Of a stretch of DNA of 64,000 nucleotides, positions 1 through 64,000 are shown in pieces (position 1 is the stretch's first letter; every line of letters begins with the position of its first letter). The notes beneath the pieces were generated by a model that was not told where the DNA came from, did not search any database, and saw only the letters and a program-made list of their open reading frames with translations. The position numbers were made by a program, and so were the translations under genes. Source of the DNA: a virus; the IMG/VR virus record IMGVR_UViG_3300003663_000013. The stretch is one strand, 5' to 3'.

Positions 1-1
1 T

Positions 2-718
2 GATACTGAATTTTCTAAAGTATTAAGAGATCAAAGCAATTATCCAGTTAAAATAAATTTCCCAGGTTCTTTGATTAATACAGGAGATTATCAGGTCATA
101 AGTGTGTTGAGCGATACTTCTGCTATAATTGCTGGGGATTTAACGGGTGAGAATAACTTAGATTATAAAGTTATAGGTAGTTTTACTCCAGGTATTTCAC
201 CTTCTGGTAGTGATAGATTCCCTTATTTCTATGATAGTTGCAGTATTGATTTAGTAGAAGAGACAGTAGTAGATACGCCACCGGCAAAAACAAGTGGAAC
301 AGAGTTTTATATTGCAAGAGTAAGAAACACAGGAGCAGCTTTAGCAGATATTCAAGACAAGAGAACAGAGTTTTTTACAGCAGCAGGAGAAAATGGTGGA
401 TGGATAGAACCTAGTTTGAATGCTAACTTTACACAAGTTGCAGGTCGTGAGATAGAATATAGAAAGAATTATATAGGTGAAGTAGAAATAAGAGGTGCTT
501 TTACGACTACCTTAACTACAGGAACAATATTTACATTACCTGAAGGCTACAGACCTATAAATACAGAAGTGGGTATTTATACAACACATGATTTTGATGG
601 ATTGAAAACACTGATAGTGGATTCAGATGGTAATGTAAGTTCAGGAGCTACTACAGGTAATGATTACGACACTTCTAATGCAAATATTATAGTTAATATA
701 AAATTCAAAACTTCTTAA
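2..718 (+). CDS. structural protein, tail-fibre-like C-terminal part (5' end outside window)
   Basis: The reading frame stays open from the window edge through the listed TTG at 71. Composition is G/T/S/N-rich. It sits at the end of an operon that stops before the promoter-like gap at 1255-1372. Confidence 0.45.
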   Translation, partial: DTEFSKVLRDQSNYPVKINFPGSLINTGDYQVISVLSDTSAIIAGDLTGENNLDYKVIGSFTPGISPSGSDRFPYFYDSCSIDLVEETVVDTPPAKTSGTEFYIARVRNTGAALADIQDKRTEFFTAAGENGGWIEPSLNANFTQVAGREIEYRKNYIGEVEIRGAFTTTLTTGTIFTLPEGYRPINTEVGIYTTHDFDGLKTLIVDSDGNVSSGATTGNDYDTSNANIIVNIKFKTS

Positions 719-720
719 TT

Positions 721-1254
721 ATGTTAAAATTTTATTATACAAATATAAGTGAGAATGGAGGAATTCAAACTCGTTCAGATTTAAGTTTAGGAGGGTATAA
801 GAGTGCAACAGCAGTTCCTAATGATAGTGTGGGTAATTTATTTAGTGATATTTCAGTATATTCAGTAAGAGAAAATAGAGATGAGTATATTGCATTAACT
901 CTAGTAAATGAAACAGGAGCAGAAGTAACAGATGTGACTTTGTATTTTGATTATCCTGAAAATAGGCAAAAAGATATAGAATTAGCATTTGTTAATTTTA
1001 ATGCAAGTGATGAGATTGAGATTATTCCTAATTCATATTCTAAGCCTTTTAATGCTGTTTTTAATGCAGCAGATGGAGTGAATAATGCACTAAATATAGG
1101 TACACTTGCAGCAGGAGCAAAAATAGGTGTTTGGTTTAAAAAAGTGTTAAATATAAACAATATAAAATTACCATATAGCGATTTATCATTAGAAACTAAT
1201 GGTAATCCATTAATAGAAACAGAAGATATCTCTTTGATTGTCAGTTGGACATAG
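721..1254 (+). CDS. hypothetical protein (probably structural)
   Basis: 177-aa ORF whose ATG lies 3 nt after the previous stop. No recognisable motif. Confidence 0.5.
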   Translation: MLKFYYTNISENGGIQTRSDLSLGGYKSATAVPNDSVGNLFSDISVYSVRENRDEYIALTLVNETGAEVTDVTLYFDYPENRQKDIELAFVNFNASDEIEIIPNSYSKPFNAVFNAADGVNNALNIGTLAAGAKIGVWFKKVLNINNIKLPYSDLSLETNGNPLIETEDISLIVSWT

Positions 1255-1317
1255 TTTTTGGGATTTATTTCTTTTTTAGTTTGGAGAAGGGTAAAATGAA
1301 ATATTTTTGACTTTCTT

Positions 1318-1348
1318 TTTGTTTATTAAAATATATTTTATATATTTA
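1318..1348 (+). promoter_or_regulatory. Bacteroidetes-type promoter (TTTG -33, TATATTTA -7)
   Basis: TTTG at 1318-1321 and TATATTTA at 1341-1348 with a 19-nt spacer. Member of a recurrent box family seen at 16095, 36769, 38511, 41644, 51980 and 59307. Confidence 0.5.
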
Positions 1349-1372
1349 TATTGTAAAAATAAGTGGCAATAG

Positions 1373-1903
1373 ATGAAACAACAAATATACAATCTACTTT
1401 GCAAGTACTATGAAAAGATATACCAAAAAGTATTAAAACGTGGAGACTTTGTATTTATCCCTACTAAAAGAGAAAAAGTACAGATAAGTAATTTTGTAGA
1501 CTTTTTAGATGAAGAAATAGGAATAAATTCAATAGGAGAAGATTGGATATTTAATTATACTATTTATATATTTAAACAAAGAAAAGAACAAAAGACAAGA
1601 TATAAGAATCACATTCCAGTAAATTGGATATATGGTAAGAAGTCATATGAATTATATCAAAAAAGACATGAGAAGTGGGTTTATTTCAACGATAAGTTTA
1701 TAAGTGAATATAATATAAGGAAACCAAACTTAGAGGAGCAAATGGAGTTAAACACAGAAGAGTATTATGAGAAATTACGTAAACAATACTATGATCAAGA
1801 ATTTCCTCTAAGTTGGTGTTTTAATACAGTTGTTTATAACAAAAAGAGTAAATATTGTTTGAGGTGTAAAAGTAAAATGGATTGTAAGATATTGAATAAA
1901 TAA
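1373..1903 (+). CDS. hypothetical protein with C-terminal Cys cluster
   Basis: 176-aa ORF downstream of the promoter-like box. C-terminus reads CLRCKSKMDC. Confidence 0.5.
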   Translation: MKQQIYNLLCKYYEKIYQKVLKRGDFVFIPTKREKVQISNFVDFLDEEIGINSIGEDWIFNYTIYIFKQRKEQKTRYKNHIPVNWIYGKKSYELYQKRHEKWVYFNDKFISEYNIRKPNLEEQMELNTEEYYEKLRKQYYDQEFPLSWCFNTVVYNKKSKYCLRCKSKMDCKILNK

Positions 1904-1928
1904 GGAAGGTTGAGGGTGAAACAATTAT

Positions 1929-1975
1929 CTTTAACGATTGCAGATATGCCCAGTTTGGGATTAAATAGTAAAAAC
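1929..1975 (+). repeat. attC-like site, short type (homologous to 3243-3291)
   Basis: Reads CTTTAAC-GATTGC-...CCCAgtttGGG...ATTAAATAGTAAAAAC and aligns with 3243-3291. The small stem covaries between the copies (CCCA/TGGG versus CCGC/GCGG). Confidence 0.4.
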
Positions 1976-1992
1976 TTTAAATTATAGATAAA

Positions 1993-2295
1993 ATGAATAA
2001 AAATGTAGAAACTTCAAATGAAACACAGATACCCAAATTGGGTATATCTGATGTTATGCACTGTGATTATCAGCAAAAACTTTTTCACGAAATTGTTGGT
2101 ATGAAACACAGAATGCAAGGATTGGCTGGATTTGTCCAAAACGATTTTGATAAAATGTTGGAAGATGGTACAACCACTAAAGATGGAATTAAAGAAGCAA
2201 TTGAAGATATGGACAAATCGTTTGATAAAGTGATAAACGAAATGAATATACTTCGTGAAAAATGTAGAGTGATAATGTCTTATCATTGCGCCTAA
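1993..2295 (+). CDS. hypothetical cassette protein
   Basis: 100-aa ORF. Its TAA stop (2293-2295) lies inside GCCTAAC (2290-2296). Confidence 0.5.
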   Translation: MNKNVETSNETQIPKLGISDVMHCDYQQKLFHEIVGMKHRMQGLAGFVQNDFDKMLEDGTTTKDGIKEAIEDMDKSFDKVINEMNILREKCRVIMSYHCA

Positions 2296-2579
2296 CGGAC
2301 GAGTGTATGAATAGTAAAATTACGGATATGGAAAAAGTATATGAATTTTGGTATAACGACTGCATTTACGAAAGTGCGGCTGCTTGTATGAGTTTGCACA
2401 GAACACGCAAGGGTGCAGAAATGGCAATGGAATTTCACAAAGAGCAGAAACGTAAGGAGTTTGAAGAACTCTACAAAGATGAGGATGATATTGACTGGAC
2501 TTTTGATAGTATGAGTGCGTGGGGTGTTTCTGAAAGGGAAGTAGTTGAGTAATTTTATTATTTATACACATTGTTGTGG
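2290..2579 (+). repeat. attC-like site whose 20-bp stem encloses a whole ORF
   Basis: Layout is GCCTAAC (2290-2296), a 6-nt spacer GGACGA, the 5' arm at 2303-2322, the 3' arm at 2550-2569, ATT, then GTTGTGG (2573-2579). The 5' arm pairs with the 3' arm over 20 bp, including 2 G-T wobbles. Confidence 0.55.
2307..2552 (+). CDS. hypothetical protein (start and stop codons both inside the long stem)
   Basis: ATG at 2307 is the likely true start of track ORF 2286..2552. 81 aa with an acidic C-terminus. Confidence 0.5.
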   Translation: MNSKITDMEKVYEFWYNDCIYESAAACMSLHRTRKGAEMAMEFHKEQKRKEFEELYKDEDDIDWTFDSMSAWGVSEREVVE

Positions 2580-2603
2580 TGGCGAAGCGAACGTTTTAAT
2601 GCA

Positions 2604-2726
2604 CCACAACGGTTGGGTGTATGAGCAGTAGCCGAACACAAAACTTGATTAGAAGTAGAAACTTAAATATTAACAACTGCAATAGTTTAAACGCCTAACA
2701 GCTATTGCTTATACACTTTGTTAGGC
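2604..2726 (+). repeat. attC-like site (123 bp), ORF-less cassette
   Basis: Layout is CCACAAC (2604-2610), a 6-nt spacer, a 16-bp stem (2617-2632 with 2701-2716), TTT, then GTTAGGC (2720-2726). Homologous and equal in length to 54217-54339. Confidence 0.6.
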
Positions 2727-2735
2727 AACGTTTTT

Positions 2736-2972
2736 ATGAAAATAGCAATGATACCAGCAGATAATAATGGCAATATACTTTGGCTAAAAGAACTAAGGAC
2801 TGAAAATAGCAGGGCATTTATAAAATACAAAAGCACTTATAACGATATGCCATTTGCCGAAACTGAAATATTTGCAGTTGATGGCGGGAAAAACTTTGTA
2901 ATTACAGGCGACGACGGAACTATACTATACCGATTTTCGGCAAATTGGTTGGTTGGATTAAATGTTGCCTAA
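2736..2972 (+). CDS. hypothetical cassette protein
   Basis: ATG at 2736 is in frame with track ORF 2718..2972. The stop TAA (2970-2972) lies inside GCCTAAC (2967-2973). Confidence 0.5.
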   Translation: MKIAMIPADNNGNILWLKELRTENSRAFIKYKSTYNDMPFAETEIFAVDGGKNFVITGDDGTILYRFSANWLVGLNVA

Positions 2973-2998
2973 CGTTAAAATATAAAAAATCGTTGCGA
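2967..2998 (+). repeat. attC-like site, minimal or degenerate (32 bp)
   Basis: GCCTAAC, 18 nt, then GTTGCGA. The inverse core is the exact complement of the previous core GTTAGGC (2720-2726). Confidence 0.4.
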
Positions 2999-3000
2999 TT

Positions 3001-3249
3001 ATGAATGAGGAACTATTTGGAGAATTACACGAAGAAGAACAATATGGCTTGTTTGGTCAAGAACATCACAAGCAATGTTTTTTATATAGTGTTAGCGACC
3101 GTACTTCACCTAATAATAGGCTAAAAATAGAGCCTGTGTTTGATGGAATAAGTACAGCCGTTTCACAATATAAGGTAACTGACGACTTAGGTAGTATATG
3201 GATGGTAGGAACAAGAGAAGAATGCGATGCGTATTTGTATGGTCGCTAA
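3001..3249 (+). CDS. hypothetical cassette protein
   Basis: 82-aa ORF. AATCGTTGCGATT (2988-3000) upstream pairs with GGTCGCTAACGATT (3241-3254), which contains the stop codon. Confidence 0.5.
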   Translation: MNEELFGELHEEEQYGLFGQEHHKQCFLYSVSDRTSPNNRLKIEPVFDGISTAVSQYKVTDDLGSIWMVGTREECDAYLYGR

Positions 3250-3291
3250 CGATTGAGTGTAACCGCATGTAGCGGATTAAATAGTAATAAC
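3243..3291 (+). repeat. attC-like site, short type, core site not identifiable
   Basis: Layout is TCGC(T)AAC, a 6-nt spacer GATTGA, GTGTAACCGC-atgta-GCGGATTA, ending TAATAAC. Homologous to 1929-1975. Confidence 0.4.
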
Positions 3292-3309
3292 TTATCAAAA
3301 TAAACGAAT

Positions 3310-3564
3310 ATGAACAAAGAGCAGAATACTTCGCAAACCACAGAATCCGCTATTGCGGTTGACACTGTGTTAGCAACTGGGCTTTATTGTATTAAAGTTC
3401 AAGCTAATCATGATTGTTGGATTGCCGATTGGAATGGTGACCCTGGAAGAACATTAGTAAAAGAAAACGCAAAAACATTTAAACGTAAATCGGATGCTGA
3501 AAAGTTATGCAACGAAATGAAGATAAAATATCCAAATCGAAATGTTTGGGCCGATGTCTTTTAG
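3310..3564 (+). CDS. hypothetical cassette protein
   Basis: 84-aa ORF followed 7 nt later by TGCTAAC (3571-3577). Confidence 0.5.
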   Translation: MNKEQNTSQTTESAIAVDTVLATGLYCIKVQANHDCWIADWNGDPGRTLVKENAKTFKRKSDAEKLCNEMKIKYPNRNVWADVF

Positions 3565-3570
3565 CCTTGT

Positions 3571-3640
3571 TGCTAACGTTTTGAATATGTGGCGGCTTGT
3601 GTTGCGCCTGCGGCAAGCTGACATATATTTGTTGTTACCA
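3571..3640 (+). repeat. attC-like site
   Basis: Layout is TGCTAAC, a spacer, the stem ATATGT-GGC-GGCTTG / CAAGCT-G-ACATAT (3585-3626), then GTTACCA (3634-3640). The loop CGCCTGC can also pair with GCAGGCG at 3654-3660. Confidence 0.5.
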
Positions 3641-3711
3641 ACTGGCGGTTTATGCAGGCGTTGATTAAATGAACAGAAGTAATAATTAAATATTTTTTAG
3701 GGAGGGTTTTT

Positions 3712-4182
3712 ATGATTTTAAAACACAAAAGAGACAAGTTGCTTCAAGATATTTCAAGTGATTTGCATTTGGGTAGAATATCCGCAAAAGAAGCAATTGA
3801 AGAAGCTAATCTCTTAAATCAAACAACAATGCAAATAACGAAAGCATACAATGTGCAAATATGGGTAGGATTACAAGAAACCTACGATAAAGAAAAATTG
3901 CATACAATTAATGAAGTTGAAACCATTTGCCAAGATTTTGTAAATGAAGTTAAAGATTGTGTAACTGTAACACCAACAAAGTTTAAATATGTGAATGGGG
4001 GTGAAAACGGAGCTGTTATCGGCTGGATTAGTTATCCAAGATTTCCAAGAAAACGAAAAGAAATAAGAAAACGTGCTTTGGCTCTTGCAGAAAAATTAAT
4101 GAATGAATTAAACCAGTACCGAGTAACGGTAACAACGCCACTTAAAAGCTATATGCTTGAAAATAAAAACGTAGAACGATGA
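3712..4182 (+). CDS. hypothetical protein (first gene of a two-gene cassette)
   Basis: 156-aa ORF preceded by a strong SD-like GGGAGGG 5 nt upstream of the ATG. This is atypical for the rest of the genome. Confidence 0.55.
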   Translation: MILKHKRDKLLQDISSDLHLGRISAKEAIEEANLLNQTTMQITKAYNVQIWVGLQETYDKEKLHTINEVETICQDFVNEVKDCVTVTPTKFKYVNGGENGAVIGWISYPRFPRKRKEIRKRALALAEKLMNELNQYRVTVTTPLKSYMLENKNVER

Positions 4183-4973
4183 GCAAAGAAGACAAAGCAA
4201 TTAAATTTATAAGAACCATAGCAGCCAACACAAACAAGCCTTTATATGCAGGTAATAGTGGCGGTAAAGACAGTGCTGTAGTTGATAAGCTATTGCAGCT
4301 TAGCGGTATTGAATACCAAAGCTACTACACAAACACCACTGTTGACCCCAAAGGTACAATAAAGCATATTAGAGAGCATTACCCGCATACTGAAATACTA
4401 CACCCAAAAGAAAGCTTTTACCAACTTGTAGAGCGCAAGGGATTACCGACACGACTAAGTAGATATTGTTGTGAAGACCTGAAAGAGTATGCTTCTGTAG
4501 GAAAAATGGTGTTTGAAGGTGTGAGGAGTGCAGAAAGCAGAAAGCGACAAGGTAGAGACTACGTGCAATGCGATAATAGAAAATGGCAAAAAGGAGCGCA
4601 ACACATTTACCCGATTTACGATTGGAGTGATGAAGATGTTTATAGCTTTATTGAAAAGCACAATATTAAACTTGCACCACATTACAAATATGCAGATAGG
4701 CTTGGGTGTGTTGGTTGCCCTTTAGTAAGCAGAAAAGGACATAGAGAAAAAGAGTTTGCTATTTACCCGAAATATAGAAATGCTATAAAAAGAGCTATAA
4801 CTAAAGGAATGGCAAACAACCCACAATGGAAACTTAGTTGTGCAACTGATGGAGATGGAGAAAAAGCAATGCTATGGTGGTTGAGTGGTAAGACAATGAA
4901 CGAGTTCTTTAAACCTTACAGTTTTGAAAAAACTGAGGCGGGGTGGCAAAAATATTTAATTACGGACAAGTAA
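4179..4973 (+). CDS. PAPS-reductase-family PP-loop ATP pyrophosphatase
   Basis: N-terminal PP-loop motif NSGGKDSAVV. Length and Cys pattern are typical of phage PAPS-reductase-like proteins. The start overlaps the previous stop (ATGA). Confidence 0.65.
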   Translation: MSKEDKAIKFIRTIAANTNKPLYAGNSGGKDSAVVDKLLQLSGIEYQSYYTNTTVDPKGTIKHIREHYPHTEILHPKESFYQLVERKGLPTRLSRYCCEDLKEYASVGKMVFEGVRSAESRKRQGRDYVQCDNRKWQKGAQHIYPIYDWSDEDVYSFIEKHNIKLAPHYKYADRLGCVGCPLVSRKGHREKEFAIYPKYRNAIKRAITKGMANNPQWKLSCATDGDGEKAMLWWLSGKTMNEFFKPYSFEKTEAGWQKYLITDK

Positions 4974-5014
4974 GTACTGACCTTGATTAAATGCACTGCC
5001 TTTCTTCCGCTTGT

Positions 5015-5109
5015 TGGTAACGGACGAGTGTATGGCAAGTAAGCCACGCACGAACCTTGATATTAACCACAGAATTTGATTGGCTTATTTGCTATACACA
5101 TTGTTATGC
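5015..5109 (+). repeat. attC-like site (95 bp)
   Basis: Layout is TGGTAAC (5015-5021, the complement of GTTACCA at 3634), a 6-nt spacer GGACGA, an 18-bp stem (5028-5045 with 5082-5099), ATT, then GTTATGC (5103-5109). Confidence 0.6.
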
Positions 5110-5251
5110 AAAGTGCCTTAAAATATTGTTATGAATTATGCAGGTTTACTCAGTAATAAGGTCTGTAAGTATCGAAGATAACAGGTTCGCACTGAAAACA
5201 ATTGAAAAAGCAAAGAGAATCTGGGAGCAGACGAAGCCTTTCCTGCATTTT

Positions 5252-5349
5252 GCATAACGGGCCGGTTACATGTTGTCGAAAGCCAACCACAACCGACCGA
5301 TTCAGCGCACCGCCTTTGCATGGCTTTTGCAATATGTAACTTGTTACAA
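5252..5349 (+). repeat. attC-like site (98 bp)
   Basis: GCATAAC (5252-5258) is the complement of GTTATGC at 5103. A 6-nt spacer follows, then an interrupted stem: 5265-5275 with 5330-5340, and 5279-5285 with 5321-5327. It ends TT, then GTTACAA (5343-5349). Confidence 0.6.
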
Positions 5350-5443
5350 ATCTGGTGCGGGAAACACCACAAAAGCTGATTAAATGAGCGAACGTAAAAA
5401 AAGAAAAAAAAGGGAGGGCTTTTGAAATTATTTTATCTTAATA

Positions 5444-5475
5444 TTTGGATATTAAATATATTATCCGTATATTTG
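5444..5475 (+). promoter_or_regulatory. Bacteroidetes-type promoter
   Basis: TTTG at 5444-5447 and a perfect TAnnTTTG (TATATTTG) at 5468-5475 with a 20-nt spacer. It is embedded in a 12-bp direct repeat ATATTTGGATAT (5441-5452 and 5469-5480). Confidence 0.5.
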
Positions 5476-5491
5476 GATATAAATTAGAATA

Positions 5492-5725
5492 ATGAAACAG
5501 ATGAAAGCATATAGATTATACAAAGGATTCAACAAAATAGGAGAATTTGATTCTATTTTAGAGGCTAAAAAGAATGCGCCTAAAGAAGATGGGATTTATA
5601 ATTTGAAAGGCGAAAATTACAGAGATAGTTGGCAAATCATTAATGGAACTTATTATGGCGAACGAAACTTGGGAATACAGATTGCAGAAATCTGTGAGAT
5701 GGGATTCAGAAGATGCAATAGATGA
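5492..5725 (+). CDS. hypothetical protein
   Basis: 77-aa ORF downstream of the promoter-like box. It overlaps the next ORF in another frame. Confidence 0.45.
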   Translation: MKQMKAYRLYKGFNKIGEFDSILEAKKNAPKEDGIYNLKGENYRDSWQIINGTYYGERNLGIQIAEICEMGFRRCNR

Positions 5726-5933
5726 TGTGATTTATTTTATACAAAACGAATTTATAAACGAATGGTGTTTAACATCTGATGAAATGCCAACAATAGGGCA
5801 AAGATGCTGGTGTGTAAATGATAAAAATGATTTGTATTTGTGTATTTACTCTAAATTTTCAGTATTCCGAAAAAAACCAACCTTTAATAATATGCTTGGA
5901 AAGGGATGGGAAGTTCAGAGCGTAGTTAAGTAG
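5643..5933 (+). CDS. hypothetical protein (true start may be the ATG at 5655)
   Basis: 96-aa ORF with balanced composition. It overlaps 5492..5725. Confidence 0.45.
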   Translation: MELIMANETWEYRLQKSVRWDSEDAIDDVIYFIQNEFINEWCLTSDEMPTIGQRCWCVNDKNDLYLCIYSKFSVFRKKPTFNNMLGKGWEVQSVVK

Positions 5934-5956
5934 AAGCCGCTAAAAACACCTGAATT

Positions 5957-6127
5957 ATGATTGAGTGGTTACAAAAAAACAAGGAATTTCTTTCCATACG
6001 TGGAATTGAAAAGCATTTAGGAATGCCGGATTCAACTTTAATAAAAGCTGTAAACGGAGTTCAAAACTTACCTGAGAAATGGAAACAATCTTTGGAAGAT
6101 TTCATAAAGGTTTTGCAAAAACCTTAG
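5957..6127 (+). CDS. small helix-turn-helix-like protein
   Basis: 56-aa ORF not in the track (translated by eye). The segment LSIRGIEKHLGMPDSTLIKAVNG looks like an HTH. Confidence 0.35.
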   Translation: MIEWLQKNKEFLSIRGIEKHLGMPDSTLIKAVNGVQNLPEKWKQSLEDFIKVLQKP

Positions 6128-6239
6128 TGCGCGGGCTTTTTTCTTTTTTGGTCAAGTTGCACCGACCTATCATTTAAAAACTGTCGCAGCACTTGTTTGT
6201 AACTACTATATATCAAATTATCAATTTAATTTATTGATT

Positions 6240-6559
6240 ATGAATAAATTTGCAGAGTCAACTTTAAGAAAATATGAAAAATATCTTAAAGTTAAAAATT
6301 ACTCAGATAGAACTATTGATTTAATGGTCAAAATTCTTTACAATATAGCACTACAAGTTGTAATAAATTAGTCAAAAAATATCTTGGAGAACAATATCAT
6401 TTCCATTTACTTAGACACGCTGCATTTACTCATTTAACAGATCAAGGAGTAGATATTAGAGCAATTCAAAAACTTGCTGGACATAAATCAAGTAGGACTA
6501 CTGAAATCTATACTCAAGTAAGTACACAAGTTTTACATAAATTACCCTTGGCACTATAG
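6240..6559 (+). pseudogene. tyrosine recombinase (integrase) remnant with internal deletion and frame change
   Basis: The N-terminal fragment (6240-6371) encodes a SAM-like domain start, ESTLRKYEKYLKVKNYSDRTI. A second frame (6320-6559) encodes the C-terminal catalytic region HLLRHAAFTHLTDQGVDIRAIQKLAGHKSSRTTEIYTQ. The roughly 200-aa core between them is missing. Confidence 0.75.
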
Positions 6560-6569
6560 TAACTATAAA

Positions 6570-7151
6570 ATGAAGATATTTAAACCACATAAAGGAATTT
6601 GTATTGATTGTGATCAAGAAAAATGGATAGTAAATAGTAAAGGTCAGTGTGAAGAATGTAGATATAAGCAGAATCATGATGGAAAAACTAAATTAGAAGT
6701 ACAAATAGAGAAAGAAAAGAGTAAACCTAAGAAAACCTACCAGTTAAAAAGAACACCGTTAAAAAGGTCTAAAAAGACATTTAAACGAAGTTTTATAAAA
6801 CAAAGTAAAGAATCAAAAGAAAAAAGAGACGAAGTACTAAAAAAAGATAGAGAAACTTACTTGGAAGTATTTAATACAACCCCTAATGAATGTGAAGAAT
6901 GCAGATTAAATGGAATACATACTCCCTTACCAGATCAATTCGAAGATGAAGAAGGGAATATTATTGGTGTGTGGCAGTATTCACATATATTGGCTAAATC
7001 AAGTTTTCCTGAATATAGACATAAAGTAAAAAATTTTAATCGTTTGTGCAGGGAACATCACGATATATATGAATTCGGAGACAGAGAAAGTATGAAAATA
7101 TATAAACCAAATCAAATAATAATACAAAAACTAAAAAATGGAGAATTATGA
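6570..7151 (+). CDS. Zn-ribbon / HNH-like nuclease-fold protein
   Basis: Carries CxxC...CxxC pairs and a C-terminal HIL...N...LCREHH motif. The exact family is uncertain. Confidence 0.4.
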   Translation: MKIFKPHKGICIDCDQEKWIVNSKGQCEECRYKQNHDGKTKLEVQIEKEKSKPKKTYQLKRTPLKRSKKTFKRSFIKQSKESKEKRDEVLKKDRETYLEVFNTTPNECEECRLNGIHTPLPDQFEDEEGNIIGVWQYSHILAKSSFPEYRHKVKNFNRLCREHHDIYEFGDRESMKIYKPNQIIIQKLKNGEL

Positions 7152-7433
7152 AAGCAACATTAGAAAGTAGAATAGAGCAATTAGAAGAAAGAGTATTGGA
7201 ATTAGAAAATAAAAAATCAATTAAACCATTAGTTGTTATTAAGGTTCCTATTAATTTATCAATTAAAGAAGTCTAATACAATACTGATATTTTAAAAAAA
7301 GAAATGACAGATTATCACATACTTGTAGTTCAAGATAATGTTGATTATCCAAAATTTGAAGTATTTTGTGAAGACAACTTGAATAAATTAAATAAAGAAG
7401 AATTCGATAATTTATTAAAAAACAACCTTAAAA

Positions 7434-7970
7434 ATGAAAAATAGAGAAATTAAATTTAAAGCATTCATCCCAGAATTAAATATAATCTTAGACGATGTTA
7501 CTATATATGGTAATGGTCAAATGGGAATAGGAGTAGATGAATTAGAAGAAAGTCTTCCTAAAGGATATCAATTATATGAAGATATTATTTATTTTATTGA
7601 TGAAGAAAAAGATATATTTGATAGAGTAATGAGTATACTTCCAGGAGAAGATTGGGTTTGGTTTGAAGAAAATCAATTCACACCTTTACAATACACAGGA
7701 AAGAAATCAATAAAAGGGAATGAATTATATGAAAACGATATTGTGTTTGAAGAAATTCCTACAGAGTATGGAGATAGAAGAATATTTTTTATTGTAAAAT
7801 GGATTGAAGAATTAGCAGTATTTACATTTCTTCACTATCACGAGTTTATGGAATATGAAGATAATGGAATTAAAGCATTAGATGATTGTGAGTATTATGA
7901 CTTAAGTGGTTCAGAAAAAATGCATTATAAAGGCAATTATTTATTGAATCCAGATATTTTTGAAATTTAA
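7434..7970 (+). CDS. YopX-family protein
   Basis: The N-terminal REIKFKAF motif is typical of YopX. Paralogue of 55582..56025. Confidence 0.5.
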   Translation: MKNREIKFKAFIPELNIILDDVTIYGNGQMGIGVDELEESLPKGYQLYEDIIYFIDEEKDIFDRVMSILPGEDWVWFEENQFTPLQYTGKKSIKGNELYENDIVFEEIPTEYGDRRIFFIVKWIEELAVFTFLHYHEFMEYEDNGIKALDDCEYYDLSGSEKMHYKGNYLLNPDIFEI

Positions 7971-8033
7971 CAGTAATATATTTTTAATATTAATATATAT
8001 TTTATATTTTTAATCAGATACAAATTTAGATAC

Positions 8034-8579
8034 ATGAATAAATACGAAATAATTTATGCAGACCCACCTTGGAGTTATAATGAAAAGACTGATTGTGGTG
8101 GTAAAATAGGAGAATATAATTCTCACGTTTCTGACAATTACAATATAATGTCTTTTAATGATATATATAATTTACCCATTAAAGATATAAGTGATGACAA
8201 TTGTTTGTTGTTTTTATGGGTTACTTCTCCAAATTTAAAAGAAGGGATTAAGACAGGAGAGTCTTGGGGATTTAAATATAAAACAGTTGCATTTGTATGG
8301 CATAAAGTATTGTTATTACCTGGGAATTACACTATGCCTTCTGTAGAACTATGTCTTATTTTTAAAAAAGGTAAAATTCCTACTCCAAGAGGTCTGAGGA
8401 ATGTTAGGCAGTTTTTAGAAGAAAAAAGAACGAGGCACAGTAAAAAGCCTGATGAGATAAGGAATCGAATTAAACAAATGTTCCCACATCAAAATAAAAT
8501 TGAATTATTTGCTCGTGAGAAATATGATGGATGGGATGCATGGGGAAATGAAGTTAAAAGCGATATTAATTTATTTTAA
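8034..8579 (+). CDS. MT-A70-family N6-adenine DNA methyltransferase
   Basis: IIYADPPWSY catalytic DPPW motif near the N-terminus, with a size typical of phage MT-A70 enzymes. Confidence 0.75.
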   Translation: MNKYEIIYADPPWSYNEKTDCGGKIGEYNSHVSDNYNIMSFNDIYNLPIKDISDDNCLLFLWVTSPNLKEGIKTGESWGFKYKTVAFVWHKVLLLPGNYTMPSVELCLIFKKGKIPTPRGLRNVRQFLEEKRTRHSKKPDEIRNRIKQMFPHQNKIELFAREKYDGWDAWGNEVKSDINLF

Positions 8580-8586
8580 TTTATAT

Positions 8587-9093
8587 ATGAATAAATACTT
8601 AAAGAGTGCATTAGAAAGGTATAAATCAAAAGAAGAATTTAAGATTCATCCTATAAGTAAAGTTGATGCAGAAATAGTATGGGAATTAATGATAGCATTA
8701 GGTAAATTAGGTATAAATGATTTAAAAGATATATTAGATAATTACAAATATTGGAAAGATTCAGAAGTAAGAGATTTACTACTACAATGGAATATAGATC
8801 ATCCAGAAGGATTAATAGAAGAAACAACAGGAGGAAGTGAAAAGAAGAAGATAAGAAAATTCATGAAATTTGATGAGAATTTAGCAGACGTATGGATAAT
8901 AAAAACAGTAGATATACAAGACAGATATAATCACGTAAAGAATGAAATGGAGTATAATATAATACTAAACAAAGATTTTGCAGAGGGATTCCCAACAAAG
9001 AAATACACATATAAAACACCAGAGGTAAGAAAAGAGAAGTTAGACATACTTGAGTCTATTCTCAGTGATGACATAGAAATAATCGGTAAGTAA
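8587..9093 (+). CDS. hypothetical protein
   Basis: The in-frame ATG at 8587 just after the previous stop is more plausible than the track start at 8500. Confidence 0.5.
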   Translation: MNKYLKSALERYKSKEEFKIHPISKVDAEIVWELMIALGKLGINDLKDILDNYKYWKDSEVRDLLLQWNIDHPEGLIEETTGGSEKKKIRKFMKFDENLADVWIIKTVDIQDRYNHVKNEMEYNIILNKDFAEGFPTKKYTYKTPEVRKEKLDILESILSDDIEIIGK

Positions 9094-9110
9094 ATTTCAA
9101 AAAAGAAATA

Positions 9111-9332
9111 ATGACAAATACTGTAGTCCAAGATAACTTGACTATGACAGGTATTTTGCAATGGTTAACTGAAAAACATAAGGTTAAAAAATCAGGAGAA
9201 CCATTTTATCTATCAGATATACAAGGATATATAAAGAGAGAACAAATACCTGAATATTTAGGTGGTTATAAAATAATAAAAAAAGAAGAAAAATATAGTA
9301 AACTATATAAATTGGTAGAGAACAATGGCTAA
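9111..9332 (+). CDS. hypothetical protein
   Basis: 73-aa ORF, tightly packed with its neighbours. Confidence 0.45.
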   Translation: MTNTVVQDNLTMTGILQWLTEKHKVKKSGEPFYLSDIQGYIKREQIPEYLGGYKIIKKEEKYSKLYKLVENNG

Positions 9333-9963
9333 ATATAATAACAGATTTATAGCTTTAGATTGTGAAACTGGGGGATTACCTAAAAGTGGTAAAATGGCAA
9401 CAGTTGATATTTCTTTGACGGAAGTAGCTCTTGTTACAATCGAAAATGAAAAATTAGAGATAATATCACAAGACAGTTGGTTAATAGCTCCCTATGATGA
9501 TAATTTAATATATGATAAAGGGGCAGAGAGGGTTTCTGGTATAAGTAAAGAAATGTGTAAAAAAGAAGGATTGCCAATTGAAGAAGTATATCAAAATATA
9601 TTAGGAGTATTAAAAGACAACAAATTAGGAAAGAACAAACCTATCTTAATAATGCAAAATAAGTCTTTTGATACTCCTTTTATTGAAAACTTATTTCAAA
9701 TATTTGGAGATGATTTATGGAAACACATAGAAAGGGTGGAAGATACTTTGCATTGGGCTAGATACCGATGGATAGAAAAACCAAAATTTAACTTAGGTTC
9801 TATAGCAGAATATTGTGAATTAGATTTAGTCCAAGCACACAGGGCATTACAAGATACACTTATAACTGCAAAAATATGGATTAACTTCATGAAAAGCCTT
9901 AGAGGAGAAAATCAATTAACACAAAAAGAAGAAGTAAAATTTAGAGAAAAATTTAAATTTTAA
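9325..9963 (+). CDS. DnaQ-like DEDDh 3'-5' exonuclease
   Basis: ExoI motif ALDCETGGL and ExoIII motif HRALQDTLITAKIW. Confidence 0.75.
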   Translation: MAKYNNRFIALDCETGGLPKSGKMATVDISLTEVALVTIENEKLEIISQDSWLIAPYDDNLIYDKGAERVSGISKEMCKKEGLPIEEVYQNILGVLKDNKLGKNKPILIMQNKSFDTPFIENLFQIFGDDLWKHIERVEDTLHWARYRWIEKPKFNLGSIAEYCELDLVQAHRALQDTLITAKIWINFMKSLRGENQLTQKEEVKFREKFKF

Positions 9964-12900
9964 TGATCGAAAAACTTGACAAAGGTGGTTCACCTCACAC
10001 TATAGAACAATTAAACTGGGTATACGAACAATTTGAGAATGTCATAGATATGTTAGACGATAAAAGCCTAAAAGAAATATCCAGTGGTTCTCAATTTGAT
10101 GTAGATAGCTTAGTTCAAATAATAGAAGAGGAGACACTTAATATATTTACAGGCATACCAGAACCAATAAATGCAAGTAAGTTCTACAATCTAACCAACG
10201 TAACAGCCAATATACATGAAACACTTAAAGTATTAAATTACAATTACTTTAAGTTAACGATGATGCCAGGGTTCTATATCTCACCACTTAGTATTGAGTG
10301 GGGGAATATAATACAGATATATGATAGGACTTGTGTGCTGGCTTCCAGGGGTTTAGGTAAGAGTTTTGAATATTCCCTCGCTTTGCCTATCTGGAAAATG
10401 TATGGTTATAGAAGACCTTCTGAATTCAATCCAGTATCTTTAGATATAGCACGTAGAAGAGAGGGGCTGCTTGTAACAAATAAATATAAATTAGGACAGA
10501 AATTATTAGGTAAGATTGCTACAGAAATTAAAGAGAATGATGCACTTCACGAGAGATTAAAGCCAGAAAGAAAAGACGAAGGAACATTAGGTAGAGAGAG
10601 AATAGAAACAAAAAATGGTTGTGAATTAAACTTACGTTCTGCTGATTCAACAGCAAGGGGATTACACCCAGATTGGATAATAATAGATGATTATGGAGAT
10701 AATAACTGGATTTATAGTCAAGAACAAAGAGATAAAGCAATAGAAACTTTTTATGGTGATATAATGAAAACAATTGAGAGAGGTGGAACTATCAATATAG
10801 TCGGTTGTGTCTCAATGGACTCAACTATTATAACAAGAGATGGATTAAGAAAAATAGGCAATTTGTGTCCTGTAGAAAATTATAAAGAAAAAGGTTTATA
10901 TGAATATGAGATAGAAGTATTAGGTAAGAATGGGTGGAATAAGACGAGTCATTATTGGTGTAATGGATTAACTAAAACTAAAAAAATAACATTAAAGGGT
11001 GGTTATGAATTAGAGTGTAGTTTAATTCATCCTTTATGGAAAATGAATGAAAATGGGTGTCCTGACTGGTGCGAATCTAAAAATTTGAAAGTTGGGGATT
11101 GGATTGCTGTAAAAGATGGATATGATTTTGATGGAGAAAAAATAGATTTAACTGAATTTTATAGTAACTATAATGTAACATATAAGCATAAAAACATAAA
11201 AATACATAATTCTGTAGATAGAGATTTAGCTTATTTATTAGGATTATATGTTGCTGATGGAAGTTTTGAAGATACAGGTAGAATTACTATAGCTAAGTCA
11301 ATAGAAGGCATTAGAAAGTTTTTGTTAGAATATGGTTTTGTGAAAGGACAAGATATCAAATTAAGATATAATAGTAAATATTTGATTGATTTAATGCAAT
11401 ATTTGGGATTTACTAAAGCAACTGCAATAAGTAAACACATACCAGAAAAAATATTTAAAGCAGATAAAGAAACATTGAAATGGTTTTTACAAGGGATGTT
11501 TGATGGTGATGGCGGTTGTTATGTAGACAAAGATAGTTCTATTCAAATAAATTATAGTAGTATAAGTAAACAATTAATATATGATTTACATAACATATTA
11601 ATGGCATTTGGCATATTTTCATCTATTAAAGAAAGACCTCCTGGAATTTCTGAAAGAGTAAGAGGGAAACATAATCTTTATAGAATAAATATTGCAGGAT
11701 ATGATTCTAGATTATTTTTGGAAAAAATAGGATTTAGGTTTAGTGGTAAATCAGATAAGGTTACAGAAGATTTATTGTCTTCTATAAGGAGTAAAAATTC
11801 ATCTTATAGAAGAATCCCACATCAAAAGGATTTAATTAAAAAAGTAAGAAAAGAAAAACCAAGAAGAAAAAGTGGTGAAGTAAGCACACTACCACCATTT
11901 CATTCTCAAGAAGTAGTAAGTCCTAATATCTCTAGAGAGTCATTAAAAATAGTATCAGATTGGTTTGTAGAAAATGGGGCTAAAGGTGAATTTACAGATC
12001 AGTTAGTTAAAAATGGTAATGAAAATTTAGTATATTTACCTATAACAAAAATAGAAGATTCAGAAAATTACACAGTTGATTTTCATATTCCAAATAAACA
12101 TAATTTTATTACAAATGGTATTGTAAGTCATAATACGCCATTCCAAGAATCTGATTTGTACGCATATATACGTGAAAACGATAAGACATTTAAGTACTTT
12201 GAATACCCTGCTGTAATGCCAGATGGAACCATTGTTGCTCCACATAGGTGGAATATGGAAGAATTAGAGAAAGAATACGAAACCAATGGTCCATTAATTT
12301 TTTCACGTGAGATTTTAGTTGTTCCTATAAGCGATGGAAGTACAATTTTCCCTTGGGATATATTAGAGAAGTCTTTTATAGGGATGCAAGATTATAGATT
12401 AGTTACTAATAGAGATAGTTTTCCTATCAAGTTCAAATTCGTCAGTGTAGGTTGCGATTTCGCAATTTCAGGAAATATAGAAAACGCAGATGCTACTGTA
12501 TTTAGCGTTTGGGGCGTGGATGATTATGAAAATTATTGGCTATTACATATTTGGAGAAAGCAAGGAGCAAGTCACAATGAACAAATAGGCAAATTAAAAG
12601 AAATTGAGAGAAATTTTAGACCTGACGAAATAGTTGCAGAATCTAATGGTTTTCAGAAAGTTATGTTGAGTATAGGTAGAGAACATGGTATTAAAAATAT
12701 AACAGATTTTAATACTACTGGTTGGAATAAGAAAGATTTATATGAAGGTTTGCCTAGTTTAGCTATATTATTTCATCAAGGTAGAATGCGTATGCCACGT
12801 GGAGATGTTCAGAGTAAAGAAATGACAGACTGGTTATGTAGTGAATTTAATAGTATCACAATTAAGCCTGATAGTGGTAAGTTGGAGAGTGCTGGACAGC

Positions 12901-12986
12901 ACGATGACGGTCCAATGAGTGCGTGGTTAGGAATAAAATGTATAAGTGCAAGTAAAGATAAAGATGTTAATTTTGTAATGATGTAA
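9963..12986 (+). CDS. terL: terminase large subunit, interrupted by an intein
   Basis: Walker A-like ASRGLGKS, Walker B DWIIIDDYGD and a C-terminal nuclease-type region. The exteins join as INIVG|TPFQESD. Confidence 0.8.
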   Translation: MIEKLDKGGSPHTIEQLNWVYEQFENVIDMLDDKSLKEISSGSQFDVDSLVQIIEEETLNIFTGIPEPINASKFYNLTNVTANIHETLKVLNYNYFKLTMMPGFYISPLSIEWGNIIQIYDRTCVLASRGLGKSFEYSLALPIWKMYGYRRPSEFNPVSLDIARRREGLLVTNKYKLGQKLLGKIATEIKENDALHERLKPERKDEGTLGRERIETKNGCELNLRSADSTARGLHPDWIIIDDYGDNNWIYSQEQRDKAIETFYGDIMKTIERGGTINIVGCVSMDSTIITRDGLRKIGNLCPVENYKEKGLYEYEIEVLGKNGWNKTSHYWCNGLTKTKKITLKGGYELECSLIHPLWKMNENGCPDWCESKNLKVGDWIAVKDGYDFDGEKIDLTEFYSNYNVTYKHKNIKIHNSVDRDLAYLLGLYVADGSFEDTGRITIAKSIEGIRKFLLEYGFVKGQDIKLRYNSKYLIDLMQYLGFTKATAISKHIPEKIFKADKETLKWFLQGMFDGDGGCYVDKDSSIQINYSSISKQLIYDLHNILMAFGIFSSIKERPPGISERVRGKHNLYRINIAGYDSRLFLEKIGFRFSGKSDKVTEDLLSSIRSKNSSYRRIPHQKDLIKKVRKEKPRRKSGEVSTLPPFHSQEVVSPNISRESLKIVSDWFVENGAKGEFTDQLVKNGNENLVYLPITKIEDSENYTVDFHIPNKHNFITNGIVSHNTPFQESDLYAYIRENDKTFKYFEYPAVMPDGTIVAPHRWNMEELEKEYETNGPLIFSREILVVPISDGSTIFPWDILEKSFIGMQDYRLVTNRDSFPIKFKFVSVGCDFAISGNIENADATVFSVWGVDDYENYWLLHIWRKQGASHNEQIGKLKEIERNFRPDEIVAESNGFQKVMLSIGREHGIKNITDFNTTGWNKKDLYEGLPSLAILFHQGRMRMPRGDVQSKEMTDWLCSEFNSITIKPDSGKLESAGQHDDGPMSAWLGIKCISASKDKDVNFVMM
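10806..12134 (+). mobile_element. intein with LAGLIDADG homing-endonuclease domain (443 aa) in TerL
   Basis: Starts with Cys (CVSMDS) and ends VSHN, followed by Thr +1. Contains LAGLIDADG blocks LAYLLGLYVADGSF and LKWFLQGMFDGDGG. Confidence 0.85.
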
Positions 12987-12999
12987 AATCGGTAAATAT

Positions 13000-14382
13000 A
13001 TGAGTAAAATAAGCTTAGAATTTTTACGAGAACTTTTCCTTCTTTGTTTCTACAAAAAAGACGTAGTTGAAGTAGTGAGTCAACATTTAAAATATCAATT
13101 TATACCAGACGAATACAATCAATATAAAAAGATATTAAGGAGTATAGTGACTATATACAAGAATGAAGACAAACTTCCCACCTTTGGAATAGTGAGCCAA
13201 CAGCATCAACAAGACTTAAAAGTTCAAGAAACAGTAACAAAAATAAAAGAAACGAAGTTTCCTGATAAGGAAATAATTTTAAATGAATTAGAATCGTTTT
13301 TAAAAAGAAGTCAATTTCTATCTTTAAACAATAAACTTGCTACTTTATATGAACAAGGAAAAGAAGAAGATGCAATATTACTACAAGCAAAAGAGAGTGA
13401 ACAAATAGTAAACTTCTCTATTAAACAAGCAGGATTATATTATAGTAGAGTATTTCAGGACTTCGATAAGCGTATGGAACAGCGTTTAGTAAAACAAGAA
13501 TCAGGAGAGTATAAAAAAGATAAAGTTCCATTTGGTATAGAACCATTGGATATAATTACACACGGTGGAATAGATGTTACAGACACAGTATTGTGGATAT
13601 TACGTTCAGGCGTAGGTAAGTCAACAGCTTTAAAATGGGTTGGTGTTAATGCAGCACGTAAACATAGAAATGTACTACATATTCAATTAGAGGGTTCTCA
13701 AGAAGAATGTGAAATAAAGTATGATCAAGTATGGACTGCAACCTATTATAATGATATAAGATATGGCAATATAGATGATAAGAAATATGATAAACTACAA
13801 CAGATAGTTAATTATATGAAGTCTCACAATAATGATATATTCATACATGCATTTGAACAATTCAATACAGCAAGTATGGTAGATGTGAGAAATTTATTTG
13901 CTGATATAGAAAAGAAACAAGGACACATAGATTTAGTTATTATTGACTATTTAAAGTATTTAGATCCTGGAGATGGATTAAAGTATGGAGTAGATACTCA
14001 AAGTGTTAAAATGAGGAAAGAAAATACTTCAGATAGAATAAAGAATATGGCTAAAGAATTTGGAACACGTATAATGATAGCAGACCAAGCCAGCGATGTT
14101 CCTATTGATATTTGGAATGATCCTAATAAAGTTTTAACAAGACATAATATTGCAGGAGCTAAAAACTTACTGGATTCATATAGTTACGGATTTACAGGTA
14201 ATCAAACCATAGATGAACAAAAGGCTAATTTAATGCGTATTCACATTGAAAAATTTAGAAACTACAAACTCCCTAACAAACCTATTAAAATAGCAACAAA
14301 CTATGATTTAGGTAGGTTCTATGATCATTCAAGAACTAAGAAATTGTATTATAATAATGAAGAAGGTAAATACATATTTTAA
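13000..14382 (+). CDS. DnaB-like replicative helicase (RecA-fold ATPase)
   Basis: Walker A LRSGVGKST and Walker B LVIIDYL. Sits next to the primase gene. Confidence 0.6.
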   Translation: MSKISLEFLRELFLLCFYKKDVVEVVSQHLKYQFIPDEYNQYKKILRSIVTIYKNEDKLPTFGIVSQQHQQDLKVQETVTKIKETKFPDKEIILNELESFLKRSQFLSLNNKLATLYEQGKEEDAILLQAKESEQIVNFSIKQAGLYYSRVFQDFDKRMEQRLVKQESGEYKKDKVPFGIEPLDIITHGGIDVTDTVLWILRSGVGKSTALKWVGVNAARKHRNVLHIQLEGSQEECEIKYDQVWTATYYNDIRYGNIDDKKYDKLQQIVNYMKSHNNDIFIHAFEQFNTASMVDVRNLFADIEKKQGHIDLVIIDYLKYLDPGDGLKYGVDTQSVKMRKENTSDRIKNMAKEFGTRIMIADQASDVPIDIWNDPNKVLTRHNIAGAKNLLDSYSYGFTGNQTIDEQKANLMRIHIEKFRNYKLPNKPIKIATNYDLGRFYDHSRTKKLYYNNEEGKYIF

Positions 14383-14384
14383 TT

Positions 14385-14549
14385 ATGAAGAGAGCGTATT
14401 ATAGAAGTATTCCTTGTTATTTTAATCCTTTAACAAATGAAATTATGGGCAGAAACTGGTTTTGGGATATATTAATTGATGTAAATCTATGGATAGATGT
14501 AGATTTATTAGGATTAGAAGATTTAACTATTTGGATAGAAGAAGATTAA
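14385..14549 (+). CDS. small hypothetical protein
   Basis: 54-aa ORF (translated by eye) that fills the gap between helicase and primase. Confidence 0.3.
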   Translation: MKRAYYRSIPCYFNPLTNEIMGRNWFWDILIDVNLWIDVDLLGLEDLTIWIEED

Positions 14550-14573
14550 AAAGTTTTACTATATTTATAGTTT

Positions 14574-15596
14574 ATGAGTTTTGATAAGCAAAAAATAATA
14601 GATTATTTCAGTTTAAAACCATTTGGGACTCAAGGATGGTATAGATCAGATAAACTAGTTTGTCCTAATTGTGGACAAAATGATGAGTTTGGCATAAAAT
14701 TCACAGACAATGGTGGAGTAATGCATTGCTTACACTCAAGAACTTGTAATAGATATAAAACATCACTCTATAATTATCTTAGAATACATGATTTAACTCA
14801 TTTAGTAGAATTTGAACAATCTATAAGTTTTAATGCTTTTCCTGAACTAAACATAAAAAAAGAAGAAGAAACAATTGAAGAACTCCCTATTAAGAAATTA
14901 CCTATTGGATTTAAAAGAATAGAGAGAGATGAATATTTAGACAATAGAAGTTTTCTTCCACAACATTATGAATTATTTAAGGTGGGTGTTACTAAATTAG
15001 ATTCAAGATATAGAGATCACCTAATCTTTCAAATATTGAATAATAATAATGAATGTATTGCATGGTTAGCAAGAAGTAGAAAAAGTAAGGAGTGGCATAA
15101 AGAAAATATAGAAAAAGCAAAAGAAGGTAAAACACATTTAGTGTTAAGGTATGACAATAGTCCTAATACTGATTTTAGTAAGATTTTAGGTGGATATAAT
15201 GAAGTAACAGAAGGTACTGATACAATTATATTAGTAGAAGGTTTATTCGATAAAACAGGTGTAGATTGTAAATTAAACCTGTTAGAGGGTGAAGAGATAA
15301 AATGTTTATTTACATTTGGTAAGAAAATAAGTGAAGAACAAATAGAGTTAATTAACAGACTTCCTAATGTAAAAAACATCTATTTATTATATGACAATGG
15401 TTCTAATGAAGAAAGTAAAAGATATGGTATGCAATTAGAATCAAACACAAATAAAAAAGTAAGAGTATGTGAAATAAAAATAAAAGATAAGGATCCAGAC
15501 GATTTATCTTTTGAAGAATTAGAAAATACACTATTAGAATCGGTAGATAGTTTTAGTTTTAATTTAAGTAAATTTAATGGAATCAAACAAGCGTAA
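14574..15596 (+). CDS. DNA primase (Zn-finger + TOPRIM)
   Basis: CPNCG...H..H..C zinc finger. TOPRIM motifs ILVEGLFD, YLLYDNG and DPDD. Confidence 0.7.
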   Translation: MSFDKQKIIDYFSLKPFGTQGWYRSDKLVCPNCGQNDEFGIKFTDNGGVMHCLHSRTCNRYKTSLYNYLRIHDLTHLVEFEQSISFNAFPELNIKKEEETIEELPIKKLPIGFKRIERDEYLDNRSFLPQHYELFKVGVTKLDSRYRDHLIFQILNNNNECIAWLARSRKSKEWHKENIEKAKEGKTHLVLRYDNSPNTDFSKILGGYNEVTEGTDTIILVEGLFDKTGVDCKLNLLEGEEIKCLFTFGKKISEEQIELINRLPNVKNIYLLYDNGSNEESKRYGMQLESNTNKKVRVCEIKIKDKDPDDLSFEELENTLLESVDSFSFNLSKFNGIKQA

Positions 15597-16074
15597 AAGC
15601 AGAGATCAAAAGTTCTTTGAGTTTTTCATAACTCTACAAAAAGAGTACATTGTAGCTGAAATTCGTAAAAAGATTTATCCAGATGCAAGTGGCAAGGAAA
15701 AGAGTGAAGAAATAATGAGAGGTAAGAAAAAGAAGATTTTTGATATTGCAATGAAAAACTCTTTAAAAACCATTTTCCCAGACATGCAATTAGGTGGAAT
15801 GTCTTTGTATGATGAAGATTTAAGAATACAATTATATGGAGAAGTATATTGTGAATTCGGGATGCCGAATTTTATATATCGAGATTCAGTACAAAAACAA
15901 AGATTAGGGTGGAAAGATAAGAAGTGTTATTATTATTTAGATAATGATTTTAAGACTCGTGACGGACATATTGGAGTTTTAAAGAGTGTAGACTTTGATA
16001 AAGAGACTTGTGTATTGAGTATTGATGGAAGCCTTGAAGAATACAGCTTTGACGATGTAAGTCGAATATTATAG
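15577..16074 (+). CDS. hypothetical protein
   Basis: 165-aa ORF that overlaps the primase gene end. Confidence 0.5.
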   Translation: MESNKRKSRDQKFFEFFITLQKEYIVAEIRKKIYPDASGKEKSEEIMRGKKKKIFDIAMKNSLKTIFPDMQLGGMSLYDEDLRIQLYGEVYCEFGMPNFIYRDSVQKQRLGWKDKKCYYYLDNDFKTRDGHIGVLKSVDFDKETCVLSIDGSLEEYSFDDVSRIL

Positions 16075-16094
16075 TAAAAATTTTTTGAATTTTA

Positions 16095-16126
16095 TTTGTA
16101 ATTAAATATATTTTATATATTTTTAT
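16095..16126 (+). promoter_or_regulatory. Bacteroidetes-type promoter, 32 nt identical to 59307-59338
   Basis: The sequence TTTGTAATTAAATATATTTTATATATTTTTAT occurs identically at 59307. Confidence 0.5.
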
Positions 16127-16158
16127 AAATTGAAATTGTAAACTAAAATCGGTATAAT

Positions 16159-17181
16159 ATGACACACGCTATTCTCTCCAAAAGAACACTCCTAATAGGA
16201 GAAACCGTAAAGTGGTATAAACACACTAAATTATGTACAGGAATAGTCAGAGATGACTTAGATTCCTATATAGTAGTATTATGCATAGATATAGGTGGAG
16301 ATAAGTGTTGTAAGAAGAAAAAAATTAAAAAGGACATATTAATAACTAAAGAACAAGAAAAAATGGACGTAAGAAGAGTATTATTACAGAATCGTTTTAA
16401 AAAGATGACTAAGATTCAACTTTTAGAACAAGTAAAGAACGGTGGTTTAAGTGAATTAGAACAAGAGGTAATCACAGAAATTTTAATCACTAAAGGAACA
16501 ACAAATGCTGAATTAGAAGCATACGATTTAGAAGTTCCTGAAGTAGACGAAACACCAGAACAATCAGACGAAGACATAGAAGATATCAATGAGAGTATTC
16601 AAGTGGAAGGAACAGATAAAGAAGATGAAGATGGTATTGTTGATGAAGAATCAGGAGCGATTATTCCAAATGAAGGAGAAACAGTAAAAGACGGTAAGAT
16701 AATTGAACTATCTGTAGAAGAGAAAGAAGAAAAAGTAGTGTATGAAGACCCTTTAACAGAAGAAGAGATTGAGTTACAGAAGAAACAAGAAGAACAGAGA
16801 AAGAAGAATGAAGAGAAAAAGAAACCTGTAAAAATAGAAGTTAGTAAACCAGTTGAAGTAAGGGAAGAAGTTAAGAAAAGGGTCAATAAAAATAAAGGAT
16901 CGAAGAAAGTTCACTTTACAGAAGACGCCGTTCAATTAATTAATGGTGAAGATGTATTGCAAAAAGTTGAAAATAAAAATAAACAGATTTATTCTGATTT
17001 AGAATCCGGAATATCTCTCAAAATACAAACATCAAGAAGGGATATAGATGGTGTGTTAAAATATATTTTTTATGGTAAGCATGAAAAGGATATAGTGTTG
17101 GTTATAGATAGAGGAAGTGAGAAGCAAAAACGGGTAAAGGTCAATAGCATTAAGAATTTAGAAATAATTAAAAACGCGTAA
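16159..17181 (+). CDS. highly charged (E/K/D-rich) hypothetical protein
   Basis: 340-aa ORF with a long acidic central segment. Confidence 0.55.
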   Translation: MTHAILSKRTLLIGETVKWYKHTKLCTGIVRDDLDSYIVVLCIDIGGDKCCKKKKIKKDILITKEQEKMDVRRVLLQNRFKKMTKIQLLEQVKNGGLSELEQEVITEILITKGTTNAELEAYDLEVPEVDETPEQSDEDIEDINESIQVEGTDKEDEDGIVDEESGAIIPNEGETVKDGKIIELSVEEKEEKVVYEDPLTEEEIELQKKQEEQRKKNEEKKKPVKIEVSKPVEVREEVKKRVNKNKGSKKVHFTEDAVQLINGEDVLQKVENKNKQIYSDLESGISLKIQTSRRDIDGVLKYIFYGKHEKDIVLVIDRGSEKQKRVKVNSIKNLEIIKNA

Positions 17182-17251
17182 TATGATAATAAGAAAATTG
17201 TTTAAATTTGAAGGCTCTCATGTTGTGAGAGATTGTACATAAAACAAAGAA

Positions 17252-17701
17252 ATGTATAGAATATTAGAAAAGATACAGGAATTATTAGAAGAGTCTTTGT
17301 TGTTATATAAAAACAGCAATAGACCATACAATTACATACCTGGTTATATAAAAAGAAGACTTAGTGATTATGATGTAGAGAGTGTATTAAAATATTATAA
17401 AACCGCTAACTTTAATGAATGTATATATAGATTTGTTAATAAAATGAAAGATCCGCAGATTTGTGCCAATAAGAATTGTGTTAAATTTACAAAATATTAT
17501 GGAGCTGGTATAGGTTATTCTAAATATTGTAGTAAGAAATGTCGATCTACCTGTGTTGATCTTAAAGAGATGACATCGTCTAGGTTTAAAGGTAGAGAAA
17601 GTCCTTTGAAAGGTAAGACTTATAAAGAGATATATGGAGATAAGATCCCTAAATGTGGTTTTAAAAAGGCAGAGCTAATCCCAATTACAATCCGATATTG
17701 A
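17252..17701 (+). CDS. homing-endonuclease-like protein, N-terminal part (Cys cluster + NUMOD3-like repeat)
   Basis: CANKNC...CSKKC cluster followed by GKTYKEIYG-type repeats. The frame ends 35 nt after a T4A5 run (17659-17667). Confidence 0.45.
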   Translation: MYRILEKIQELLEESLLLYKNSNRPYNYIPGYIKRRLSDYDVESVLKYYKTANFNECIYRFVNKMKDPQICANKNCVKFTKYYGAGIGYSKYCSKKCRSTCVDLKEMTSSRFKGRESPLKGKTYKEIYGDKIPKCGFKKAELIPITIRY

Positions 17702-18246
17702 AGAAGAAAGCTACTGATTCGTTAAGGAAATATTATGCTGAACATCCGGAAGCTAAGGGATATCGTAGACAACTTATTTATGAAAGAGAACGGTTTTTTA
17801 TAAATAGTGGACGATTAAAATTTCCTAATTCTAAAGGCGAAATGTTTAGATCTTCTCTAGAAGCTCTTTTTTCTGAGTATTTGATAAATAGAGGTGTTAA
17901 ATATCAGTATGAAAAAAGATATAAATTGATCGACGGTAGAGTGAAAGTGGTGGATTTTACTTTATATAATCATATTTTAGTAGAGGTTAGTGGTTATGCT
18001 TTTGATAATTGGAGGAAAAGCTTCTCGTCCAAGATGAGGGTTGTGAGACAAACATTAAATAATCCCATTTTAATATTAACTTATCCTGAAAATTTGGAAT
18101 TTATACACGAAGACTTTGTAATAGGTTTTGATGTATATTTTGAGAATATATATGATGAAGAGAGAATATTTAGAATAATAAATTATATAAACGAAGTTAA
18201 ATTTTTAAATGACAAATATTATGAATGGCAAATGGCAAATAGCTAA
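17698..18246 (+). CDS. homing-endonuclease-like protein, C-terminal part (possible PD-(D/E)XK-like nuclease fold)
   Basis: The -1 frame is open from 17665. Read that way it gives KGRANPNYNPILKKKATDSLRKYYAEHPE, a NUMOD3-like continuation of the upstream ORF. Confidence 0.45.
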   Translation: MKKKATDSLRKYYAEHPEAKGYRRQLIYERERFFINSGRLKFPNSKGEMFRSSLEALFSEYLINRGVKYQYEKRYKLIDGRVKVVDFTLYNHILVEVSGYAFDNWRKSFSSKMRVVRQTLNNPILILTYPENLEFIHEDFVIGFDVYFENIYDEERIFRIINYINEVKFLNDKYYEWQMANS

Positions 18247-18775
18247 AGAGTTTGGCTGCGATTATGGACATAGAGTATGGACACAGCAATTAAATGAAGA
18301 GTATTCTTGTGATAGTAAATGCGTATGTAGGCATTTACACGGTCACCGAGCAACTATTATTGTTTATTTGGAGAGTGATAAACTTGATGAACAGGGGATG
18401 GTTACAGATTTTAAACACTTAAATTGGTTTAAAGAATTTATAGATAGAGTTATAGATCATAAATTTATTATTGATATAAATGACCCTTTACTTAAGTCTG
18501 GGATTTTTTTGAACAATGTTCATAGAGTAAAAGAAGATATTGATGGTGAAGCTTATTATGAAGTAGTTGCTCCTCATGAATATGAGGATATTGACAATAG
18601 TGTCTATGAGTTGTATGAAGGAATGGTTTTTGTAGATTTTGTTCCTACATCTGAAAATCTTTCTAAATGGTTTTTTGAGATCATTCAGAGAAAAATGAAT
18701 AAAATTGGAGTTAAAGTACAGAGAGTACAATTTTACGAGACTCCTAAATCACAAAGTAATTTCATTAAAAATTAA
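18209..18775 (+). CDS. queD: 6-carboxy-5,6,7,8-tetrahydropterin synthase (QueD)
   Basis: KEFGCDYGHRV and CRHLHGH motifs of the PTPS/QueD family. The start may be the ATG at 18221. Confidence 0.8.
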   Translation: MTNIMNGKWQIAKEFGCDYGHRVWTQQLNEEYSCDSKCVCRHLHGHRATIIVYLESDKLDEQGMVTDFKHLNWFKEFIDRVIDHKFIIDINDPLLKSGIFLNNVHRVKEDIDGEAYYEVVAPHEYEDIDNSVYELYEGMVFVDFVPTSENLSKWFFEIIQRKMNKIGVKVQRVQFYETPKSQSNFIKN

Positions 18776-18782
18776 ATAAGAT

Positions 18783-19541
18783 ATGGTAAAAACAATTATT
18801 GCAGGGAATCCAGATTTTAAAAAAGAGATTCCTGAAGGAGAATTATATTTAGATGTTGCAGAATTCTTTTGTGACACAATTCAAGGTGAAAATTTTGTAG
18901 GTTGGCCATCCGCATTCTTACGAGTACAGCACTGTACCCAGTCGTGTATTTGGTGCGATAGTAAAGAAGTTTGGAGATTTGGTAATCCTTATACTTTTAA
19001 TGAACTATTTGAACTCATAGAAGAGGCAGATTTGATTCGTAAATTTAAAGAAGGACAACACTTAGTACTAACAGGTGGATCTCCGGTGAGACAGCAAGAT
19101 GGATTAATAGCATTTATTAATGCTTTCATTGATAAATATGGATTTAAACCTTATATTGAGATTGAAAATGAATCAACTTTAATGCCAAAAGAAGATTTAA
19201 TTGATCTTGTAGATCTATGGAATAACTCACCTAAATTAGAGAGTTCATATAATCCTAAGAATTTTAGATATAATCCGAAAGTTTTAAGTAAATTAGCTTC
19301 TCTGGATAATTCTTGGTTTAAGTTTGTCGTGTATGATGAAGCGGGTTGGAAAGAGATTCAAGAAGATTTCTTAGATACAGGTTTAATTCGAAAAGATCAA
19401 ACAGTATTGATGCCATTAGGTGCTACAAGAGATGAACTTAATCAAAATCGTGAAAAAGTGCTTGAAATAGCAACAAGAGAAAATGTGAGATACTCTACAC
19501 GTGAACACGTGGTTGTTTGGGATCGTATGACTGGCGTATAA
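18783..19541 (+). CDS. queE: 7-carboxy-7-deazaguanine synthase (QueE, radical SAM)
   Basis: TIQGEN...FLRVQHCTQSCIWCDS carries the CxxxCxxC cluster, in a QueE-like N-terminal context. Confidence 0.8.
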   Translation: MVKTIIAGNPDFKKEIPEGELYLDVAEFFCDTIQGENFVGWPSAFLRVQHCTQSCIWCDSKEVWRFGNPYTFNELFELIEEADLIRKFKEGQHLVLTGGSPVRQQDGLIAFINAFIDKYGFKPYIEIENESTLMPKEDLIDLVDLWNNSPKLESSYNPKNFRYNPKVLSKLASLDNSWFKFVVYDEAGWKEIQEDFLDTGLIRKDQTVLMPLGATRDELNQNREKVLEIATRENVRYSTREHVVVWDRMTGV

Positions 19542-19560
19542 TTAAAAAACAAAATAATAG

Positions 19561-20208
19561 ATGTGTGAAATTATATCAGGACAGAACAAGATTCATTCTA
19601 ATGATGAATTAGATGAGAAAAGAAAAGATGTCGAAGAAAAGTATGGAGAATTTTTAACATCTCTAGGATATGATTGGAAGAATGATTCCAATATGAAAGA
19701 TACTCCTAGAAGAGTTGCTAAGATGTATTTAGATGAAGTAACTAAAGGAACCTACACTCCTCGACCTAAGATAACTACTTTTAAGAATCAGACGCATTAC
19801 TCCGGAATGGTTTTTGAAGGAGACATTATAGTGAAATCTTTATGTAGCCATCACATGCAACCTTTTGTAGGTAAAGCACACATAGCTTATATTCCTGGAG
19901 AAAGTGGTAATGTTATTGGATTATCAAAATTAAATAGATTAGTTGATTGGTTTTCAAGAAGACCTCAATTACAGGAGCAGCTTACACAACAAATACATGA
20001 TGAGTTATGTAAAATAATGCCAGACAACCAAGGCGTAGCAGTGATGGTTGAAGCACAACATATGTGTGTTTATTTAAGAGGTATTGAACATAATAGTGTC
20101 ATGAAAACTGCTCAAATGTCAAAAGTTTTTTTTGATAATGAAAAAAGATCCAGAGATGAATTTTATCGTATGATTGCTGATTTAAAAACCAATAAGAATA
20201 TAATATGA
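19561..20208 (+). CDS. folE: GTP cyclohydrolase I (FolE)
   Basis: TPRRVAKMY, CSHHMQPF and QLQEQLT motifs. Confidence 0.85.
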   Translation: MCEIISGQNKIHSNDELDEKRKDVEEKYGEFLTSLGYDWKNDSNMKDTPRRVAKMYLDEVTKGTYTPRPKITTFKNQTHYSGMVFEGDIIVKSLCSHHMQPFVGKAHIAYIPGESGNVIGLSKLNRLVDWFSRRPQLQEQLTQQIHDELCKIMPDNQGVAVMVEAQHMCVYLRGIEHNSVMKTAQMSKVFFDNEKRSRDEFYRMIADLKTNKNII

Positions 20209-20651
20209 TAAGGGTAAAATTTATTAAAACACATGAAGATGCTATTTTGCCATCTAAAAACTACCACGGTAATTCTACTGGTGACGCATGCTATGATTTA
20301 TTTGCTGTGGAAACCGTTAAAATAGCCGCTGGTGAAAATAAAGTAGTGCCTGTAGGTATGAAAGTGGCTTTTATAGAGCCAGGCTATTGGTTAAGAATAG
20401 AGGCTAGAAGTGGAAATGGTTTCAATAAAAATTTAGAACCACACCCTGGCATAATTGATAATGGTTATAGGGGAGATTTAGATATTAAAATATTTAATTT
20501 AGGGAAAGAAGACCAGGTTATAGAAAAAGGTAAAGGAGTTGCGCAATTTTCTATAATCAAAATGATTTCAGCTGATATAAGTTGGTCTCAGGAGATATCA
20601 GATTCTGAAAGAGGCGAAAAAGGTTTGGGGAGTTCAGATAAAAATGAATGA
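20205..20651 (+). CDS. dUTPase-fold nucleotide pyrophosphatase embedded in the deazaguanine cluster
   Basis: All five trimeric dUTPase motifs are present: GDACYDL, ARSG, GIIDNGYRGD, GVAQ and RGEKGLGSS. Motif 5 is diverged. Confidence 0.7.
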   Translation: MIRVKFIKTHEDAILPSKNYHGNSTGDACYDLFAVETVKIAAGENKVVPVGMKVAFIEPGYWLRIEARSGNGFNKNLEPHPGIIDNGYRGDLDIKIFNLGKEDQVIEKGKGVAQFSIIKMISADISWSQEISDSERGEKGLGSSDKNE

Positions 20652-20904
20652 AAAAAGTGACATAAGCAAATCGTTTTTCTTTAAAACTAAAGGTGGGTCT
20701 CAAGGTTATATAGATATTGAAGTCCACCCTCATAAAAATAATCTTCCTATTCATAAAGAAAGGGCAAATAAAAAGCAAGAAGTAAAAGGTAAAAAGGCAA
20801 GAATTGTAGAGCTTTTAGAAAAAAGGTGTAGTTCAAGTGAAATTAAAAAAATCACAGGTTTTAGTTCAGCATATATTAATAAAGTTAAAAATAATAAAGT
20901 ATGA
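20644..20904 (+). CDS. small HTH DNA-binding protein
   Basis: The C-terminal segment RCSSSEIKKITGFSSAYINKVKNN looks like an HTH. Confidence 0.4.
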   Translation: MNEKSDISKSFFFKTKGGSQGYIDIEVHPHKNNLPIHKERANKKQEVKGKKARIVELLEKRCSSSEIKKITGFSSAYINKVKNNKV

Positions 20905-21680
20905 AAAGAAGTCACGAAGTACCAATTTGTTTATTAGAGGAAAGTCGTAAATTTAATGATTTTGATTATGCATTAGTTCATCTATTCTCTGATAATTTTG
21001 AATATTATAATTTCTTTGTAGAATCCTTGAAAATGGGGAGAACGGTTATTTTGGATAATAGTGTCTTTGAATTAGGAGAAGCCTATGAAGAGCAGGAATA
21101 CGCAAGGTGGATAGAGAAATTAGAACCCACTTATTATATAATACCAGATCGTTTTGAGGATAAAAAATTTACAGTGAGTTCTGTAAATAAATGGACAGAG
21201 AGAACTTTCTGCGCTAAACCAATAGGCGTAGTACAGGGAGAAACAATAGATGAATTGTTGGAATGTTATGATGATATAGCAGATAAAGTGGATATTATTG
21301 CAATTAGTTTTGCACAGCCAGCTTTTGAGAAATTATTTCCTTCAATACATAAAGATTGGGCAAGGTCATTAGGTAGAGTATTTTTTGTCAATTCTTTAAT
21401 AAACAAAGGTTTATTGAGAGATTGGAAAAAACATCACTTATTAGGATGCTCTCTTCCACAAGAATTAATATGGTATAAAAACCCTATTTATAATTTTTTA
21501 ACCTCAATTGACACTAGTTCTCCAGTTTTACATACTATATTTGATAAGAAATATGAAAGTTGGGGTTTAAAAGAAAAAATTAAAACAAAGCTTGCTGATT
21601 ATATAAATATTGACAGTTCTTTGATTAATAGTAATTTATTATATTATAATCTTGAGATTTTTAAAAATTTAATGCCATGA
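20901..21680 (+). CDS. dpdA: DpdA-like (TGT-fold) 7-deazaguanine DNA transglycosylase candidate
   Basis: Motif order resembles TGT: ILDNSVFE (DSGGFQ-like), IIPDRF, GVVQGE (GIVQGG-like), HHLLGCS (LMGVG-like) and SIDTSSP. It sits between folE and queC. Confidence 0.6.
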   Translation: MKRSHEVPICLLEESRKFNDFDYALVHLFSDNFEYYNFFVESLKMGRTVILDNSVFELGEAYEEQEYARWIEKLEPTYYIIPDRFEDKKFTVSSVNKWTERTFCAKPIGVVQGETIDELLECYDDIADKVDIIAISFAQPAFEKLFPSIHKDWARSLGRVFFVNSLINKGLLRDWKKHHLLGCSLPQELIWYKNPIYNFLTSIDTSSPVLHTIFDKKYESWGLKEKIKTKLADYINIDSSLINSNLLYYNLEIFKNLMP

Positions 21681-22228
21681 AGATAGCTATTTCAGGGGCA
21701 CAAAATTCTGGTAAAACAACTTTAATCAAGTTAATTAAGGAAAAAGGTAAGACAAAAGGTTACATTTTTTTTGATGAGGTTGTCAGAACTTTAAAGAAGG
21801 AAAAAAATATATCTATAAATAAAGTGGCAGATTTTGATTCTCAAGTCTTGATTTTAGAAAGGCATTTAGAGAATTTAAAAGAAGAAAATTTTATAACAGA
21901 CAGGTGTTTATTAGACGCGTTTGTTTATTCTCATTATTTATACGATAAAGCGTTATACAGTAAGGAGCAAATGGATGTTTTTGAAAAGTTATTCTTGAAA
22001 GGTATTGATAAATATGATTTAATTTTTTTGCAAGATATCGAAGGTATTTCTATTGAAGATGATGGTTTTAGGAGCTTGGATATTAAATTTAGAGAAGACA
22101 TTCATTCCTTATTTTTAAATATATTAAGTATATTTAAAATAAATTATGTAATTTTAGAAGGAACCATAAACCAAAGATATAAAATATTTAATCGGTCTAT
22201 CAATGAGAAAATCAGAAAATATAAGTAA
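21677..22228 (+). CDS. P-loop NTPase / nucleoside(-tide) kinase-like protein
   Basis: N-terminal Walker A ISGAQNSGKTT in a small kinase-like protein. Confidence 0.5.
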   Translation: MKIAISGAQNSGKTTLIKLIKEKGKTKGYIFFDEVVRTLKKEKNISINKVADFDSQVLILERHLENLKEENFITDRCLLDAFVYSHYLYDKALYSKEQMDVFEKLFLKGIDKYDLIFLQDIEGISIEDDGFRSLDIKFREDIHSLFLNILSIFKINYVILEGTINQRYKIFNRSINEKIRKYK

Positions 22229-22730
22229 GTATACAATTGAATGGCAAGTTTTAAGGGTTTCTTTAAAAAATAAGTATAATGATGATTTAGTGTATAAATT
22301 ATCAATAGTAAAAAATTATTTTAATAAAACGAAATCTTATGACAGGTGGGAGAGAGTTTATAATTGGTTGGAAGGTTTAGAAAGAGGGTTTAAGACTCAC
22401 AGTAAATTTCATGAAATATCAATAATTAAGAGTGAGCTAAATTATTATAATGAACACAAGCCAGATAAAAATTATATTTCAAATGAAGATAATTCTTTTA
22501 AAGATTATGATTTGGTTATTTTACAAAAACTATGGAAAGATTTATTTAAGACAAACAAAAATTGGTTAGACAATGGTTATTTTCATAAAGAGTGTAATGA
22601 TTTTATAGATAAGCTATATGAATATTTAAAAAATAAGGTTATATTTGATGATAAGTATTCTTATCAGTGCTTACAAGCATTGAGGAGTAAATCTCTCTTC
22701 ATTCACAATAAACATAAATTCTTTTTTTAA
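22203..22730 (+). CDS. hypothetical protein inside the deazaguanine cluster
   Basis: 175-aa ORF with no recognisable motif. Confidence 0.5.
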   Translation: MRKSENISKYTIEWQVLRVSLKNKYNDDLVYKLSIVKNYFNKTKSYDRWERVYNWLEGLERGFKTHSKFHEISIIKSELNYYNEHKPDKNYISNEDNSFKDYDLVILQKLWKDLFKTNKNWLDNGYFHKECNDFIDKLYEYLKNKVIFDDKYSYQCLQALRSKSLFIHNKHKFFF

Positions 22731-22744
22731 TTAAAATTTATAGT

Positions 22745-24370
22745 ATGAAAAAAGCAGTAGTAGTATTTTCAGGAGGTCAGGACTCTACAACCTGTCTAGG
22801 ATGGGCTTTAAAAAATTTTGATGAAGTTGAAGCGATAACATTTAATTATGGACAAAAGCATTCAATAGAATTAGAGCAAGCTAAATCTATTTGTGAGAAA
22901 CATGGTGTAAATCAGACTTTAATAGATATTTCGTTTTTAAATACATTGGTTGATTCTGCTTTAACAAGCAACGGAGATGTTAATAAGACACATCCGAGAT
23001 TAAAATATCTCCCTGCAAGTTTTGTTCCTAATAGGAATGCATTGTTTTTAACTTTAGCTCATGCTTATGCACAAAAAATTGGAGCAGAGACTTTAGTGAC
23101 GGGCGTGTGTGAAACTGATTATTGTGTGACGGGAGATACGTTGATAGATTGTCCAAGAGATTTATCTATTTATCCTCAAGGTATCCCTATAAAGGAATTG
23201 GTAGGGAAAGAGTTTTTAACATGGTCATGGGATGTACAGAAGCAAAAAACAGTTTTAAAAAGAGCGTTTAATGTAAGAAAAACTTATGATGAAACAGATA
23301 TATATGAAGTTAAATATACTTGGGGAGTGGGTAAGAGTAAGAGGTTTGGCTCAGTAAAAGCTACATCGGATCATAGATTTCTACTTACATCTGGTAAATA
23401 TGTTAAATTGAAAGATTTAAAGAACGGAGATTCATTACAAACCTTTCATTCGACCTATGATAAAAAATATAGATTAATAACATCTGAACCCACCAAAGTG
23501 CAATATGAACATAAGTTAATCGTTTCTTTATTAAACAATATAAATATAGCATCAGATTGGGTTTCTCATCACAAAGATCATAATCCATATAATAATAATG
23601 TTGATAATTTACAGAAAATGGATTTTTCTATACATATGTCTCATCACACTAAACAAAGCTGGGAAAGTGGATTGCTTAAAGTAAACAATACTTTTATCAA
23701 TAACAATCCCATGAATTATAAAAAATATAGAGATAAAGTCTCTCAAAAAAAGAAAGAGTGGTGGGATAATTTATTACAAGAAGATAGACAGAGAATGTCT
23801 AATAAATCAAGTGTTAGTATGAAAAAAAGAATGGAATCAAATGATTATATAAATCCATCTAACCTACCAGGTGTTAAATTTAAGCAGAGATATGCTAGAT
23901 ACAAGTATTATAATAATAGAGATGGAATGGAAATGGTTAAGAAAGAAGCTGAAATAGCTGGATTTAGTGTAAATCATAAAGTAGTTTCTATTGAATATAT
24001 TGGTCGAGATTCAGCATACGATATGGAGGTAGAAGATACACATAATTTCGTAGCTAACGATATTTTTATTCATAACAGCGGATACCCTGATTGTAGAAAT
24101 ATATTTATTGAGTCATTACAAGAATCTTTACATTTAGCTTCAGATGTTTTAATAAAAATTGAAACACCTTTAATGTACTTAGATAAGGCAGATACATTTA
24201 AGATGGCTGATGATATAGGTATTTTAAATGACGTTATTAATTTATCTCACACTTGTTATAATGGAGATCACAAGACTAAGAATGAATGGGGATATGGATG
24301 TGGTGAGTGTCCTGCTTGTCAAGTTAGAAAAAGGGGCTATGAAGAGTATTTAAATAGATATAAAAAATAA
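22745..24370 (+). CDS. queC: 7-cyano-7-deazaguanine synthase (QueC), interrupted by an intein
   Basis: PP-loop VVFSGGQDST. The exteins join as GVCETDY|SGYPDCR, the canonical QueC motif. C-terminal Zn motif CGECPAC. Confidence 0.85.
   Translation: MKKAVVVFSGGQDSTTCLGWALKNFDEVEAITFNYGQKHSIELEQAKSICEKHGVNQTLIDISFLNTLVDSALTSNGDVNKTHPRLKYLPASFVPNRNALFLTLAHAYAQKIGAETLVTGVCETDYCVTGDTLIDCPRDLSIYPQGIPIKELVGKEFLTWSWDVQKQKTVLKRAFNVRKTYDETDIYEVKYTWGVGKSKRFGSVKATSDHRFLLTSGKYVKLKDLKNGDSLQTFHSTYDKKYRLITSEPTKVQYEHKLIVSLLNNINIASDWVSHHKDHNPYNNNVDNLQKMDFSIHMSHHTKQSWESGLLKVNNTFINNNPMNYKKYRDKVSQKKKEWWDNLLQEDRQRMSNKSSVSMKKRMESNDYINPSNLPGVKFKQRYARYKYYNNRDGMEMVKKEAEIAGFSVNHKVVSIEYIGRDSAYDMEVEDTHNFVANDIFIHNSGYPDCRNIFIESLQESLHLASDVLIKIETPLMYLDKADTFKMADDIGILNDVINLSHTCYNGDHKTKNEWGYGCGECPACQVRKRGYEEYLNRYKK
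23123..24076 (+). mobile_element. intein (318 aa) with HNH-type endonuclease insert in QueC
   Basis: Starts with Cys (CVTGDTLID) and ends FIHN, followed by Ser +1. The internal segment SHHKDHNPYNNNVDNLQKMDFSIHMSHH looks HNH-like. No LAGLIDADG blocks were seen. Confidence 0.8.
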
Positions 24371-24374
24371 TAAA

Positions 24375-24671
24375 ATGGAACAAAAATATAAAAAATTACC
24401 AACCATTTTTAAGAAGAATGGTTATTATTATAGAGTCTTAGATAGAACTGAAACTACTGCAATTGTAGAGCAATGTGTTGCAGAACGAGCCGATCCTTTC
24501 TGTTATGAGGTTTTTTATATTAAAAAGCAAGATGAGATGGATGTAAATATTGGTGGCGTTGATGTGCATTATGAAGCTAAAGAAAATCCCCCATCTAACG
24601 AAGATTTTGGGAAAACTGCTTGGAGTATTAGAGATAGAGATAAGGCCTTAAAACTATTTAAGCAATTATGA
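24375..24671 (+). CDS. hypothetical protein
   Basis: 98-aa ORF between queC and dnaE. Confidence 0.5.
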   Translation: MEQKYKKLPTIFKKNGYYYRVLDRTETTAIVEQCVAERADPFCYEVFYIKKQDEMDVNIGGVDVHYEAKENPPSNEDFGKTAWSIRDRDKALKLFKQL

Positions 24672-27600
24672 TAAAAAATTGGATTGAAGATAATTTACTA
24701 GATGTTCAGTGGATTGACGACAATGTCTTTGAAATAATTAATATTGGCAGATTTTTAGTTGTTTCAGAAAAAGACATTGTCTTTGATCAAGAAATGGATC
24801 TAATATTAGATCATGGAGAAGAGTCTATTGATATAGATTTTTATTGTTTTAAATTTGGAGAACAATATTATTACACGGATAGTATCAAGATCAAAAAATT
24901 AAAGCCATTAAAGTATTTAGGTAAATATAGAGATGAATTACAAATATCGAATCCTCCTTTTTTAGGAATACATGGAGGATACGAACTCTTAAATGGAAGT
25001 CGAATTTACATAGATTGGATTCAAAAAGCTAAATTTCTTGACATAAATACATTAGGGATTGTTGAAAAGAATACATTGGCAGGCGTATTAAAATTTCAAC
25101 TTGCTTGTCAAGACAACAACATCACTCCTATTATTGGAGAACAAGTAGTAGTTAAAGACGGTGACGACTTATTGCAATTTAAATGTTATGTGAAAAACGA
25201 GATTGGTTGGAAGAATCTTTTAACTATAAACAAGATTATAAACATCGTTAACCATGGATTTATATTAAGAGGTGATTTTTTGAATCTTGTTGAAGGGATA
25301 AGTGTAGTTGTTGATTGTAAATACACCCCTTATAATAAAATAAGAACATATCACTCTACCATTAGTGACTTATATTATCAAATAGATAGTGTTGAATTTA
25401 AAAACAATGAAAAAGATCAAGAATATTTATTGAATTTACAGAAGTTTGTTAAACAGAAAGATATAAAACCTGTTTTAATATCAGATGCTTATTATTTGGA
25501 TAAAAGCGATATTGATGCTAAAAGTATTTTAAATAATATAAGTAACGTAAGAGATTTCAAGAGCGAGGATCAGTATTTTAAAACTATAGAAGATAATTAC
25601 TCATCTCTTTCATCACTATTCTCTGATGAAAATGAATTTATTGAAGTATTTGGTGATGCTTTAAACAATGTTATTGAATTATCTAAAGAATGTGTTTTCC
25701 AGATTCAAACTGATATTAAATATCTACCAGAATATTTAATGACTGATGAAGAAGTAGAAAAGTATGGTGATAAAGAAACTATGTTTTGGGCATTAGTAGA
25801 GGAGGGTTTAAAAAACAAAATAAAAGACGATGATTTAGACAAATACTTAGATAGAATTAATGAGGAGTATGATACAATATCTTTAGTGCAATCCGAATTT
25901 GGGAATGGAGTTGATTATTTTCTCATTTCACAAGACATTGTAAAATATTGTAATGAAAATAATATTTTAGTTGGATTAGGTAGAGGTTCTGCAGCAGGTA
26001 GCTTTTTAGCTTATTTATTAGACATCACTAAAATTAATCCCTTTGATTATGACCTACTCTTTTCTAGGTTTTTAAATAAAGGACGTGTGGAGAAAGGGAG
26101 TCTTCCTGATGTAGATTTAGATTTTGAAGGATTGAAGAGAAGTAAAGTTAAGCATTATCTTGAAGAAAAATACGGACAAGATAATGTGTGTTCTGTAGGA
26201 ACATATACGACTTTACAATTAAGAGCAGCTTTTAAGGATATAGCAAGACAGAGAGGAATAGATCATAAGACAGCTAATTTTATAAGTGAAGGTATTGATA
26301 CAGATAGAGGAGATTGGGTAGATGTTTTTAAATTAGCTCAAGAAAAGCAGCCTTTAAAGAATTTTATTCTAAGACATCCTGATATTATAGAAGATATTCA
26401 ATTAATATTAAAGCAACCTAGATCAGCATCTGTACATGCCTGTGCAATGATTATAACGCCTCAAAATAAAACTATATATGAGTATATTCCTGTTAGAATA
26501 GGAGAAAAAGATGGTGAAGAAATAATTGTTAGCGAATGGGAAGGTGGTGAATTAGAAAAAGCAGGATTTTTAAAAGAAGACATTTTAGGGATAAGACAAT
26601 TAGATAAATACTCTTTTATATTGGATTTGATTAAGAAGCAAACGGGAGAGAATGTTAGCATTTATGATACACCACTGGATGTCGACGGAGTTTATGAATT
26701 ATTTCAACAAGGTAACAATGGAGATGTTTTTCACTTTGGAAGTCACGGTTTGACTCAATATTGTAAAGAATTAAAACCAGAAACTATACATGATCTAATT
26801 GCAGGTATTGCTTTATATAGACCTGGTTCGATGGAGATTAATTCCCACAATGAATACATCTTTAGGAAAGAAGGATCTTCTCCGATATCATATAGATGGG
26901 GAACGGAAGAGATCCTTAAAGATACTTATGGCTTAATTGTTTACCAGGAACAAGTAATGAAGATAGTTAGTCAATTAGCTGATTTTAGTTTAATAGATGC
27001 TGATGAGATTAGGAGAGCTATGGGTAAGAAAATTAAAGATGTTATTGATAAATATGAAGATCAATTTATTAGTAAGGTTATAGAGAAAGGTTGTCCTGAA
27101 GATGAAGCTAAGACGATTTGGCATGAGTTAGAAGTACAGTCTAAATATACTTTTAATAGAAGTCACGCAGCATCTTATGCGATTACTGGTTATATTGGCC
27201 AGTGGCTAAAATACCATTATCCTTTACAATATTGGACTGCTGCTTTTCAATTTGATGATCCAAACCCAAAGAAAAGTAACTTAGGTAGATATATAAGTGA
27301 AATAAGAAGAACAGATAATTTCATTAAAATAATGCCTCCTGAAATAAATGAATCTGGAGAAACCTTCACTTCTAATTATGAAAAGATGGAATTATACTGG
27401 TCTATTACAAGAGTAAAACAATTAGGTGAAAAGGCTCTTCAAAGCATAATGGAAGAAAGAAACAAGAACGGTGAGTTCTTTAGTTTAGAAGATTTTTTAA
27501 ATAGAACAGAGAAAAGAGTTGTAAATAAAGCAGTAGTAATTAATCTTATCCTAAGTGGTTCTTTTGATGCAATAGAAAACATAAAAATAGAAAGAGACCG

Positions 27601-28072
27601 TAAGATTTTAATCAATAAATATTATGAATTCTCAGGAACTAAGAGAGATAAAGAAGATGAATTCTTATTAGACCATCCTAATTACTGGTGGCAGATAAAA
27701 CAAAAAGAAATATGTGGATTTGGCGATATAGATTACAAGACGGTAATAACTGAAAACACAAAATTATTAGGAGATTACTGTGAAGGTTATCAAATAAAGG
27801 ATTTATCAGAGAATAAGAAGATCATAGTAGCAGGAATGATTAAAGATTTCACTATTAAAACAACTAAGAAAGACGATGAATACTGTAAATTAATATTAGA
27901 TTGTAACAATGAAGATGTTGATGTTATGGTATGGAATGAATCTTATAGAAACATACCAGAAGAAGAATTTCAAACAGGGAGAATATTTATAATGTTTGGT
28001 TCTATTGCTGAGTATAGAGGGAATAAATCAGTACATAGTTATGAAGAAAGTGAGATTTATTTTTTAAATTAA
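24668..28072 (+). CDS. dnaE: DNA polymerase III alpha-type (DnaE) replicative polymerase
   Basis: N-terminal PHP-like region, GLGRGSAAGSFLAYLLDITKINP, PDVDLDF, FNRSHAASYA and a C-terminal OB-like region. Confidence 0.85.
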   Translation: MIKNWIEDNLLDVQWIDDNVFEIINIGRFLVVSEKDIVFDQEMDLILDHGEESIDIDFYCFKFGEQYYYTDSIKIKKLKPLKYLGKYRDELQISNPPFLGIHGGYELLNGSRIYIDWIQKAKFLDINTLGIVEKNTLAGVLKFQLACQDNNITPIIGEQVVVKDGDDLLQFKCYVKNEIGWKNLLTINKIINIVNHGFILRGDFLNLVEGISVVVDCKYTPYNKIRTYHSTISDLYYQIDSVEFKNNEKDQEYLLNLQKFVKQKDIKPVLISDAYYLDKSDIDAKSILNNISNVRDFKSEDQYFKTIEDNYSSLSSLFSDENEFIEVFGDALNNVIELSKECVFQIQTDIKYLPEYLMTDEEVEKYGDKETMFWALVEEGLKNKIKDDDLDKYLDRINEEYDTISLVQSEFGNGVDYFLISQDIVKYCNENNILVGLGRGSAAGSFLAYLLDITKINPFDYDLLFSRFLNKGRVEKGSLPDVDLDFEGLKRSKVKHYLEEKYGQDNVCSVGTYTTLQLRAAFKDIARQRGIDHKTANFISEGIDTDRGDWVDVFKLAQEKQPLKNFILRHPDIIEDIQLILKQPRSASVHACAMIITPQNKTIYEYIPVRIGEKDGEEIIVSEWEGGELEKAGFLKEDILGIRQLDKYSFILDLIKKQTGENVSIYDTPLDVDGVYELFQQGNNGDVFHFGSHGLTQYCKELKPETIHDLIAGIALYRPGSMEINSHNEYIFRKEGSSPISYRWGTEEILKDTYGLIVYQEQVMKIVSQLADFSLIDADEIRRAMGKKIKDVIDKYEDQFISKVIEKGCPEDEAKTIWHELEVQSKYTFNRSHAASYAITGYIGQWLKYHYPLQYWTAAFQFDDPNPKKSNLGRYISEIRRTDNFIKIMPPEINESGETFTSNYEKMELYWSITRVKQLGEKALQSIMEERNKNGEFFSLEDFLNRTEKRVVNKAVVINLILSGSFDAIENIKIERDRKILINKYYEFSGTKRDKEDEFLLDHPNYWWQIKQKEICGFGDIDYKTVITENTKLLGDYCEGYQIKDLSENKKIIVAGMIKDFTIKTTKKDDEYCKLILDCNNEDVDVMVWNESYRNIPEEEFQTGRIFIMFGSIAEYRGNKSVHSYEESEIYFLN

Positions 28073-28111
28073 AATATATTTTCTATATTTAATTAAATAC
28101 AAACTTAAACA

Positions 28112-28633
28112 ATGGAAGAGAAAACAACTTATGTTCATCTTGCACGTAAAATTGCTGCAATAAAACCTACAGATTGGGACTATAGCTTTGATCCAGACGA
28201 AATATTCAAAATAGATCCTTACAATATTTTTGGAGAAATCATCACTATTCCTGTATTAATAAACAGATTAGGTGTATTAGCAGCAGAGATGAAATCTTAT
28301 GTGAAAGAAGAGGAATTTAGATTAAATGAAAAAGAAGCTAAAGTAAGACAATTATTTAGACAAGGGTTCGATAAAAAACCAACTGTACAAGAAACAGAAG
28401 ACCATCTAACTTTAGATCCTATTATTAAAGGAATGAGATTGAAACTAATTAAACTAAAGAAAGAATTAGAGACAATAGAAAACATGCACGAATCAGCAAA
28501 AGAAAAGTCTTTTAAATTGAATTATTTAGGTAAGAACTTAACACCAGAAGAATTTGAAAAAGATATAATTGAAGGAACAATAAATGGAATAACAATTAAA
28601 TTAACAGATAAAAGAAGTAGATTAAACAATTAA
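28112..28633 (+). CDS. hypothetical protein (coiled-coil)
   Basis: 173-aa ORF downstream of an AT-rich promoter-like gap. Confidence 0.5.
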   Translation: MEEKTTYVHLARKIAAIKPTDWDYSFDPDEIFKIDPYNIFGEIITIPVLINRLGVLAAEMKSYVKEEEFRLNEKEAKVRQLFRQGFDKKPTVQETEDHLTLDPIIKGMRLKLIKLKKELETIENMHESAKEKSFKLNYLGKNLTPEEFEKDIIEGTINGITIKLTDKRSRLNN

Positions 28634-28644
28634 ATTAAAGAAAG

Positions 28645-29970
28645 ATGAGCAGTACATTAGACAAAATCAGAGAAATGCGCCAAAGTGCGAAACAAGAAGA
28701 AGTAAAATACTTCAGTTCAAAAAGTTCAGGTAAAAACCTAAGACCAAGTGACCTTGATGAAGGAAAGAATTATTTTAGAATTGCACCAAGTCATGATCCT
28801 GAAAAGAATCCAAGTCCTTTCTATCCTTTTAGAAGTACATACTTAGAGGTAGAATTAGGAATTGATGATTTAAGTTCATGGAACATTGACAAATTAATTG
28901 GTGAGAAATCACTAATGAAACAACTTGGTATTGAAAAGCTTAGTGAATTGTCTGAAATGGACGATGACAAGGTAAAAGCTAAGTTAAAATCAATTTTAGG
29001 AGACGATTTTAAGTATAAAGTAACTAAGAGATTATTTATTTCAACTCTACATGGTAAAGAAGGAGATCAAGACTTAGTAGAGGAATACATTAAGTTCGTA
29101 GTGAAGAAAATAAATGATGAGGTTGGAGACAGAGATGAAGCAAGAAAACAACTTTCTCCTATTTTTGGATGGAGAGATAAGAGTGGTAAGTGGAATCCAG
29201 GAATAACACCAAGTACTTCTTATGTATTTTATGCTTGGGATTGGAAATCTTCAGACAAAAACTTTTTTAAAATCGAAATCTATGATAAAATGATGGATAA
29301 GATTGAAGAATTGTATGTTAAATTTGATGATCCAGACCAACCTCTTACAGTAGATCCATTTAGCCACCCGACTGAAGGCATAGGAATTATTATTGATAAA
29401 AATAAGAACGAAAAAGGTAAGTGGGATTTTGTTATTTCAGATGTTCCTATGACACGTAGTTTTAAGAATTATGCTGAATTTGCAAAGTATTTTGAATTAG
29501 GTGAAGCACAATTAAAACAACTTGAAGAAGCCAAACCACTTGCAGAACAATTTGGAAGAGGTGTTTTCAAACGTTCAGATTTTGAATTACAATTGAATGG
29601 ATTAGTTCTATTTGATGAAAAATATGGGTTTAATGCTTTTGAAAATGATGATTTCTTAGAAACAGTTGAACAGATTTCTAATCAATTTGAAGAAGAACAA
29701 ACACCACACAATCCACTTACAGGTGAAGGTAAAGCTCCAGAGAAGAAAAAAGAGAAAGTTGAAGAAACTGAAACAGCAGAAGAAGACGAAGAAAGCAGTG
29801 GAGATAAATCTTTTGACGAATTAATGGATAGTAAACCAGGAAAATTAAGAAGTGAAGAGAAGCCAAAGACAGAAGTTCCTGACGGTTCTATTAAAGAAAA
29901 TAAATCAACTAAATCACCTGATTTAGAAGATAAATTAGCTAAGTTGCGTAAGAATTTATCTAAGAAATAA
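28645..29970 (+). CDS. hypothetical protein, possible ssDNA-binding protein (acidic C-terminal tail)
   Basis: 441 aa with a long E/D/K-rich C-terminus, located in the replication module. The functional call is weak. Confidence 0.5.
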   Translation: MSSTLDKIREMRQSAKQEEVKYFSSKSSGKNLRPSDLDEGKNYFRIAPSHDPEKNPSPFYPFRSTYLEVELGIDDLSSWNIDKLIGEKSLMKQLGIEKLSELSEMDDDKVKAKLKSILGDDFKYKVTKRLFISTLHGKEGDQDLVEEYIKFVVKKINDEVGDRDEARKQLSPIFGWRDKSGKWNPGITPSTSYVFYAWDWKSSDKNFFKIEIYDKMMDKIEELYVKFDDPDQPLTVDPFSHPTEGIGIIIDKNKNEKGKWDFVISDVPMTRSFKNYAEFAKYFELGEAQLKQLEEAKPLAEQFGRGVFKRSDFELQLNGLVLFDEKYGFNAFENDDFLETVEQISNQFEEEQTPHNPLTGEGKAPEKKKEKVEETETAEEDEESSGDKSFDELMDSKPGKLRSEEKPKTEVPDGSIKENKSTKSPDLEDKLAKLRKNLSKK

Positions 29971-29980
29971 TTAACTTACT

Positions 29981-30019
29981 GAGAGTGGTTAATCTACCAC
30001 TCTCTTTAATCTTTTTTTT
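29981..30019 (+). terminator. rho-independent terminator
   Basis: Perfect 8-bp stem GAGAGTGG / CCACTCTC with an 8-nt loop, followed by a T-rich tract. Confidence 0.7.
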
Positions 30020-30022
30020 AAA

Positions 30023-30160
30023 ATGTTAAGTATAGGAGAATTTTTAGAATTATATCCTGAATTAGATCAGTATGATCGTAGGATAAAAGAATTAGCATAT
30101 GAATGTTATATCGAAGACATGGATTTTGATATAGATGAATTTATAAAAAGTATAAGTTAG
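30023..30160 (+). CDS. small acidic hypothetical protein
   Basis: 45-aa ORF (translated by eye) that ends immediately before the ATG at 30161. Confidence 0.35.
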   Translation: MLSIGEFLELYPELDQYDRRIKELAYECYIEDMDFDIDEFIKSIS

Positions 30161-31219
30161 ATGAAAAAACCATTAGTATTATTTTCTACTGATTGGCATA
30201 TAAAGCCCAATAATACAGAACAAATAATAGACTTAGTAAAGCAAAAAATAAAAGTAGCTTTAGATAACTCTATTAAAACATTAATTGTATTAGGAGATAT
30301 ATTTCAATCACGTCAAGCACAACCACTTATTGTTTTAAAGTGTTTTGAAAAGATATTAGATTTAGTTCATGAAGCAGAATTAGAACTATGGTGCATATCT
30401 GGAAATCATGACAAGACTGATTATACAAGTCAAGATTCATTCTTAGATCAATTTCAGTGGCATCCTGCTTTAAAACTTATTAGAGTATTTGAAGTAGAGC
30501 AAATAGGAGACTGGTTATTTTATTTTCTTCCTTATTTTGAAACAGAAATATGGAAAGAAATGATTGTTTCTTTTGAAAAATTAGGGATTAAATCAGATAA
30601 GAAAATATTGTGTTCTCATCAAGCCATTAATGGTTCTGTAAATAATGATGGAAGTAAAGTAAACAATGGAATAGAACCAAACGCATTAGATGAGTTTTAT
30701 AAAGTGTTTTTAGGGCATTATCACAATCAACAGAAGATAAGTGGTCATATTTATCATTTACCTTCTATTCAATCAAATAACTTTGGAGAAGATAATGAAA
30801 AGGGTTTCACTATTTTATATGACGATGGAAGTCACGAATTAATACAAAGTGAATTTAAACAATATTACACTATTGATATTGATTTAGATAAATTAAACAA
30901 AGACGAATTAAACGGTATTAAGAAGGATGCTAATGAATTAATAAAAGAAGCGGGAGCGAATATAAGATTTAAATTTAAAGGCTCAGAAGACAAGATAAAA
31001 GCCATTAAACAAGAAGAATTTACAGCATTAGGAATAGATGTTAAAAAAGAACATAAATCAGTAACAGATTCTATTGAAAAAGCAGTAACAGGAGAAGTAA
31101 TGGTTTATAACAATGATATTATTATAAAGAAATTTGAAGAGTTTTGTATAGAAGAAGAATATGATAATGTTGAATACGGTAAGAGTTGTTTAATTAAAAA
31201 GTTAAAAGAAAATGAATAA
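30161..31219 (+). CDS. SbcD/Mre11-type nuclease (metallophosphoesterase)
   Basis: Motifs STDWH, LGDIFQSR, SGNHD and GHYH. Lies two genes upstream of the SbcC-like ATPase, with recA between them. Confidence 0.75.
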   Translation: MKKPLVLFSTDWHIKPNNTEQIIDLVKQKIKVALDNSIKTLIVLGDIFQSRQAQPLIVLKCFEKILDLVHEAELELWCISGNHDKTDYTSQDSFLDQFQWHPALKLIRVFEVEQIGDWLFYFLPYFETEIWKEMIVSFEKLGIKSDKKILCSHQAINGSVNNDGSKVNNGIEPNALDEFYKVFLGHYHNQQKISGHIYHLPSIQSNNFGEDNEKGFTILYDDGSHELIQSEFKQYYTIDIDLDKLNKDELNGIKKDANELIKEAGANIRFKFKGSEDKIKAIKQEEFTALGIDVKKEHKSVTDSIEKAVTGEVMVYNNDIIIKKFEEFCIEEEYDNVEYGKSCLIKKLKENE

Positions 31220-32192
31220 AGAAGGAATACAAAGTGTTTTAGATAATATAGATAAAAAATTTGGTGAAGGAACTATTTCACGTAAACTAATAGATGTCCC
31301 AAGAGTAAGTAGTGGGTGTTTAAGTTTAGACTTAGCATTGGGCGGTGGTTATCCTAATGGTAGAATAATAGAAATAATGGGTTGGGAATCAAGTGGCAAG
31401 TCGACCTTAGCACTACATCTTGCAGCAGAAGTTCAGAAATTAGGTAAAAGAGTTGGTTATATAGATACAGAACATTCTTTAGATTTATTCTATGCTTCTC
31501 AATTAGGAGTAAATGTAGATATTGAATCAACAGACCCTAAATTTGTTATGTCACAACCTGATAATGGTGAACAAGCAATGGAAGTGGCTCGTGCTTTTAT
31601 TAATAGTGGAGAATTCGGATTAGTGGTAATAGATAGTGTTTCTGGATTGGTTCCTAAAGCATTATTACAGGGTGATGTTGGAGATGTAAAGATGGCAACA
31701 ATAGCACGTTTGATGTCTCAATGGGTTCCTGCTTTGACTTCTCCTGCTAATAAAACAAATTGTATAGTGTTGTTTATTTCTCAATATAGAGAAAAAATTG
31801 GAGTTATGTTTGGCTCCCCCATTACTACAACAGGTGGTAATGCTTTGAAGTTTTATGCTTCTCAAAGATTGGAAATTTCAAGAATAGGTCAAAACAAAAA
31901 TGGTGATGAAATATTGAGCAATAAATCACGTGTAAAAGTTATTAAAAATAAAGTATCTCCACCATTTCGTAAAGCGGAATTTGATATTGAATTTGGTACA
32001 GGTATTAACACTATTGGAGATGTATTAGACTTAGCTGTTGAATTAGATATTGTTAAAAAAGCTGGTAGTTGGTATAGTTATGAAGAAACTAAATTAGGAC
32101 AAGGAAGACAATCAGTTATAGAATTATTAAAAGACAATCCTGAAATTGTTCAGGAAGTAGAAGAAAAAGTTAGAAAAGAATTAAATTTATAG
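31212..32192 (+). CDS. recA: RecA recombinase
   Basis: Near-collinear with bacterial RecA: KKFGEGTISR, SSGCLSLDLALGGGYPNGRIIEIMGWESSGKSTLALH, and L1/L2-like regions. Confidence 0.85.
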   Translation: MNKEGIQSVLDNIDKKFGEGTISRKLIDVPRVSSGCLSLDLALGGGYPNGRIIEIMGWESSGKSTLALHLAAEVQKLGKRVGYIDTEHSLDLFYASQLGVNVDIESTDPKFVMSQPDNGEQAMEVARAFINSGEFGLVVIDSVSGLVPKALLQGDVGDVKMATIARLMSQWVPALTSPANKTNCIVLFISQYREKIGVMFGSPITTTGGNALKFYASQRLEISRIGQNKNGDEILSNKSRVKVIKNKVSPPFRKAEFDIEFGTGINTIGDVLDLAVELDIVKKAGSWYSYEETKLGQGRQSVIELLKDNPEIVQEVEEKVRKELNL

Positions 32193-32195
32193 TCT

Positions 32196-34196
32196 ATGTG
32201 GCAGCCTAGAGAACTTATTTTAGAGAATTTTCGGTCGTTTAAAGAACAAACCTTTGAGTTTAAGAAAGGTGCTTTTTTAATTCAAGGTATTAATAATACA
32301 GATGACGGTTCTGAATCGAACGGTTCAGGTAAATCTTCTTTACGTGAGGCACTTTGCTTTGTATTGGGATTACCAACTTTTAGTGACACTAATACGGATC
32401 TTATTAATAATAATGCTGATAAATGTAAGGTAGAATTTCACTTATTTAATTCTTTAACAAAAGATGATTTATTGATTATAAGAGAATTACCACTTAAAGG
32501 TAGTTCTATGGTTACTATAATATTAAATGGAATAGATCAAAAAGATCAATTTGCAACAGTAAGAGATGGTGATAAATTAATTATTGACTTAATTGGTATT
32601 AGTAAAGAAGATTTATTAAATCATTATATTGTAAGTAAAGAAAAGTTTACCTCTTTCTTTTCTTCTTCTGATACTAAAATTAAAGAACTTATTAGTAGAT
32701 TTAGTAATTTTAATAAGTTTGATGGTGTTGAAGATATTGTTCAAATAGATATTGATTTTTTAAATGAAGAACTAAAAATATTAAATGATGGATTACAAAA
32801 ATATGAAGGTAAAATTGAATATTTAAAAGAAGAGTTAATAAAAGAGAAGGAAAAGGATGTAGAAGAGGAAATAAGTAGTCAAATATCGAAGATTAATGGC
32901 GAGATAAGTAATTATATTAAATCAATTGAAGATGCGAGAGAAACTATTCAAAACAAGAAAAATAAGATATTTGAATTAAAAGGTAGAATTCCTATTCATG
33001 AAGCTAAAAAAGAAACCTTAGAGAAAGAACTTAAATCATTACAAGAAATTAAGTTTGACGATGAGATTAAGCAAATAGAAAAAAAGAAGGAAAAAGCAGT
33101 AGAACAGAAAGATATTATCAATCAAGAGATTTATAGTATAGAAACTCAATTAAAAGAGTTTAATAAATTTAAGATTGAGATTGAAACAGCAATTGAAGGT
33201 TCTATTCAGTGCCCTAAATGTTTTCATGAGTTTATTCCCAATAATGAAATTTCTATTGAAGAAGCTAAAAAGACTTTGCCCACTGTTTTAAAAGAAATCG
33301 AAGAATTTAACACTAATATTAAAAATAATTCAAGTAAAATTAGTAAAATTCAAGAGATTTTATCTAAATTGAATGAGAATTTAAGTAGTTATGAACAGAA
33401 AATCAGTGATTTTAACAAACACAAGAATAATTTATTAAATAAAATAGATGATTGTGATACTGAAATTTATAATATAAGTCGATCTATAAGCAATATTACT
33501 GGTGAAATCTCTTCTATTGAAGATAGGATTGTTCATTATAACAAAATGATTGAACAAAAGAAACAATCTATTGAAGAAATAAAGAAGCAAGAAGTTAAGA
33601 CCAAAGAAGAAGAAATCAATAAATCAATAGACAGTCTCATTGAAGAAAAATCTAAACATGAATTAAAGATTGAAGAAAAGAAAGATCAAATATTTGAAAA
33701 AGAACAGTGGGTCTTTAGATTTAAGAAATTTCGCAGTAAATTAGCGAATGAATCTTTAGATATTATACAAGGGTATGCTAATATGTATTTAGAGAACATG
33801 AAAACCAACTTAAATGTTAAAATAGAAGGATTTAGACAAAATAGAGATGGTTCTATACGTGAAAAGATTAATCCTATTGTTTTAAGAAATGGTATTCAGG
33901 AGGGTTCTGGTAACTTTAAAAAATACAGTGGAGGAGAGAGAGGAAAGATTGATATTGCAACCAGTGTATTAGCTGTTCAAACTCTTATTAATAATTCTTG
34001 TCATACAGGAGGATTGAATCTTACTTTTATAGATGAAGTATTAGAATCAGTAGACTCTCAAGGATTAGAAAGTATTGTAGAGAGTGTTGATAACCCTAAT
34101 ACTCATTTTATGGTTATTTCTCACGTAAGACATGATAAAGTTCATAATAATGTAATAACGGTTGAAAAAACTAATAATGTAAGTAAAATAATATAA
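32196..34196 (+). CDS. SbcC/Rad50-type ATPase
   Basis: Walker A NGSGKSS, a long coiled coil with a CPKC hook, signature YSGGERG and Walker B LTFIDEV. Confidence 0.75.
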   Translation: MWQPRELILENFRSFKEQTFEFKKGAFLIQGINNTDDGSESNGSGKSSLREALCFVLGLPTFSDTNTDLINNNADKCKVEFHLFNSLTKDDLLIIRELPLKGSSMVTIILNGIDQKDQFATVRDGDKLIIDLIGISKEDLLNHYIVSKEKFTSFFSSSDTKIKELISRFSNFNKFDGVEDIVQIDIDFLNEELKILNDGLQKYEGKIEYLKEELIKEKEKDVEEEISSQISKINGEISNYIKSIEDARETIQNKKNKIFELKGRIPIHEAKKETLEKELKSLQEIKFDDEIKQIEKKKEKAVEQKDIINQEIYSIETQLKEFNKFKIEIETAIEGSIQCPKCFHEFIPNNEISIEEAKKTLPTVLKEIEEFNTNIKNNSSKISKIQEILSKLNENLSSYEQKISDFNKHKNNLLNKIDDCDTEIYNISRSISNITGEISSIEDRIVHYNKMIEQKKQSIEEIKKQEVKTKEEEINKSIDSLIEEKSKHELKIEEKKDQIFEKEQWVFRFKKFRSKLANESLDIIQGYANMYLENMKTNLNVKIEGFRQNRDGSIREKINPIVLRNGIQEGSGNFKKYSGGERGKIDIATSVLAVQTLINNSCHTGGLNLTFIDEVLESVDSQGLESIVESVDNPNTHFMVISHVRHDKVHNNVITVEKTNNVSKII

Positions 34197-34198
34197 TT

Positions 34199-34528
34199 AT
34201 GAAATTTAAATGTGATAATAAAGATTGTATGCTTTATAATAAAACAGAATTCAACTATCCTGTTGTTAAGATAAAGTATAAGGAACAAGGTAAAATTTAT
34301 ACCTTTGAAAATGGTAATGAGATTATTTGTCCTAATTGCGGTAAACCTTTATCTTATATTGAAGAATTTAAAGGGTATGGTAAGTGGTTAGGTTCTTTTG
34401 ATTCAAGAACTCCTCAAGAAAAGAAGGAGATTCTTAAAAAAAGAGCAAGACAACATGACAAAACAGATAAAAAACTTAAAGAATATAAACAATACCTCGA
34501 TAACGGAGGAACTAATACAAAATATTAA
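34199..34528 (+). CDS. Zn-ribbon protein
   Basis: CDNKDC...CPNC pairs. Confidence 0.45.
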   Translation: MKFKCDNKDCMLYNKTEFNYPVVKIKYKEQGKIYTFENGNEIICPNCGKPLSYIEEFKGYGKWLGSFDSRTPQEKKEILKKRARQHDKTDKKLKEYKQYLDNGGTNTKY

Positions 34529-34530
34529 TT

Positions 34531-34842
34531 ATGTTAAAAAAAGAACAATTGGAACTCATAGCAGTTCTTAATAAAAGCTACTCTAATATTATTCTTGTTA
34601 TAGACCCTACTGAAAATGTAGAATCAAGAATTTATATAGCTGGAGACTTTAGGGAAAATACAGAGAGTATTAAATATTTTTCTATTACTCACTATAAAGA
34701 CATCACTCAAATCATAGATCAAAGCTCTATGTCTTTTAATACAAGAGGTAGATTAGAAGAGATTGTAACTTCTATTGAAAACACAGAACAAGTTATCAAA
34801 GAACGTAAGTTTTGTGATAAATTTATGTGGGTTAAATTTTAA
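34531..34842 (+). CDS. hypothetical protein
   Basis: 103-aa ORF. Confidence 0.45.
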   Translation: MLKKEQLELIAVLNKSYSNIILVIDPTENVESRIYIAGDFRENTESIKYFSITHYKDITQIIDQSSMSFNTRGRLEEIVTSIENTEQVIKERKFCDKFMWVKF

Positions 34843-34869
34843 TTATATTAACTATAAAAACTAAAAATT

Positions 34870-35097
34870 ATGTGTACAAATTGTAATTACAACGTACCTT
34901 ATACGGTACAAGATTTAAAAATTGACTTCTTAAATGAAGTAGGATACAGAGCAGAAAATGAAATAGGAATGTATATTAATTGGTTAGAAGAAAGACTTGT
35001 TAATCAACGTAACTATGAACATCATGCTGAACAAGCCAATATTGAAACTACAACTGATTTAATGAATCGTAAAAAAGCAGCAGGAGAAGTATGTTAG
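34870..35097 (+). CDS. hypothetical protein
   Basis: 75-aa ORF preceded by the TTATATTAACTATAAAAA box, which also occurs before 55314. Confidence 0.45.
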   Translation: MCTNCNYNVPYTVQDLKIDFLNEVGYRAENEIGMYINWLEERLVNQRNYEHHAEQANIETTTDLMNRKKAAGEVC

Positions 35098-35648
35098 AAA
35101 CAGATAAGATATATATGGGAATAGATCCTGGTTCAGATGGATTTTGTACTTTTAATATTGGTGATGAACTTCATTTTAAACACCTGGCTGATTTTAAAGT
35201 AGGTAAAGAATGGTCTCCTTTATTGATGTTAAGTTTTTTTAAAGAATTTAAAGACTTAAATATCCATGTAGTATTAGAGGATGTTCATGCAGATGGAAGT
35301 TGGACAGGACTTACAAACTGGTCTTTAAGTCGTTGTAAGGCAATTATTGAAACATCTTTAGCTGCTTTTTCTATTCCTTATACTAATGTAAGTCCTCAAA
35401 CATGGCAAAAAGAAATGTTTCAAGGAATACGTGAAGTTCGCAAACCTTCTACTACTGTTAAAAAGAAAGACGGTACTATGTATGAAAAAAAAGGAAGACT
35501 GGATACTAAACCAATGTCAATACTTGCTTCTCAAAGACTTTTCCCTAATGTTAATTTAGCTCATGGCAAAACAGCAAGAGCTACTAAGCCACACGATGGT
35601 AAAAGTGATAGTTTATTAATGTATGAATATTGTAAAAGACATTTTTAA
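35091..35648 (+). CDS. RuvC-like Holliday junction resolvase
   Basis: N-terminal YMGIDPGSDG, a central acidic LEDV and a C-terminal DSLLM, in an RNase H-fold pattern. Confidence 0.6.
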   Translation: MLETDKIYMGIDPGSDGFCTFNIGDELHFKHLADFKVGKEWSPLLMLSFFKEFKDLNIHVVLEDVHADGSWTGLTNWSLSRCKAIIETSLAAFSIPYTNVSPQTWQKEMFQGIREVRKPSTTVKKKDGTMYEKKGRLDTKPMSILASQRLFPNVNLAHGKTARATKPHDGKSDSLLMYEYCKRHF

Positions 35649-35649
35649 T

Positions 35650-35766
35650 ATGACTAAAAAAGACGATTATTCACTCGAACAACAATTAAAAAGAGAAAGA
35701 AAAAGAGCTATTATAACTTTAATAGCTTGCGGTTTATTTATACTTTTAACTTATTTATTAACATGA
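35650..35766 (+). CDS. small single-pass membrane protein (holin/spanin-type candidate)
   Basis: 38-aa ORF (translated by eye) with a charged N-terminus and a hydrophobic C-terminus. It lies just upstream of the amidase. Confidence 0.35.
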   Translation: MTKKDDYSLEQQLKRERKRAIITLIACGLFILLTYLLT

Positions 35767-36068
35767 AAATAAAACTTGATACTATTAATAAAACCATTGA
35801 TTTGGAAGAAAGTGTTAACTTAAATGATTTATTTAATCATCTTAATATTTTTCTTCCTAATAATCTTTGGAAGGAATACACTTTAAATATGAATGCTACT
35901 ATATATTGGACTAATCCTATTGTTATTGAGACTCCAGTATATCCTCATTCTCCCACTACTATTCCTTATCCTTGGATTACTTATCAAAGTGGTACAGGAG
36001 ATAATGAATTTATTAAAGAACCTACTATTACAAGTGGTGTTTATTGTATTGAAACTAAAATTCAATAA
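35763..36068 (+). CDS. hypothetical protein
   Basis: ATG at 35763 overlaps the previous stop (ATGA). Preferred over the track start at 35727. Confidence 0.45.
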   Translation: MKIKLDTINKTIDLEESVNLNDLFNHLNIFLPNNLWKEYTLNMNATIYWTNPIVIETPVYPHSPTTIPYPWITYQSGTGDNEFIKEPTITSGVYCIETKIQ

Positions 36069-36070
36069 TT

Positions 36071-36688
36071 ATGAGTACAATTAAAATTAAAAGTAAATTT
36101 CATTGGTTACTTGATAATGGTCATGGAGGAATAATTAATGGTGAATATCAGACAGCAGGTAAACGTTCTCCTATCTATGATGGTAAACAAATATTTGAAG
36201 GCGTTTATAATCGTGAAATTGTTCAAATGGTATATAAATACCTTAAAGGGAATAATATTGATTCTACTATTTTAGTTCCTGAACAAGAAGATGTTTCTTT
36301 AAAAGAAAGAGTTGTAAGAACTAATAAAATATATAAAGAAAAAAGCAATACTATTTTAGTTTCCTTCCATCTTAATGCAGGAGGTGGTACTGGATTTGAA
36401 GTTTATACTTCTAAAGGAGAAACCTTTAGTGATAAAATTGCCACTATGTTTATTAATTATTGGGAACAAAATACTAATTTTAAAATACGCAAAGATTATT
36501 CTGATGATGATCCTGATAAAGAAGCCGACTTTTATATTTTAAAATACACCTATTGTCCTGCTATTTTGGTTGAAAGTTTATTTATGGATAATAAAAATGA
36601 CTTTGATTATTTAATTTCTGAAGAAGGAAAACGTAAAATTGCAGAAAACCATATAAATTCTATTATAAATTGTGAAAAATATTTGTAA
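36071..36688 (+). CDS. N-acetylmuramoyl-L-alanine amidase (Amidase_3-type endolysin)
   Basis: Motifs LLDNGHGG, SFHLNAGGGTGFEVY and ILVESLFMDN. Confidence 0.75.
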   Translation: MSTIKIKSKFHWLLDNGHGGIINGEYQTAGKRSPIYDGKQIFEGVYNREIVQMVYKYLKGNNIDSTILVPEQEDVSLKERVVRTNKIYKEKSNTILVSFHLNAGGGTGFEVYTSKGETFSDKIATMFINYWEQNTNFKIRKDYSDDDPDKEADFYILKYTYCPAILVESLFMDNKNDFDYLISEEGKRKIAENHINSIINCEKYL

Positions 36689-36725
36689 AAATATGTAATT
36701 TTTTCTTATTCATTATCAACACTTT

Positions 36726-36757
36726 AAAGGAACATTGTAAAATTTGTTCCTTTTTTT
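36726..36757 (+). terminator. rho-independent terminator
   Basis: 9-bp stem AAAGGAACA / TGTTCCTTT followed by a T-run. Duplicated at 38468-38499. Confidence 0.7.
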
Positions 36758-36768
36758 ATGTAAAAAGT

Positions 36769-36799
36769 TTTGTATTTAAAAATATAGTTTATATATTTA
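36769..36799 (+). promoter_or_regulatory. Bacteroidetes-type promoter
   Basis: TTTG at 36769-36772 and TATATTTA at 36792-36799 with a 19-nt spacer. Confidence 0.5.
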
Positions 36800-36849
36800 T
36801 ATCGTTAAACAAAACAAAAAACACATTATTAACTAAAAAACTAAAAGTC

Positions 36850-37233
36850 ATGAAAATCACTAAAATTAACACAAAACAAGCTAATGAACTTAAACAACCA
36901 TTTTTGACATCTGCAGATAAAAAAAGATTAGGCGTAACAGGTTACAAAAATATATCAGTGTTCGGATGGTATTTTCAAAAAGAAACGGAAAAGGCTATTC
37001 TTTTCACAGGAATACAAGACATTGGTGATTATTATAACAGAAGTAAAGAAGAAGTTAAATTGTGGTTACCAAAGAGTCAGTTGTTGGTTTTTGAATATAT
37101 AGACGATGAATTAATTTTTGATGGATATACAACTGAAGAGGCAAAAACTAAAATATTTTTTGTGAAAACCTGGCTTTACAATAAAAAAAGAAATGATATA
37201 GAACTTACTCATTTTAAAAATTCTGCATTATAA
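36850..37233 (+). CDS. hypothetical protein (small-gene array member)
   Basis: 127-aa ORF preceded by the conserved leader ATTATTAACTAAAAAACTAAAAGTC. Confidence 0.5.
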   Translation: MKITKINTKQANELKQPFLTSADKKRLGVTGYKNISVFGWYFQKETEKAILFTGIQDIGDYYNRSKEEVKLWLPKSQLLVFEYIDDELIFDGYTTEEAKTKIFFVKTWLYNKKRNDIELTHFKNSAL

Positions 37234-37269
37234 AAATTAAATAAATTATTAACTAAAAAACTAAAAGTC

Positions 37270-37593
37270 GTGAAAACAATAGAAATTAATTTAAACGATT
37301 TTTTCAAAAACTTAGAAAAAAATTATTTCGAATACACAGGAATGTTTATCCCTCACCATTTTATTGCAATTGATTTTGATGAAGAAAACGAAAAAACAAG
37401 AATTTATGACGCAGTTGTAGCATCTGCAAACTCTTATATAAATTATGAAGGAATTAAAATCTGGACAAATAATAATCGAAACAAATTAAGCAAAAAAAAG
37501 GTTTTCGATGAATGTGAATTTGCTCTAATAACTAATATTATCGATGTATTAAATTATAGATATCCAGATTACAATTTTAAATTAAAAAATTAA
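37270..37593 (+). CDS. hypothetical protein (GTG start, same conserved leader)
   Basis: The same 25-nt leader occurs at 37245-37269, with GTG at the position of the ATG. Confidence 0.45.
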   Translation: MKTIEINLNDFFKNLEKNYFEYTGMFIPHHFIAIDFDEENEKTRIYDAVVASANSYINYEGIKIWTNNNRNKLSKKKVFDECEFALITNIIDVLNYRYPDYNFKLKN

Positions 37594-37605
37594 AAAATTA
37601 AAGTC

Positions 37606-37785
37606 ATGGAAACACGAATTATAAAAATCGATAACATCATGTATCTTAACGCTGAAATTGATATGTTTCATAACGCTGGTTATCAGGTTTGCAAAAGAAA
37701 TGAAAAGCCTTGTTTGAAAATTATTTTTAAGGAAAGTGCGTCGTATAACAGGCGCCAAAAAACAGTTTATTTCAAAAGAAATTAA
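37606..37785 (+). CDS. small hypothetical protein
   Basis: 59-aa ORF (translated by eye) after the partial leader AAAAATTAAAGTC. Confidence 0.35.
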   Translation: METRIIKIDNIMYLNAEIDMFHNAGYQVCKRNEKPCLKIIFKESASYNRRQKTVYFKRN

Positions 37786-37817
37786 AAAACAAATTATTAA
37801 CTAAAAAACAAAAAGTT

Positions 37818-38195
37818 ATAAAAACAAAAAATTACAAAATTGAAATTGAAGAAATAACAAGAGAATGGTCGGAAGATGCTTATTCTTATAATGTTTTAGG
37901 AACTAATATTAAAGGTGAGTGTGAGGGTGAAAATGAAGCCTTCATATATGCTAAAAAAGAAATTGATAAAATTAAACAAGAAAAAAAAGAAACAATTAGC
38001 ATTACTGGGGAATATGAAGGTAAAAAAACAATTATTGAATTTGAATATTCAGACCTTGAAAATTTTTATAAAATTTCAACAGATTTAAAAGATTTTTTAT
38101 CTAAAATTTCAGAAGCATGTTCAGGTGAAGGAGAGTCTGATATTTTAATTCAAAGAGATGTTAATAAATTAACTGATTGGTATATGTATTATTAA
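37818..38195 (+). CDS. hypothetical protein with ATA at the expected start position (non-canonical start or pseudogene)
   Basis: 125-codon open frame with no ATG/GTG/TTG until its last few codons. The conserved leader at 37793-37817 places ATA where its paralogous neighbours have ATG or GTG. Confidence 0.35.
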   Translation: MKTKNYKIEIEEITREWSEDAYSYNVLGTNIKGECEGENEAFIYAKKEIDKIKQEKKETISITGEYEGKKTIIEFEYSDLENFYKISTDLKDFLSKISEACSGEGESDILIQRDVNKLTDWYMYY

Positions 38196-38216
38196 AACAA
38201 TATTAGCTTCCTAATC

Positions 38217-38417
38217 ATGAAAACTTTAATCAATACAATAACAGAACAAACTCAAGAATTAAAGATTAAATTTTTAGAACAAACTGAAGAATGGACTAAA
38301 AAGGAAATTGAAAGATTAATTAATGTCTCAGAAAAATATAAAACTTCAAAACATTATAGTGAAGAGAATGGTTATATTAGTGAAAGAAAAGCATATAAAT
38401 TCTATTATGAATTGTGA
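38217..38417 (+). CDS. hypothetical protein
   Basis: 66-aa ORF. Its 3' end enters the duplicated 133-bp block. Confidence 0.45.
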   Translation: MKTLINTITEQTQELKIKFLEQTEEWTKKEIERLINVSEKYKTSKHYSEENGYISERKAYKFYYEL

Positions 38418-38467
38418 AAAATATCTATAAAAATATGTAATTTTTTCTCATTCATTATCAACACTTT

Positions 38468-38499
38468 AAAGGAACATTTTAAAATTTGTTCCTTTTTTT
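38468..38499 (+). terminator. rho-independent terminator (duplicate of 36726-36757)
   Basis: Same AAAGGAACA / TGTTCCTTT stem plus a T-run. Confidence 0.7.
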
Positions 38500-38510
38500 A
38501 TGTAAAAAGT

Positions 38511-38541
38511 TTTGTATTTAAAAATATAGTTTATATATTTA
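38511..38541 (+). promoter_or_regulatory. Bacteroidetes-type promoter (duplicate of 36769-36799)
   Basis: TTTG at 38511-38514 and TATATTTA at 38534-38541 with a 19-nt spacer. Confidence 0.5.
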
Positions 38542-38574
38542 TGCCATCAAACAAACACAAAAAAACATACTATT

Positions 38575-38964
38575 ATGTATATAGAAAAGAAAAGACAAAT
38601 GGAATTGAGAAAATTTATAGCAACAACTATTAGAGAATATCTTAATGAGAATGTGAATAATATTACATATAGTAACATATTGAGTAATATTGACATTGTT
38701 AAAGATATTAACTTAACCAAAAAATTAATGTCATTATCTTACAAAGAATTATCAGGAGGAATAAAAGCTGTTTGGAATTACCCCAATGAAAATCCAAGTA
38801 ATGTCGTAATTGCTTTTGAGAATAGTGAGCCAATTGGTGTTATTACGAATACAAATGGTCATCAAAATATATTTATTAAACCAGAATATAGAAAATTAGG
38901 AATAGGTTCAAAATTAAAGGATATTATGTATAATAGGAAAACATCAATCGAAGCACTTCCGTAG
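38575..38964 (+). CDS. small GNAT-like acetyltransferase candidate
   Basis: IFIKPEYRKLGIGSKL resembles GNAT motif A. Confidence 0.4.
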   Translation: MYIEKKRQMELRKFIATTIREYLNENVNNITYSNILSNIDIVKDINLTKKLMSLSYKELSGGIKAVWNYPNENPSNVVIAFENSEPIGVITNTNGHQNIFIKPEYRKLGIGSKLKDIMYNRKTSIEALP

Positions 38965-39202
38965 TATTGGTGCTAACAATAGAATTAAACAATATTGATA
39001 TTGATGAATTGCCTAAAAATGTAAAAATTCCAAATGAAACCACATTTGTAATGAGTTTAGAAGATGCAAAACATTTAAAGGCATTTTTAGATGTTGCTCT
39101 AAATAATGTTTAATTAATACTAAACTATATTACACCACCTCCTACTGAAACAAATAGGAGGATTTGGTGGTAGAAACATATTATTAATTAAAACTTAGCA
39201 TT

Positions 39203-39682
39203 ATGATACTTAGTAACAATTTTTTACAAGAAATTAAGGAGCACAATTTTGATATAATGTTTTGCAATTATGATACTATGAATGAATGTAGTATTGAAGA
39301 GGCAAACGCTATAAATATAAGTTGTTTGTCTGATCCCGCTTTGATTCCATTAGGCACATTTATAAAGTGTCCTAAAAAGAAGCCATTAACATTAGACTGG
39401 ATAATGAACAAAATAAATAAAGAAAGTCAATTTATTAATCTAAGTAAGTATATGAGTAAATTATTAAACATTGGTGGTTTAACGGTTTATCCTACTTCTT
39501 ACGGTGTGGGCATGTTTCGATTATTCGGTATTGATAAAAAAGAACTAAATCGAATACATGAGTTTTTTAAATCAAATAATATTGAGTATACTAATGAATA
39601 TTCAAATGCACGTTATGTTTATAGGTTTAAAATATCAAAAAAACAAGACAATATTAAAAAAATTGAAAATTTAGTAAAATAA
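39203..39682 (+). CDS. hypothetical protein
   Basis: 159-aa ORF. Confidence 0.5.
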   Translation: MILSNNFLQEIKEHNFDIMFCNYDTMNECSIEEANAINISCLSDPALIPLGTFIKCPKKKPLTLDWIMNKINKESQFINLSKYMSKLLNIGGLTVYPTSYGVGMFRLFGIDKKELNRIHEFFKSNNIEYTNEYSNARYVYRFKISKKQDNIKKIENLVK

Positions 39683-39700
39683 CAATTAAAAACAACAGAT

Positions 39701-39871
39701 ATGCAAGGATTGATAGATTATAAAACAGCTAAAAAAATTATTAATAAATACCCGAATGCGGATGAGTATATAATTGACAGGGTAATGGATTTGAAAATTA
39801 AAGAATCGCTTTATTTTCAACCAAACAGAGACGATCACACAAGTAAGGGAATAATAACAAGAACATTTTAA
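39701..39871 (+). CDS. small hypothetical protein
   Basis: 56-aa ORF (translated by eye) that ends just before the terminator hairpins. Confidence 0.3.
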   Translation: MQGLIDYKTAKKIINKYPNADEYIIDRVMDLKIKESLYFQPNRDDHTSKGIITRTF

Positions 39872-39903
39872 CCCTGCCAGTTCCGCTAAGTCTGGCGGAG
39901 TTC

Positions 39904-39935
39904 AGCCCGTTAAACTTTCGAGTTGCGGGCTTTTA
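39904..39935 (+). terminator. rho-independent terminator candidate
   Basis: Stem AGCCCG / CGGGCT followed by TTTTAT, preceded by a second GC-rich hairpin (39876-39896). Confidence 0.5.
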
Positions 39936-39997
39936 TAGGTGTAAAAAGTAAATTTTAGTAAATCGTAAATTATTAATCGGTAAACAAAACACACAAA

Positions 39998-41011
39998 ATG
40001 AAATCTTTAAAAATTCAATCATTCATTGCAAGTTTTTTTAGTGTAGTATTTTCTTTAAGTATTGCTAAACAACTTGTTGGGATAGTATCTAGTTGGGTAC
40101 TTGTCCTATTGTACATCTTCACCATTCTCTTTTTACTTTATAATGAAAATCGTAAAGTAAAAGAATTAAGACGTAAAGCAATTGGTAGAAACTTTTCATG
40201 GTATACTATTGTTTTTACCCTGTTTATTTCAATTTCTATGTCTTCCCTTGGTATTTACCTTTGGACTAATAAAACGTTTGAAAAATCACTTGTAAATGAT
40301 GAAAATAAGGTAAATGACATTACTCAAGTAGAATCAGAATATAATAAGCGTATAGATGAACTTCGTTCTTCTTCTATTAGTTCTGAAGAATATCTTCAAT
40401 TGAAAAAAGATATTGAATGGTGGAAACGTAGAAGACCTGCTGATTTAGAAGAAAGAGCAGAGAGGAATAATCAAATTGCTATTTTACAAGAACGCCTTAA
40501 TGATGTATTGAGTCAGTATTCTACTCAAAAACAAAATCAACTAGACTTACTTCTATTAGAAAAAGAACAAAAGTTAAATGAAGTAAAAACTTCTTATAGT
40601 GGTAAGGCTCGTAAATTAACATTTGACAACTATATTTCTTTTATTTTTATTATCCTTGTTTTTATCACCGAGTTTATTATTATTAATATTCAATCTGAAA
40701 TTGGTAGATATTATAAAGAAACTGATTCTAAGGAATTAAAGATAATAAAAGACTTATTGAATCAGGGTTTAAAGGAGATTACAATTGACGATATTACTTA
40801 TTCTCAATTTGCAGAAGATTTTACTTACAAACAAAGTAAAAAACTCTTTAATCTTCTATTAACCCTTGAAATTTTAACAGATCGTAAAAATAAGGAAGTT
40901 GGTAAGGGTGAGAGTAGAAAGTCTGTTATTTACGCTAATTTTATTGAAAAAAAGGATGCTTTACGTAAACTTAGAGATTATTATTTTAGATTAAATAACC
41001 TTAAAAAATAA
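39998..41011 (+). CDS. membrane protein with coiled-coil domain
   Basis: Several N-terminal hydrophobic segments, a central charged coiled coil and another hydrophobic segment. Confidence 0.55.
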   Translation: MKSLKIQSFIASFFSVVFSLSIAKQLVGIVSSWVLVLLYIFTILFLLYNENRKVKELRRKAIGRNFSWYTIVFTLFISISMSSLGIYLWTNKTFEKSLVNDENKVNDITQVESEYNKRIDELRSSSISSEEYLQLKKDIEWWKRRRPADLEERAERNNQIAILQERLNDVLSQYSTQKQNQLDLLLLEKEQKLNEVKTSYSGKARKLTFDNYISFIFIILVFITEFIIINIQSEIGRYYKETDSKELKIIKDLLNQGLKEITIDDITYSQFAEDFTYKQSKKLFNLLLTLEILTDRKNKEVGKGESRKSVIYANFIEKKDALRKLRDYYFRLNNLKK

Positions 41012-41016
41012 AACAC

Positions 41017-41262
41017 ATGGGAACAACATTAATACAAATAAGAAAAGGCGATACAGTAATATATGAGCCTAAAAACAGAGCAATGGAAATGAAAGTTGTA
41101 GACTATCAACTAACTCCTAATGGAATGAATAATCCTAAATTAGTTTGTGTAATAACAGCTATGAGAGAAGATGGTTTTGAAGTTAATGCTACTTCTGATA
41201 AATTTATTTCTTTAAGTGAAGGAAATTATATTGATAAATATCAAAAATTTAATACTAAGTAA
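41017..41262 (+). CDS. hypothetical protein
   Basis: 81-aa ORF. Confidence 0.45.
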   Translation: MGTTLIQIRKGDTVIYEPKNRAMEMKVVDYQLTPNGMNNPKLVCVITAMREDGFEVNATSDKFISLSEGNYIDKYQKFNTK

Positions 41263-41264
41263 TC

Positions 41265-41390
41265 ATGAAAACAATACTTTTAACACTATTAATAGTAGGA
41301 ATATTAAGTTTTATCTTAATATGTTCTGTTATTGTAGCAACAACAGCTTATAAGAGAAGAAATAATCTTTTTATGGAGGACGAATCATGA
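41265..41390 (+). CDS. small single-pass membrane protein
   Basis: 41-aa hydrophobic ORF (translated by eye) that overlaps the next start (ATGA). Confidence 0.3.
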   Translation: MKTILLTLLIVGILSFILICSVIVATTAYKRRNNLFMEDES

Positions 41391-41638
41391 AACTAAAATA
41401 CAGAATAAAAGAATGGAAACACCCATTTGCTAAAGATTTCTACACAGCACAATATAGAATTTTAGGCATTTGGATGAATATAAATAGTATGGGTGTTGGT
41501 AGATTATTCCAACCTTCCTCTACTATGTGTGAAACTTTTCAAGAAGCCAAACAACGTGTTAAACAACATCAGTTAAATATGGAAAGAGCAGGTGATATTG
41601 TGAGAAGATTTGGTGTTACTGTTTGGGAAAGTAAATAA
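41387..41638 (+). CDS. hypothetical protein
   Basis: 83-aa ORF. Confidence 0.45.
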   Translation: MKLKYRIKEWKHPFAKDFYTAQYRILGIWMNINSMGVGRLFQPSSTMCETFQEAKQRVKQHQLNMERAGDIVRRFGVTVWESK

Positions 41639-41643
41639 AAAAT

Positions 41644-41674
41644 TTTGATTTTAAAAATATATAAACTATATTTA
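41644..41674 (+). promoter_or_regulatory. Bacteroidetes-type promoter
   Basis: TTTG at 41644-41647 and TATATTTA at 41667-41674 with a 19-nt spacer. The ATG at 41679 is only 4 nt downstream, so the mRNA may be leaderless. Confidence 0.45.
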
Positions 41675-41678
41675 TCGT

Positions 41679-41999
41679 ATGATTTCAAAGATAAAAATAA
41701 AAGGTTCAACAAGTTTATACGAGAACACATCTATTCAATTCACTCCAATAGGAATGTATGTTAGAGTAAGTGTAAATATCTCTCCTGAACTTATTCCTTT
41801 TCTTTCACCTAATAATGTAGAAAAAGGAGAAACACACTGGGTATATTGTTTAAAACATCACATTAAAAATAAAAATATATGTGATATAAGTTTTAAACAC
41901 GTACAAGAAACGCTCTTAAATCGTTGTATGATAAGTGTTCGTAAAGCAAAGCAACAACTATTACAAAAAGAAATAAATGTATTATCACTAAAAAATTAA
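41679..41999 (+). CDS. hypothetical protein
   Basis: 106-aa ORF. Confidence 0.45.
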   Translation: MISKIKIKGSTSLYENTSIQFTPIGMYVRVSVNISPELIPFLSPNNVEKGETHWVYCLKHHIKNKNICDISFKHVQETLLNRCMISVRKAKQQLLQKEINVLSLKN

Positions 42000-42003
42000 T
42001 AAA

Positions 42004-42444
42004 ATGAGTTTAGATGTAAGTTTAAATAGAAGATTAGATAATTATAATGAATTATCAATTGAACAAAAATCATATTTCCATAGAGAATATGCTGATTATA
42101 TAACATGGGAAGGAGATGAATTATCTTTTGATGAGTGGTTTAAAGAAAATGGAACAGAAGAAATATTCAGTGCCAATATCACTCACAATTTAAATACAAT
42201 GGCAGATAAAGCAAGAATTTATGAAGCTTTATGGAGACCAGAAGAAATAAAGGCTAAACAAGCTAAAGACATTATTCCTATTTTAGAAAAAGGATTAAAA
42301 AAATTAAAAGAAAAACCAGAGTATTTTAAACAATTTGATGCAGAGAATGGATGGGGGACTTATAAAGATTTTATTCCTTGGGTTGAAAATTATTTAGAAG
42401 CCTGTAAAGAGTATCCAGAAGCAGAAATATATGTAAATCGTTAA
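42004..42444 (+). CDS. hypothetical protein
   Basis: 146-aa ORF. Confidence 0.5.
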   Translation: MSLDVSLNRRLDNYNELSIEQKSYFHREYADYITWEGDELSFDEWFKENGTEEIFSANITHNLNTMADKARIYEALWRPEEIKAKQAKDIIPILEKGLKKLKEKPEYFKQFDAENGWGTYKDFIPWVENYLEACKEYPEAEIYVNR

Positions 42445-42461
42445 CATAAAAAAATAAAATC

Positions 42462-42674
42462 ATGAAAAGAAATTACAGAAAAATATCAATAATGGATTTT
42501 TCTTTTAGAAAAACAGGAAGTGGACACTACTATGTAACTTATACAAGTCCTAACACAGGAAACAGTTGGAGTAAGACAATAACAGATATGACCATTATAG
42601 ATGCAACCAAAAACGAAGACTTTCCTAAAAAGAAAGATTTAGAACATTTAAAGAAATTAATAAAACGTAAATAA
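42462..42674 (+). CDS. hypothetical protein
   Basis: 70-aa ORF. Confidence 0.45.
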   Translation: MKRNYRKISIMDFSFRKTGSGHYYVTYTSPNTGNSWSKTITDMTIIDATKNEDFPKKKDLEHLKKLIKRK

Positions 42675-42781
42675 ACACATCTTAGAGCTTCATATATCAA
42701 TTTTAAGTTAAATCTAATAGATTATATTAAAAAGAAAAGATAATTGAAATATGACCGTTATAATTAACAAATAAAACAAAT

Positions 42782-42994
42782 ATGAAAGTATTTATGATAA
42801 CAAAAATGAATAATGGTAAAAAATCATATCATTGTTCAAATTGTGGAGCAAATAGAAAGTATAGAGAAACAATTTGCCATGAATGTGGTGGACAATATGA
42901 AGATTGTACTTGTACTACATGTTGGCAAAGAGAAGAGTGTGAATTTGCCTTTGATTCTTACAATATGTGGGGAGATTGTTTAAAAAATAAATAA
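42782..42994 (+). CDS. Cys-rich small protein
   Basis: 70 aa with CSNC...CHEC...CTCTTC...C. Confidence 0.45.
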   Translation: MKVFMITKMNNGKKSYHCSNCGANRKYRETICHECGGQYEDCTCTTCWQREECEFAFDSYNMWGDCLKNK

Positions 42995-43139
42995 GTATCA
43001 ATGAATTATAAATAATTTTTATTATCTTTACCGTTACTTCAAGATGGGACAGGGAGTGGCTTCCTTTCTAAGAATACCTTACCTATTCTGGATTACCATC
43101 AGAAGTTTTAATTGGTAAGGAATTTTAAAACTTAATTGC

Positions 43140-43862
43140 ATGAAAAAACAGGATTATCTTAATGAAATTTTTAAAATAATAGATTCTATTCCTAAAGATT
43201 TTAGTGATTGGACTTTTCTAAAAAACAGTATAATTACTAAGATAACTGAAACAAAGAAAAATAATAGGAGTTGTATTTGTTGTAATGGTATTGATGAAAA
43301 TTCTTTAAAAAACACAAATTTAAAACCACATTCAATAAGAATATTACGTGATCAAGCAATAGATTGTAATAAAAAATTAAAGTATAAATTAAAAACTTAT
43401 AGTAATTTTTTGTGTAATGATTGTTTAATTAAATATAATATTAAAAAAAGACTTAAAGATCAAGACGTACAAAGAGAACAAGAACTTAAAGAAATACAGG
43501 CTGACCGTTCAAAAAGAAAACAACAATCAATAAGATTAAATGTAATTACAAAAGGGATTAAAGGATGGGCTTCTCCATATCAAAGGTTGGATTTTGCAGG
43601 AGATTATATGAAGAATAATCCAGAAAAAGCTAAAGAAATAATAAATTTACCATACAAAGATTACTTAAACCATTGGTATTGGTGGGCAGTTTCTCAATAT
43701 GTAAAACACAGGAATCCTACTTGTTCTTTCTGTAATAACACAGAAAATTTGAATGTCCACCATAAAACTTATAAAAACAAGGGGAAAGAATATCTTACGT
43801 GGAGAGAAGATTTGGTGGTTTTATGTAAAGATCACCATAGAATGGTTCATAACATAAAATAA
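43140..43862 (+). CDS. HNH endonuclease
   Basis: C-terminal motif CSFCNNTENLNVHHKTY...LCKDHHRMVH. Confidence 0.7.
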   Translation: MKKQDYLNEIFKIIDSIPKDFSDWTFLKNSIITKITETKKNNRSCICCNGIDENSLKNTNLKPHSIRILRDQAIDCNKKLKYKLKTYSNFLCNDCLIKYNIKKRLKDQDVQREQELKEIQADRSKRKQQSIRLNVITKGIKGWASPYQRLDFAGDYMKNNPEKAKEIINLPYKDYLNHWYWWAVSQYVKHRNPTCSFCNNTENLNVHHKTYKNKGKEYLTWREDLVVLCKDHHRMVHNIK

Positions 43863-43868
43863 AAGATA

Positions 43869-44306
43869 ATGAAAAAAGATAATAGAGGTAAAAAACCAAA
43901 AACATCTATTCAAGATAAAATAAAAAAGTTTCACAAGGACGATAGTGAATATCGTTATTTATATCATATACCTGCTATAAATCAAAAAGCAGTGATTGAT
44001 AATGAATGGGATTTAGATATTGTAGACTTAACAGTTTTCTATGCTATCAAAAGTTTTATTTTGAGTAAAAAATGCATAAAAACAACAGAGAACAATGTGG
44101 ATTGGTATTATATAAAAGAAGAAAAAATACTTAGCGATGTACCACTACTTCCATTGGCAAGTGCAAGTGCTGTTTCTAAAAGAATAAATAACTTATGTAA
44201 GTTTAAATTATTAGAGAGAAAGTCTGATAATAAAGAGACTGGAAGAAAGTTACTTAGATTAGGAGACAATTATGAACTAATGATATATACAAAAAATGAA
44301 GCTTAA
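43869..44306 (+). CDS. hypothetical protein, possible winged-helix DNA-binding protein
   Basis: 145-aa ORF that ends exactly where the 3 x 22-bp repeats begin. Confidence 0.45.
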   Translation: MKKDNRGKKPKTSIQDKIKKFHKDDSEYRYLYHIPAINQKAVIDNEWDLDIVDLTVFYAIKSFILSKKCIKTTENNVDWYYIKEEKILSDVPLLPLASASAVSKRINNLCKFKLLERKSDNKETGRKLLRLGDNYELMIYTKNEA

Positions 44307-44361
44307 TATTATAATATCAAAGTCTTCATATTATAATATCGACATCTTCATATTATAATAT
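44306..44361. repeat. three iteron-like 22-bp direct repeats, each centred on the palindrome ATATTATAATAT
   Basis: The palindrome occurs at 44306-44317, 44328-44339 and 44350-44361, at exactly 22-bp phasing. Confidence 0.8.
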
Positions 44362-44443
44362 TAATAATAAAGAGTATTACTTATTATGAGCATTAATTAT
44401 ATATACCATATTCTATTTATTACATAAATAAAATATGTAAAAG

Positions 44444-44472
44444 GCAAATCAAAGATTTGCTTCTAAATTTTT
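44444..44472 (+). terminator. hairpin / terminator candidate
   Basis: 7-bp stem GCAAATC-aaa-GATTTGC followed by a T-rich tract. Confidence 0.4.
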
Positions 44473-44554
44473 AAAAAATTAAAACAATAGAGAAGAAAAT
44501 AAAATTATAGTAACTATAGATTTCACTCTATTAATAAAAAGAAAAAGATAACAA

Positions 44555-44821
44555 ATGAACAGAAAACACTACCCTACTACAATAAAAGAAAAAATAGGTT
44601 CTTTAACTTATAAAGGAAAGAAACTGGATGTATACGAAGTATGGAGATTATATCACACTAGAATAAGAAAACCAACAGAGGAAGAAAGAGAAATAAACAA
44701 TCTCCCTAATTCTTATTGGGAGTGTGAATGTGGATTTAACTCACTAACAGGAATGAGTAATATAAAAATAATAGAGGGAAGAACATATAGTTGTTGTTTC
44801 TTAGAATTAAAAGAAGTATAA
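44555..44821 (+). CDS. hypothetical protein
   Basis: 88-aa ORF. Its stop overlaps the RNase H start (TAATG). Confidence 0.45.
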   Translation: MNRKHYPTTIKEKIGSLTYKGKKLDVYEVWRLYHTRIRKPTEEEREINNLPNSYWECECGFNSLTGMSNIKIIEGRTYSCCFLELKEV

Positions 44822-45330
44822 TGGCAATAGAAATCTATACTGATGGTAGTGCAGTAGCAAAAAGAAACAGTCCTAATCATGGAAAAGGAGGAATAGGAGT
44901 TGTATTCATTATAAACAGTGAACCTGTTCAAATGATAAGTAAAGGATATCGTCCTACTAAAATCGGAAGAATGGAACTTACAGCCATTTTAACAGCTTTA
45001 AGAGCATTAGATAAGAATCAGAAAGCAATCATATATTCAGACAGTAAATATGCTGTAAACTGCTTTAATGAAGGATGGTTGAAGAAGTGGGAAAGAAATT
45101 CATGGAGCGATAATATAAAGAATAAAGATATTTTACAGCCACTATTATCAGAATATAGAAAATTTCCACCAGGAAGTATTACTTTTAAGCACGTAAAAGG
45201 ACATAATGGAGATAAGTGGAATTCTGTATCCGACGAACTGGCTTCATATAAAAACTTTGAAGAATTTGAAAAAGACTTAGATGAAAGTGAATTTAAATCT
45301 GATATAGTGATATATAAACACGAAATTTAA
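44821..45330 (+). CDS. ribonuclease HI
   Basis: IYTDGS, ELTAILTAL, IYSDSKY and KGHNGDKWNSVSDELA motifs carry the DEDD pattern. ATG at 44821 is preferred to the track start at 44791. Confidence 0.8.
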   Translation: MAIEIYTDGSAVAKRNSPNHGKGGIGVVFIINSEPVQMISKGYRPTKIGRMELTAILTALRALDKNQKAIIYSDSKYAVNCFNEGWLKKWERNSWSDNIKNKDILQPLLSEYRKFPPGSITFKHVKGHNGDKWNSVSDELASYKNFEEFEKDLDESEFKSDIVIYKHEI

Positions 45331-45340
45331 ACAAAGAATT

Positions 45341-46093
45341 ATGGATAATTTAATGGAATTATTTTGTATGGACAATTTAGAATTGATGGCAGAAATACCA
45401 GATGACACCATTGATTTAATTTACTGTGATATACTTTACGGAACAGGTAGAAAGTTTAAAGACTACCAAGATTTGAAACCGATTAGAAGTGAAATTGAAA
45501 GCCATTACATACCACGAATAAAAGAAATGTACCGAATATTGAAAGATACTGGAAGTATTTATTTACAAATGGATACAAGGATAAATCATTGGATACGGTG
45601 TATTATGGATGATATTTTTGGGTATTCTAATTTTAAAAATGAAATTATCTGGGCATACAGAAGTGGTGGTAAAACAAAAAAAAAATTTAGTAATAAATAT
45701 GATACTATTTATTGGTATTCAAAAACAGAAAAATATACTTTTAATATTGAAGAGCTATACATTCCCAATAAAAACAAGGGTTCTTATAAAAAAATAAAAA
45801 ACGGAGTTGAATACAATTATGATAAATCTTTGCCTGTTGATTGGTGGGATGATTTACCTCCTATGTTGAGTAGTTTACACAAAGACTATGTTCATTATGC
45901 AACCCAAAAACCCAAAGCACTAATTGAACGAATAATAAAAGCAAGTAGTAATGAAGGCGATTTAGTAGCAGACTTTTACGCTGGGAGTTTTACAACAGCA
46001 GAAGTTTGTAAAGATTTAAACCGTAATTTTATTGGTTGCGACATTAACCCTAAAGGTGTTGAGATAGGTGAAAAAAGAATTAAAAACCCTTGA
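45341..46093 (+). CDS. beta-class N4/N6 DNA methyltransferase-like protein with degenerate catalytic motifs
   Basis: The C-terminal ATQKPKALIERII...DLVADFYAGSFTT matches the family. Motif IV reads CDILYG instead of (D/S)PPY, and motif I reads AGSFTT instead of GSGTT. Confidence 0.6.
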   Translation: MDNLMELFCMDNLELMAEIPDDTIDLIYCDILYGTGRKFKDYQDLKPIRSEIESHYIPRIKEMYRILKDTGSIYLQMDTRINHWIRCIMDDIFGYSNFKNEIIWAYRSGGKTKKKFSNKYDTIYWYSKTEKYTFNIEELYIPNKNKGSYKKIKNGVEYNYDKSLPVDWWDDLPPMLSSLHKDYVHYATQKPKALIERIIKASSNEGDLVADFYAGSFTTAEVCKDLNRNFIGCDINPKGVEIGEKRIKNP

Positions 46094-46148
46094 TTTTCTT
46101 TTATTATACCAAAAATTTTTATTAATTTTATTAAAATCAATTCTTTAT

Positions 46149-46475
46149 ATGGCTAAAAAATTTAAACTATTAATCCCCTTAACTACTACAGGAAGAAAAG
46201 GGATTACATTGGTAAAAGCAGAAAAAATTCCAACATTACAAGAATATTTACCAAAAGAAGATGAACTTTTGTTGAATTTAAAGGTTCAAAAAGGAAGAAT
46301 AGAGAGAGAATTAGAATACAATCCTATTGTAAGAAAACTACCAGTTGATAAATTTAATCAGGTAGAAAAAGAAATTCGTAAATTAAAATCAAATCATCAT
46401 TTTATTAAAAAATCTTTTGATATAGTAAATGACAGTGATTTGAATACACCATTGGTACAAATCGTTCAAGTTTAA
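46149..46475 (+). CDS. hypothetical protein
   Basis: The in-frame ATG at 46149 (MAKKFKL) is preferred to the track start at 46068, which overlaps the methyltransferase. Confidence 0.45.
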   Translation: MAKKFKLLIPLTTTGRKGITLVKAEKIPTLQEYLPKEDELLLNLKVQKGRIERELEYNPIVRKLPVDKFNQVEKEIRKLKSNHHFIKKSFDIVNDSDLNTPLVQIVQV

Positions 46476-46485
46476 AAAACATTAT

Positions 46486-48987
46486 ATGTATAGTAAAGAA
46501 GAAGTGTTTGAAAGTACATTAGAGTATTTTCAAGGCGATACTCTGGCAACTCAAGTTTGGATAAATAAATATTGTTTAAAAGACCAAGTAGGTAACTTAT
46601 TAGAATTAAATCCAAACGATATGCACATAAGACTTGCAAGTGAATTTGCAAGAATAGAATCAAAATATTCAAATCCTTTAAAAGAACGTGAGATATATAA
46701 TCTTTTAAAGGATTTTAAGTATATAATACCACAGGGTTCACCTATGGAAGGAATAGGTAACTACAACAAATTCAGCACGTTGAGTAATTGTTACGTTATT
46801 GATTCTCCAAGGGATTCCTATTCTGGGATTCTTACTACTGAAAGAGAGATGATTGAGTTATATAAAAGAAGAGGTGGGGTAGGTTTATCATTGGACACAT
46901 TAAGACCAAAAGATATGCCTACTTCTTCTGTTTCAGAAAAAAGTTCGGGTTTGGTATTATTTGGAGAACGTTATAGTAATACAACACGTGAAGTTGCACA
47001 AGATGGTCGTAGAGGAGCATTAATGGAAACTTGTAGAGTGGATCATCCAGATATTGAATATTTCATAGATGCTAAGATGGAACAAGGAAAAATATCTGGT
47101 GCAAATATGTCTGTGTTAATATCAGACGATTTTATGAATGCTGTTGAAAATAAAGAAGAATATAATTGTTATTGGAAAGGATTTGCAGGAGAAATAAACG
47201 AAAAGAAAGATGCTGAGAAAGTTTGGAATAAAATAATTCATAATGCTTGGCAATCAGCAGAACCAGGAGTAATATTTTGGGATACAGTATTGAGAGAGAG
47301 TATTCCGAGTTGTTATGGTGAAGAATGGAAAGAAAGGTCCACAAATCCCTGCTCAGAATTGCCTCTGTGTCAATATGATAGCTGTCGCTTGTTAGTTTTA
47401 AACTTATATAGTTATGTAGACAATCCATTTACTTCTGGTGCTAAATTTAATTTTAAATTATTTAGGCAGCACGTTGATTATGCACAAAGATTATTAGATG
47501 ATTTAATTGATCTTGAAATAGAAAAAATAGATAGAATTATTGAAAAAATAGAGAATGACGACGATAAAGACGACGATAAGACTATTGAACTTAACTTATG
47601 GAACAAGATCAAAAAGAAAGCAATAGAAGGTCGCAGGACAGGGTTAGGGATAACAGCAGAAGGTGATATGTTGGCAGCATTAGGATTAATTTATGGAACC
47701 GATGCAGCTACTAATTTTTCAGAAAACTTACATAAAATATTAGCTATTGAAAGCTATAAATCCTCCATTCAAATGGCTAAAGAACGTGGTTCTTTTCCTA
47801 TTTGGAATTACGATAAAGAAAAAAATAATCCATTTATAAAAAGAATAATAAAAGGAATGTCTTTAAGAGAAGACGAGCCAACTTATGAAATAGATGATTT
47901 ATTGGTAATAAGTGATTATAAACAATATGGTCGTAGGAATATAGCTAATTTAACCATTGCACCCACTGGAAGTGTTTCTATTCTTACTCAAACAACTTCA
48001 GGAATAGAACCAGTATTTAAAGTTTCCTATAAAAGAAGAAGAAAAGTAACAGAGAAAGATAAAGCCACATTTATAGATGAAGTGGGAGATATGTGGGAAG
48101 AATACAATGTATTTCATCATAAATTTATTGATTGGTACTATAAATCTAATTTAAATAGAGATTTAAGTAATTCTTATTTAAAAGAAAGATTTGAATGTGA
48201 GAAGTTTTTAAATCAATTATCTGATGAGGCATTGAATGAAATAATTAAAATATCTCCTTACTACAAAGCAACTTCAGAAGATGTAGATTATTTAGGTAAA
48301 GTAGAAATGCAAGGAAGAATACAGAAATGGATAGACCACTCTATTTCTGTAACAGTAAATATGCCTAAAGACGTAACGGAACAAATGGTTTCAGATGTAT
48401 ATATGAAAGCATATAAGACGGGTTGTAAGGGATTGACGGTATATAGAGATGGTTCACGTTCAGGGGTATTGGTTTCTAATGATAAGAAAGAAGAAGTGTT
48501 TCCAGAAGAAAGACCGAGAGAAGTAATGTGTGAAATAAATCATTTAACAATACAGGGAGTAAAATGGATTGTGTTGGTGGGTATTTTAAATAGTAAACCT
48601 TATGAAGTGTTTTGTTTAAGAGATCAAGAGATATTAAAAAAATACAAAACAGGTAGATTAATAAAAGTAAGAAGTAGAGTATATGATTTACAAGTTGATG
48701 ACGATGGAACCATTCATAATATAGTAGGAGAGTTTACTAATCCATTAGAAGGTGCTTTAACACGTCAAATAAGCTTAAATTTAAAACATACGCCATTAGA
48801 GGATATATACCTTCAATTACAAAAAGAAGGTAATATATCAGATTTTAATAAGGCTATTTCAAGGGTATTTAAAAAGTATTTGAAGGATAAGGATTTAAAA
48901 GCAAAATGTCCTGAATGTAAAAGTAATTTATCTATGGAAGGTGGTTGTATAATTTGTAAAAACTGTGGTTATAGTGAGTGCAATTAA
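46486..48987 (+). CDS. nrdJ: ribonucleotide reductase, class II (B12-dependent) type
   Basis: Active-site STNPCSELPL, and the length and domain order of NrdJ-type enzymes, with a C-terminal Cys-rich tail CPECKS...CIICKNCG. Confidence 0.7.
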   Translation: MYSKEEVFESTLEYFQGDTLATQVWINKYCLKDQVGNLLELNPNDMHIRLASEFARIESKYSNPLKEREIYNLLKDFKYIIPQGSPMEGIGNYNKFSTLSNCYVIDSPRDSYSGILTTEREMIELYKRRGGVGLSLDTLRPKDMPTSSVSEKSSGLVLFGERYSNTTREVAQDGRRGALMETCRVDHPDIEYFIDAKMEQGKISGANMSVLISDDFMNAVENKEEYNCYWKGFAGEINEKKDAEKVWNKIIHNAWQSAEPGVIFWDTVLRESIPSCYGEEWKERSTNPCSELPLCQYDSCRLLVLNLYSYVDNPFTSGAKFNFKLFRQHVDYAQRLLDDLIDLEIEKIDRIIEKIENDDDKDDDKTIELNLWNKIKKKAIEGRRTGLGITAEGDMLAALGLIYGTDAATNFSENLHKILAIESYKSSIQMAKERGSFPIWNYDKEKNNPFIKRIIKGMSLREDEPTYEIDDLLVISDYKQYGRRNIANLTIAPTGSVSILTQTTSGIEPVFKVSYKRRRKVTEKDKATFIDEVGDMWEEYNVFHHKFIDWYYKSNLNRDLSNSYLKERFECEKFLNQLSDEALNEIIKISPYYKATSEDVDYLGKVEMQGRIQKWIDHSISVTVNMPKDVTEQMVSDVYMKAYKTGCKGLTVYRDGSRSGVLVSNDKKEEVFPEERPREVMCEINHLTIQGVKWIVLVGILNSKPYEVFCLRDQEILKKYKTGRLIKVRSRVYDLQVDDDGTIHNIVGEFTNPLEGALTRQISLNLKHTPLEDIYLQLQKEGNISDFNKAISRVFKKYLKDKDLKAKCPECKSNLSMEGGCIICKNCGYSECN

Positions 48988-49029
48988 ATAATTTTTATTA
49001 TATTTATTTGAAAATAAAAAGTTAAGAGT

Positions 49030-49485
49030 ATGAAACAAATAAAATGTCCAGATTGCGGTTCAACTAAAATTTGTAAAGATGGTTTTTCAGAAAAAGGTGA
49101 ACAATATTATAGGTGCAATAATCCTGACTGTTCCAGAAAAAACTTTAAAGAGGGAAGTAAACCAATATTCGGTAATCTTAATAGTAAAAAAGAAGAGAAT
49201 AAGAATATGAGGCCTGTAAATAGTATTGGAATGTCATTACAAGAATTTAGAGAAAAAAATGATACAAAAGTAATAATTGAAAAAGGTTTATCTAAATTAG
49301 AAAAAGATAAATTATACAAAACAGAGGATTTTAAAATATTACTAGGGATTCCTAATAATTTCGGTACGAAAAAATTGTTAGAACTTGGAATGTTAGATAA
49401 TTACCATGGTAAGTGTCGTGGTGAATTATATTGGTCACATCCAGAGACTATTAAACAATTGAAATTTGAAGCACTATTAGTATAA
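49030..49485 (+). CDS. Zn-ribbon DNA-binding-like protein
   Basis: N-terminal CPDCGS...CNNPDC zinc ribbon. Confidence 0.45.
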   Translation: MKQIKCPDCGSTKICKDGFSEKGEQYYRCNNPDCSRKNFKEGSKPIFGNLNSKKEENKNMRPVNSIGMSLQEFREKNDTKVIIEKGLSKLEKDKLYKTEDFKILLGIPNNFGTKKLLELGMLDNYHGKCRGELYWSHPETIKQLKFEALLV

Positions 49486-49487
49486 TT

Positions 49488-50579
49488 ATGAGTGAAGGAA
49501 TAGATATTAATCAATTTAGGGCTGAACAAAACGAACAAGTACAAGAACTTGAACGTCAGCTCAAAGAAAAAGATCAGATACTTGAACAGTATAAAGCATC
49601 TAAAGGAAAATTAGATGTATTTTTTAAACAAGTATTAAATTCAATCTCTCCAATAGAACCATTCCCAAGTTTATTTGAAAAATTTTACAAAGAACATAAA
49701 TCAAAAAGTGAAGTAGTTGCAGTAAAACAAACTTCAGACGTTCATATGGGAGCCACTCAAGATGCTTATGAAGTGGAAGGGTTTAATAGTTTTAATCCAG
49801 AAATATGTAGAAATAGATCATTAGGATTTAGTCAATCCCACATTAATTATGTAAATGCAATGCGTAATGCATATAACATAAAACAGTTGCATTGGTTATT
49901 TACAGGAGATAATATTTCAGGAGACATTCACGATGAATTAAAGATCACTAATGCATTCCCATCTCCAGTACAAGTATATGAAGTAGCCAAGTTATTTGCA
50001 AAACAAATAGCCTTAACTGCTCCTAATTATGAAACAGTGGTAATAGATTTTATTACTGAAGACAATCATGCTAGATTAACGAAGAAACCACAAGCAAGTG
50101 AAGCAGGTATGAATAGTATGAATTATTTAGTGGGTGTTTTAACAAAAGAAATGGTTAGAAATATTCCTAATGTAACATTTAATATTCACGCTTTACATGA
50201 AAAGGTAATTCAAATATCTAATATTAAATACTTAGTAAAACACGGACATGGAACTAAAAGTTGGATGGGTATTCCTTGGTATGGAATAGAAAGAGCAGTA
50301 GGAAGAGAATCTACTTCAAGAATGCAACTAATACTAAGAGATTTAGAGAGATCAAAAGAAATAGGATTTAATAAGATCATTCACGGTCACTATCACGTTA
50401 ATTTTGATACTCCTATGTATGCTTGTTCTCCTTCAGTACAAGGAACAACAGCTTATGATCATCAAGCAGGTCGTTATGCAGAACCAGGACAAGTAGGTTG
50501 GTTGGTTCACCCTAAACACGGAGAATTTGCAAGAACAGTATTTAATTTGAATATATTTGACAACGAAAAGTTTGATTAA
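49488..50579 (+). CDS. calcineurin-like metallophosphoesterase
   Basis: Motifs DVHMG, GDNISGD, EDNHA, KHGHG and HGHYH. Confidence 0.6.
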   Translation: MSEGIDINQFRAEQNEQVQELERQLKEKDQILEQYKASKGKLDVFFKQVLNSISPIEPFPSLFEKFYKEHKSKSEVVAVKQTSDVHMGATQDAYEVEGFNSFNPEICRNRSLGFSQSHINYVNAMRNAYNIKQLHWLFTGDNISGDIHDELKITNAFPSPVQVYEVAKLFAKQIALTAPNYETVVIDFITEDNHARLTKKPQASEAGMNSMNYLVGVLTKEMVRNIPNVTFNIHALHEKVIQISNIKYLVKHGHGTKSWMGIPWYGIERAVGRESTSRMQLILRDLERSKEIGFNKIIHGHYHVNFDTPMYACSPSVQGTTAYDHQAGRYAEPGQVGWLVHPKHGEFARTVFNLNIFDNEKFD

Positions 50580-50722
50580 CTATAAATAAGACAATAAAAA
50601 TATAAACATTATAATAATAAAGTGGTTTAAAAAGAAAAAATAGAGATTGTTGTTTGTGTTTTCAAGGTTGTAGATTTTTTAAATCGCTATAGTCTGGGAA
50701 CATTCTAAATTTGAGATTTAAT

Positions 50723-51463
50723 ATGTTATATTGTGAAGATAATCTTTATACTATGAGTAATAGAATAAAAGATAATTCTATTAATTTGACAGTTACATCA
50801 CCCCCGTATAATGTTGATTTGGGTAATAATAAATATAATAAAAAAGGATATGATGTTTATGAAGATAATAAAGATTATAAAGATTATTTATTCTATTTAT
50901 ATAAGAGATTTAATTTATTATATCAAAAAACAGTTGATGGTGGTAGATGTTGTATAAATGTAGGTAATCAGAAAAATGGTAGAATTCCACTTGTAAACGA
51001 TATTATGAATATGATGTTGTTTATTGGATGGAAAGTGTATACTCAAATTGTATGGAATAAGAATCAATGTTCTCCAAGAACAGCATGGGGAAGTTTCAAT
51101 AGCCCATCTAGTCCATCCTTTCCAACTCCTTTTGAGTTTATACTTGTCTTTTCAAAAGGAGGATATAAATTGAAACATAAAGGGGTTTCTGATCTTAATA
51201 AAGAAGAGTTTATAAAATTTAGTCTTGCTCGTTGGGATATGTCGACAGCTAAAAAATCAATAACTAAACACCCAGCATCTTTTCCAGAAGAATTACCATA
51301 TAGATGTATTAAAATGTTTAGTTATATAGGTGATGTTATTTATGATCCTTTTGCTGGAATTGGGACAACTTTAACTGTTGGCAATATGTTAAATAGAAAA
51401 ACAATAGGTAGTGAAATAAGTGAAGTTTATTGTGATATTTATAATGAGAAATTAAAACAATAG
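50723..51463 (+). CDS. N4-cytosine/N6-adenine DNA methyltransferase (SPPY type)
   Basis: Motif IV TSPPYN and HPASFPEELPYRCI...DPFAGIGTT. ATG at 50723 is preferred to the TTG at 50711. Confidence 0.75.
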   Translation: MLYCEDNLYTMSNRIKDNSINLTVTSPPYNVDLGNNKYNKKGYDVYEDNKDYKDYLFYLYKRFNLLYQKTVDGGRCCINVGNQKNGRIPLVNDIMNMMLFIGWKVYTQIVWNKNQCSPRTAWGSFNSPSSPSFPTPFEFILVFSKGGYKLKHKGVSDLNKEEFIKFSLARWDMSTAKKSITKHPASFPEELPYRCIKMFSYIGDVIYDPFAGIGTTLTVGNMLNRKTIGSEISEVYCDIYNEKLKQ

Positions 51464-51468
51464 AGTGT

Positions 51469-51936
51469 ATGTTAAGAATAAACATAAAAAAAGAACATGA
51501 GAATTATATAGAACCTAAAAAGGCACACGAGACAGATGCTTGTTTTGATGTATATATTGCAGAAATAGAAAGAATAGCTAAAGGTTTGGTTGTTGTTAAT
51601 TTAGGATTTAGTACAGAAATACCAGAAGGATGGAAAGGGATAGTAGTTCCCAGAAGTAGTTTAACAAAAACAAATTGGGTAATTCAAAACTCTCCTGCTC
51701 AAATAGATAGTGATTATAGAGGAGTTTGGATGTTAAAAATGAGATGTATTCCTAGTTATATTAACAGTCAAATGAAACCTCCCACTTTATATTATGAAAG
51801 TTTCCCTTATCAAGTAGGGGAAAGAATTGGACAAATATATTTTGAAAAAGTAAATGATGTAGTATTATTGTCAGTAGAAGAAACTACTGAAACAGTGCGT
51901 GGAACAGGTGGCTTTGGAAGTACAGGAAATAAATAG
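51469..51936 (+). CDS. dut: dUTPase
   Basis: Canonical motifs TDACFDV, PRSS, IDSDYRG, RIGQ and RGTGGFGSTG. Confidence 0.8.
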   Translation: MLRINIKKEHENYIEPKKAHETDACFDVYIAEIERIAKGLVVVNLGFSTEIPEGWKGIVVPRSSLTKTNWVIQNSPAQIDSDYRGVWMLKMRCIPSYINSQMKPPTLYYESFPYQVGERIGQIYFEKVNDVVLLSVEETTETVRGTGGFGSTGNK

Positions 51937-51951
51937 TTGATTTTAATAAAA

Positions 51952-51982
51952 CCTATTTGAAAAATAATAGGCTTTATTTTTT
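51952..51982 (+). terminator. terminator candidate
   Basis: 6-bp stem CCTATT / AATAGG followed by CTTTATTTTTT. Confidence 0.4.
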
Positions 51983-52010
51983 GTTTTTAAAAATATAGTT
52001 TATATATTTA
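51980..52010 (+). promoter_or_regulatory. Bacteroidetes-type promoter
   Basis: TTTG at 51980-51983 and TATATTTA at 52003-52010 with a 19-nt spacer. Confidence 0.5.
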
Positions 52011-52050
52011 TATTGTTAAAAGAAATTGTAAAATATAAAAACAAAACATT

Positions 52051-52311
52051 ATGTCAGTAAGAGAATTAGAAAGCTTATTAAAGCAATCAGTAAGTATGTT
52101 AAGTGATATGAATTATATAATCACTATTGTAAACAACGAACCCATTATCCAAACTTATTTTGATTTAAGTGAAGGTCAACATTTCATAGATTATGATGAA
52201 AGTAATGATTTATATGTTGTTAATAGAAGAGTTGGAGATGGTGTTGGAGATAAGATAAGATTTGAGACAATAAAAGAAGCATTGAAGAGATTAGAGAAAT
52301 TAAACAAGTAA
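52051..52311 (+). CDS. hypothetical protein
   Basis: 86-aa ORF followed 5 nt later by GGCTAAC (52316-52322). Confidence 0.5.
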   Translation: MSVRELESLLKQSVSMLSDMNYIITIVNNEPIIQTYFDLSEGQHFIDYDESNDLYVVNRRVGDGVGDKIRFETIKEALKRLEKLNK

Positions 52312-52392
52312 ATGTGGCTAACGTTAAGGCATATAAACGCCATGCAACCGAATTATAATTAAAAAAGAATAATAATTAAATATTTTTGAGCG

Positions 52393-52623
52393 ATGGCAAA
52401 TACAAATGATTACGGAGGACAAGGATTAAATAGAGGTAGTTCTTTTCATATAAAAAAGCCACTTGGTGAAGGTGTGGTTTGGGGTGCGAAGGCTAAAAAA
52501 TGGCTTGTACGAATAAAAAAGAATGGAATAATATGCACAATGGGAGGATACACAGATAAGCAAATAGCAGAAAGACAATATGCCATTTGTGTGGTGGGTA
52601 AATGCACTACAACGGTACGGTAA
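52393..52623 (+). CDS. AP2-domain DNA-binding protein
   Basis: GVVWGAKAKKWLVRIKKNGIICTMGGYTDKQIAERQY fits the AP2/integrase DNA-binding domain pattern. Confidence 0.55.
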   Translation: MANTNDYGGQGLNRGSSFHIKKPLGEGVVWGAKAKKWLVRIKKNGIICTMGGYTDKQIAERQYAICVVGKCTTTVR

Positions 52624-52660
52624 TATGATTAGTTGCCATACTACGAACTTTGAAATTTAG

Positions 52661-52700
52661 TAATAACTTGACAGGCAATTAATTATATTGCTTGTTGTAA
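52661..52700 (+). repeat. attC-like site, short type
   Basis: Layout is TAATAAC, a 6-nt spacer, the stem GGCAAT / ATTGCT, then GTTGTAA (52694-52700). Confidence 0.4.
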
Positions 52701-52734
52701 AATCGTTAAATTATTATGGCAAAAAAAAGAAAAA

Positions 52735-52956
52735 ATGTTTATAGGAGATGATTGCCCAAATTGTGGATGTGGTTTAATTGTAACCACTACATGTGGGGAG
52801 GAAAATGATACAGAATTTGAACAATACTATTATGATGGTGATGAAGTTAGATGCGAAAACAATTGTGGATTTTTATCTACAGTGAGTATAAATGAAGATG
52901 GTGCATGTGCTTATATAGCAGATGGCAACTTAGATGAATTGGAGGAGTGCGAATAA
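52735..52956 (+). CDS. Cys-rich acidic small protein (cassette ORF)
   Basis: 73-aa ORF with CPNCGC...C...C...C. Confidence 0.5.
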   Translation: MFIGDDCPNCGCGLIVTTTCGEENDTEFEQYYYDGDEVRCENNCGFLSTVSINEDGACAYIADGNLDELEECE

Positions 52957-52965
52957 TTTTATGTT

Positions 52966-53098
52966 TTACAACGTATGGTGGTATGGTGTTGTAGCGGATT
53001 AGAAAGCACGAACATATCGAACTGTACGGAAGTAAATAGAAAGTAATGAACTTTGAATTAAACACAAAACCCGCTATGCATTATACCACGTGTTATCG
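52966..53098 (+). repeat. attC-like site (133 bp)
   Basis: TTACAAC (52966-52972) is the complement of GTTGTAA at 52694. A 5-nt spacer follows, then a 19-bp stem (52978-52997 with 53071-53089, one bulge), then GTTATCG (53092-53098). Confidence 0.55.
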
Positions 53099-53248
53099 GC
53101 TGATGTGGTTTAATTGCCTGAATTTCAATACGAACCACAAAACAGTTTTTATTTTTTTAGGGTAGGAAGAAAAATAATTGAAAAATGTTTTGGTTGTTTG
53201 AAACAAAAGTATTGCCTTTGACGTATAAATTAATAAAACGAATGAATT

Positions 53249-53692
53249 ATGAAAACATTTAAACTTCCATTTAGCGAAACCGAAATTGATGTAAATAACG
53301 AAGGTGTTATTACAAGAGTAAACGGATTTGACTTTATTTGTAACATTCTTGAAATGAAATTGTCTGAATATAGGTTGATGGACTTAGACAATAAAGGTTC
53401 ACATATGTTCCCATATTGGTTAGATATGTTCATTCAAGAAATAGGAACATCACTACCTGAAAATAATGATGATTTTGAAAAAATTGTTAGAACAAATTGG
53501 GAACAATGGAATACCGATGATGTTTTAATTGGTACTCAATTAGACCATTATCAATTTGGTGATGAACACATGGCACATGATATGAAAGATTATTATGGTG
53601 AATTACGTGCTAATGGTGATTTATTTCAAAGGAGATGGGATTTTGCTATTGCAGATATTGAAGTAAGAATTAAAAGTGAGCAATATGTCTAA
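53249..53692 (+). CDS. hypothetical protein
   Basis: 147-aa ORF with balanced composition. Confidence 0.55.
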   Translation: MKTFKLPFSETEIDVNNEGVITRVNGFDFICNILEMKLSEYRLMDLDNKGSHMFPYWLDMFIQEIGTSLPENNDDFEKIVRTNWEQWNTDDVLIGTQLDHYQFGDEHMAHDMKDYYGELRANGDLFQRRWDFAIADIEVRIKSEQYV

Positions 53693-53840
53693 GCGAATAT
53701 CACTAAAACTGACTGACGAGAATGATTGGTTGGTTGATAAACTAAACGAAGAAAAAGAAAAACAAAATAGACCAAGTTTTAATAATATGGCAGAGACTAT
53801 TTTGGTTGAGTATTTTGAAGAGCGTGGGCAAAAACAATGA
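53685..53840 (+). CDS. ribbon-helix-helix (CopG/Arc-like) DNA-binding protein
   Basis: 51-aa ORF (translated by eye). MSKRISLKLTDENDWLVDKL...NMAETILVEYF fits a beta-strand plus two helices. Confidence 0.45.
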   Translation: MSKRISLKLTDENDWLVDKLNEEKEKQNRPSFNNMAETILVEYFEERGQKQ

Positions 53841-54145
53841 TTATGATACTTAGTTTTGAAATTACAATGCCTAATGTCGGTAGCTGGAATGGCAAATGGA
53901 CTGGTGCTGAAAACCTTCACTTTGCTTTTAGAAATATGTCTAAAAAAGAAGTTGAAACTTTTATGGAAGGTAAGGAGCATAAGAATTTTTACTACAACTT
54001 TGGCGATGGTTGGGGAGCAAACGTTAAAGTAAAACCAATAGATGCCAAAACAAAAAATAAGATTCAGCGTAAAAATTCTGGATTTATGGGCTATGATTGG
54101 ATGATTGATAGCATATTTGAACACGGAAAGATTATTGTTGAGTGA
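53837..54145 (+). CDS. hypothetical protein flanked by 15-bp direct repeats
   Basis: 102-aa ORF. GAGCGTGGGCAAAAA occurs at 53820-53834 and again at 54144-54158. Confidence 0.55.
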   Translation: MIMILSFEITMPNVGSWNGKWTGAENLHFAFRNMSKKEVETFMEGKEHKNFYYNFGDGWGANVKVKPIDAKTKNKIQRKNSGFMGYDWMIDSIFEHGKIIVE

Positions 54146-54168
54146 GCGTGGGCAAAAAGTTCATACGA

Positions 54169-54202
54169 GCTACAGCGCATTATTTATATAATGAGTTGTA
54201 GC
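54169..54202 (+). repeat. attC-like site, minimal hairpin
   Basis: GCTACAGC, 18 nt, then GTTGTAGC, giving an 8-bp stem with one G-T pair. Confidence 0.4.
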
Positions 54203-54216
54203 ATCGTTTAAATGTG

Positions 54217-54339
54217 CTACAACGTTAAGTATATGGCAAGTAGCCGAACACGAATGATGAACAAAGATATAAATATTAATAACCAGCAGATAGTTTCTAA
54301 AACGCCTAACACGGCTATTTGCTATATACATTGTTAGGC
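54217..54339 (+). repeat. attC-like site (123 bp), ORF-less cassette, homologue of 2604-2726
   Basis: CTACAAC (54217-54223) is the complement of GTTGTAG at 54195. A 5-nt spacer follows, then an 18-bp stem (54229-54246 with 54312-54329), ATT, then GTTAGGC (54333-54339). Confidence 0.6.
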
Positions 54340-54349
54340 ACAGTTAATT

Positions 54350-54556
54350 ATGGCTTATACAAAAAATTACACAGAAAAATTTAAAGTTGGTGACAAAGTT
54401 AAGTTAACCAAGAAAGTTGATTCAATGGCTGGATATTTCCCAAAAGGGGATATAGTTGAAATATGTGATATTGACGACACGAGAGGATACGGTTTTAAAG
54501 ACGAACATGGTAACAGAGTGATAGAATGTGGATGGGATTGCTGCACTTCTATTTAA
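54350..54556 (+). CDS. hypothetical cassette protein
   Basis: 68-aa ORF bracketed by GTTAGGCACA (54333-54342) and TGTGCCTAAC (54558-54567). Confidence 0.5.
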   Translation: MAYTKNYTEKFKVGDKVKLTKKVDSMAGYFPKGDIVEICDIDDTRGYGFKDEHGNRVIECGWDCCTSI

Positions 54557-54560
54557 TTGT

Positions 54561-54577
54561 GCCTAACTACTATATAT
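54561..54577 (+). repeat. terminal inverse-core plus junction GCCTAAC-TACTATATAT
   Basis: Same junction as TTGTAAC-TACTATATAT at 6197-6213. Followed by a roughly 45-nt relic of the recombinase gene start (ATG at 54600, TCAACTTTAAGAA at 54622-54634). Confidence 0.5.
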
Positions 54578-54655
54578 AAGTAAGTAAGTATAAATTCTTA
54601 TGTATTAATGCTTTACAAGTATCAACTTTAAGAATTTGGAATAAAAATAATAAAA

Positions 54656-54928
54656 ATGGCACAAGAAATAGATTTATTCAAACTCTCTCTACTAAGTGAT
54701 ATGATAAATATGGAATTACATAATATTCCTATTAAAAGAATATTGGATCCAGAATTGAAATGTAAGTTAAAAAATTTAAAAAAGAGTACAGATGTATTAG
54801 TTCCAAAATGGGATGAGATGTTTAAAGGTAAAAAAGAAGATACTGAAGAATTTGGTAAGATATCAGACAATATCAATACTTCTATTGATAATTATTTAAA
54901 AGAATTAAGAGAAGATGATACTAATTAA
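54656..54928 (+). CDS. hypothetical protein
   Basis: 90-aa ORF. Confidence 0.45.
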   Translation: MAQEIDLFKLSLLSDMINMELHNIPIKRILDPELKCKLKNLKKSTDVLVPKWDEMFKGKKEDTEEFGKISDNINTSIDNYLKELREDDTN

Positions 54929-55172
54929 CATAGCAATATTACTTGGATTTATAGTAGGTATAATGATAGGATTATTTATAGTTACTATAATAAGAAAAGA
55001 CAGACCACCACTAACTAAAGAAGAAAAATCTCTATTAGAAGACTCTTTGGTGTGTTTAATAGATAAAAAGAACAAGTATATGTATAAACACGTAAACGAT
55101 AGTCAATTAGTAGATATGGTACAGGACGATATAAATAAATTAAGTGCCTTGTTTAATAAAATAAAAATATAA
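54915..55172 (+). CDS. small membrane protein
   Basis: Has an N-terminal transmembrane segment. Confidence 0.45.
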   Translation: MILINIAILLGFIVGIMIGLFIVTIIRKDRPPLTKEEKSLLEDSLVCLIDKKNKYMYKHVNDSQLVDMVQDDINKLSALFNKIKI

Positions 55173-55313
55173 AGAAAGTAAAAGAAACATGGAATAAAGA
55201 AGTAAACAAACACAAAGAACCCGAACCATTGAGACCAGACATAAGATTAAGAGGTGTAAGATTAGATGGTAGAGGTTGGATGTAAATTTATATTAACTAT
55301 AAAAAAATAAATT

Positions 55314-55589
55314 ATGAAATTATTTAAAAGAAAACCTAACGAATTAGAGAAATTAATAATTGATTTCTTTAAAAATGGGTATAGGGAATTAGGAAAAATT
55401 CAAGGTAGTGAAATGCAAAAACATTACTGGAAACATAAGGCTAAAGAAGATAAACAAAGGGTGATAGATAGATATAAGTATTTAAAATATCGAAAAGAAT
55501 CAGATTTAGAGTTTACAGAAGAAAATAAGAAAGAATTTGAGTACGTAGAATTTTTATACAAATATAAATACAAGATGAAAGATGAATAG
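55314..55589 (+). CDS. hypothetical protein
   Basis: 91-aa ORF preceded by the TTATATTAACTATAAAAA box. Confidence 0.45.
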   Translation: MKLFKRKPNELEKLIIDFFKNGYRELGKIQGSEMQKHYWKHKAKEDKQRVIDRYKYLKYRKESDLEFTEENKKEFEYVEFLYKYKYKMKDE

Positions 55590-56025
55590 AGAAATAAAAT
55601 TTAGAGGTAAAAGTAAAGAACCAGGATGTGAAGGAAAGTGGGTAACAGGATATTTCTTTAAAGACAAGAAAGATGGTTACATGATATTAGGAGGTGAACC
55701 TCAATATGGATGGTTTAACCATAGAATAGAAGAAGAAACACTAGGAGAGTATATAGGATTAAAAGATAAGAATAATAAAGAAATATGGGAGGATGATTTA
55801 AGGATAGATGAAAAAGGGGTTGTATTCAGAATATACAGTACAATAGGTGGGTTTGTATTTAAAGCACATTATTGGAAAGAAGATTGTAGAGGATTAGTAT
55901 TTTCAGATGAACTAATATTATTATCATTAACAGATCCACAGAATATAAGATGGTTAGTGGAAAGTACAAAACATATAGGAAACATACACGACAATCCAGA
56001 ACTATTAAAACAAAGAGAGGGATGA
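55582..56025 (+). CDS. YopX-family protein
   Basis: N-terminal REIKFRG and C-terminal IGNIHDNPELL, both hallmark YopX motifs. Confidence 0.65.
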   Translation: MNREIKFRGKSKEPGCEGKWVTGYFFKDKKDGYMILGGEPQYGWFNHRIEEETLGEYIGLKDKNNKEIWEDDLRIDEKGVVFRIYSTIGGFVFKAHYWKEDCRGLVFSDELILLSLTDPQNIRWLVESTKHIGNIHDNPELLKQREG

Positions 56026-56216
56026 AATATACTATAGTAATAGAAAAAGACAAAGAAGGTAAAGTAAGTATGAACAGAACAAATGAGGGGTTTAATCCAT
56101 TTGAATTAGTGGGATGGGTAGAATTCATTAAAGATGATTTATTATCTCAAATTGCTGAAGGTATGAAACCTGATATTGTTCGTAAGAAATATCTTGAAGA
56201 TAATTATAAAAAATAA
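56022..56216 (+). CDS. hypothetical protein
   Basis: ATG at 56022 overlaps the previous stop (ATGA). Preferred to the track start at 55950. Confidence 0.45.
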   Translation: MKYTIVIEKDKEGKVSMNRTNEGFNPFELVGWVEFIKDDLLSQIAEGMKPDIVRKKYLEDNYKK

Positions 56217-56321
56217 ACTATAAGAAAAACTAATAATCATTAAAACATTATAAAATTTTCTTATTTGTTATGAATACTTTAATTTTATACCTTTATGAGA
56301 CAGAAATAACCAGTTATATAT

Positions 56322-57491
56322 ATGACTAAGAAAAAACAAAAATTAGAGAAAAAGGGAACAAGAATAAATAGTGAGTATGCTTATGACAAGAGAGCAGCCG
56401 AAAAATATAATAGAATTGTTTCAATATCAGATAGTTACAGGATGCACGAATGTAGCGATGGAACTATATTGGATTTTATGGGTACGGTTTATCATGGAAG
56501 GAAGAAAACGGGACACTTATCGAAAGAGGAGAGAGCGTGGATAGAAGCGAGATACAACAAGTTTTCACAACTAAAGATGCATTTGGGGAGATTAAAGAAA
56601 CAAGCATTCGGGTCAAGCCAGAGTAACAAAGGATCCCTACTGGAAGCAAGGAAAGCAGAGTTATTGGAGATGTTCGGGAGATACTACAGCACACCAGAAG
56701 TACACAAGAAACTTGCTGAAGACGGTATGAACCTTAACATTGACCTATTGAGGAGGTTTAGGATAAAATATAAATTAGAAATAGAGAAACTCCAGTCAGA
56801 CTATGACAAAGAGTACGATACAGTAGGAGTAGCAAGAAAAAGAAGTAGATTAGAACAATTGGATTACATTATAAGGAGATACAGACAGGAGTTTGATGAG
56901 GCACAAGGAAAGAATATGTTGCCCTATGGAAGAGAAATAATAAAGGTATTAGAACAAGCAAGGAAAGAGGTAGAGGGAGAACAAGTACACTTACACGCAG
57001 ATGGTACAATCAATATCGCAGCTACTATAGAAAGTAGTAAATCAGTGGAACAACTATATAGTGAAATAAACTTCATGAATTTATTAATAGCAAGGGTTGC
57101 AGCAAGAATGCAAATAGATCCACTATTAATACAACATCAATTAACAAATAGTTGGTATGCTAAGTTCACAGGATTGAAGCGTAACGATAATTTAATGAAT
57201 GAGACACCAGATTATCCAAGTAAGATAATATTGAATTGGGGAGATGTAAAGGACAAGGCAAAAAAGAAGGAACAAGAGTATAACCAATTGAAAGAGAAGT
57301 TCAAACGAGAGAACACAACAGAAGTACAGCCAGAGGAACAAGAAGAAATAAATAAAATACGTGAGAATGTAGTTAAAAAGTTGAAACTCAAGCAGAAATA
57401 CATAGACGACATCAAAGATAGAATGGCTGGTAGGTCTGCCACAAAGAGAGATATTAAGGAACTAATCAAAGAGATAAAATCTAACAAGTAA
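56322..57491 (+). CDS. hypothetical protein (charged, helical)
   Basis: 389-aa ORF with no firm motif. Confidence 0.55.
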   Translation: MTKKKQKLEKKGTRINSEYAYDKRAAEKYNRIVSISDSYRMHECSDGTILDFMGTVYHGRKKTGHLSKEERAWIEARYNKFSQLKMHLGRLKKQAFGSSQSNKGSLLEARKAELLEMFGRYYSTPEVHKKLAEDGMNLNIDLLRRFRIKYKLEIEKLQSDYDKEYDTVGVARKRSRLEQLDYIIRRYRQEFDEAQGKNMLPYGREIIKVLEQARKEVEGEQVHLHADGTINIAATIESSKSVEQLYSEINFMNLLIARVAARMQIDPLLIQHQLTNSWYAKFTGLKRNDNLMNETPDYPSKIILNWGDVKDKAKKKEQEYNQLKEKFKRENTTEVQPEEQEEINKIRENVVKKLKLKQKYIDDIKDRMAGRSATKRDIKELIKEIKSNK

Positions 57492-57597
57492 AAGTTGTGT
57501 TGCCCTAGTGGAGAAAGTGAGACTTATTAACTGATAATGAAATAGTTAAAAAATAAGTGTAAAAATATATAAAATATATTTTGTAATGTAAATTTTT

Positions 57598-57789
57598 ATG
57601 TATATTTTTATAGTAACTATAAAAACAAAACATCATGAAAAAAGAAAAAAAGAACTAAAAGAGAAATTCCATTACGAACCAAAGACAGTAAGACCTTATC
57701 ACATAAATAAATTGAAGTGGTGGGTAATAATTATAGTAACTATAATCCTGGTAGCAATATCATTAATTTATGGATTCCCTAAAATATAA
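57598..57789 (+). CDS. small membrane protein (start uncertain)
   Basis: C-terminal transmembrane segment WWVIIIVTIILVAISLIYGF. The listed ATG lies inside a promoter-like box. Confidence 0.4.
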   Translation: MYIFIVTIKTKHHEKRKKELKEKFHYEPKTVRPYHINKLKWWVIIIVTIILVAISLIYGFPKI

Positions 57790-57794
57790 GAGAT

Positions 57795-58133
57795 GTGAAA
57801 CAAGATCAAGAGAATCGTAAAAAAGCATTAAAATGGTGGAGAGAATTGGACTCTATGAATATTGAATTTGTAACAACAGCTTGTGGAATGGAACATAGAA
57901 AACAAACACCATTTACAGGAAGAGAAATAGAAGAGATGTATAATAAGATGTATGAACCTATTATATTAAATAGAGATACAGTTAATAAAAATACTATAAC
58001 TTTGAGTGAACAAGATATAGATGATCTTAAACGCATAAGAGATTATTTGGGTAAGAATGATAAAACAATATTTAGTCATTTTGCATTTAAAGTAATAGAC
58101 GATATACTTAAAAAATTACAAAAAGATGAGTAA
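57795..58133 (+). CDS. hypothetical protein (GTG start)
   Basis: 112-aa ORF. Confidence 0.45.
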   Translation: MKQDQENRKKALKWWRELDSMNIEFVTTACGMEHRKQTPFTGREIEEMYNKMYEPIILNRDTVNKNTITLSEQDIDDLKRIRDYLGKNDKTIFSHFAFKVIDDILKKLQKDE

Positions 58134-58282
58134 AACTATAATAATATAAAACACTCTATTTTATTTATCGCAACTCCCAATAGAAGATCAAAAGAAATAT
58201 CTAACGGAAAGAGGATTAGAGCAGAGTAATATGTTACAGAAACAAACAAAGTCAGGTGTTCAATATACAAAGGAGAAATAAT

Positions 58283-58429
58283 ATGAATAGAACATTCCAT
58301 GATACAGATACAAGTAATTATATTCCTATTAACAGAGACAATGATAATGGAGAAATATTTTGGGGTTGTTTAGGATTTATAGTAGGTGTATTATTTGCTA
58401 TAGTAACTATAATTCTATTAAATTTATGA
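58283..58429 (+). CDS. small membrane protein
   Basis: 48-aa ORF (translated by eye) with a C-terminal transmembrane segment. Confidence 0.3.
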   Translation: MNRTFHDTDTSNYIPINRDNDNGEIFWGCLGFIVGVLFAIVTIILLNL

Positions 58430-58587
58430 GAACAATATTTAAAACAATATTTTTGTTGATTATTTTTATAGTTGCTATAATCACACTGGTTCCTATTATA
58501 GTAGCAACTTATGTATTCCCAATGTTTATAATATTTATAGTACTTATAATAGCAATTATTGTAAATATTTTTAAGAGATTCTTTTGA
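58426..58587 (+). CDS. small two-pass membrane protein
   Basis: ATG at 58426 (MRTIFKTIF...) overlaps the previous stop. It is the inner start of track ORF 58360..58587. Confidence 0.35.
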   Translation: MRTIFKTIFLLIIFIVAIITLVPIIVATYVFPMFIIFIVLIIAIIVNIFKRFF

Positions 58588-58627
58588 AATTAAAATATAT
58601 TAGCTATATTTATTGAAAGTAAAAGTT

Positions 58628-58831
58628 ATGATAGCAGTATTTGCAGAAAAAAGTATGTTGAGAGGATTTAATGTTCAACCTAAACATCAATTCATATTTG
58701 TTAAATCAAAAGAAGATATAAGAGAAAAAGAATTTACAGGAGTAATAGTGAGATTTGATATATGGCAAGACAAACAAATGTCTCAAGCATATGTAGAATT
58801 AAAAAGAAGACAACCAAAGTTATTTAAATAA
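58628..58831 (+). CDS. hypothetical protein
   Basis: The in-frame ATG at 58628 is preferred to the TTG at 58613. Confidence 0.45.
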   Translation: MIAVFAEKSMLRGFNVQPKHQFIFVKSKEDIREKEFTGVIVRFDIWQDKQMSQAYVELKRRQPKLFK

Positions 58832-58839
58832 AAAGTAAG

Positions 58840-59124
58840 ATGGATAAAATTGACATAGTAGATAGAATAAACTTTAGCCAAGAACAATTTGGATTAGAGA
58901 TAAAAGTAAGTATGAAAGGTTATACTTCTACTATAAAGTATAGTTATGAAGATAGGTGTTATTATGGCAAAATAGAGAATATAGATGACTTGTTTCTATT
59001 TGAAGGAGAAGATGTAGGAGAAGCTTGTTATTCATTTGTAGAAGCAGTACACAATTATCAAGAAATGAAAGGTATAATTAAAAGAGATAAAAATCGTGAA
59101 AGAAGAAATGAAACTAATGAGTAA
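58840..59124 (+). CDS. hypothetical protein
   Basis: 94-aa ORF. Confidence 0.45.
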   Translation: MDKIDIVDRINFSQEQFGLEIKVSMKGYTSTIKYSYEDRCYYGKIENIDDLFLFEGEDVGEACYSFVEAVHNYQEMKGIIKRDKNRERRNETNE

Positions 59125-59306
59125 TTCTCAGAAATTAAAAAATAAGAGAAGATATATTGAATAATCAATAATTATTATTATATTTATATTGTTCAAAGAA
59201 CATAACAATTACTTCTTAATAATCCTACCCCATAACTTCAAAGAACCCATTCGTAATAGGTGGGTTCTTTATTTTAAAAATAAATTAAAAATAATAGTGA
59301 AAAAGT

Positions 59307-59338
59307 TTTGTAATTAAATATATTTTATATATTTTTAT
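59307..59338 (+). promoter_or_regulatory. Bacteroidetes-type promoter with no ORF downstream
   Basis: 32 nt identical to 16095-16126. The next credible CDS starts about 420 nt away, behind a terminator. Confidence 0.45.
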
Positions 59339-59341
59339 CAT

Positions 59342-59676
59342 GTTAGTTAGTAGATAAATAACTGGGGGTTCACTTATATAAATGGCATTGCGGAGAAGCA
59401 TTGAAGATATTATCTCCTTAGTTGTTTTTAAAATACCACCACTGTGAAACCGATGAGAGAGGTGGTCGATTCGGTTAAAGATAGAGGATAGCCTATAGAA
59501 AAACAAAGGTACACAGATGCAAAAAGTGCATGTACTCTATCTTATTTAAAAAGAAAATAGAAACAAAACAAAATACATTATGGAAGCATCAAAGATTCAA
59601 GAACTAATAAAAGAAGTTAAAAGAAGCGGTTTGTAGTGAAAAACTCCGTTAAACCTTAATTGGTTGCGGAGTTTTT
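59342..59676 (+). ncRNA. candidate phage ncRNA (orphan promoter-to-terminator unit)
   Basis: No + strand ORF longer than about 21 codons. Several hairpins are present, including interleaved CCACC/GGTGG (59436/59461) and AACCGA/TCGGTT (59448/59471) pairings. It ends in a strong terminator. Confidence 0.3.
59640..59676 (+). terminator. rho-independent terminator
   Basis: AAAACTCCG...AACC-ttaatt-GGTT...CGGAGTTTT, ending in a T5 run. Confidence 0.65.
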
Positions 59677-59757
59677 AAGGTAGAAAGTTGTATGTAATAA
59701 AATTTTTATATCTTTACGACTTTAAAAATTAATTCGGTGTTTAATAAAATAAATATT

Positions 59758-60366
59758 ATGAAGAGAGTATGTATATCAATTTTATTAATTTTAACGTGTT
59801 TTAACGAACTTTTTGCTCCTAATGAAGGATATTATCAAAGAGACATGAAACAACAAGAAATGGTTAGTATAATGCATTTAAATGATGTATTAGAGAACAA
59901 ATTAAAAGATTACTTACAATTCATAGAGTACAAACCATATTACAAACCATCCTTAGAAAAAGCAATACATAGGATACTTGTAATAAAAGCGGTAGCATTA
60001 ACAGAAACAGGATTAAGTTTAAGTGATTATATACAATTAACAGATAGAGAAAAATGGAAAGTTGCTTATAATAAAAAAGAACAAGCAGCAGGGTTACTTC
60101 AAATAAGGCCTATAATGCATAAGCATTTAACAAAAAGATTAAAGTTGTGTGATTATGGAATAAACGATAGGTGGGAAGGAGATAAATCAATAAGAATGTT
60201 TATAGCCTTTCAAAACTATTACAACCCTAATTGGAATATGGAAGTAGCTAGTAGAGATTGGAATGGAGGAGGAGGATTAGGAATGAAGAAAACAGCAACA
60301 TTGAAATATTATAAGAAGTTTTATAGTAACTATAAAAAGTTACAAGAAGAGTATTCTCTTAATTGA
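59758..60366 (+). CDS. secreted lysozyme-like / lytic transglycosylase candidate
   Basis: Signal-peptide-like MKRVCISILLILTCF. ALTETGLS and EQAAGLLQIRP resemble SLT-domain motifs. Confidence 0.45.
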   Translation: MKRVCISILLILTCFNELFAPNEGYYQRDMKQQEMVSIMHLNDVLENKLKDYLQFIEYKPYYKPSLEKAIHRILVIKAVALTETGLSLSDYIQLTDREKWKVAYNKKEQAAGLLQIRPIMHKHLTKRLKLCDYGINDRWEGDKSIRMFIAFQNYYNPNWNMEVASRDWNGGGGLGMKKTATLKYYKKFYSNYKKLQEEYSLN

Positions 60367-60523
60367 GAAGAGTAGTGTGTTTTGTTTTGGAAGTGTCATT
60401 AATTTAATTATTAGTGGCACTTTTTTATTTTAACACAATTATTTTTTATATTGAATAAAATTTTTTATTTTTATAACGATAAGAAATTTGAATTCGGTAT
60501 TTCTAAAAGAAATAATTAGAAAA

Positions 60524-61219
60524 ATGAAGTATAGAACAGAGATCATAAATAAAAATGAGATCACTAAAAGTGAGTATGATCAATTAAAAGAATTGAGAAA
60601 ATTTGATGAGTTTACACCAGAACAAGTATTGTCTGCTAAATTAAGTATACATTCTTTAATTAAAAAGGGTGAAACTCAGGAATTGACACAAGACGAACTA
60701 GACATTATAAAGTCAGGAACAGAGGAACTAAACAACCTTACAAGATACACTATTAATGAAATGATTAATGGTCGTATATGCAAGTCAGATATCTATGTTC
60801 AACCTATGCAAGTAATGTGGGAAGACACTCTCGAAAAGTCATTAGATGGAGAAACTATTAAGAAAGGCATTTACCTTGATACAGAACTAAATAGAAAATT
60901 AGACCGTGTTGGTGATGTAATTATCAAAGGTAAAACCATGAAGAAGAAAGAAGAGATGGAAGAAGAAGATGACATGGATGAAGATGAAAAAATGGAGATA
61001 GAAAAGAGCGAGATGTATAAAGCTTGTATGTCTAAAATAGTAAAAGGAGAGGGTGTTGATAAAGAATCTATGATAGAAGAAATGGAAAAGGTATATCCAG
61101 ACATGGATAAAGACAAGATGAAAAAATACATTAAAAAAGCATATAAAAATGTGAGTAAGGTTTATATGAAGAAATCACAAGATTATTCTAAAATGGCTGC
61201 TGATGAAGATGAAGAATAA
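60524..61219 (+). CDS. acidic protein immediately upstream of portal (function unknown)
   Basis: ATG at 60524 lies within track ORF 60488..61219. The C-terminal half is very E/D/K/M-rich. Confidence 0.5.
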   Translation: MKYRTEIINKNEITKSEYDQLKELRKFDEFTPEQVLSAKLSIHSLIKKGETQELTQDELDIIKSGTEELNNLTRYTINEMINGRICKSDIYVQPMQVMWEDTLEKSLDGETIKKGIYLDTELNRKLDRVGDVIIKGKTMKKKEEMEEEDDMDEDEKMEIEKSEMYKACMSKIVKGEGVDKESMIEEMEKVYPDMDKDKMKKYIKKAYKNVSKVYMKKSQDYSKMAADEDEE

Positions 61220-61266
61220 TTGAGAACTTGAAAAATCGGTATTATTAAAGAAAAGAAGAGTTCACA

Positions 61267-64000
61267 ATGGCAAAAAAGAAAGAAGACAGCCATAATTATC
61301 CACAAAGCTTGTCAGAACTCTCTAAGATGAAATCAGAATTAGAAATGTTAGAGCTATTTCACATAGAAAAGGCTCTAACTTCTAATGATCCTAGAGCATA
61401 TATAGAAGCTAAGACACATATAAAAAACATAGAAGAAAAGAAAAAGACAGATTTACGTTCTTTTTCTTTCTCTCCTGATGGTGATTATTACACAGGACAA
61501 GGTTATAGATACAAACCAATGGGTTTAAGTAATGACCTGTTGAGAAATATGTCTAATACACCACAGATAAAAGCCATTATAAACACCCGAATAGAACAAG
61601 CAAGTAACTTCAACAAGTTTTCTTTAGACATGCAAAAACCAGGATGGACTATTAAAAGAAAATCTGGGTTATTTGATGAAAAAGAAAAAGAACTAAGTGA
61701 CCAAGATAAAAGAACCATAGAAGCAGTTTACCAATTCATGGAAAATGGAGGCAAATTAGGACAATGGGATTTTGATGGTTGGGAAACATTTACAAGGAAA
61801 TTATATGAGGATAGTTGGGGATTAGATCAAGGAGTATTTGAAGTAGCAGTAGATAGAATTGGACGCCCCAGTTCTTTTGATGTATATGACGGTGGAACTT
61901 TCTACCTGGCAGAACATAGATACAAAACGGAAGCAGAAAGAAAACAACTGGAAGCATTTATGATAAATGGATACTTACCTCGTTACGTTCAAGTAATAAA
62001 GAACAAAGTACAAAGAGAGTATTATCCATGGGAATTGTGTTTCGGAGTAAGAAATGCAAATTCAAGTATAAAATTAAATGGATATGGATTGAGTGAAAAC
62101 GAAGTATTGATTCAGATTATAACATGGATGTTGAATGCAAACTCCTATAATGGCAATTTTTTCTGTATTTCTGAAGATAGTAGAATTGTTACAGATTTAG
62201 GTATTAGAGATATTAAGAGTTTAGTGGATTACGATAGTTTTAAAGTATATGATGGAGTTGAGTGGATTAATGCTAAGGCTTATAAAACAAGAGTAGATGA
62301 TTTATATGAGACAAGGCTTTATAATGGATTGAAATTAAAAACATCTAAAGAACATAGATTTTTAATATTTAGAGAAGGTAGTACAGAACCGATATGGATA
62401 GAACAAAAAGACCTTGAAGTAGGTGATCTTTGTATGGTTGAGATAAATTCTCACAATATGTTTAATCCTGATGATTATTTTATAGGAAAAGAGTATTACA
62501 GAGAGTTTACTAATCCTACGAAAGAAGCTATATTAAGAAAGCCAAACACATTCACCCCTACTATAGAGATGGTTGAGGACGAAGAATTTTGGGAGATGAT
62601 TGGTTTTGCTATGGGAGATGGTAATTGGCAAAAACACATTTTACAAATATTCCTTCATTGGGAGAAAGATAAAGAATTATTTAAAAAATTCTCTGATGTG
62701 TGTAAAAGGTATAATATTAGATATCAAAAGAGAGTTATAAATAAGAAAGTTACAAGAGGAGATAGGATTAAAGGCTATCCAGCAATATTTATTTATCATG
62801 CAACTTTTATGGACTGGTTGATAGATATAGGGCTTGGATATAGTAGAGATAAGAAAATTCCTTTGAGTGTATTTAATTTACCAGATAATTTAAAAGGAGC
62901 ATTTTTAAGAGGTTGGTTTTCTGCTGATGGACATTCTGAGAAAAATGTCTCGGGATACAAAACTCCTACTTTATGTTGTGTAAATGACGATCTTAGACAA
63001 GATGCTATACAATTATTATTGAGTTTAGGTATTGCTGCGAAAGAAGCAGGACGTGGTTATAAAAACTATAAAGGCAGAAGTATTATAATTTTTGTTCAAG
63101 ATGTTGTTAGCTTTGTAGATAAAGTTGGATATATACAAGATTATAAGAACGAAGGAGTTTTTAGAAACAAACGAACTCAACACAAATGGGATCTATTGCC
63201 GAATTCTTTGGCTTTAGATATTTTGAATAAATATTATGTAGGGAGAGCTGATATAACTAAAGTTAAAAATCAAGTTAAGGGTGGTGGTAGAATAAGTAGA
63301 GGTAGGTTAATAAGGTTATTAAATGAAGCAAATATCGAGATACCATCTATTTTAAACTATCATTTTATTAAGATAGAGAATGTGGGTAGAGAAAGTATTG
63401 GGGTAGAACAATTATATGATATTGAAGTGTTTAGTGACAAACACATTTTCTTATCTAATTTTGTTGCAGTTCACAATAGCCAGGGAAGTAACCCGAAAGG
63501 TATATTAAACTTCAAGGACAATGTTAACCCTACTAAATTAGAAGAATTTAAACAAGCATGGTCGAATACATTAAGTGGTTACAAAAATTCCCACAAATTA
63601 GCCGCAATATCAGGAGGAAATCTTGAGTGGTTAAACATGCAATTGTCGAATCGTGATATGGAATTCCACAAATGGAGTGAGTTCCTAACTGTATTAGCCT
63701 GTACTGTATTTAGAATAGATCCTGATGAAGTAGGATTCCACTTAGAAGGAAGTAAAGGAATGTTTGGTCAAGATGGTCAAAAAGAAAGATTAAAACATTC
63801 TAAAGAAAAAGGGTTGGAACCATTCATGAAATTTTGGCAAAAGAAATTCACAAAATACTTAGTTGGACCATTAACAGACGGTAAATTCGAATTCCAATTT
63901 ACAGGATTGGAACCAGACGATGAAGAAGCACAATTAAAAAGAGATATAGAGATACTTACTAATGCAGGTATGTCAGTACAAGACTTCTTTATGAAGTATT
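61267..64000 (+). CDS. portal protein, interrupted by an intein (3' end outside window)
   Basis: Frame translated by eye from the ATG at 61267 and still open at the window end, so it is absent from the track. The exteins join as SYNGNFF|SQGSNPKGIL, a portal-like motif. Confidence 0.65.
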   Translation, partial: MAKKKEDSHNYPQSLSELSKMKSELEMLELFHIEKALTSNDPRAYIEAKTHIKNIEEKKKTDLRSFSFSPDGDYYTGQGYRYKPMGLSNDLLRNMSNTPQIKAIINTRIEQASNFNKFSLDMQKPGWTIKRKSGLFDEKEKELSDQDKRTIEAVYQFMENGGKLGQWDFDGWETFTRKLYEDSWGLDQGVFEVAVDRIGRPSSFDVYDGGTFYLAEHRYKTEAERKQLEAFMINGYLPRYVQVIKNKVQREYYPWELCFGVRNANSSIKLNGYGLSENEVLIQIITWMLNANSYNGNFFCISEDSRIVTDLGIRDIKSLVDYDSFKVYDGVEWINAKAYKTRVDDLYETRLYNGLKLKTSKEHRFLIFREGSTEPIWIEQKDLEVGDLCMVEINSHNMFNPDDYFIGKEYYREFTNPTKEAILRKPNTFTPTIEMVEDEEFWEMIGFAMGDGNWQKHILQIFLHWEKDKELFKKFSDVCKRYNIRYQKRVINKKVTRGDRIKGYPAIFIYHATFMDWLIDIGLGYSRDKKIPLSVFNLPDNLKGAFLRGWFSADGHSEKNVSGYKTPTLCCVNDDLRQDAIQLLLSLGIAAKEAGRGYKNYKGRSIIIFVQDVVSFVDKVGYIQDYKNEGVFRNKRTQHKWDLLPNSLALDILNKYYVGRADITKVKNQVKGGGRISRGRLIRLLNEANIEIPSILNYHFIKIENVGRESIGVEQLYDIEVFSDKHIFLSNFVAVHNSQGSNPKGILNFKDNVNPTKLEEFKQAWSNTLSGYKNSHKLAAISGGNLEWLNMQLSNRDMEFHKWSEFLTVLACTVFRIDPDEVGFHLEGSKGMFGQDGQKERLKHSKEKGLEPFMKFWQKKFTKYLVGPLTDGKFEFQFTGLEPDDEEAQLKRDIEILTNAGMSVQDFFMKY
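62164..63477 (+). mobile_element. intein with LAGLIDADG homing-endonuclease domain (438 aa) in portal
   Basis: Starts with Cys (CISEDSRIV) and ends VAVHN, followed by Ser +1. Contains LAGLIDADG blocks FWEMIGFAMGDGNW and LKGAFLRGWFSADGH. Confidence 0.8.

Follow-up and report, generated by a model that had tools for sequence, protein, structure and literature searches.

The window analysed here, a 64-kb (64,000 nt) stretch of a marine-type phage genome, carries two arrays built from hairpin sites of one family, array I at 1929–6213 and array II at 52318–54580. The features of array II and the related elements of array I are listed in Table 1. Array II begins with a GGCTAAC box (52318) located directly after an AT-rich backbone gene (52051–52311), and the rise in G+C content starts at this point. 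The earlier note on this DNA had described array II as a G+C-richer island; its mean of 0.328 does exceed the window mean of 0.292 and places it in the top 16 among 309 windows of equal size, but the elevation is mild, and the inner part (53171–53836) lies at background level. When the sequence was re-read, the six 7-mers from which the note had built its second integron-like array were found exactly where it had placed them. Absent from that note were the site at 52607–52700, the half-site at 54175–54201, the terminal motif at 54568–54580, and the relic at 6240–6559.

Table 1. Features of array II, with array I and its adjacent recombinase relic (positions in the 64-kb window).
Feature	Position	Strand	Basis or remark
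First xxxxAAC box, GGCTAAC; distal (left) boundary of array II	52318..52324	+	Read from sequence
Cassette gene, 76 aa	52393..52623	+	ORF list
Hairpin site, 94 nt: CTACAAC, ggtac, L'' GGTAATATGATTAGTTGCC ... L' GGCAATTAATTATATTGC, tt, GTTGTAA	52607..52700	+	Model R1
Cassette gene, 73 aa, Cys-rich	52735..52956	+	Between GTTGTAA 52694–52700 and TTACAAC 52966–52972
Hairpin site, 133 nt: TTACAAC ... GTTATCG; chain breaks 3' of it	52966..53098	+	Model R1
Interrupting segment	53099..53836	+	Composition, ORFs; G+C 0.299 (backbone level) from 53171
GAGCGTGGGCAAAAA, copy 1	53820..53834	+	Motif scan; just 5' of cassette start codons
Cassette gene, 102 aa	53837..54145	+	ORF list
GAGCGTGGGCAAAAA, copy 2	54144..54158	+	Motif scan
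Orphan 3' half-site: L' GCGCATTATTTATATAA, tga, GTTGTAG	54175..54201	+	Partner-arm search
Short ORF-less unit: GTTGTAGCA, tcgtttaaatg, TGCTACAAC	54195..54223	+	9-bp stem, loop motif CGTTT(T/A)AATG
Hairpin site, 123 nt: CTACAAC, gttaa, GTATATGGCAAGTAGCCG ... CGGCTATTTGCTATATAC, att, GTTAGGC	54217..54339	+	Model R1
Cassette gene, 68 aa, PHROG 26571	54350..54556	+	PHROG match
Terminal junction: GCCTAAC, then TACTATATATAAG; motif 54568–54580	54561..54580	+	13-mer common to array I end
Array I; ends TTGTAAC, then TACTATATAT (6197–6213)	1929..6213	+	Covariance model
Tyrosine recombinase relic	6240..6559	+	tblastn with L006 recombinase; frames versus intact 267-aa L004 protein

No full site was detected at 52318 by the covariance model, and only a degenerate half hairpin follows GGCTAAC. 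The 76-aa gene, for which Pfam and PHROG searches returned no match, has its start codon within the family motif TTTTTGAGCGATGGCAAA (52388, motif scan), and its final codons overlap the CTACAAC box of the next site. That site (52607–52700; R1 score 65.9 bits, E 1e-11) folds into a stem on the + strand and not on the − strand. A homologue of the 73-aa gene (86% amino acid identity) in the viral contig L042 retains the upstream hairpin and GTTGTAAAA. The site at 52966–53098, which lay outside the seed set of R1, scored 40.4 bits (E 4e-6). The ORF-less unit at 54195–54223 folds with a z-score of −4.0, has related modules in contigs L028 and L032, and is the counterpart of a 38-bp module of array I (2573–2610). 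The next site, 54217–54339 (78.1 bits, E 2e-14; 18 stem pairs, two of them G·T), is homologous to site 2604–2726 of array I, as the earlier note had proposed; both are 123 nt long, and 102 of the 134 columns of their alignment are identical. Together with the 68-aa gene, this hairpin forms a cassette found in a different context in the viral contig L041 (window 54208–54567, 99.2% identical to L041 1359–1718). The identity ends directly 3' of GCCTAAC, the last box of the array (54561), which is complementary to GTTAGGC at 54333.

The sites of the family share a common layout, namely xxxxAAC, 5–6 nt, a stem of 16–19 bp, 2–3 nt, and GTTxxxx, with two conserved G·T wobbles. The covariance model R1 found 11 matches with E < 0.002 in the 64 kb, all of them on the + strand and within the two arrays, while the best score outside the arrays was 16 bits. 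Covariation in the stem is pronounced: 90% of cells were paired compared to 28–50% in slid controls, 12 of the 18 pairs changed on both sides, and the observed stem score was reached by none of 500 shuffles. The wobble occurs as G·U at two fixed stem pairs (in 18/19 and 16/19 sequences), and the sites fold as a stem on the + strand, whereas the − strand fails to do so. Thermodynamic support from single-site DNA folding was weak (z-scores from −0.4 to −2.3). The stems are continuous, lacking extrahelical bases, and a one-base bulge is present in a few sites (52966, 5252). Beyond the AAC and GTT triplets, only the fourth base (R) regularly fits the pattern RYYYAAC/GTTRRRY. The hairpin loop is variable, being either short or large enough to contain a gene start or an entire gene; the full sites of array II span 94, 133, and 123 nt, and some family sites with a gene in the loop reach 190–290 nt.

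The view of array II as a second array of cassettes, sharing its site family with array I and following integron logic in which GTTxxxx matches xxxxAAC across a cassette, was borne out. Judged by the four variable bases, 36 of the 51 distinct junctions show perfect complementarity between GTTxxxx and the xxxxAAC that follows (P = 2e-38), against 4.1% of random pairs and 2/76 comparisons of the two boxes of the same site. In array II three of the four testable junctions are perfect (P = 2.7e-4), and in array I seven of eight. Undetected intervening sites explain some of the 15 imperfect junctions. The exchange unit is the stretch from xxxxAA↓C to the next xxxxAA↓C (the arrow marks the presumed cut), comprising a hairpin and the following GTTxxxx...xxxxAAC with its complementary ends; a unit consisting of a gene and its downstream hairpin was considered and rejected. 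Since the hairpin precedes the rest of the unit, the polarity of canonical integrons is obtained only in the reverse complement, where the genes are antisense.

The chain is broken between 53098 and 54169. As noted before, GTTATCG (53092–53098) has no partner, the only CGATAAC copies of the window being those at 22833, 34498, and 37629. The note had also placed in this interval an apparently inserted gene flanked by 15-bp direct repeats. Both copies of the 15-mer GAGCGTGGGCAAAAA are indeed present at 53820 and 54144, but their reading as a target-site duplication was rejected, because they are copies of a recurrent family motif, which also lies 5' of the homologous L028 gene and has a variant at 52388. 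In L028, the gene at the position equivalent to the 102-aa gene lies within the loop of an intact hairpin, and the BLAST match between this contig and the window spans 54148–54223. The intact form of the half-site 54175–54201 is present there, with the 5' arm at 582–598 and the 3' arm at 906–922, while no matching 5' arm (TTATATGAATAGTGCGC-like) was found in the window. The segment 53099–53836 carries a small hairpin with a T run downstream of it (about 53105–53165) and genes at 53249–53692 (147 aa) and 53676–53840 (54 aa); neither family sites (covariance model) nor gene functions (Pfam, PHROG) were found in it. The break is best explained as a truncated cassette without its 5' half, whose place was probably taken by this segment.

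Array I contains eight sites, at 1929–2059, 2290–2579 (with a gene inside the loop), 2604–2726, 2967–3097, 3244–3375, 3571–3640, 5015–5109, and 5252–5349. The central claim of the note also found support outside the window: cassettes recur with 99–100% identity in other viral contigs in changed order or context, with breakpoints within TAAC(G), and a dedicated tyrosine recombinase gene lies beside the arrays of the relatives, as its relic does beside array I. Three blocks of array I (A, B, and C in this order) are 98.6–100% identical in contig L004, where they are arranged as B, C, A, with an overlap of CTAACG at the C/A junction. Contigs L034 and L036 have 100% identical recombinases, and L034 has an additional 1,685 bp exactly between AGATAAC and TATTATATAT; further junctions of this type lie within TAACG, and the shared sequence amounts to only 4–6 nt. 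Contigs with identical recombinases thus differ by insertions, deletions, and reorderings of whole cassettes exactly at the boxes. One and the same combination of a gene with the 38-bp module continues into different sequences directly after CACCACAA(C), and the variants CACCACAA-A and CACCACAA-T would fit cleavage between AA and C. In one case the block boundary is at GTT instead of AAC, and the identical 38-bp module follows many different genes; together these indicate exchange at more than one box, unlike in canonical integrons.

In eight related contigs, the arrays end with xxxxAAC followed by TAYTATATATAA located 45–60 nt (about 50) before the ATG of a recombinase gene; recombinase contexts were inspected for seven among more than 6,700 homologues. 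Variants of the motif precede the recombinase ATG in L030, L032, L034, L036, L037, L039, and L040, and array I ends in the same way before the relic of a deleted recombinase. Within the window, the 13-mer AACTACTATATAT is restricted to 6201 and 54565; it is also present at 10791 in the reverse complement of L004 (L004rc). An exact match would be expected 0.0085 times per strand. An attI-like site is thus found beside the recombinase gene, and the 1,685-bp difference between L034 and L036 is located at this very junction. In array II the attI-like motif is present but no recombinase gene follows it. The motif may, on the other hand, be no more than a promoter for the recombinase gene.

The recombinase is an Xer/IntI-like tyrosine recombinase of 266–269 aa, intact copies of which are encoded in L004, L006, L030–L037, L039, and L040, on the same strand as the arrays and downstream of them; nearly all model sites in these relatives lie on the gene strand, upstream of the recombinase gene. 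It comprises the Pfam domains Phage_int_SAM_4 and Phage_integrase, and the NCBIfam profiles ranked in the order XerA/integron integrase, integron integrase, and XerD. The L004 and L006 proteins scored 161–179 bits against TIGR02249 (cut-off 265) and 96–114 bits against PRK15417 (cut-off 435), and their match to the integron-integrase profile is split in two stretches. The IntI-specific insertion is absent: query residues 180–213 face residues 182–263 of VchIntIA (2a3v), so that about 48 residues are missing. Alignments to Pyrococcus XerA (4a8e, E 2e-36) and to XerD cover the protein over its full length. Within the window, a recombinase match was obtained only at 6311–6523. It falls in the relic, which begins about 40 nt past the attI-like motif of array I and retains about 28 residues from the N-terminus and 80 from the C-terminus; between them, sequence has been deleted and the reading frame changes. 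Since the only copy is a relic and none is present at array II, both arrays are probably frozen unless the recombinase is supplied in trans.

Judged from its sequence, array II is an integron-like array of gene cassettes, and we consider it likely that it represents a recombinase-less mobile cassette array of a phage-carried, integron-like site-specific recombination system, the carriers of which are probably phages of Bacteroidota. Comparative analysis suggests that the recombinase would excise cassettes as circles and insert them at the terminal site. It would act on the folded + strand, which the G·T wobbles would make the foldable one, and would cut within AA↓C. Read in the reverse complement, this would be the canonical integron reaction, with cleavage at G↓TT of the bottom strand and the integrase divergent from the array, except that the cassette genes would be antisense.

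The hairpins could alternatively be RNA elements of the transcript, involved in its processing, stability, or translation control, with shuffling as a by-product of homologous or microhomology recombination. A precedent is provided by the PeSLs of T4-type phages (Arbiol et al. 2010, PMC2839356; Comeau et al. 2014, PMC4122927), conserved intergenic stem-loops on either side of small accessory ORFs in the hyperplastic regions of lytic phage genomes, where ORFs are likewise inserted, deleted, and reordered between close relatives. Every site lies on the transcribed strand, on which alone the two conserved wobbles are compatible as G·U, so an RNA structure would account just as well for the wobbles and the covariation; many cassette genes begin in, or sit entirely within, a hairpin loop, and the conserved loop and upstream motifs (CGTTTTAATG, TTTTTGAGCGWKGGCAAA) hint at regulatory signals. 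However, PeSLs are promoter–terminator motifs for which homologous recombination, without a recombinase of their own, is the presumed mode of action, whereas the overlaps at the junctions described here (TAAC, TAACG, CTAACG) have an unrelated sequence on one side, are too short for homologous recombination, and occur at a constant position, and the arrays consistently stop at one motif beside a tyrosine recombinase gene. The complementarity between GTTxxxx and the next xxxxAAC spans a whole gene and has no obvious role in RNA. In one cassette of L034, the gene is inverted relative to the array, yet the orientation of the sites is unchanged. The scan of array II revealed no terminator-like hairpins, including the T-run terminators, and promoter-like matches only at the level of shuffled sequences (sigma-70 consensus, which may not fit Bacteroidota-type promoters), so the early promoter and terminator stem-loop typical of PeSLs were not found; the sites matched no Rfam family. 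The inverted gene in L034 and the lack of terminators and of an Rfam family suggest that the hairpins would act as DNA rather than mRNA elements, and the RNA explanation appears improbable to us, even if the sites may play a second part in mRNA, or solely that part.

Sites known as attC are imperfect inverted repeats (R''-L''...L'-R') of about 57–141 nt with conserved AAC and GTT triplets, and the array II sites agree with this layout in their lengths and covarying stem. As in class 1 integrons and the Vibrio cholerae superintegron, mostly single-gene cassettes are arranged head-to-tail, imperfect-palindrome sites lie between xxxxAAC and GTTxxxx, and the variable cores are complementary across the cassette. 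The crossover is likewise at the G↓TT / AA↓C step (the TAAC(G) breakpoints read CGTTA on the other strand, with the one exception at the other box), and one strand folds better. The array meets a distinct site beside an Xer/IntI-clade tyrosine recombinase, where insertions and deletions occur, and the reverse complement gives the canonical order of a divergent recombinase, attI, and cassettes. Unlike in integrons, the recombinase lacks the IntI-specific insertion and scores below the integron-integrase cut-offs, two wobbles in long stems replace the extrahelical bases, the spacers are of 5–6 and 2–3 nt, and the genes, often inside the loop, are co-directional with the recombinase and run towards it rather than from Pc at the integrase end. 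Neither the IntI domain nor extrahelical bases with a short L box were found in the recombinase and sites of the family, and on these grounds the array II sites do not appear to be canonical attC sites. Compared to archaeal XerA and bacterial XerC/D, the recombinase is of equal size and likewise consists of two domains, but is phage-encoded beside cassette arrays, and its presumed sites are long hairpins rather than a 28-bp dif-like duplex.

It could also be supposed that array II is an ordinary CALIN, a cluster of at least two attC sites within a few kb and with no integrase close by, derived from a chromosomal integron of the host, with canonical attC sites mobilised by a bacterial IntI. By the family's own model, it does contain three full sites and a half-site with no recombinase nearby, and it resembles integrons in its AAC/GTT boxes, its imperfect inverted repeats, and the logic of its cassettes. 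Qi et al. 2023 (PMC9892861) described CALINs in virulent phages, including Polaribacter phage P12002L, and showed that IntI1 recombined the terminal junction of its array at G↓TTAGGC but failed on P12002L_attC1, a site predicted by HattCI only. In that paper, the P12002L sites are treated as two divergent canonical bacterial attC sites with no cognate recombinase or attI. P12002L_attC1 (TGCTAACGGCTACGGCTAAACGGTCGTTTTAATGCCGTTTTAGCCATTGTTAGGC) is a clear member of the family described here and was the sole site that IntI1 did not recombine; like array II, the P12002L array has no adjacent recombinase. Covariance model and hairpin scans found four or five family sites in P12002L, on the gene strand. 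Several family sites are also carried by Nonlabens phage P12024L, which is outside the 21 phages named in PMC9892861. In contrast to that study, the family is tied here to its own recombinase, terminal site, cassette polarity, and wobble signature. The suggested link to chromosomal integrons of the host was not supported, since the most conserved module was detected in only 1 of 185,579 bacterial and archaeal genomes, against 4 viral and 23 metagenome contigs. With a recombinase that is not an IntI, the stems lacking extrahelical bases, the failure of IntI1 on P12002L_attC1, and the reversed gene orientation, a host-derived CALIN is very unlikely. Least plausible of all are small transposons or MITE-like units with terminal inverted repeats (GTTxxxx...xxxxAAC or the hairpin arms) and a transposase in trans: genes are flanked by inverted repeats, the 38-bp module is 100% identical between unrelated phages, and a TnpB/IS605 OrfB gene lies near one array (L040), but there are no target-site duplications and no consistently co-occurring transposase, the units are all head-to-tail in one orientation in arrays anchored at the recombinase gene, and the hairpin arms covary with each other and not with the flanking unit.

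Returning to a phage-carried recombination system, we lean, with some reserve, towards regarding it as a distinct phage-borne class of integron, in which an Xer-type recombinase without the IntI domain would recognise folded single-stranded hairpins via G·T wobbles instead of extrahelical bases, insert cassettes at its own attI-like site, and provide lytic Bacteroidota phages with a private means of fast accessory-gene shuffling. The genes shuffled in this way would possibly include anti-defence genes. The recombinase has thousands of metagenomic homologues, which suggests that the system is common.

Integrons are viewed as bacterial devices defined by one integrase family, and, to our knowledge, phages have so far been reported merely as occasional carriers of integron fragments. 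The phage-like contigs analysed here encode the full integron logic (cassettes, sites that fold, a terminal site for insertion, and a recombinase beside it), built with a different recombinase and a different structural signature, and this system seems to be widespread in phages, yet little described. Integron-finding software currently requires an IntI domain together with the canonical attC model and would therefore miss this family of sites. The cognate enzyme of P12002L_attC1 may be the phage Xer-type recombinase, which would account for the puzzling failure of IntI1 on this predicted site. If the system works as proposed, the evolution or diversification of cassette capture would extend beyond IntI, a concrete mechanism would be at hand for the hypervariable, ORFan-rich regions found in many phages of marine and freshwater habitats, and new single-strand-specific recombination sites and enzymes would become available for study and tool building.

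The cassettes of array I (1929-6213) and array II (52318-54580) are joined by one family of hairpin sites, which has a covarying stem, is confined to the two arrays and obeys a chain rule between neighbours. On the + strand each site consists of an xxxxAAC box, 5-6 nt, a long stem with a 5' arm L'' and a 3' arm L', 2-3 nt, and a GTTxxxx box. Twenty sites from the window, viral and metagenome contigs, and Polaribacter phage P12002L were aligned (alignment A2) and used to build a covariance model; an initial MAFFT alignment, A1, placed the short hairpins wrongly and was dropped as model input. In A2, 90% of the cells of the 18-bp stem are paired, versus 28-50% with the partner slid by 1-3 columns, 12 of the 18 stem pairs show changes on both sides, and none of 500 shuffles matched the observed covariation score. 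Two G.T(U) wobbles are conserved in the stem (18/19 and 16/19 sequences), always with the G in the 5' arm; they become C.A mismatches on the opposite strand, and therefore the + strand forms the stem while the - strand does not. Single-site thermodynamic z-scores were modest, so the case for a structure rests on covariation.

Applied to the entire window with filters off, the A2-based model returned 11 matches with E < 0.002, seven of them non-seed sites. All are on the + strand and within the arrays (eight in 1929-5349 and three in 52607-54339), and the best score outside the arrays was 16 bits. A permissive hairpin scan gave 371 matches versus about 270 in shuffles and was discarded as noise; a stricter scan worked. 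The hairpin loops may be short, or contain the start of the next gene (e.g., 2967-3097 and 3244-3375) or a whole gene (2290-2579). Where a cassette gene starts in the loop, its coding sequence includes the 3' arm and the GTT box (window 1993-2059; 1898-2032, 6254-6385, and 7336-7467 of locus L034), giving a common N-terminal peptide (L)NI(S/A/P)DV(S/M) near residue 20. The smallest hairpins of both kinds, short GTT...AAC units and short L hairpins, have in common the loop sequence (A/T)CGTTT(T/A)AATG (window 2590-2600 and 54204-54214; loci L012, L028, L030, L032, and L034; P12002L attC1), suggesting that the loop is bound by a factor or is the smallest that functions.

The chain rule was assessed on the model matches in the window and 34 other loci, comprising 76 distinct sites and 51 distinct adjacent junctions. 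At 36 of the 51 junctions (71%) GTTxxxx and the next xxxxAAC show perfect complementarity in their four variable bases, compared with 4.1% of random pairs from the same pool (binomial P = 2e-38), and within a single site the two boxes are complementary in only 2 of 76 cases. Seven of the eight junctions of array I are perfect, including the last unit (GTTACAA ... TTGTAAC), as are three of the four in array II (P = 2.7e-4). The complementarity of its two boxes indicates that the GTTxxxx...xxxxAAC stretch moves as a single piece, which may carry one gene, several genes (3634-5021) or just 20-30 nt.

For array II, an earlier note made from the sequence had proposed three box pairs, GTTGTAA (52694) with TTACAAC (52966), GTTGTAG (54195) with CTACAAC (54217), and GTTAGGC (54333) with GCCTAAC (54561), and a break in the chain at GTTATCG (53092); all three pairs are present, and no CGATAAC occurs near the latter box. 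The homology that it had noticed between sites 54217-54339 and 2604-2726 is also clear, both being 123 nt long with 102 identical positions, and the model found one further full site that was absent from its list (52607-52700). The proposed G+C-richer island amounts to a mild rise (0.328 vs. 0.292), with the inner part, 53171-53836, at background. The gene supposed to have been inserted between 15-bp direct repeats (53837-54145) is indeed flanked by GAGCGTGGGCAAAAA, but a target-site duplication was rejected: in locus L028 the homologous cassette is intact, its gene lying within the hairpin loop and preceded by the same motif. Comparison with this intact homologue suggests that the 5' half of the cassette carrying the orphan half-site was most likely lost by rearrangement.

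Pieces of array II in order along the window
Position	Strand	Feature
52318	+	GGCTAAC, distal boundary; then degenerate half hairpin and gene 52393-52623
52607-52700	+	Full site; then GTTGTAA, gene 52735-52956, TTACAAC
52966-53098	+	Full site ending in GTTATCG; chain broken after it
53099-53836	+	Segment with two genes; backbone G+C from 53171
53820	+	Copy of the family motif, GAGCGTGGGCAAA; then gene 53837-54145
54175-54201	+	Orphan 3' half-site; 5' partner absent from the window
54195-54223	+	Short ORF-less unit
54217-54339	+	Last full site; then GTTAGGC, gene 54350-54556, GCCTAAC|TACTATATATAAG

The + strand motif TTTTTGAGCG(A/T)(T/G)GGCAAA recurs just ahead of or overlapping the start codons of cassette genes, and sometimes also past the gene (window 52388, 53820, and 54144; L001 at about 1590; L028 at 651; L008, L018, and P12002L), with zero matches on the opposite strand of the window; it could possibly be a translation-start or regulatory signal.

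Cassettes are reordered, and are present or absent, at fixed boxes. The ORF-less 38-bp unit of array I (2573-2610) is 100% identical in Nonlabens phage P12024L, other viral contigs, and 23 metagenome contigs, and its identity ends at GTTG and CAAC; only one of 185,579 genomes contains it. One upstream gene together with this module is followed by unrelated sequences directly past CACCACAA(C), the final base of which sometimes differs. Three blocks of array I occur in viral contig L004 at 98.6-100% identity in the order B, C, A, with the overlap CTAACG at the C/A junction. A copy 99.2% identical to the final cassette of array II (hairpin 54217-54339, GTTAGGC, gene, GCCTAAC) stands in another context in viral contig L041, and the identity stops exactly past GCCTAAC; next to the L042 homologue of gene 52735, the upstream hairpin and GTTGTAAAA are kept and the downstream box is degenerate. 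Loci L034 and L036 have 100% identical recombinases and identical downstream genes, while whole cassettes differ, and the 1,685 bp extra in L034 lie exactly between AGATAAC and TATTATATAT. At three more junctions, ACATAACG|..., ACCTAACG|..., and ATATAACG|..., the parents have only TAAC(G) in common. Overlaps so short and regular do not fit homologous recombination.

Judging from these boundaries, the usual crossover appears to fall within the AAC of the xxxxAAC box, which defines the exchange unit as the hairpin plus GTTxxxx...xxxxAAC and leaves genes starting in the hairpin loop intact. A model in which each cassette is a gene plus its downstream hairpin and crossover takes place at G|TT of the + strand was rejected, since common blocks start and end at xxxxAAC and genes begin in the upstream hairpin. 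As an exception, one gene-loaded hairpin precedes different short units beyond GTT, and therefore some exchange seems to occur at the GTT box too.

A gene for a tyrosine recombinase follows downstream of the arrays, on their strand. L004 (267 aa) and L006, an Ignavibacteriales MAG (273 aa), have an intact copy, and the window has a relic (6240-6559) of about 28 N-terminal and about 80 C-terminal residues with an internal deletion between them. The protein has Phage_int_SAM_4 and Phage_integrase domains; NCBIfam models rank XerA/'integron integrase' over integron integrase and XerD, none reaching its cut-off; lacking the IntI-specific insertion, the protein matches IntI in separate stretches. 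Metagenomes contain more than 6,700 homologues, the best 120 measuring 261-284 aa. All four further homologues inspected (P0010, P0041, P0108, and P0049) are in phage-like contigs and are preceded by an array of tiny co-directional ORFs, and in these contexts the arrays vary between contigs with an identical recombinase. Arrays, terminal motif, and recombinase gene adjoin in the inspected contigs, where model sites lie almost exclusively on the gene strand, upstream of the recombinase gene.

The terminal, attI-like site has the form xxxxAAC|TAYTATATATAAAC, and in the inspected arrays xxxxAAC|TAYTATATATAA is located 45-60 nt ahead of the recombinase ATG; the final xxxxAAC usually pairs with the preceding GTTxxxx, an exception being L036. 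The motif is absent from L006, whose distant recombinase homologue is 40% identical to the L004 protein. The 13-mer AACTACTATATAT (0.0085 exact matches expected per strand) has only two copies in the window, at 6201, ahead of the recombinase relic, and at 54565, at the extreme end of array II. The terminal motif may also be the promoter of the recombinase. L006 (CAVPHW010000001, 259-1226) is the only bacterial-genome match of the 38-bp module, which lies there about 85 nt upstream of the recombinase gene, with ordinary chromosomal genes directly after. An IS605-type OrfB/TnpB gene (12472-13626) about 4.7 kb downstream of the recombinase in L040, a 229-kb phage-like contig, is probably unrelated to the arrays, since it was not seen in other recombinase contexts.

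The main alternative is that the sites are RNA structures only, shuffled by general recombination. In its favour, the transcribed strand is the one that carries the sites, and their loops contain gene starts. However, one cassette gene of L034 is on the opposite strand while its sites keep the array orientation, which points to a role of the sites in the DNA array rather than in the mRNA of each gene; a known RNA family is rejected by the lack of Rfam matches on either array at E <= 1, and no intrinsic terminators were found. We consider this alternative unlikely, and an RNA role may be a second function of recombination sites.

Integrons are the closest known system. In the reverse complement of an array, the recombinase is divergent from it, the attI-like site adjoins, and cassettes follow, each composed of TTxxxx, body, xxxxAAC, hairpin, and G; the crossover then lies at G|TT, and it is the canonical 'bottom' strand that folds better. 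In contrast to integrons, the cassette genes run in the same direction as the recombinase gene, opposite to the canonical cassette orientation, and of the defining features the IntI insertion and the extrahelical-base signature are missing and the orientation of gene and promoter is reversed. That array II is a captured bacterial CALIN is accordingly a very improbable reading, and units of transposon or MITE-like type are more improbable still.

CALINs have been reported in virulent phages by Qi et al. 2023 (PMC9892861), where P12002L_attC1 was the only site that IntI1 could not recombine; this site plainly belongs to the hairpin-site family described here. The P12002L 'attC2', which recombined at G|TTAGGC (PMC9892861), corresponds to the terminal junction of the array that contains P12002L_attC1, seen on the opposite strand, and the region contains four or five family sites versus two in that study. 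The published 'CALIN' is part of a longer family array (minus strand, about 29175-32930 of the record, our locus L038) with the chain pairs GTTACCT/AGGTAAC, GTTGTAT/ATACAAC, and GTTAGGC/GCCTAAC; its genes include three for DNA methyltransferases, and the P12002L genome has no annotated recombinase. The PeSL cassettes of T4-type phages (PMC2839356, PMC4122927) are alike in outcome but unlike in anatomy. Our literature search found no description of the recombinase, terminal site, polarity, or wobble signature, and an earlier account elsewhere is possible.

The window is a phage and encodes ribonucleotide reductase, an intein-bearing terminase, and QueC, also intein-bearing, whose nearest relatives are in Cellulophaga phages. 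It has no close relatives among GenBank phages, against which array II gave zero matches (megablast, blastn) and array I only a 40-bp identity to Nonlabens phage P12024L. Gene 54656-54928, flanking array II, has no relatives in the viral contigs searched. Inteins were found at 9963-12986 and 22745-24370: the large terminase has an Intein_splicing domain and a LAGLIDADG homing endonuclease, and QueC (7-cyano-7-deazaguanine synthase) an Intein_splicing domain, with exteins 64% identical to Cellulophaga phage QueC. An AT-rich intergenic repeat family, TTTG..AAAATATA(T/G)TTTATATATTTATATTG, lies upstream of backbone genes (1316-1378, 7981, 16092, 28059, 36767, 38512, 51978, 58581, and 59306); it differs from the array sites, has no copy inside the arrays, and probably represents the phage's own promoters. 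A 184-nt direct repeat with 92% identity (36643-36826 and 38385-38568, copies 1.7 kb apart) occupies an AT-rich region close to three copies of a 58-nt repeat (36812, 37232, and 37780).

Searches of Pfam and PHROGs found no function for the cassette genes of either array, except for a PAPS-reductase domain (Pfam E 5e-14) encoded by 4179-4973, one of the two genes in the largest cassette of array I (3634-5021). Since the phage also encodes QueC, this gene may be connected with the modification of DNA or nucleotides. Within the 64 kb of the window, the system appears inactive, because the sole recombinase copy is a relic, array II is without any, and one cassette is truncated. In phages with an intact system, the recombinase would catalyse cassette exchanges on the folded + strand, presumably cutting between AA and C, the cassettes would go through a circular form, and their cargo would benefit the phage.
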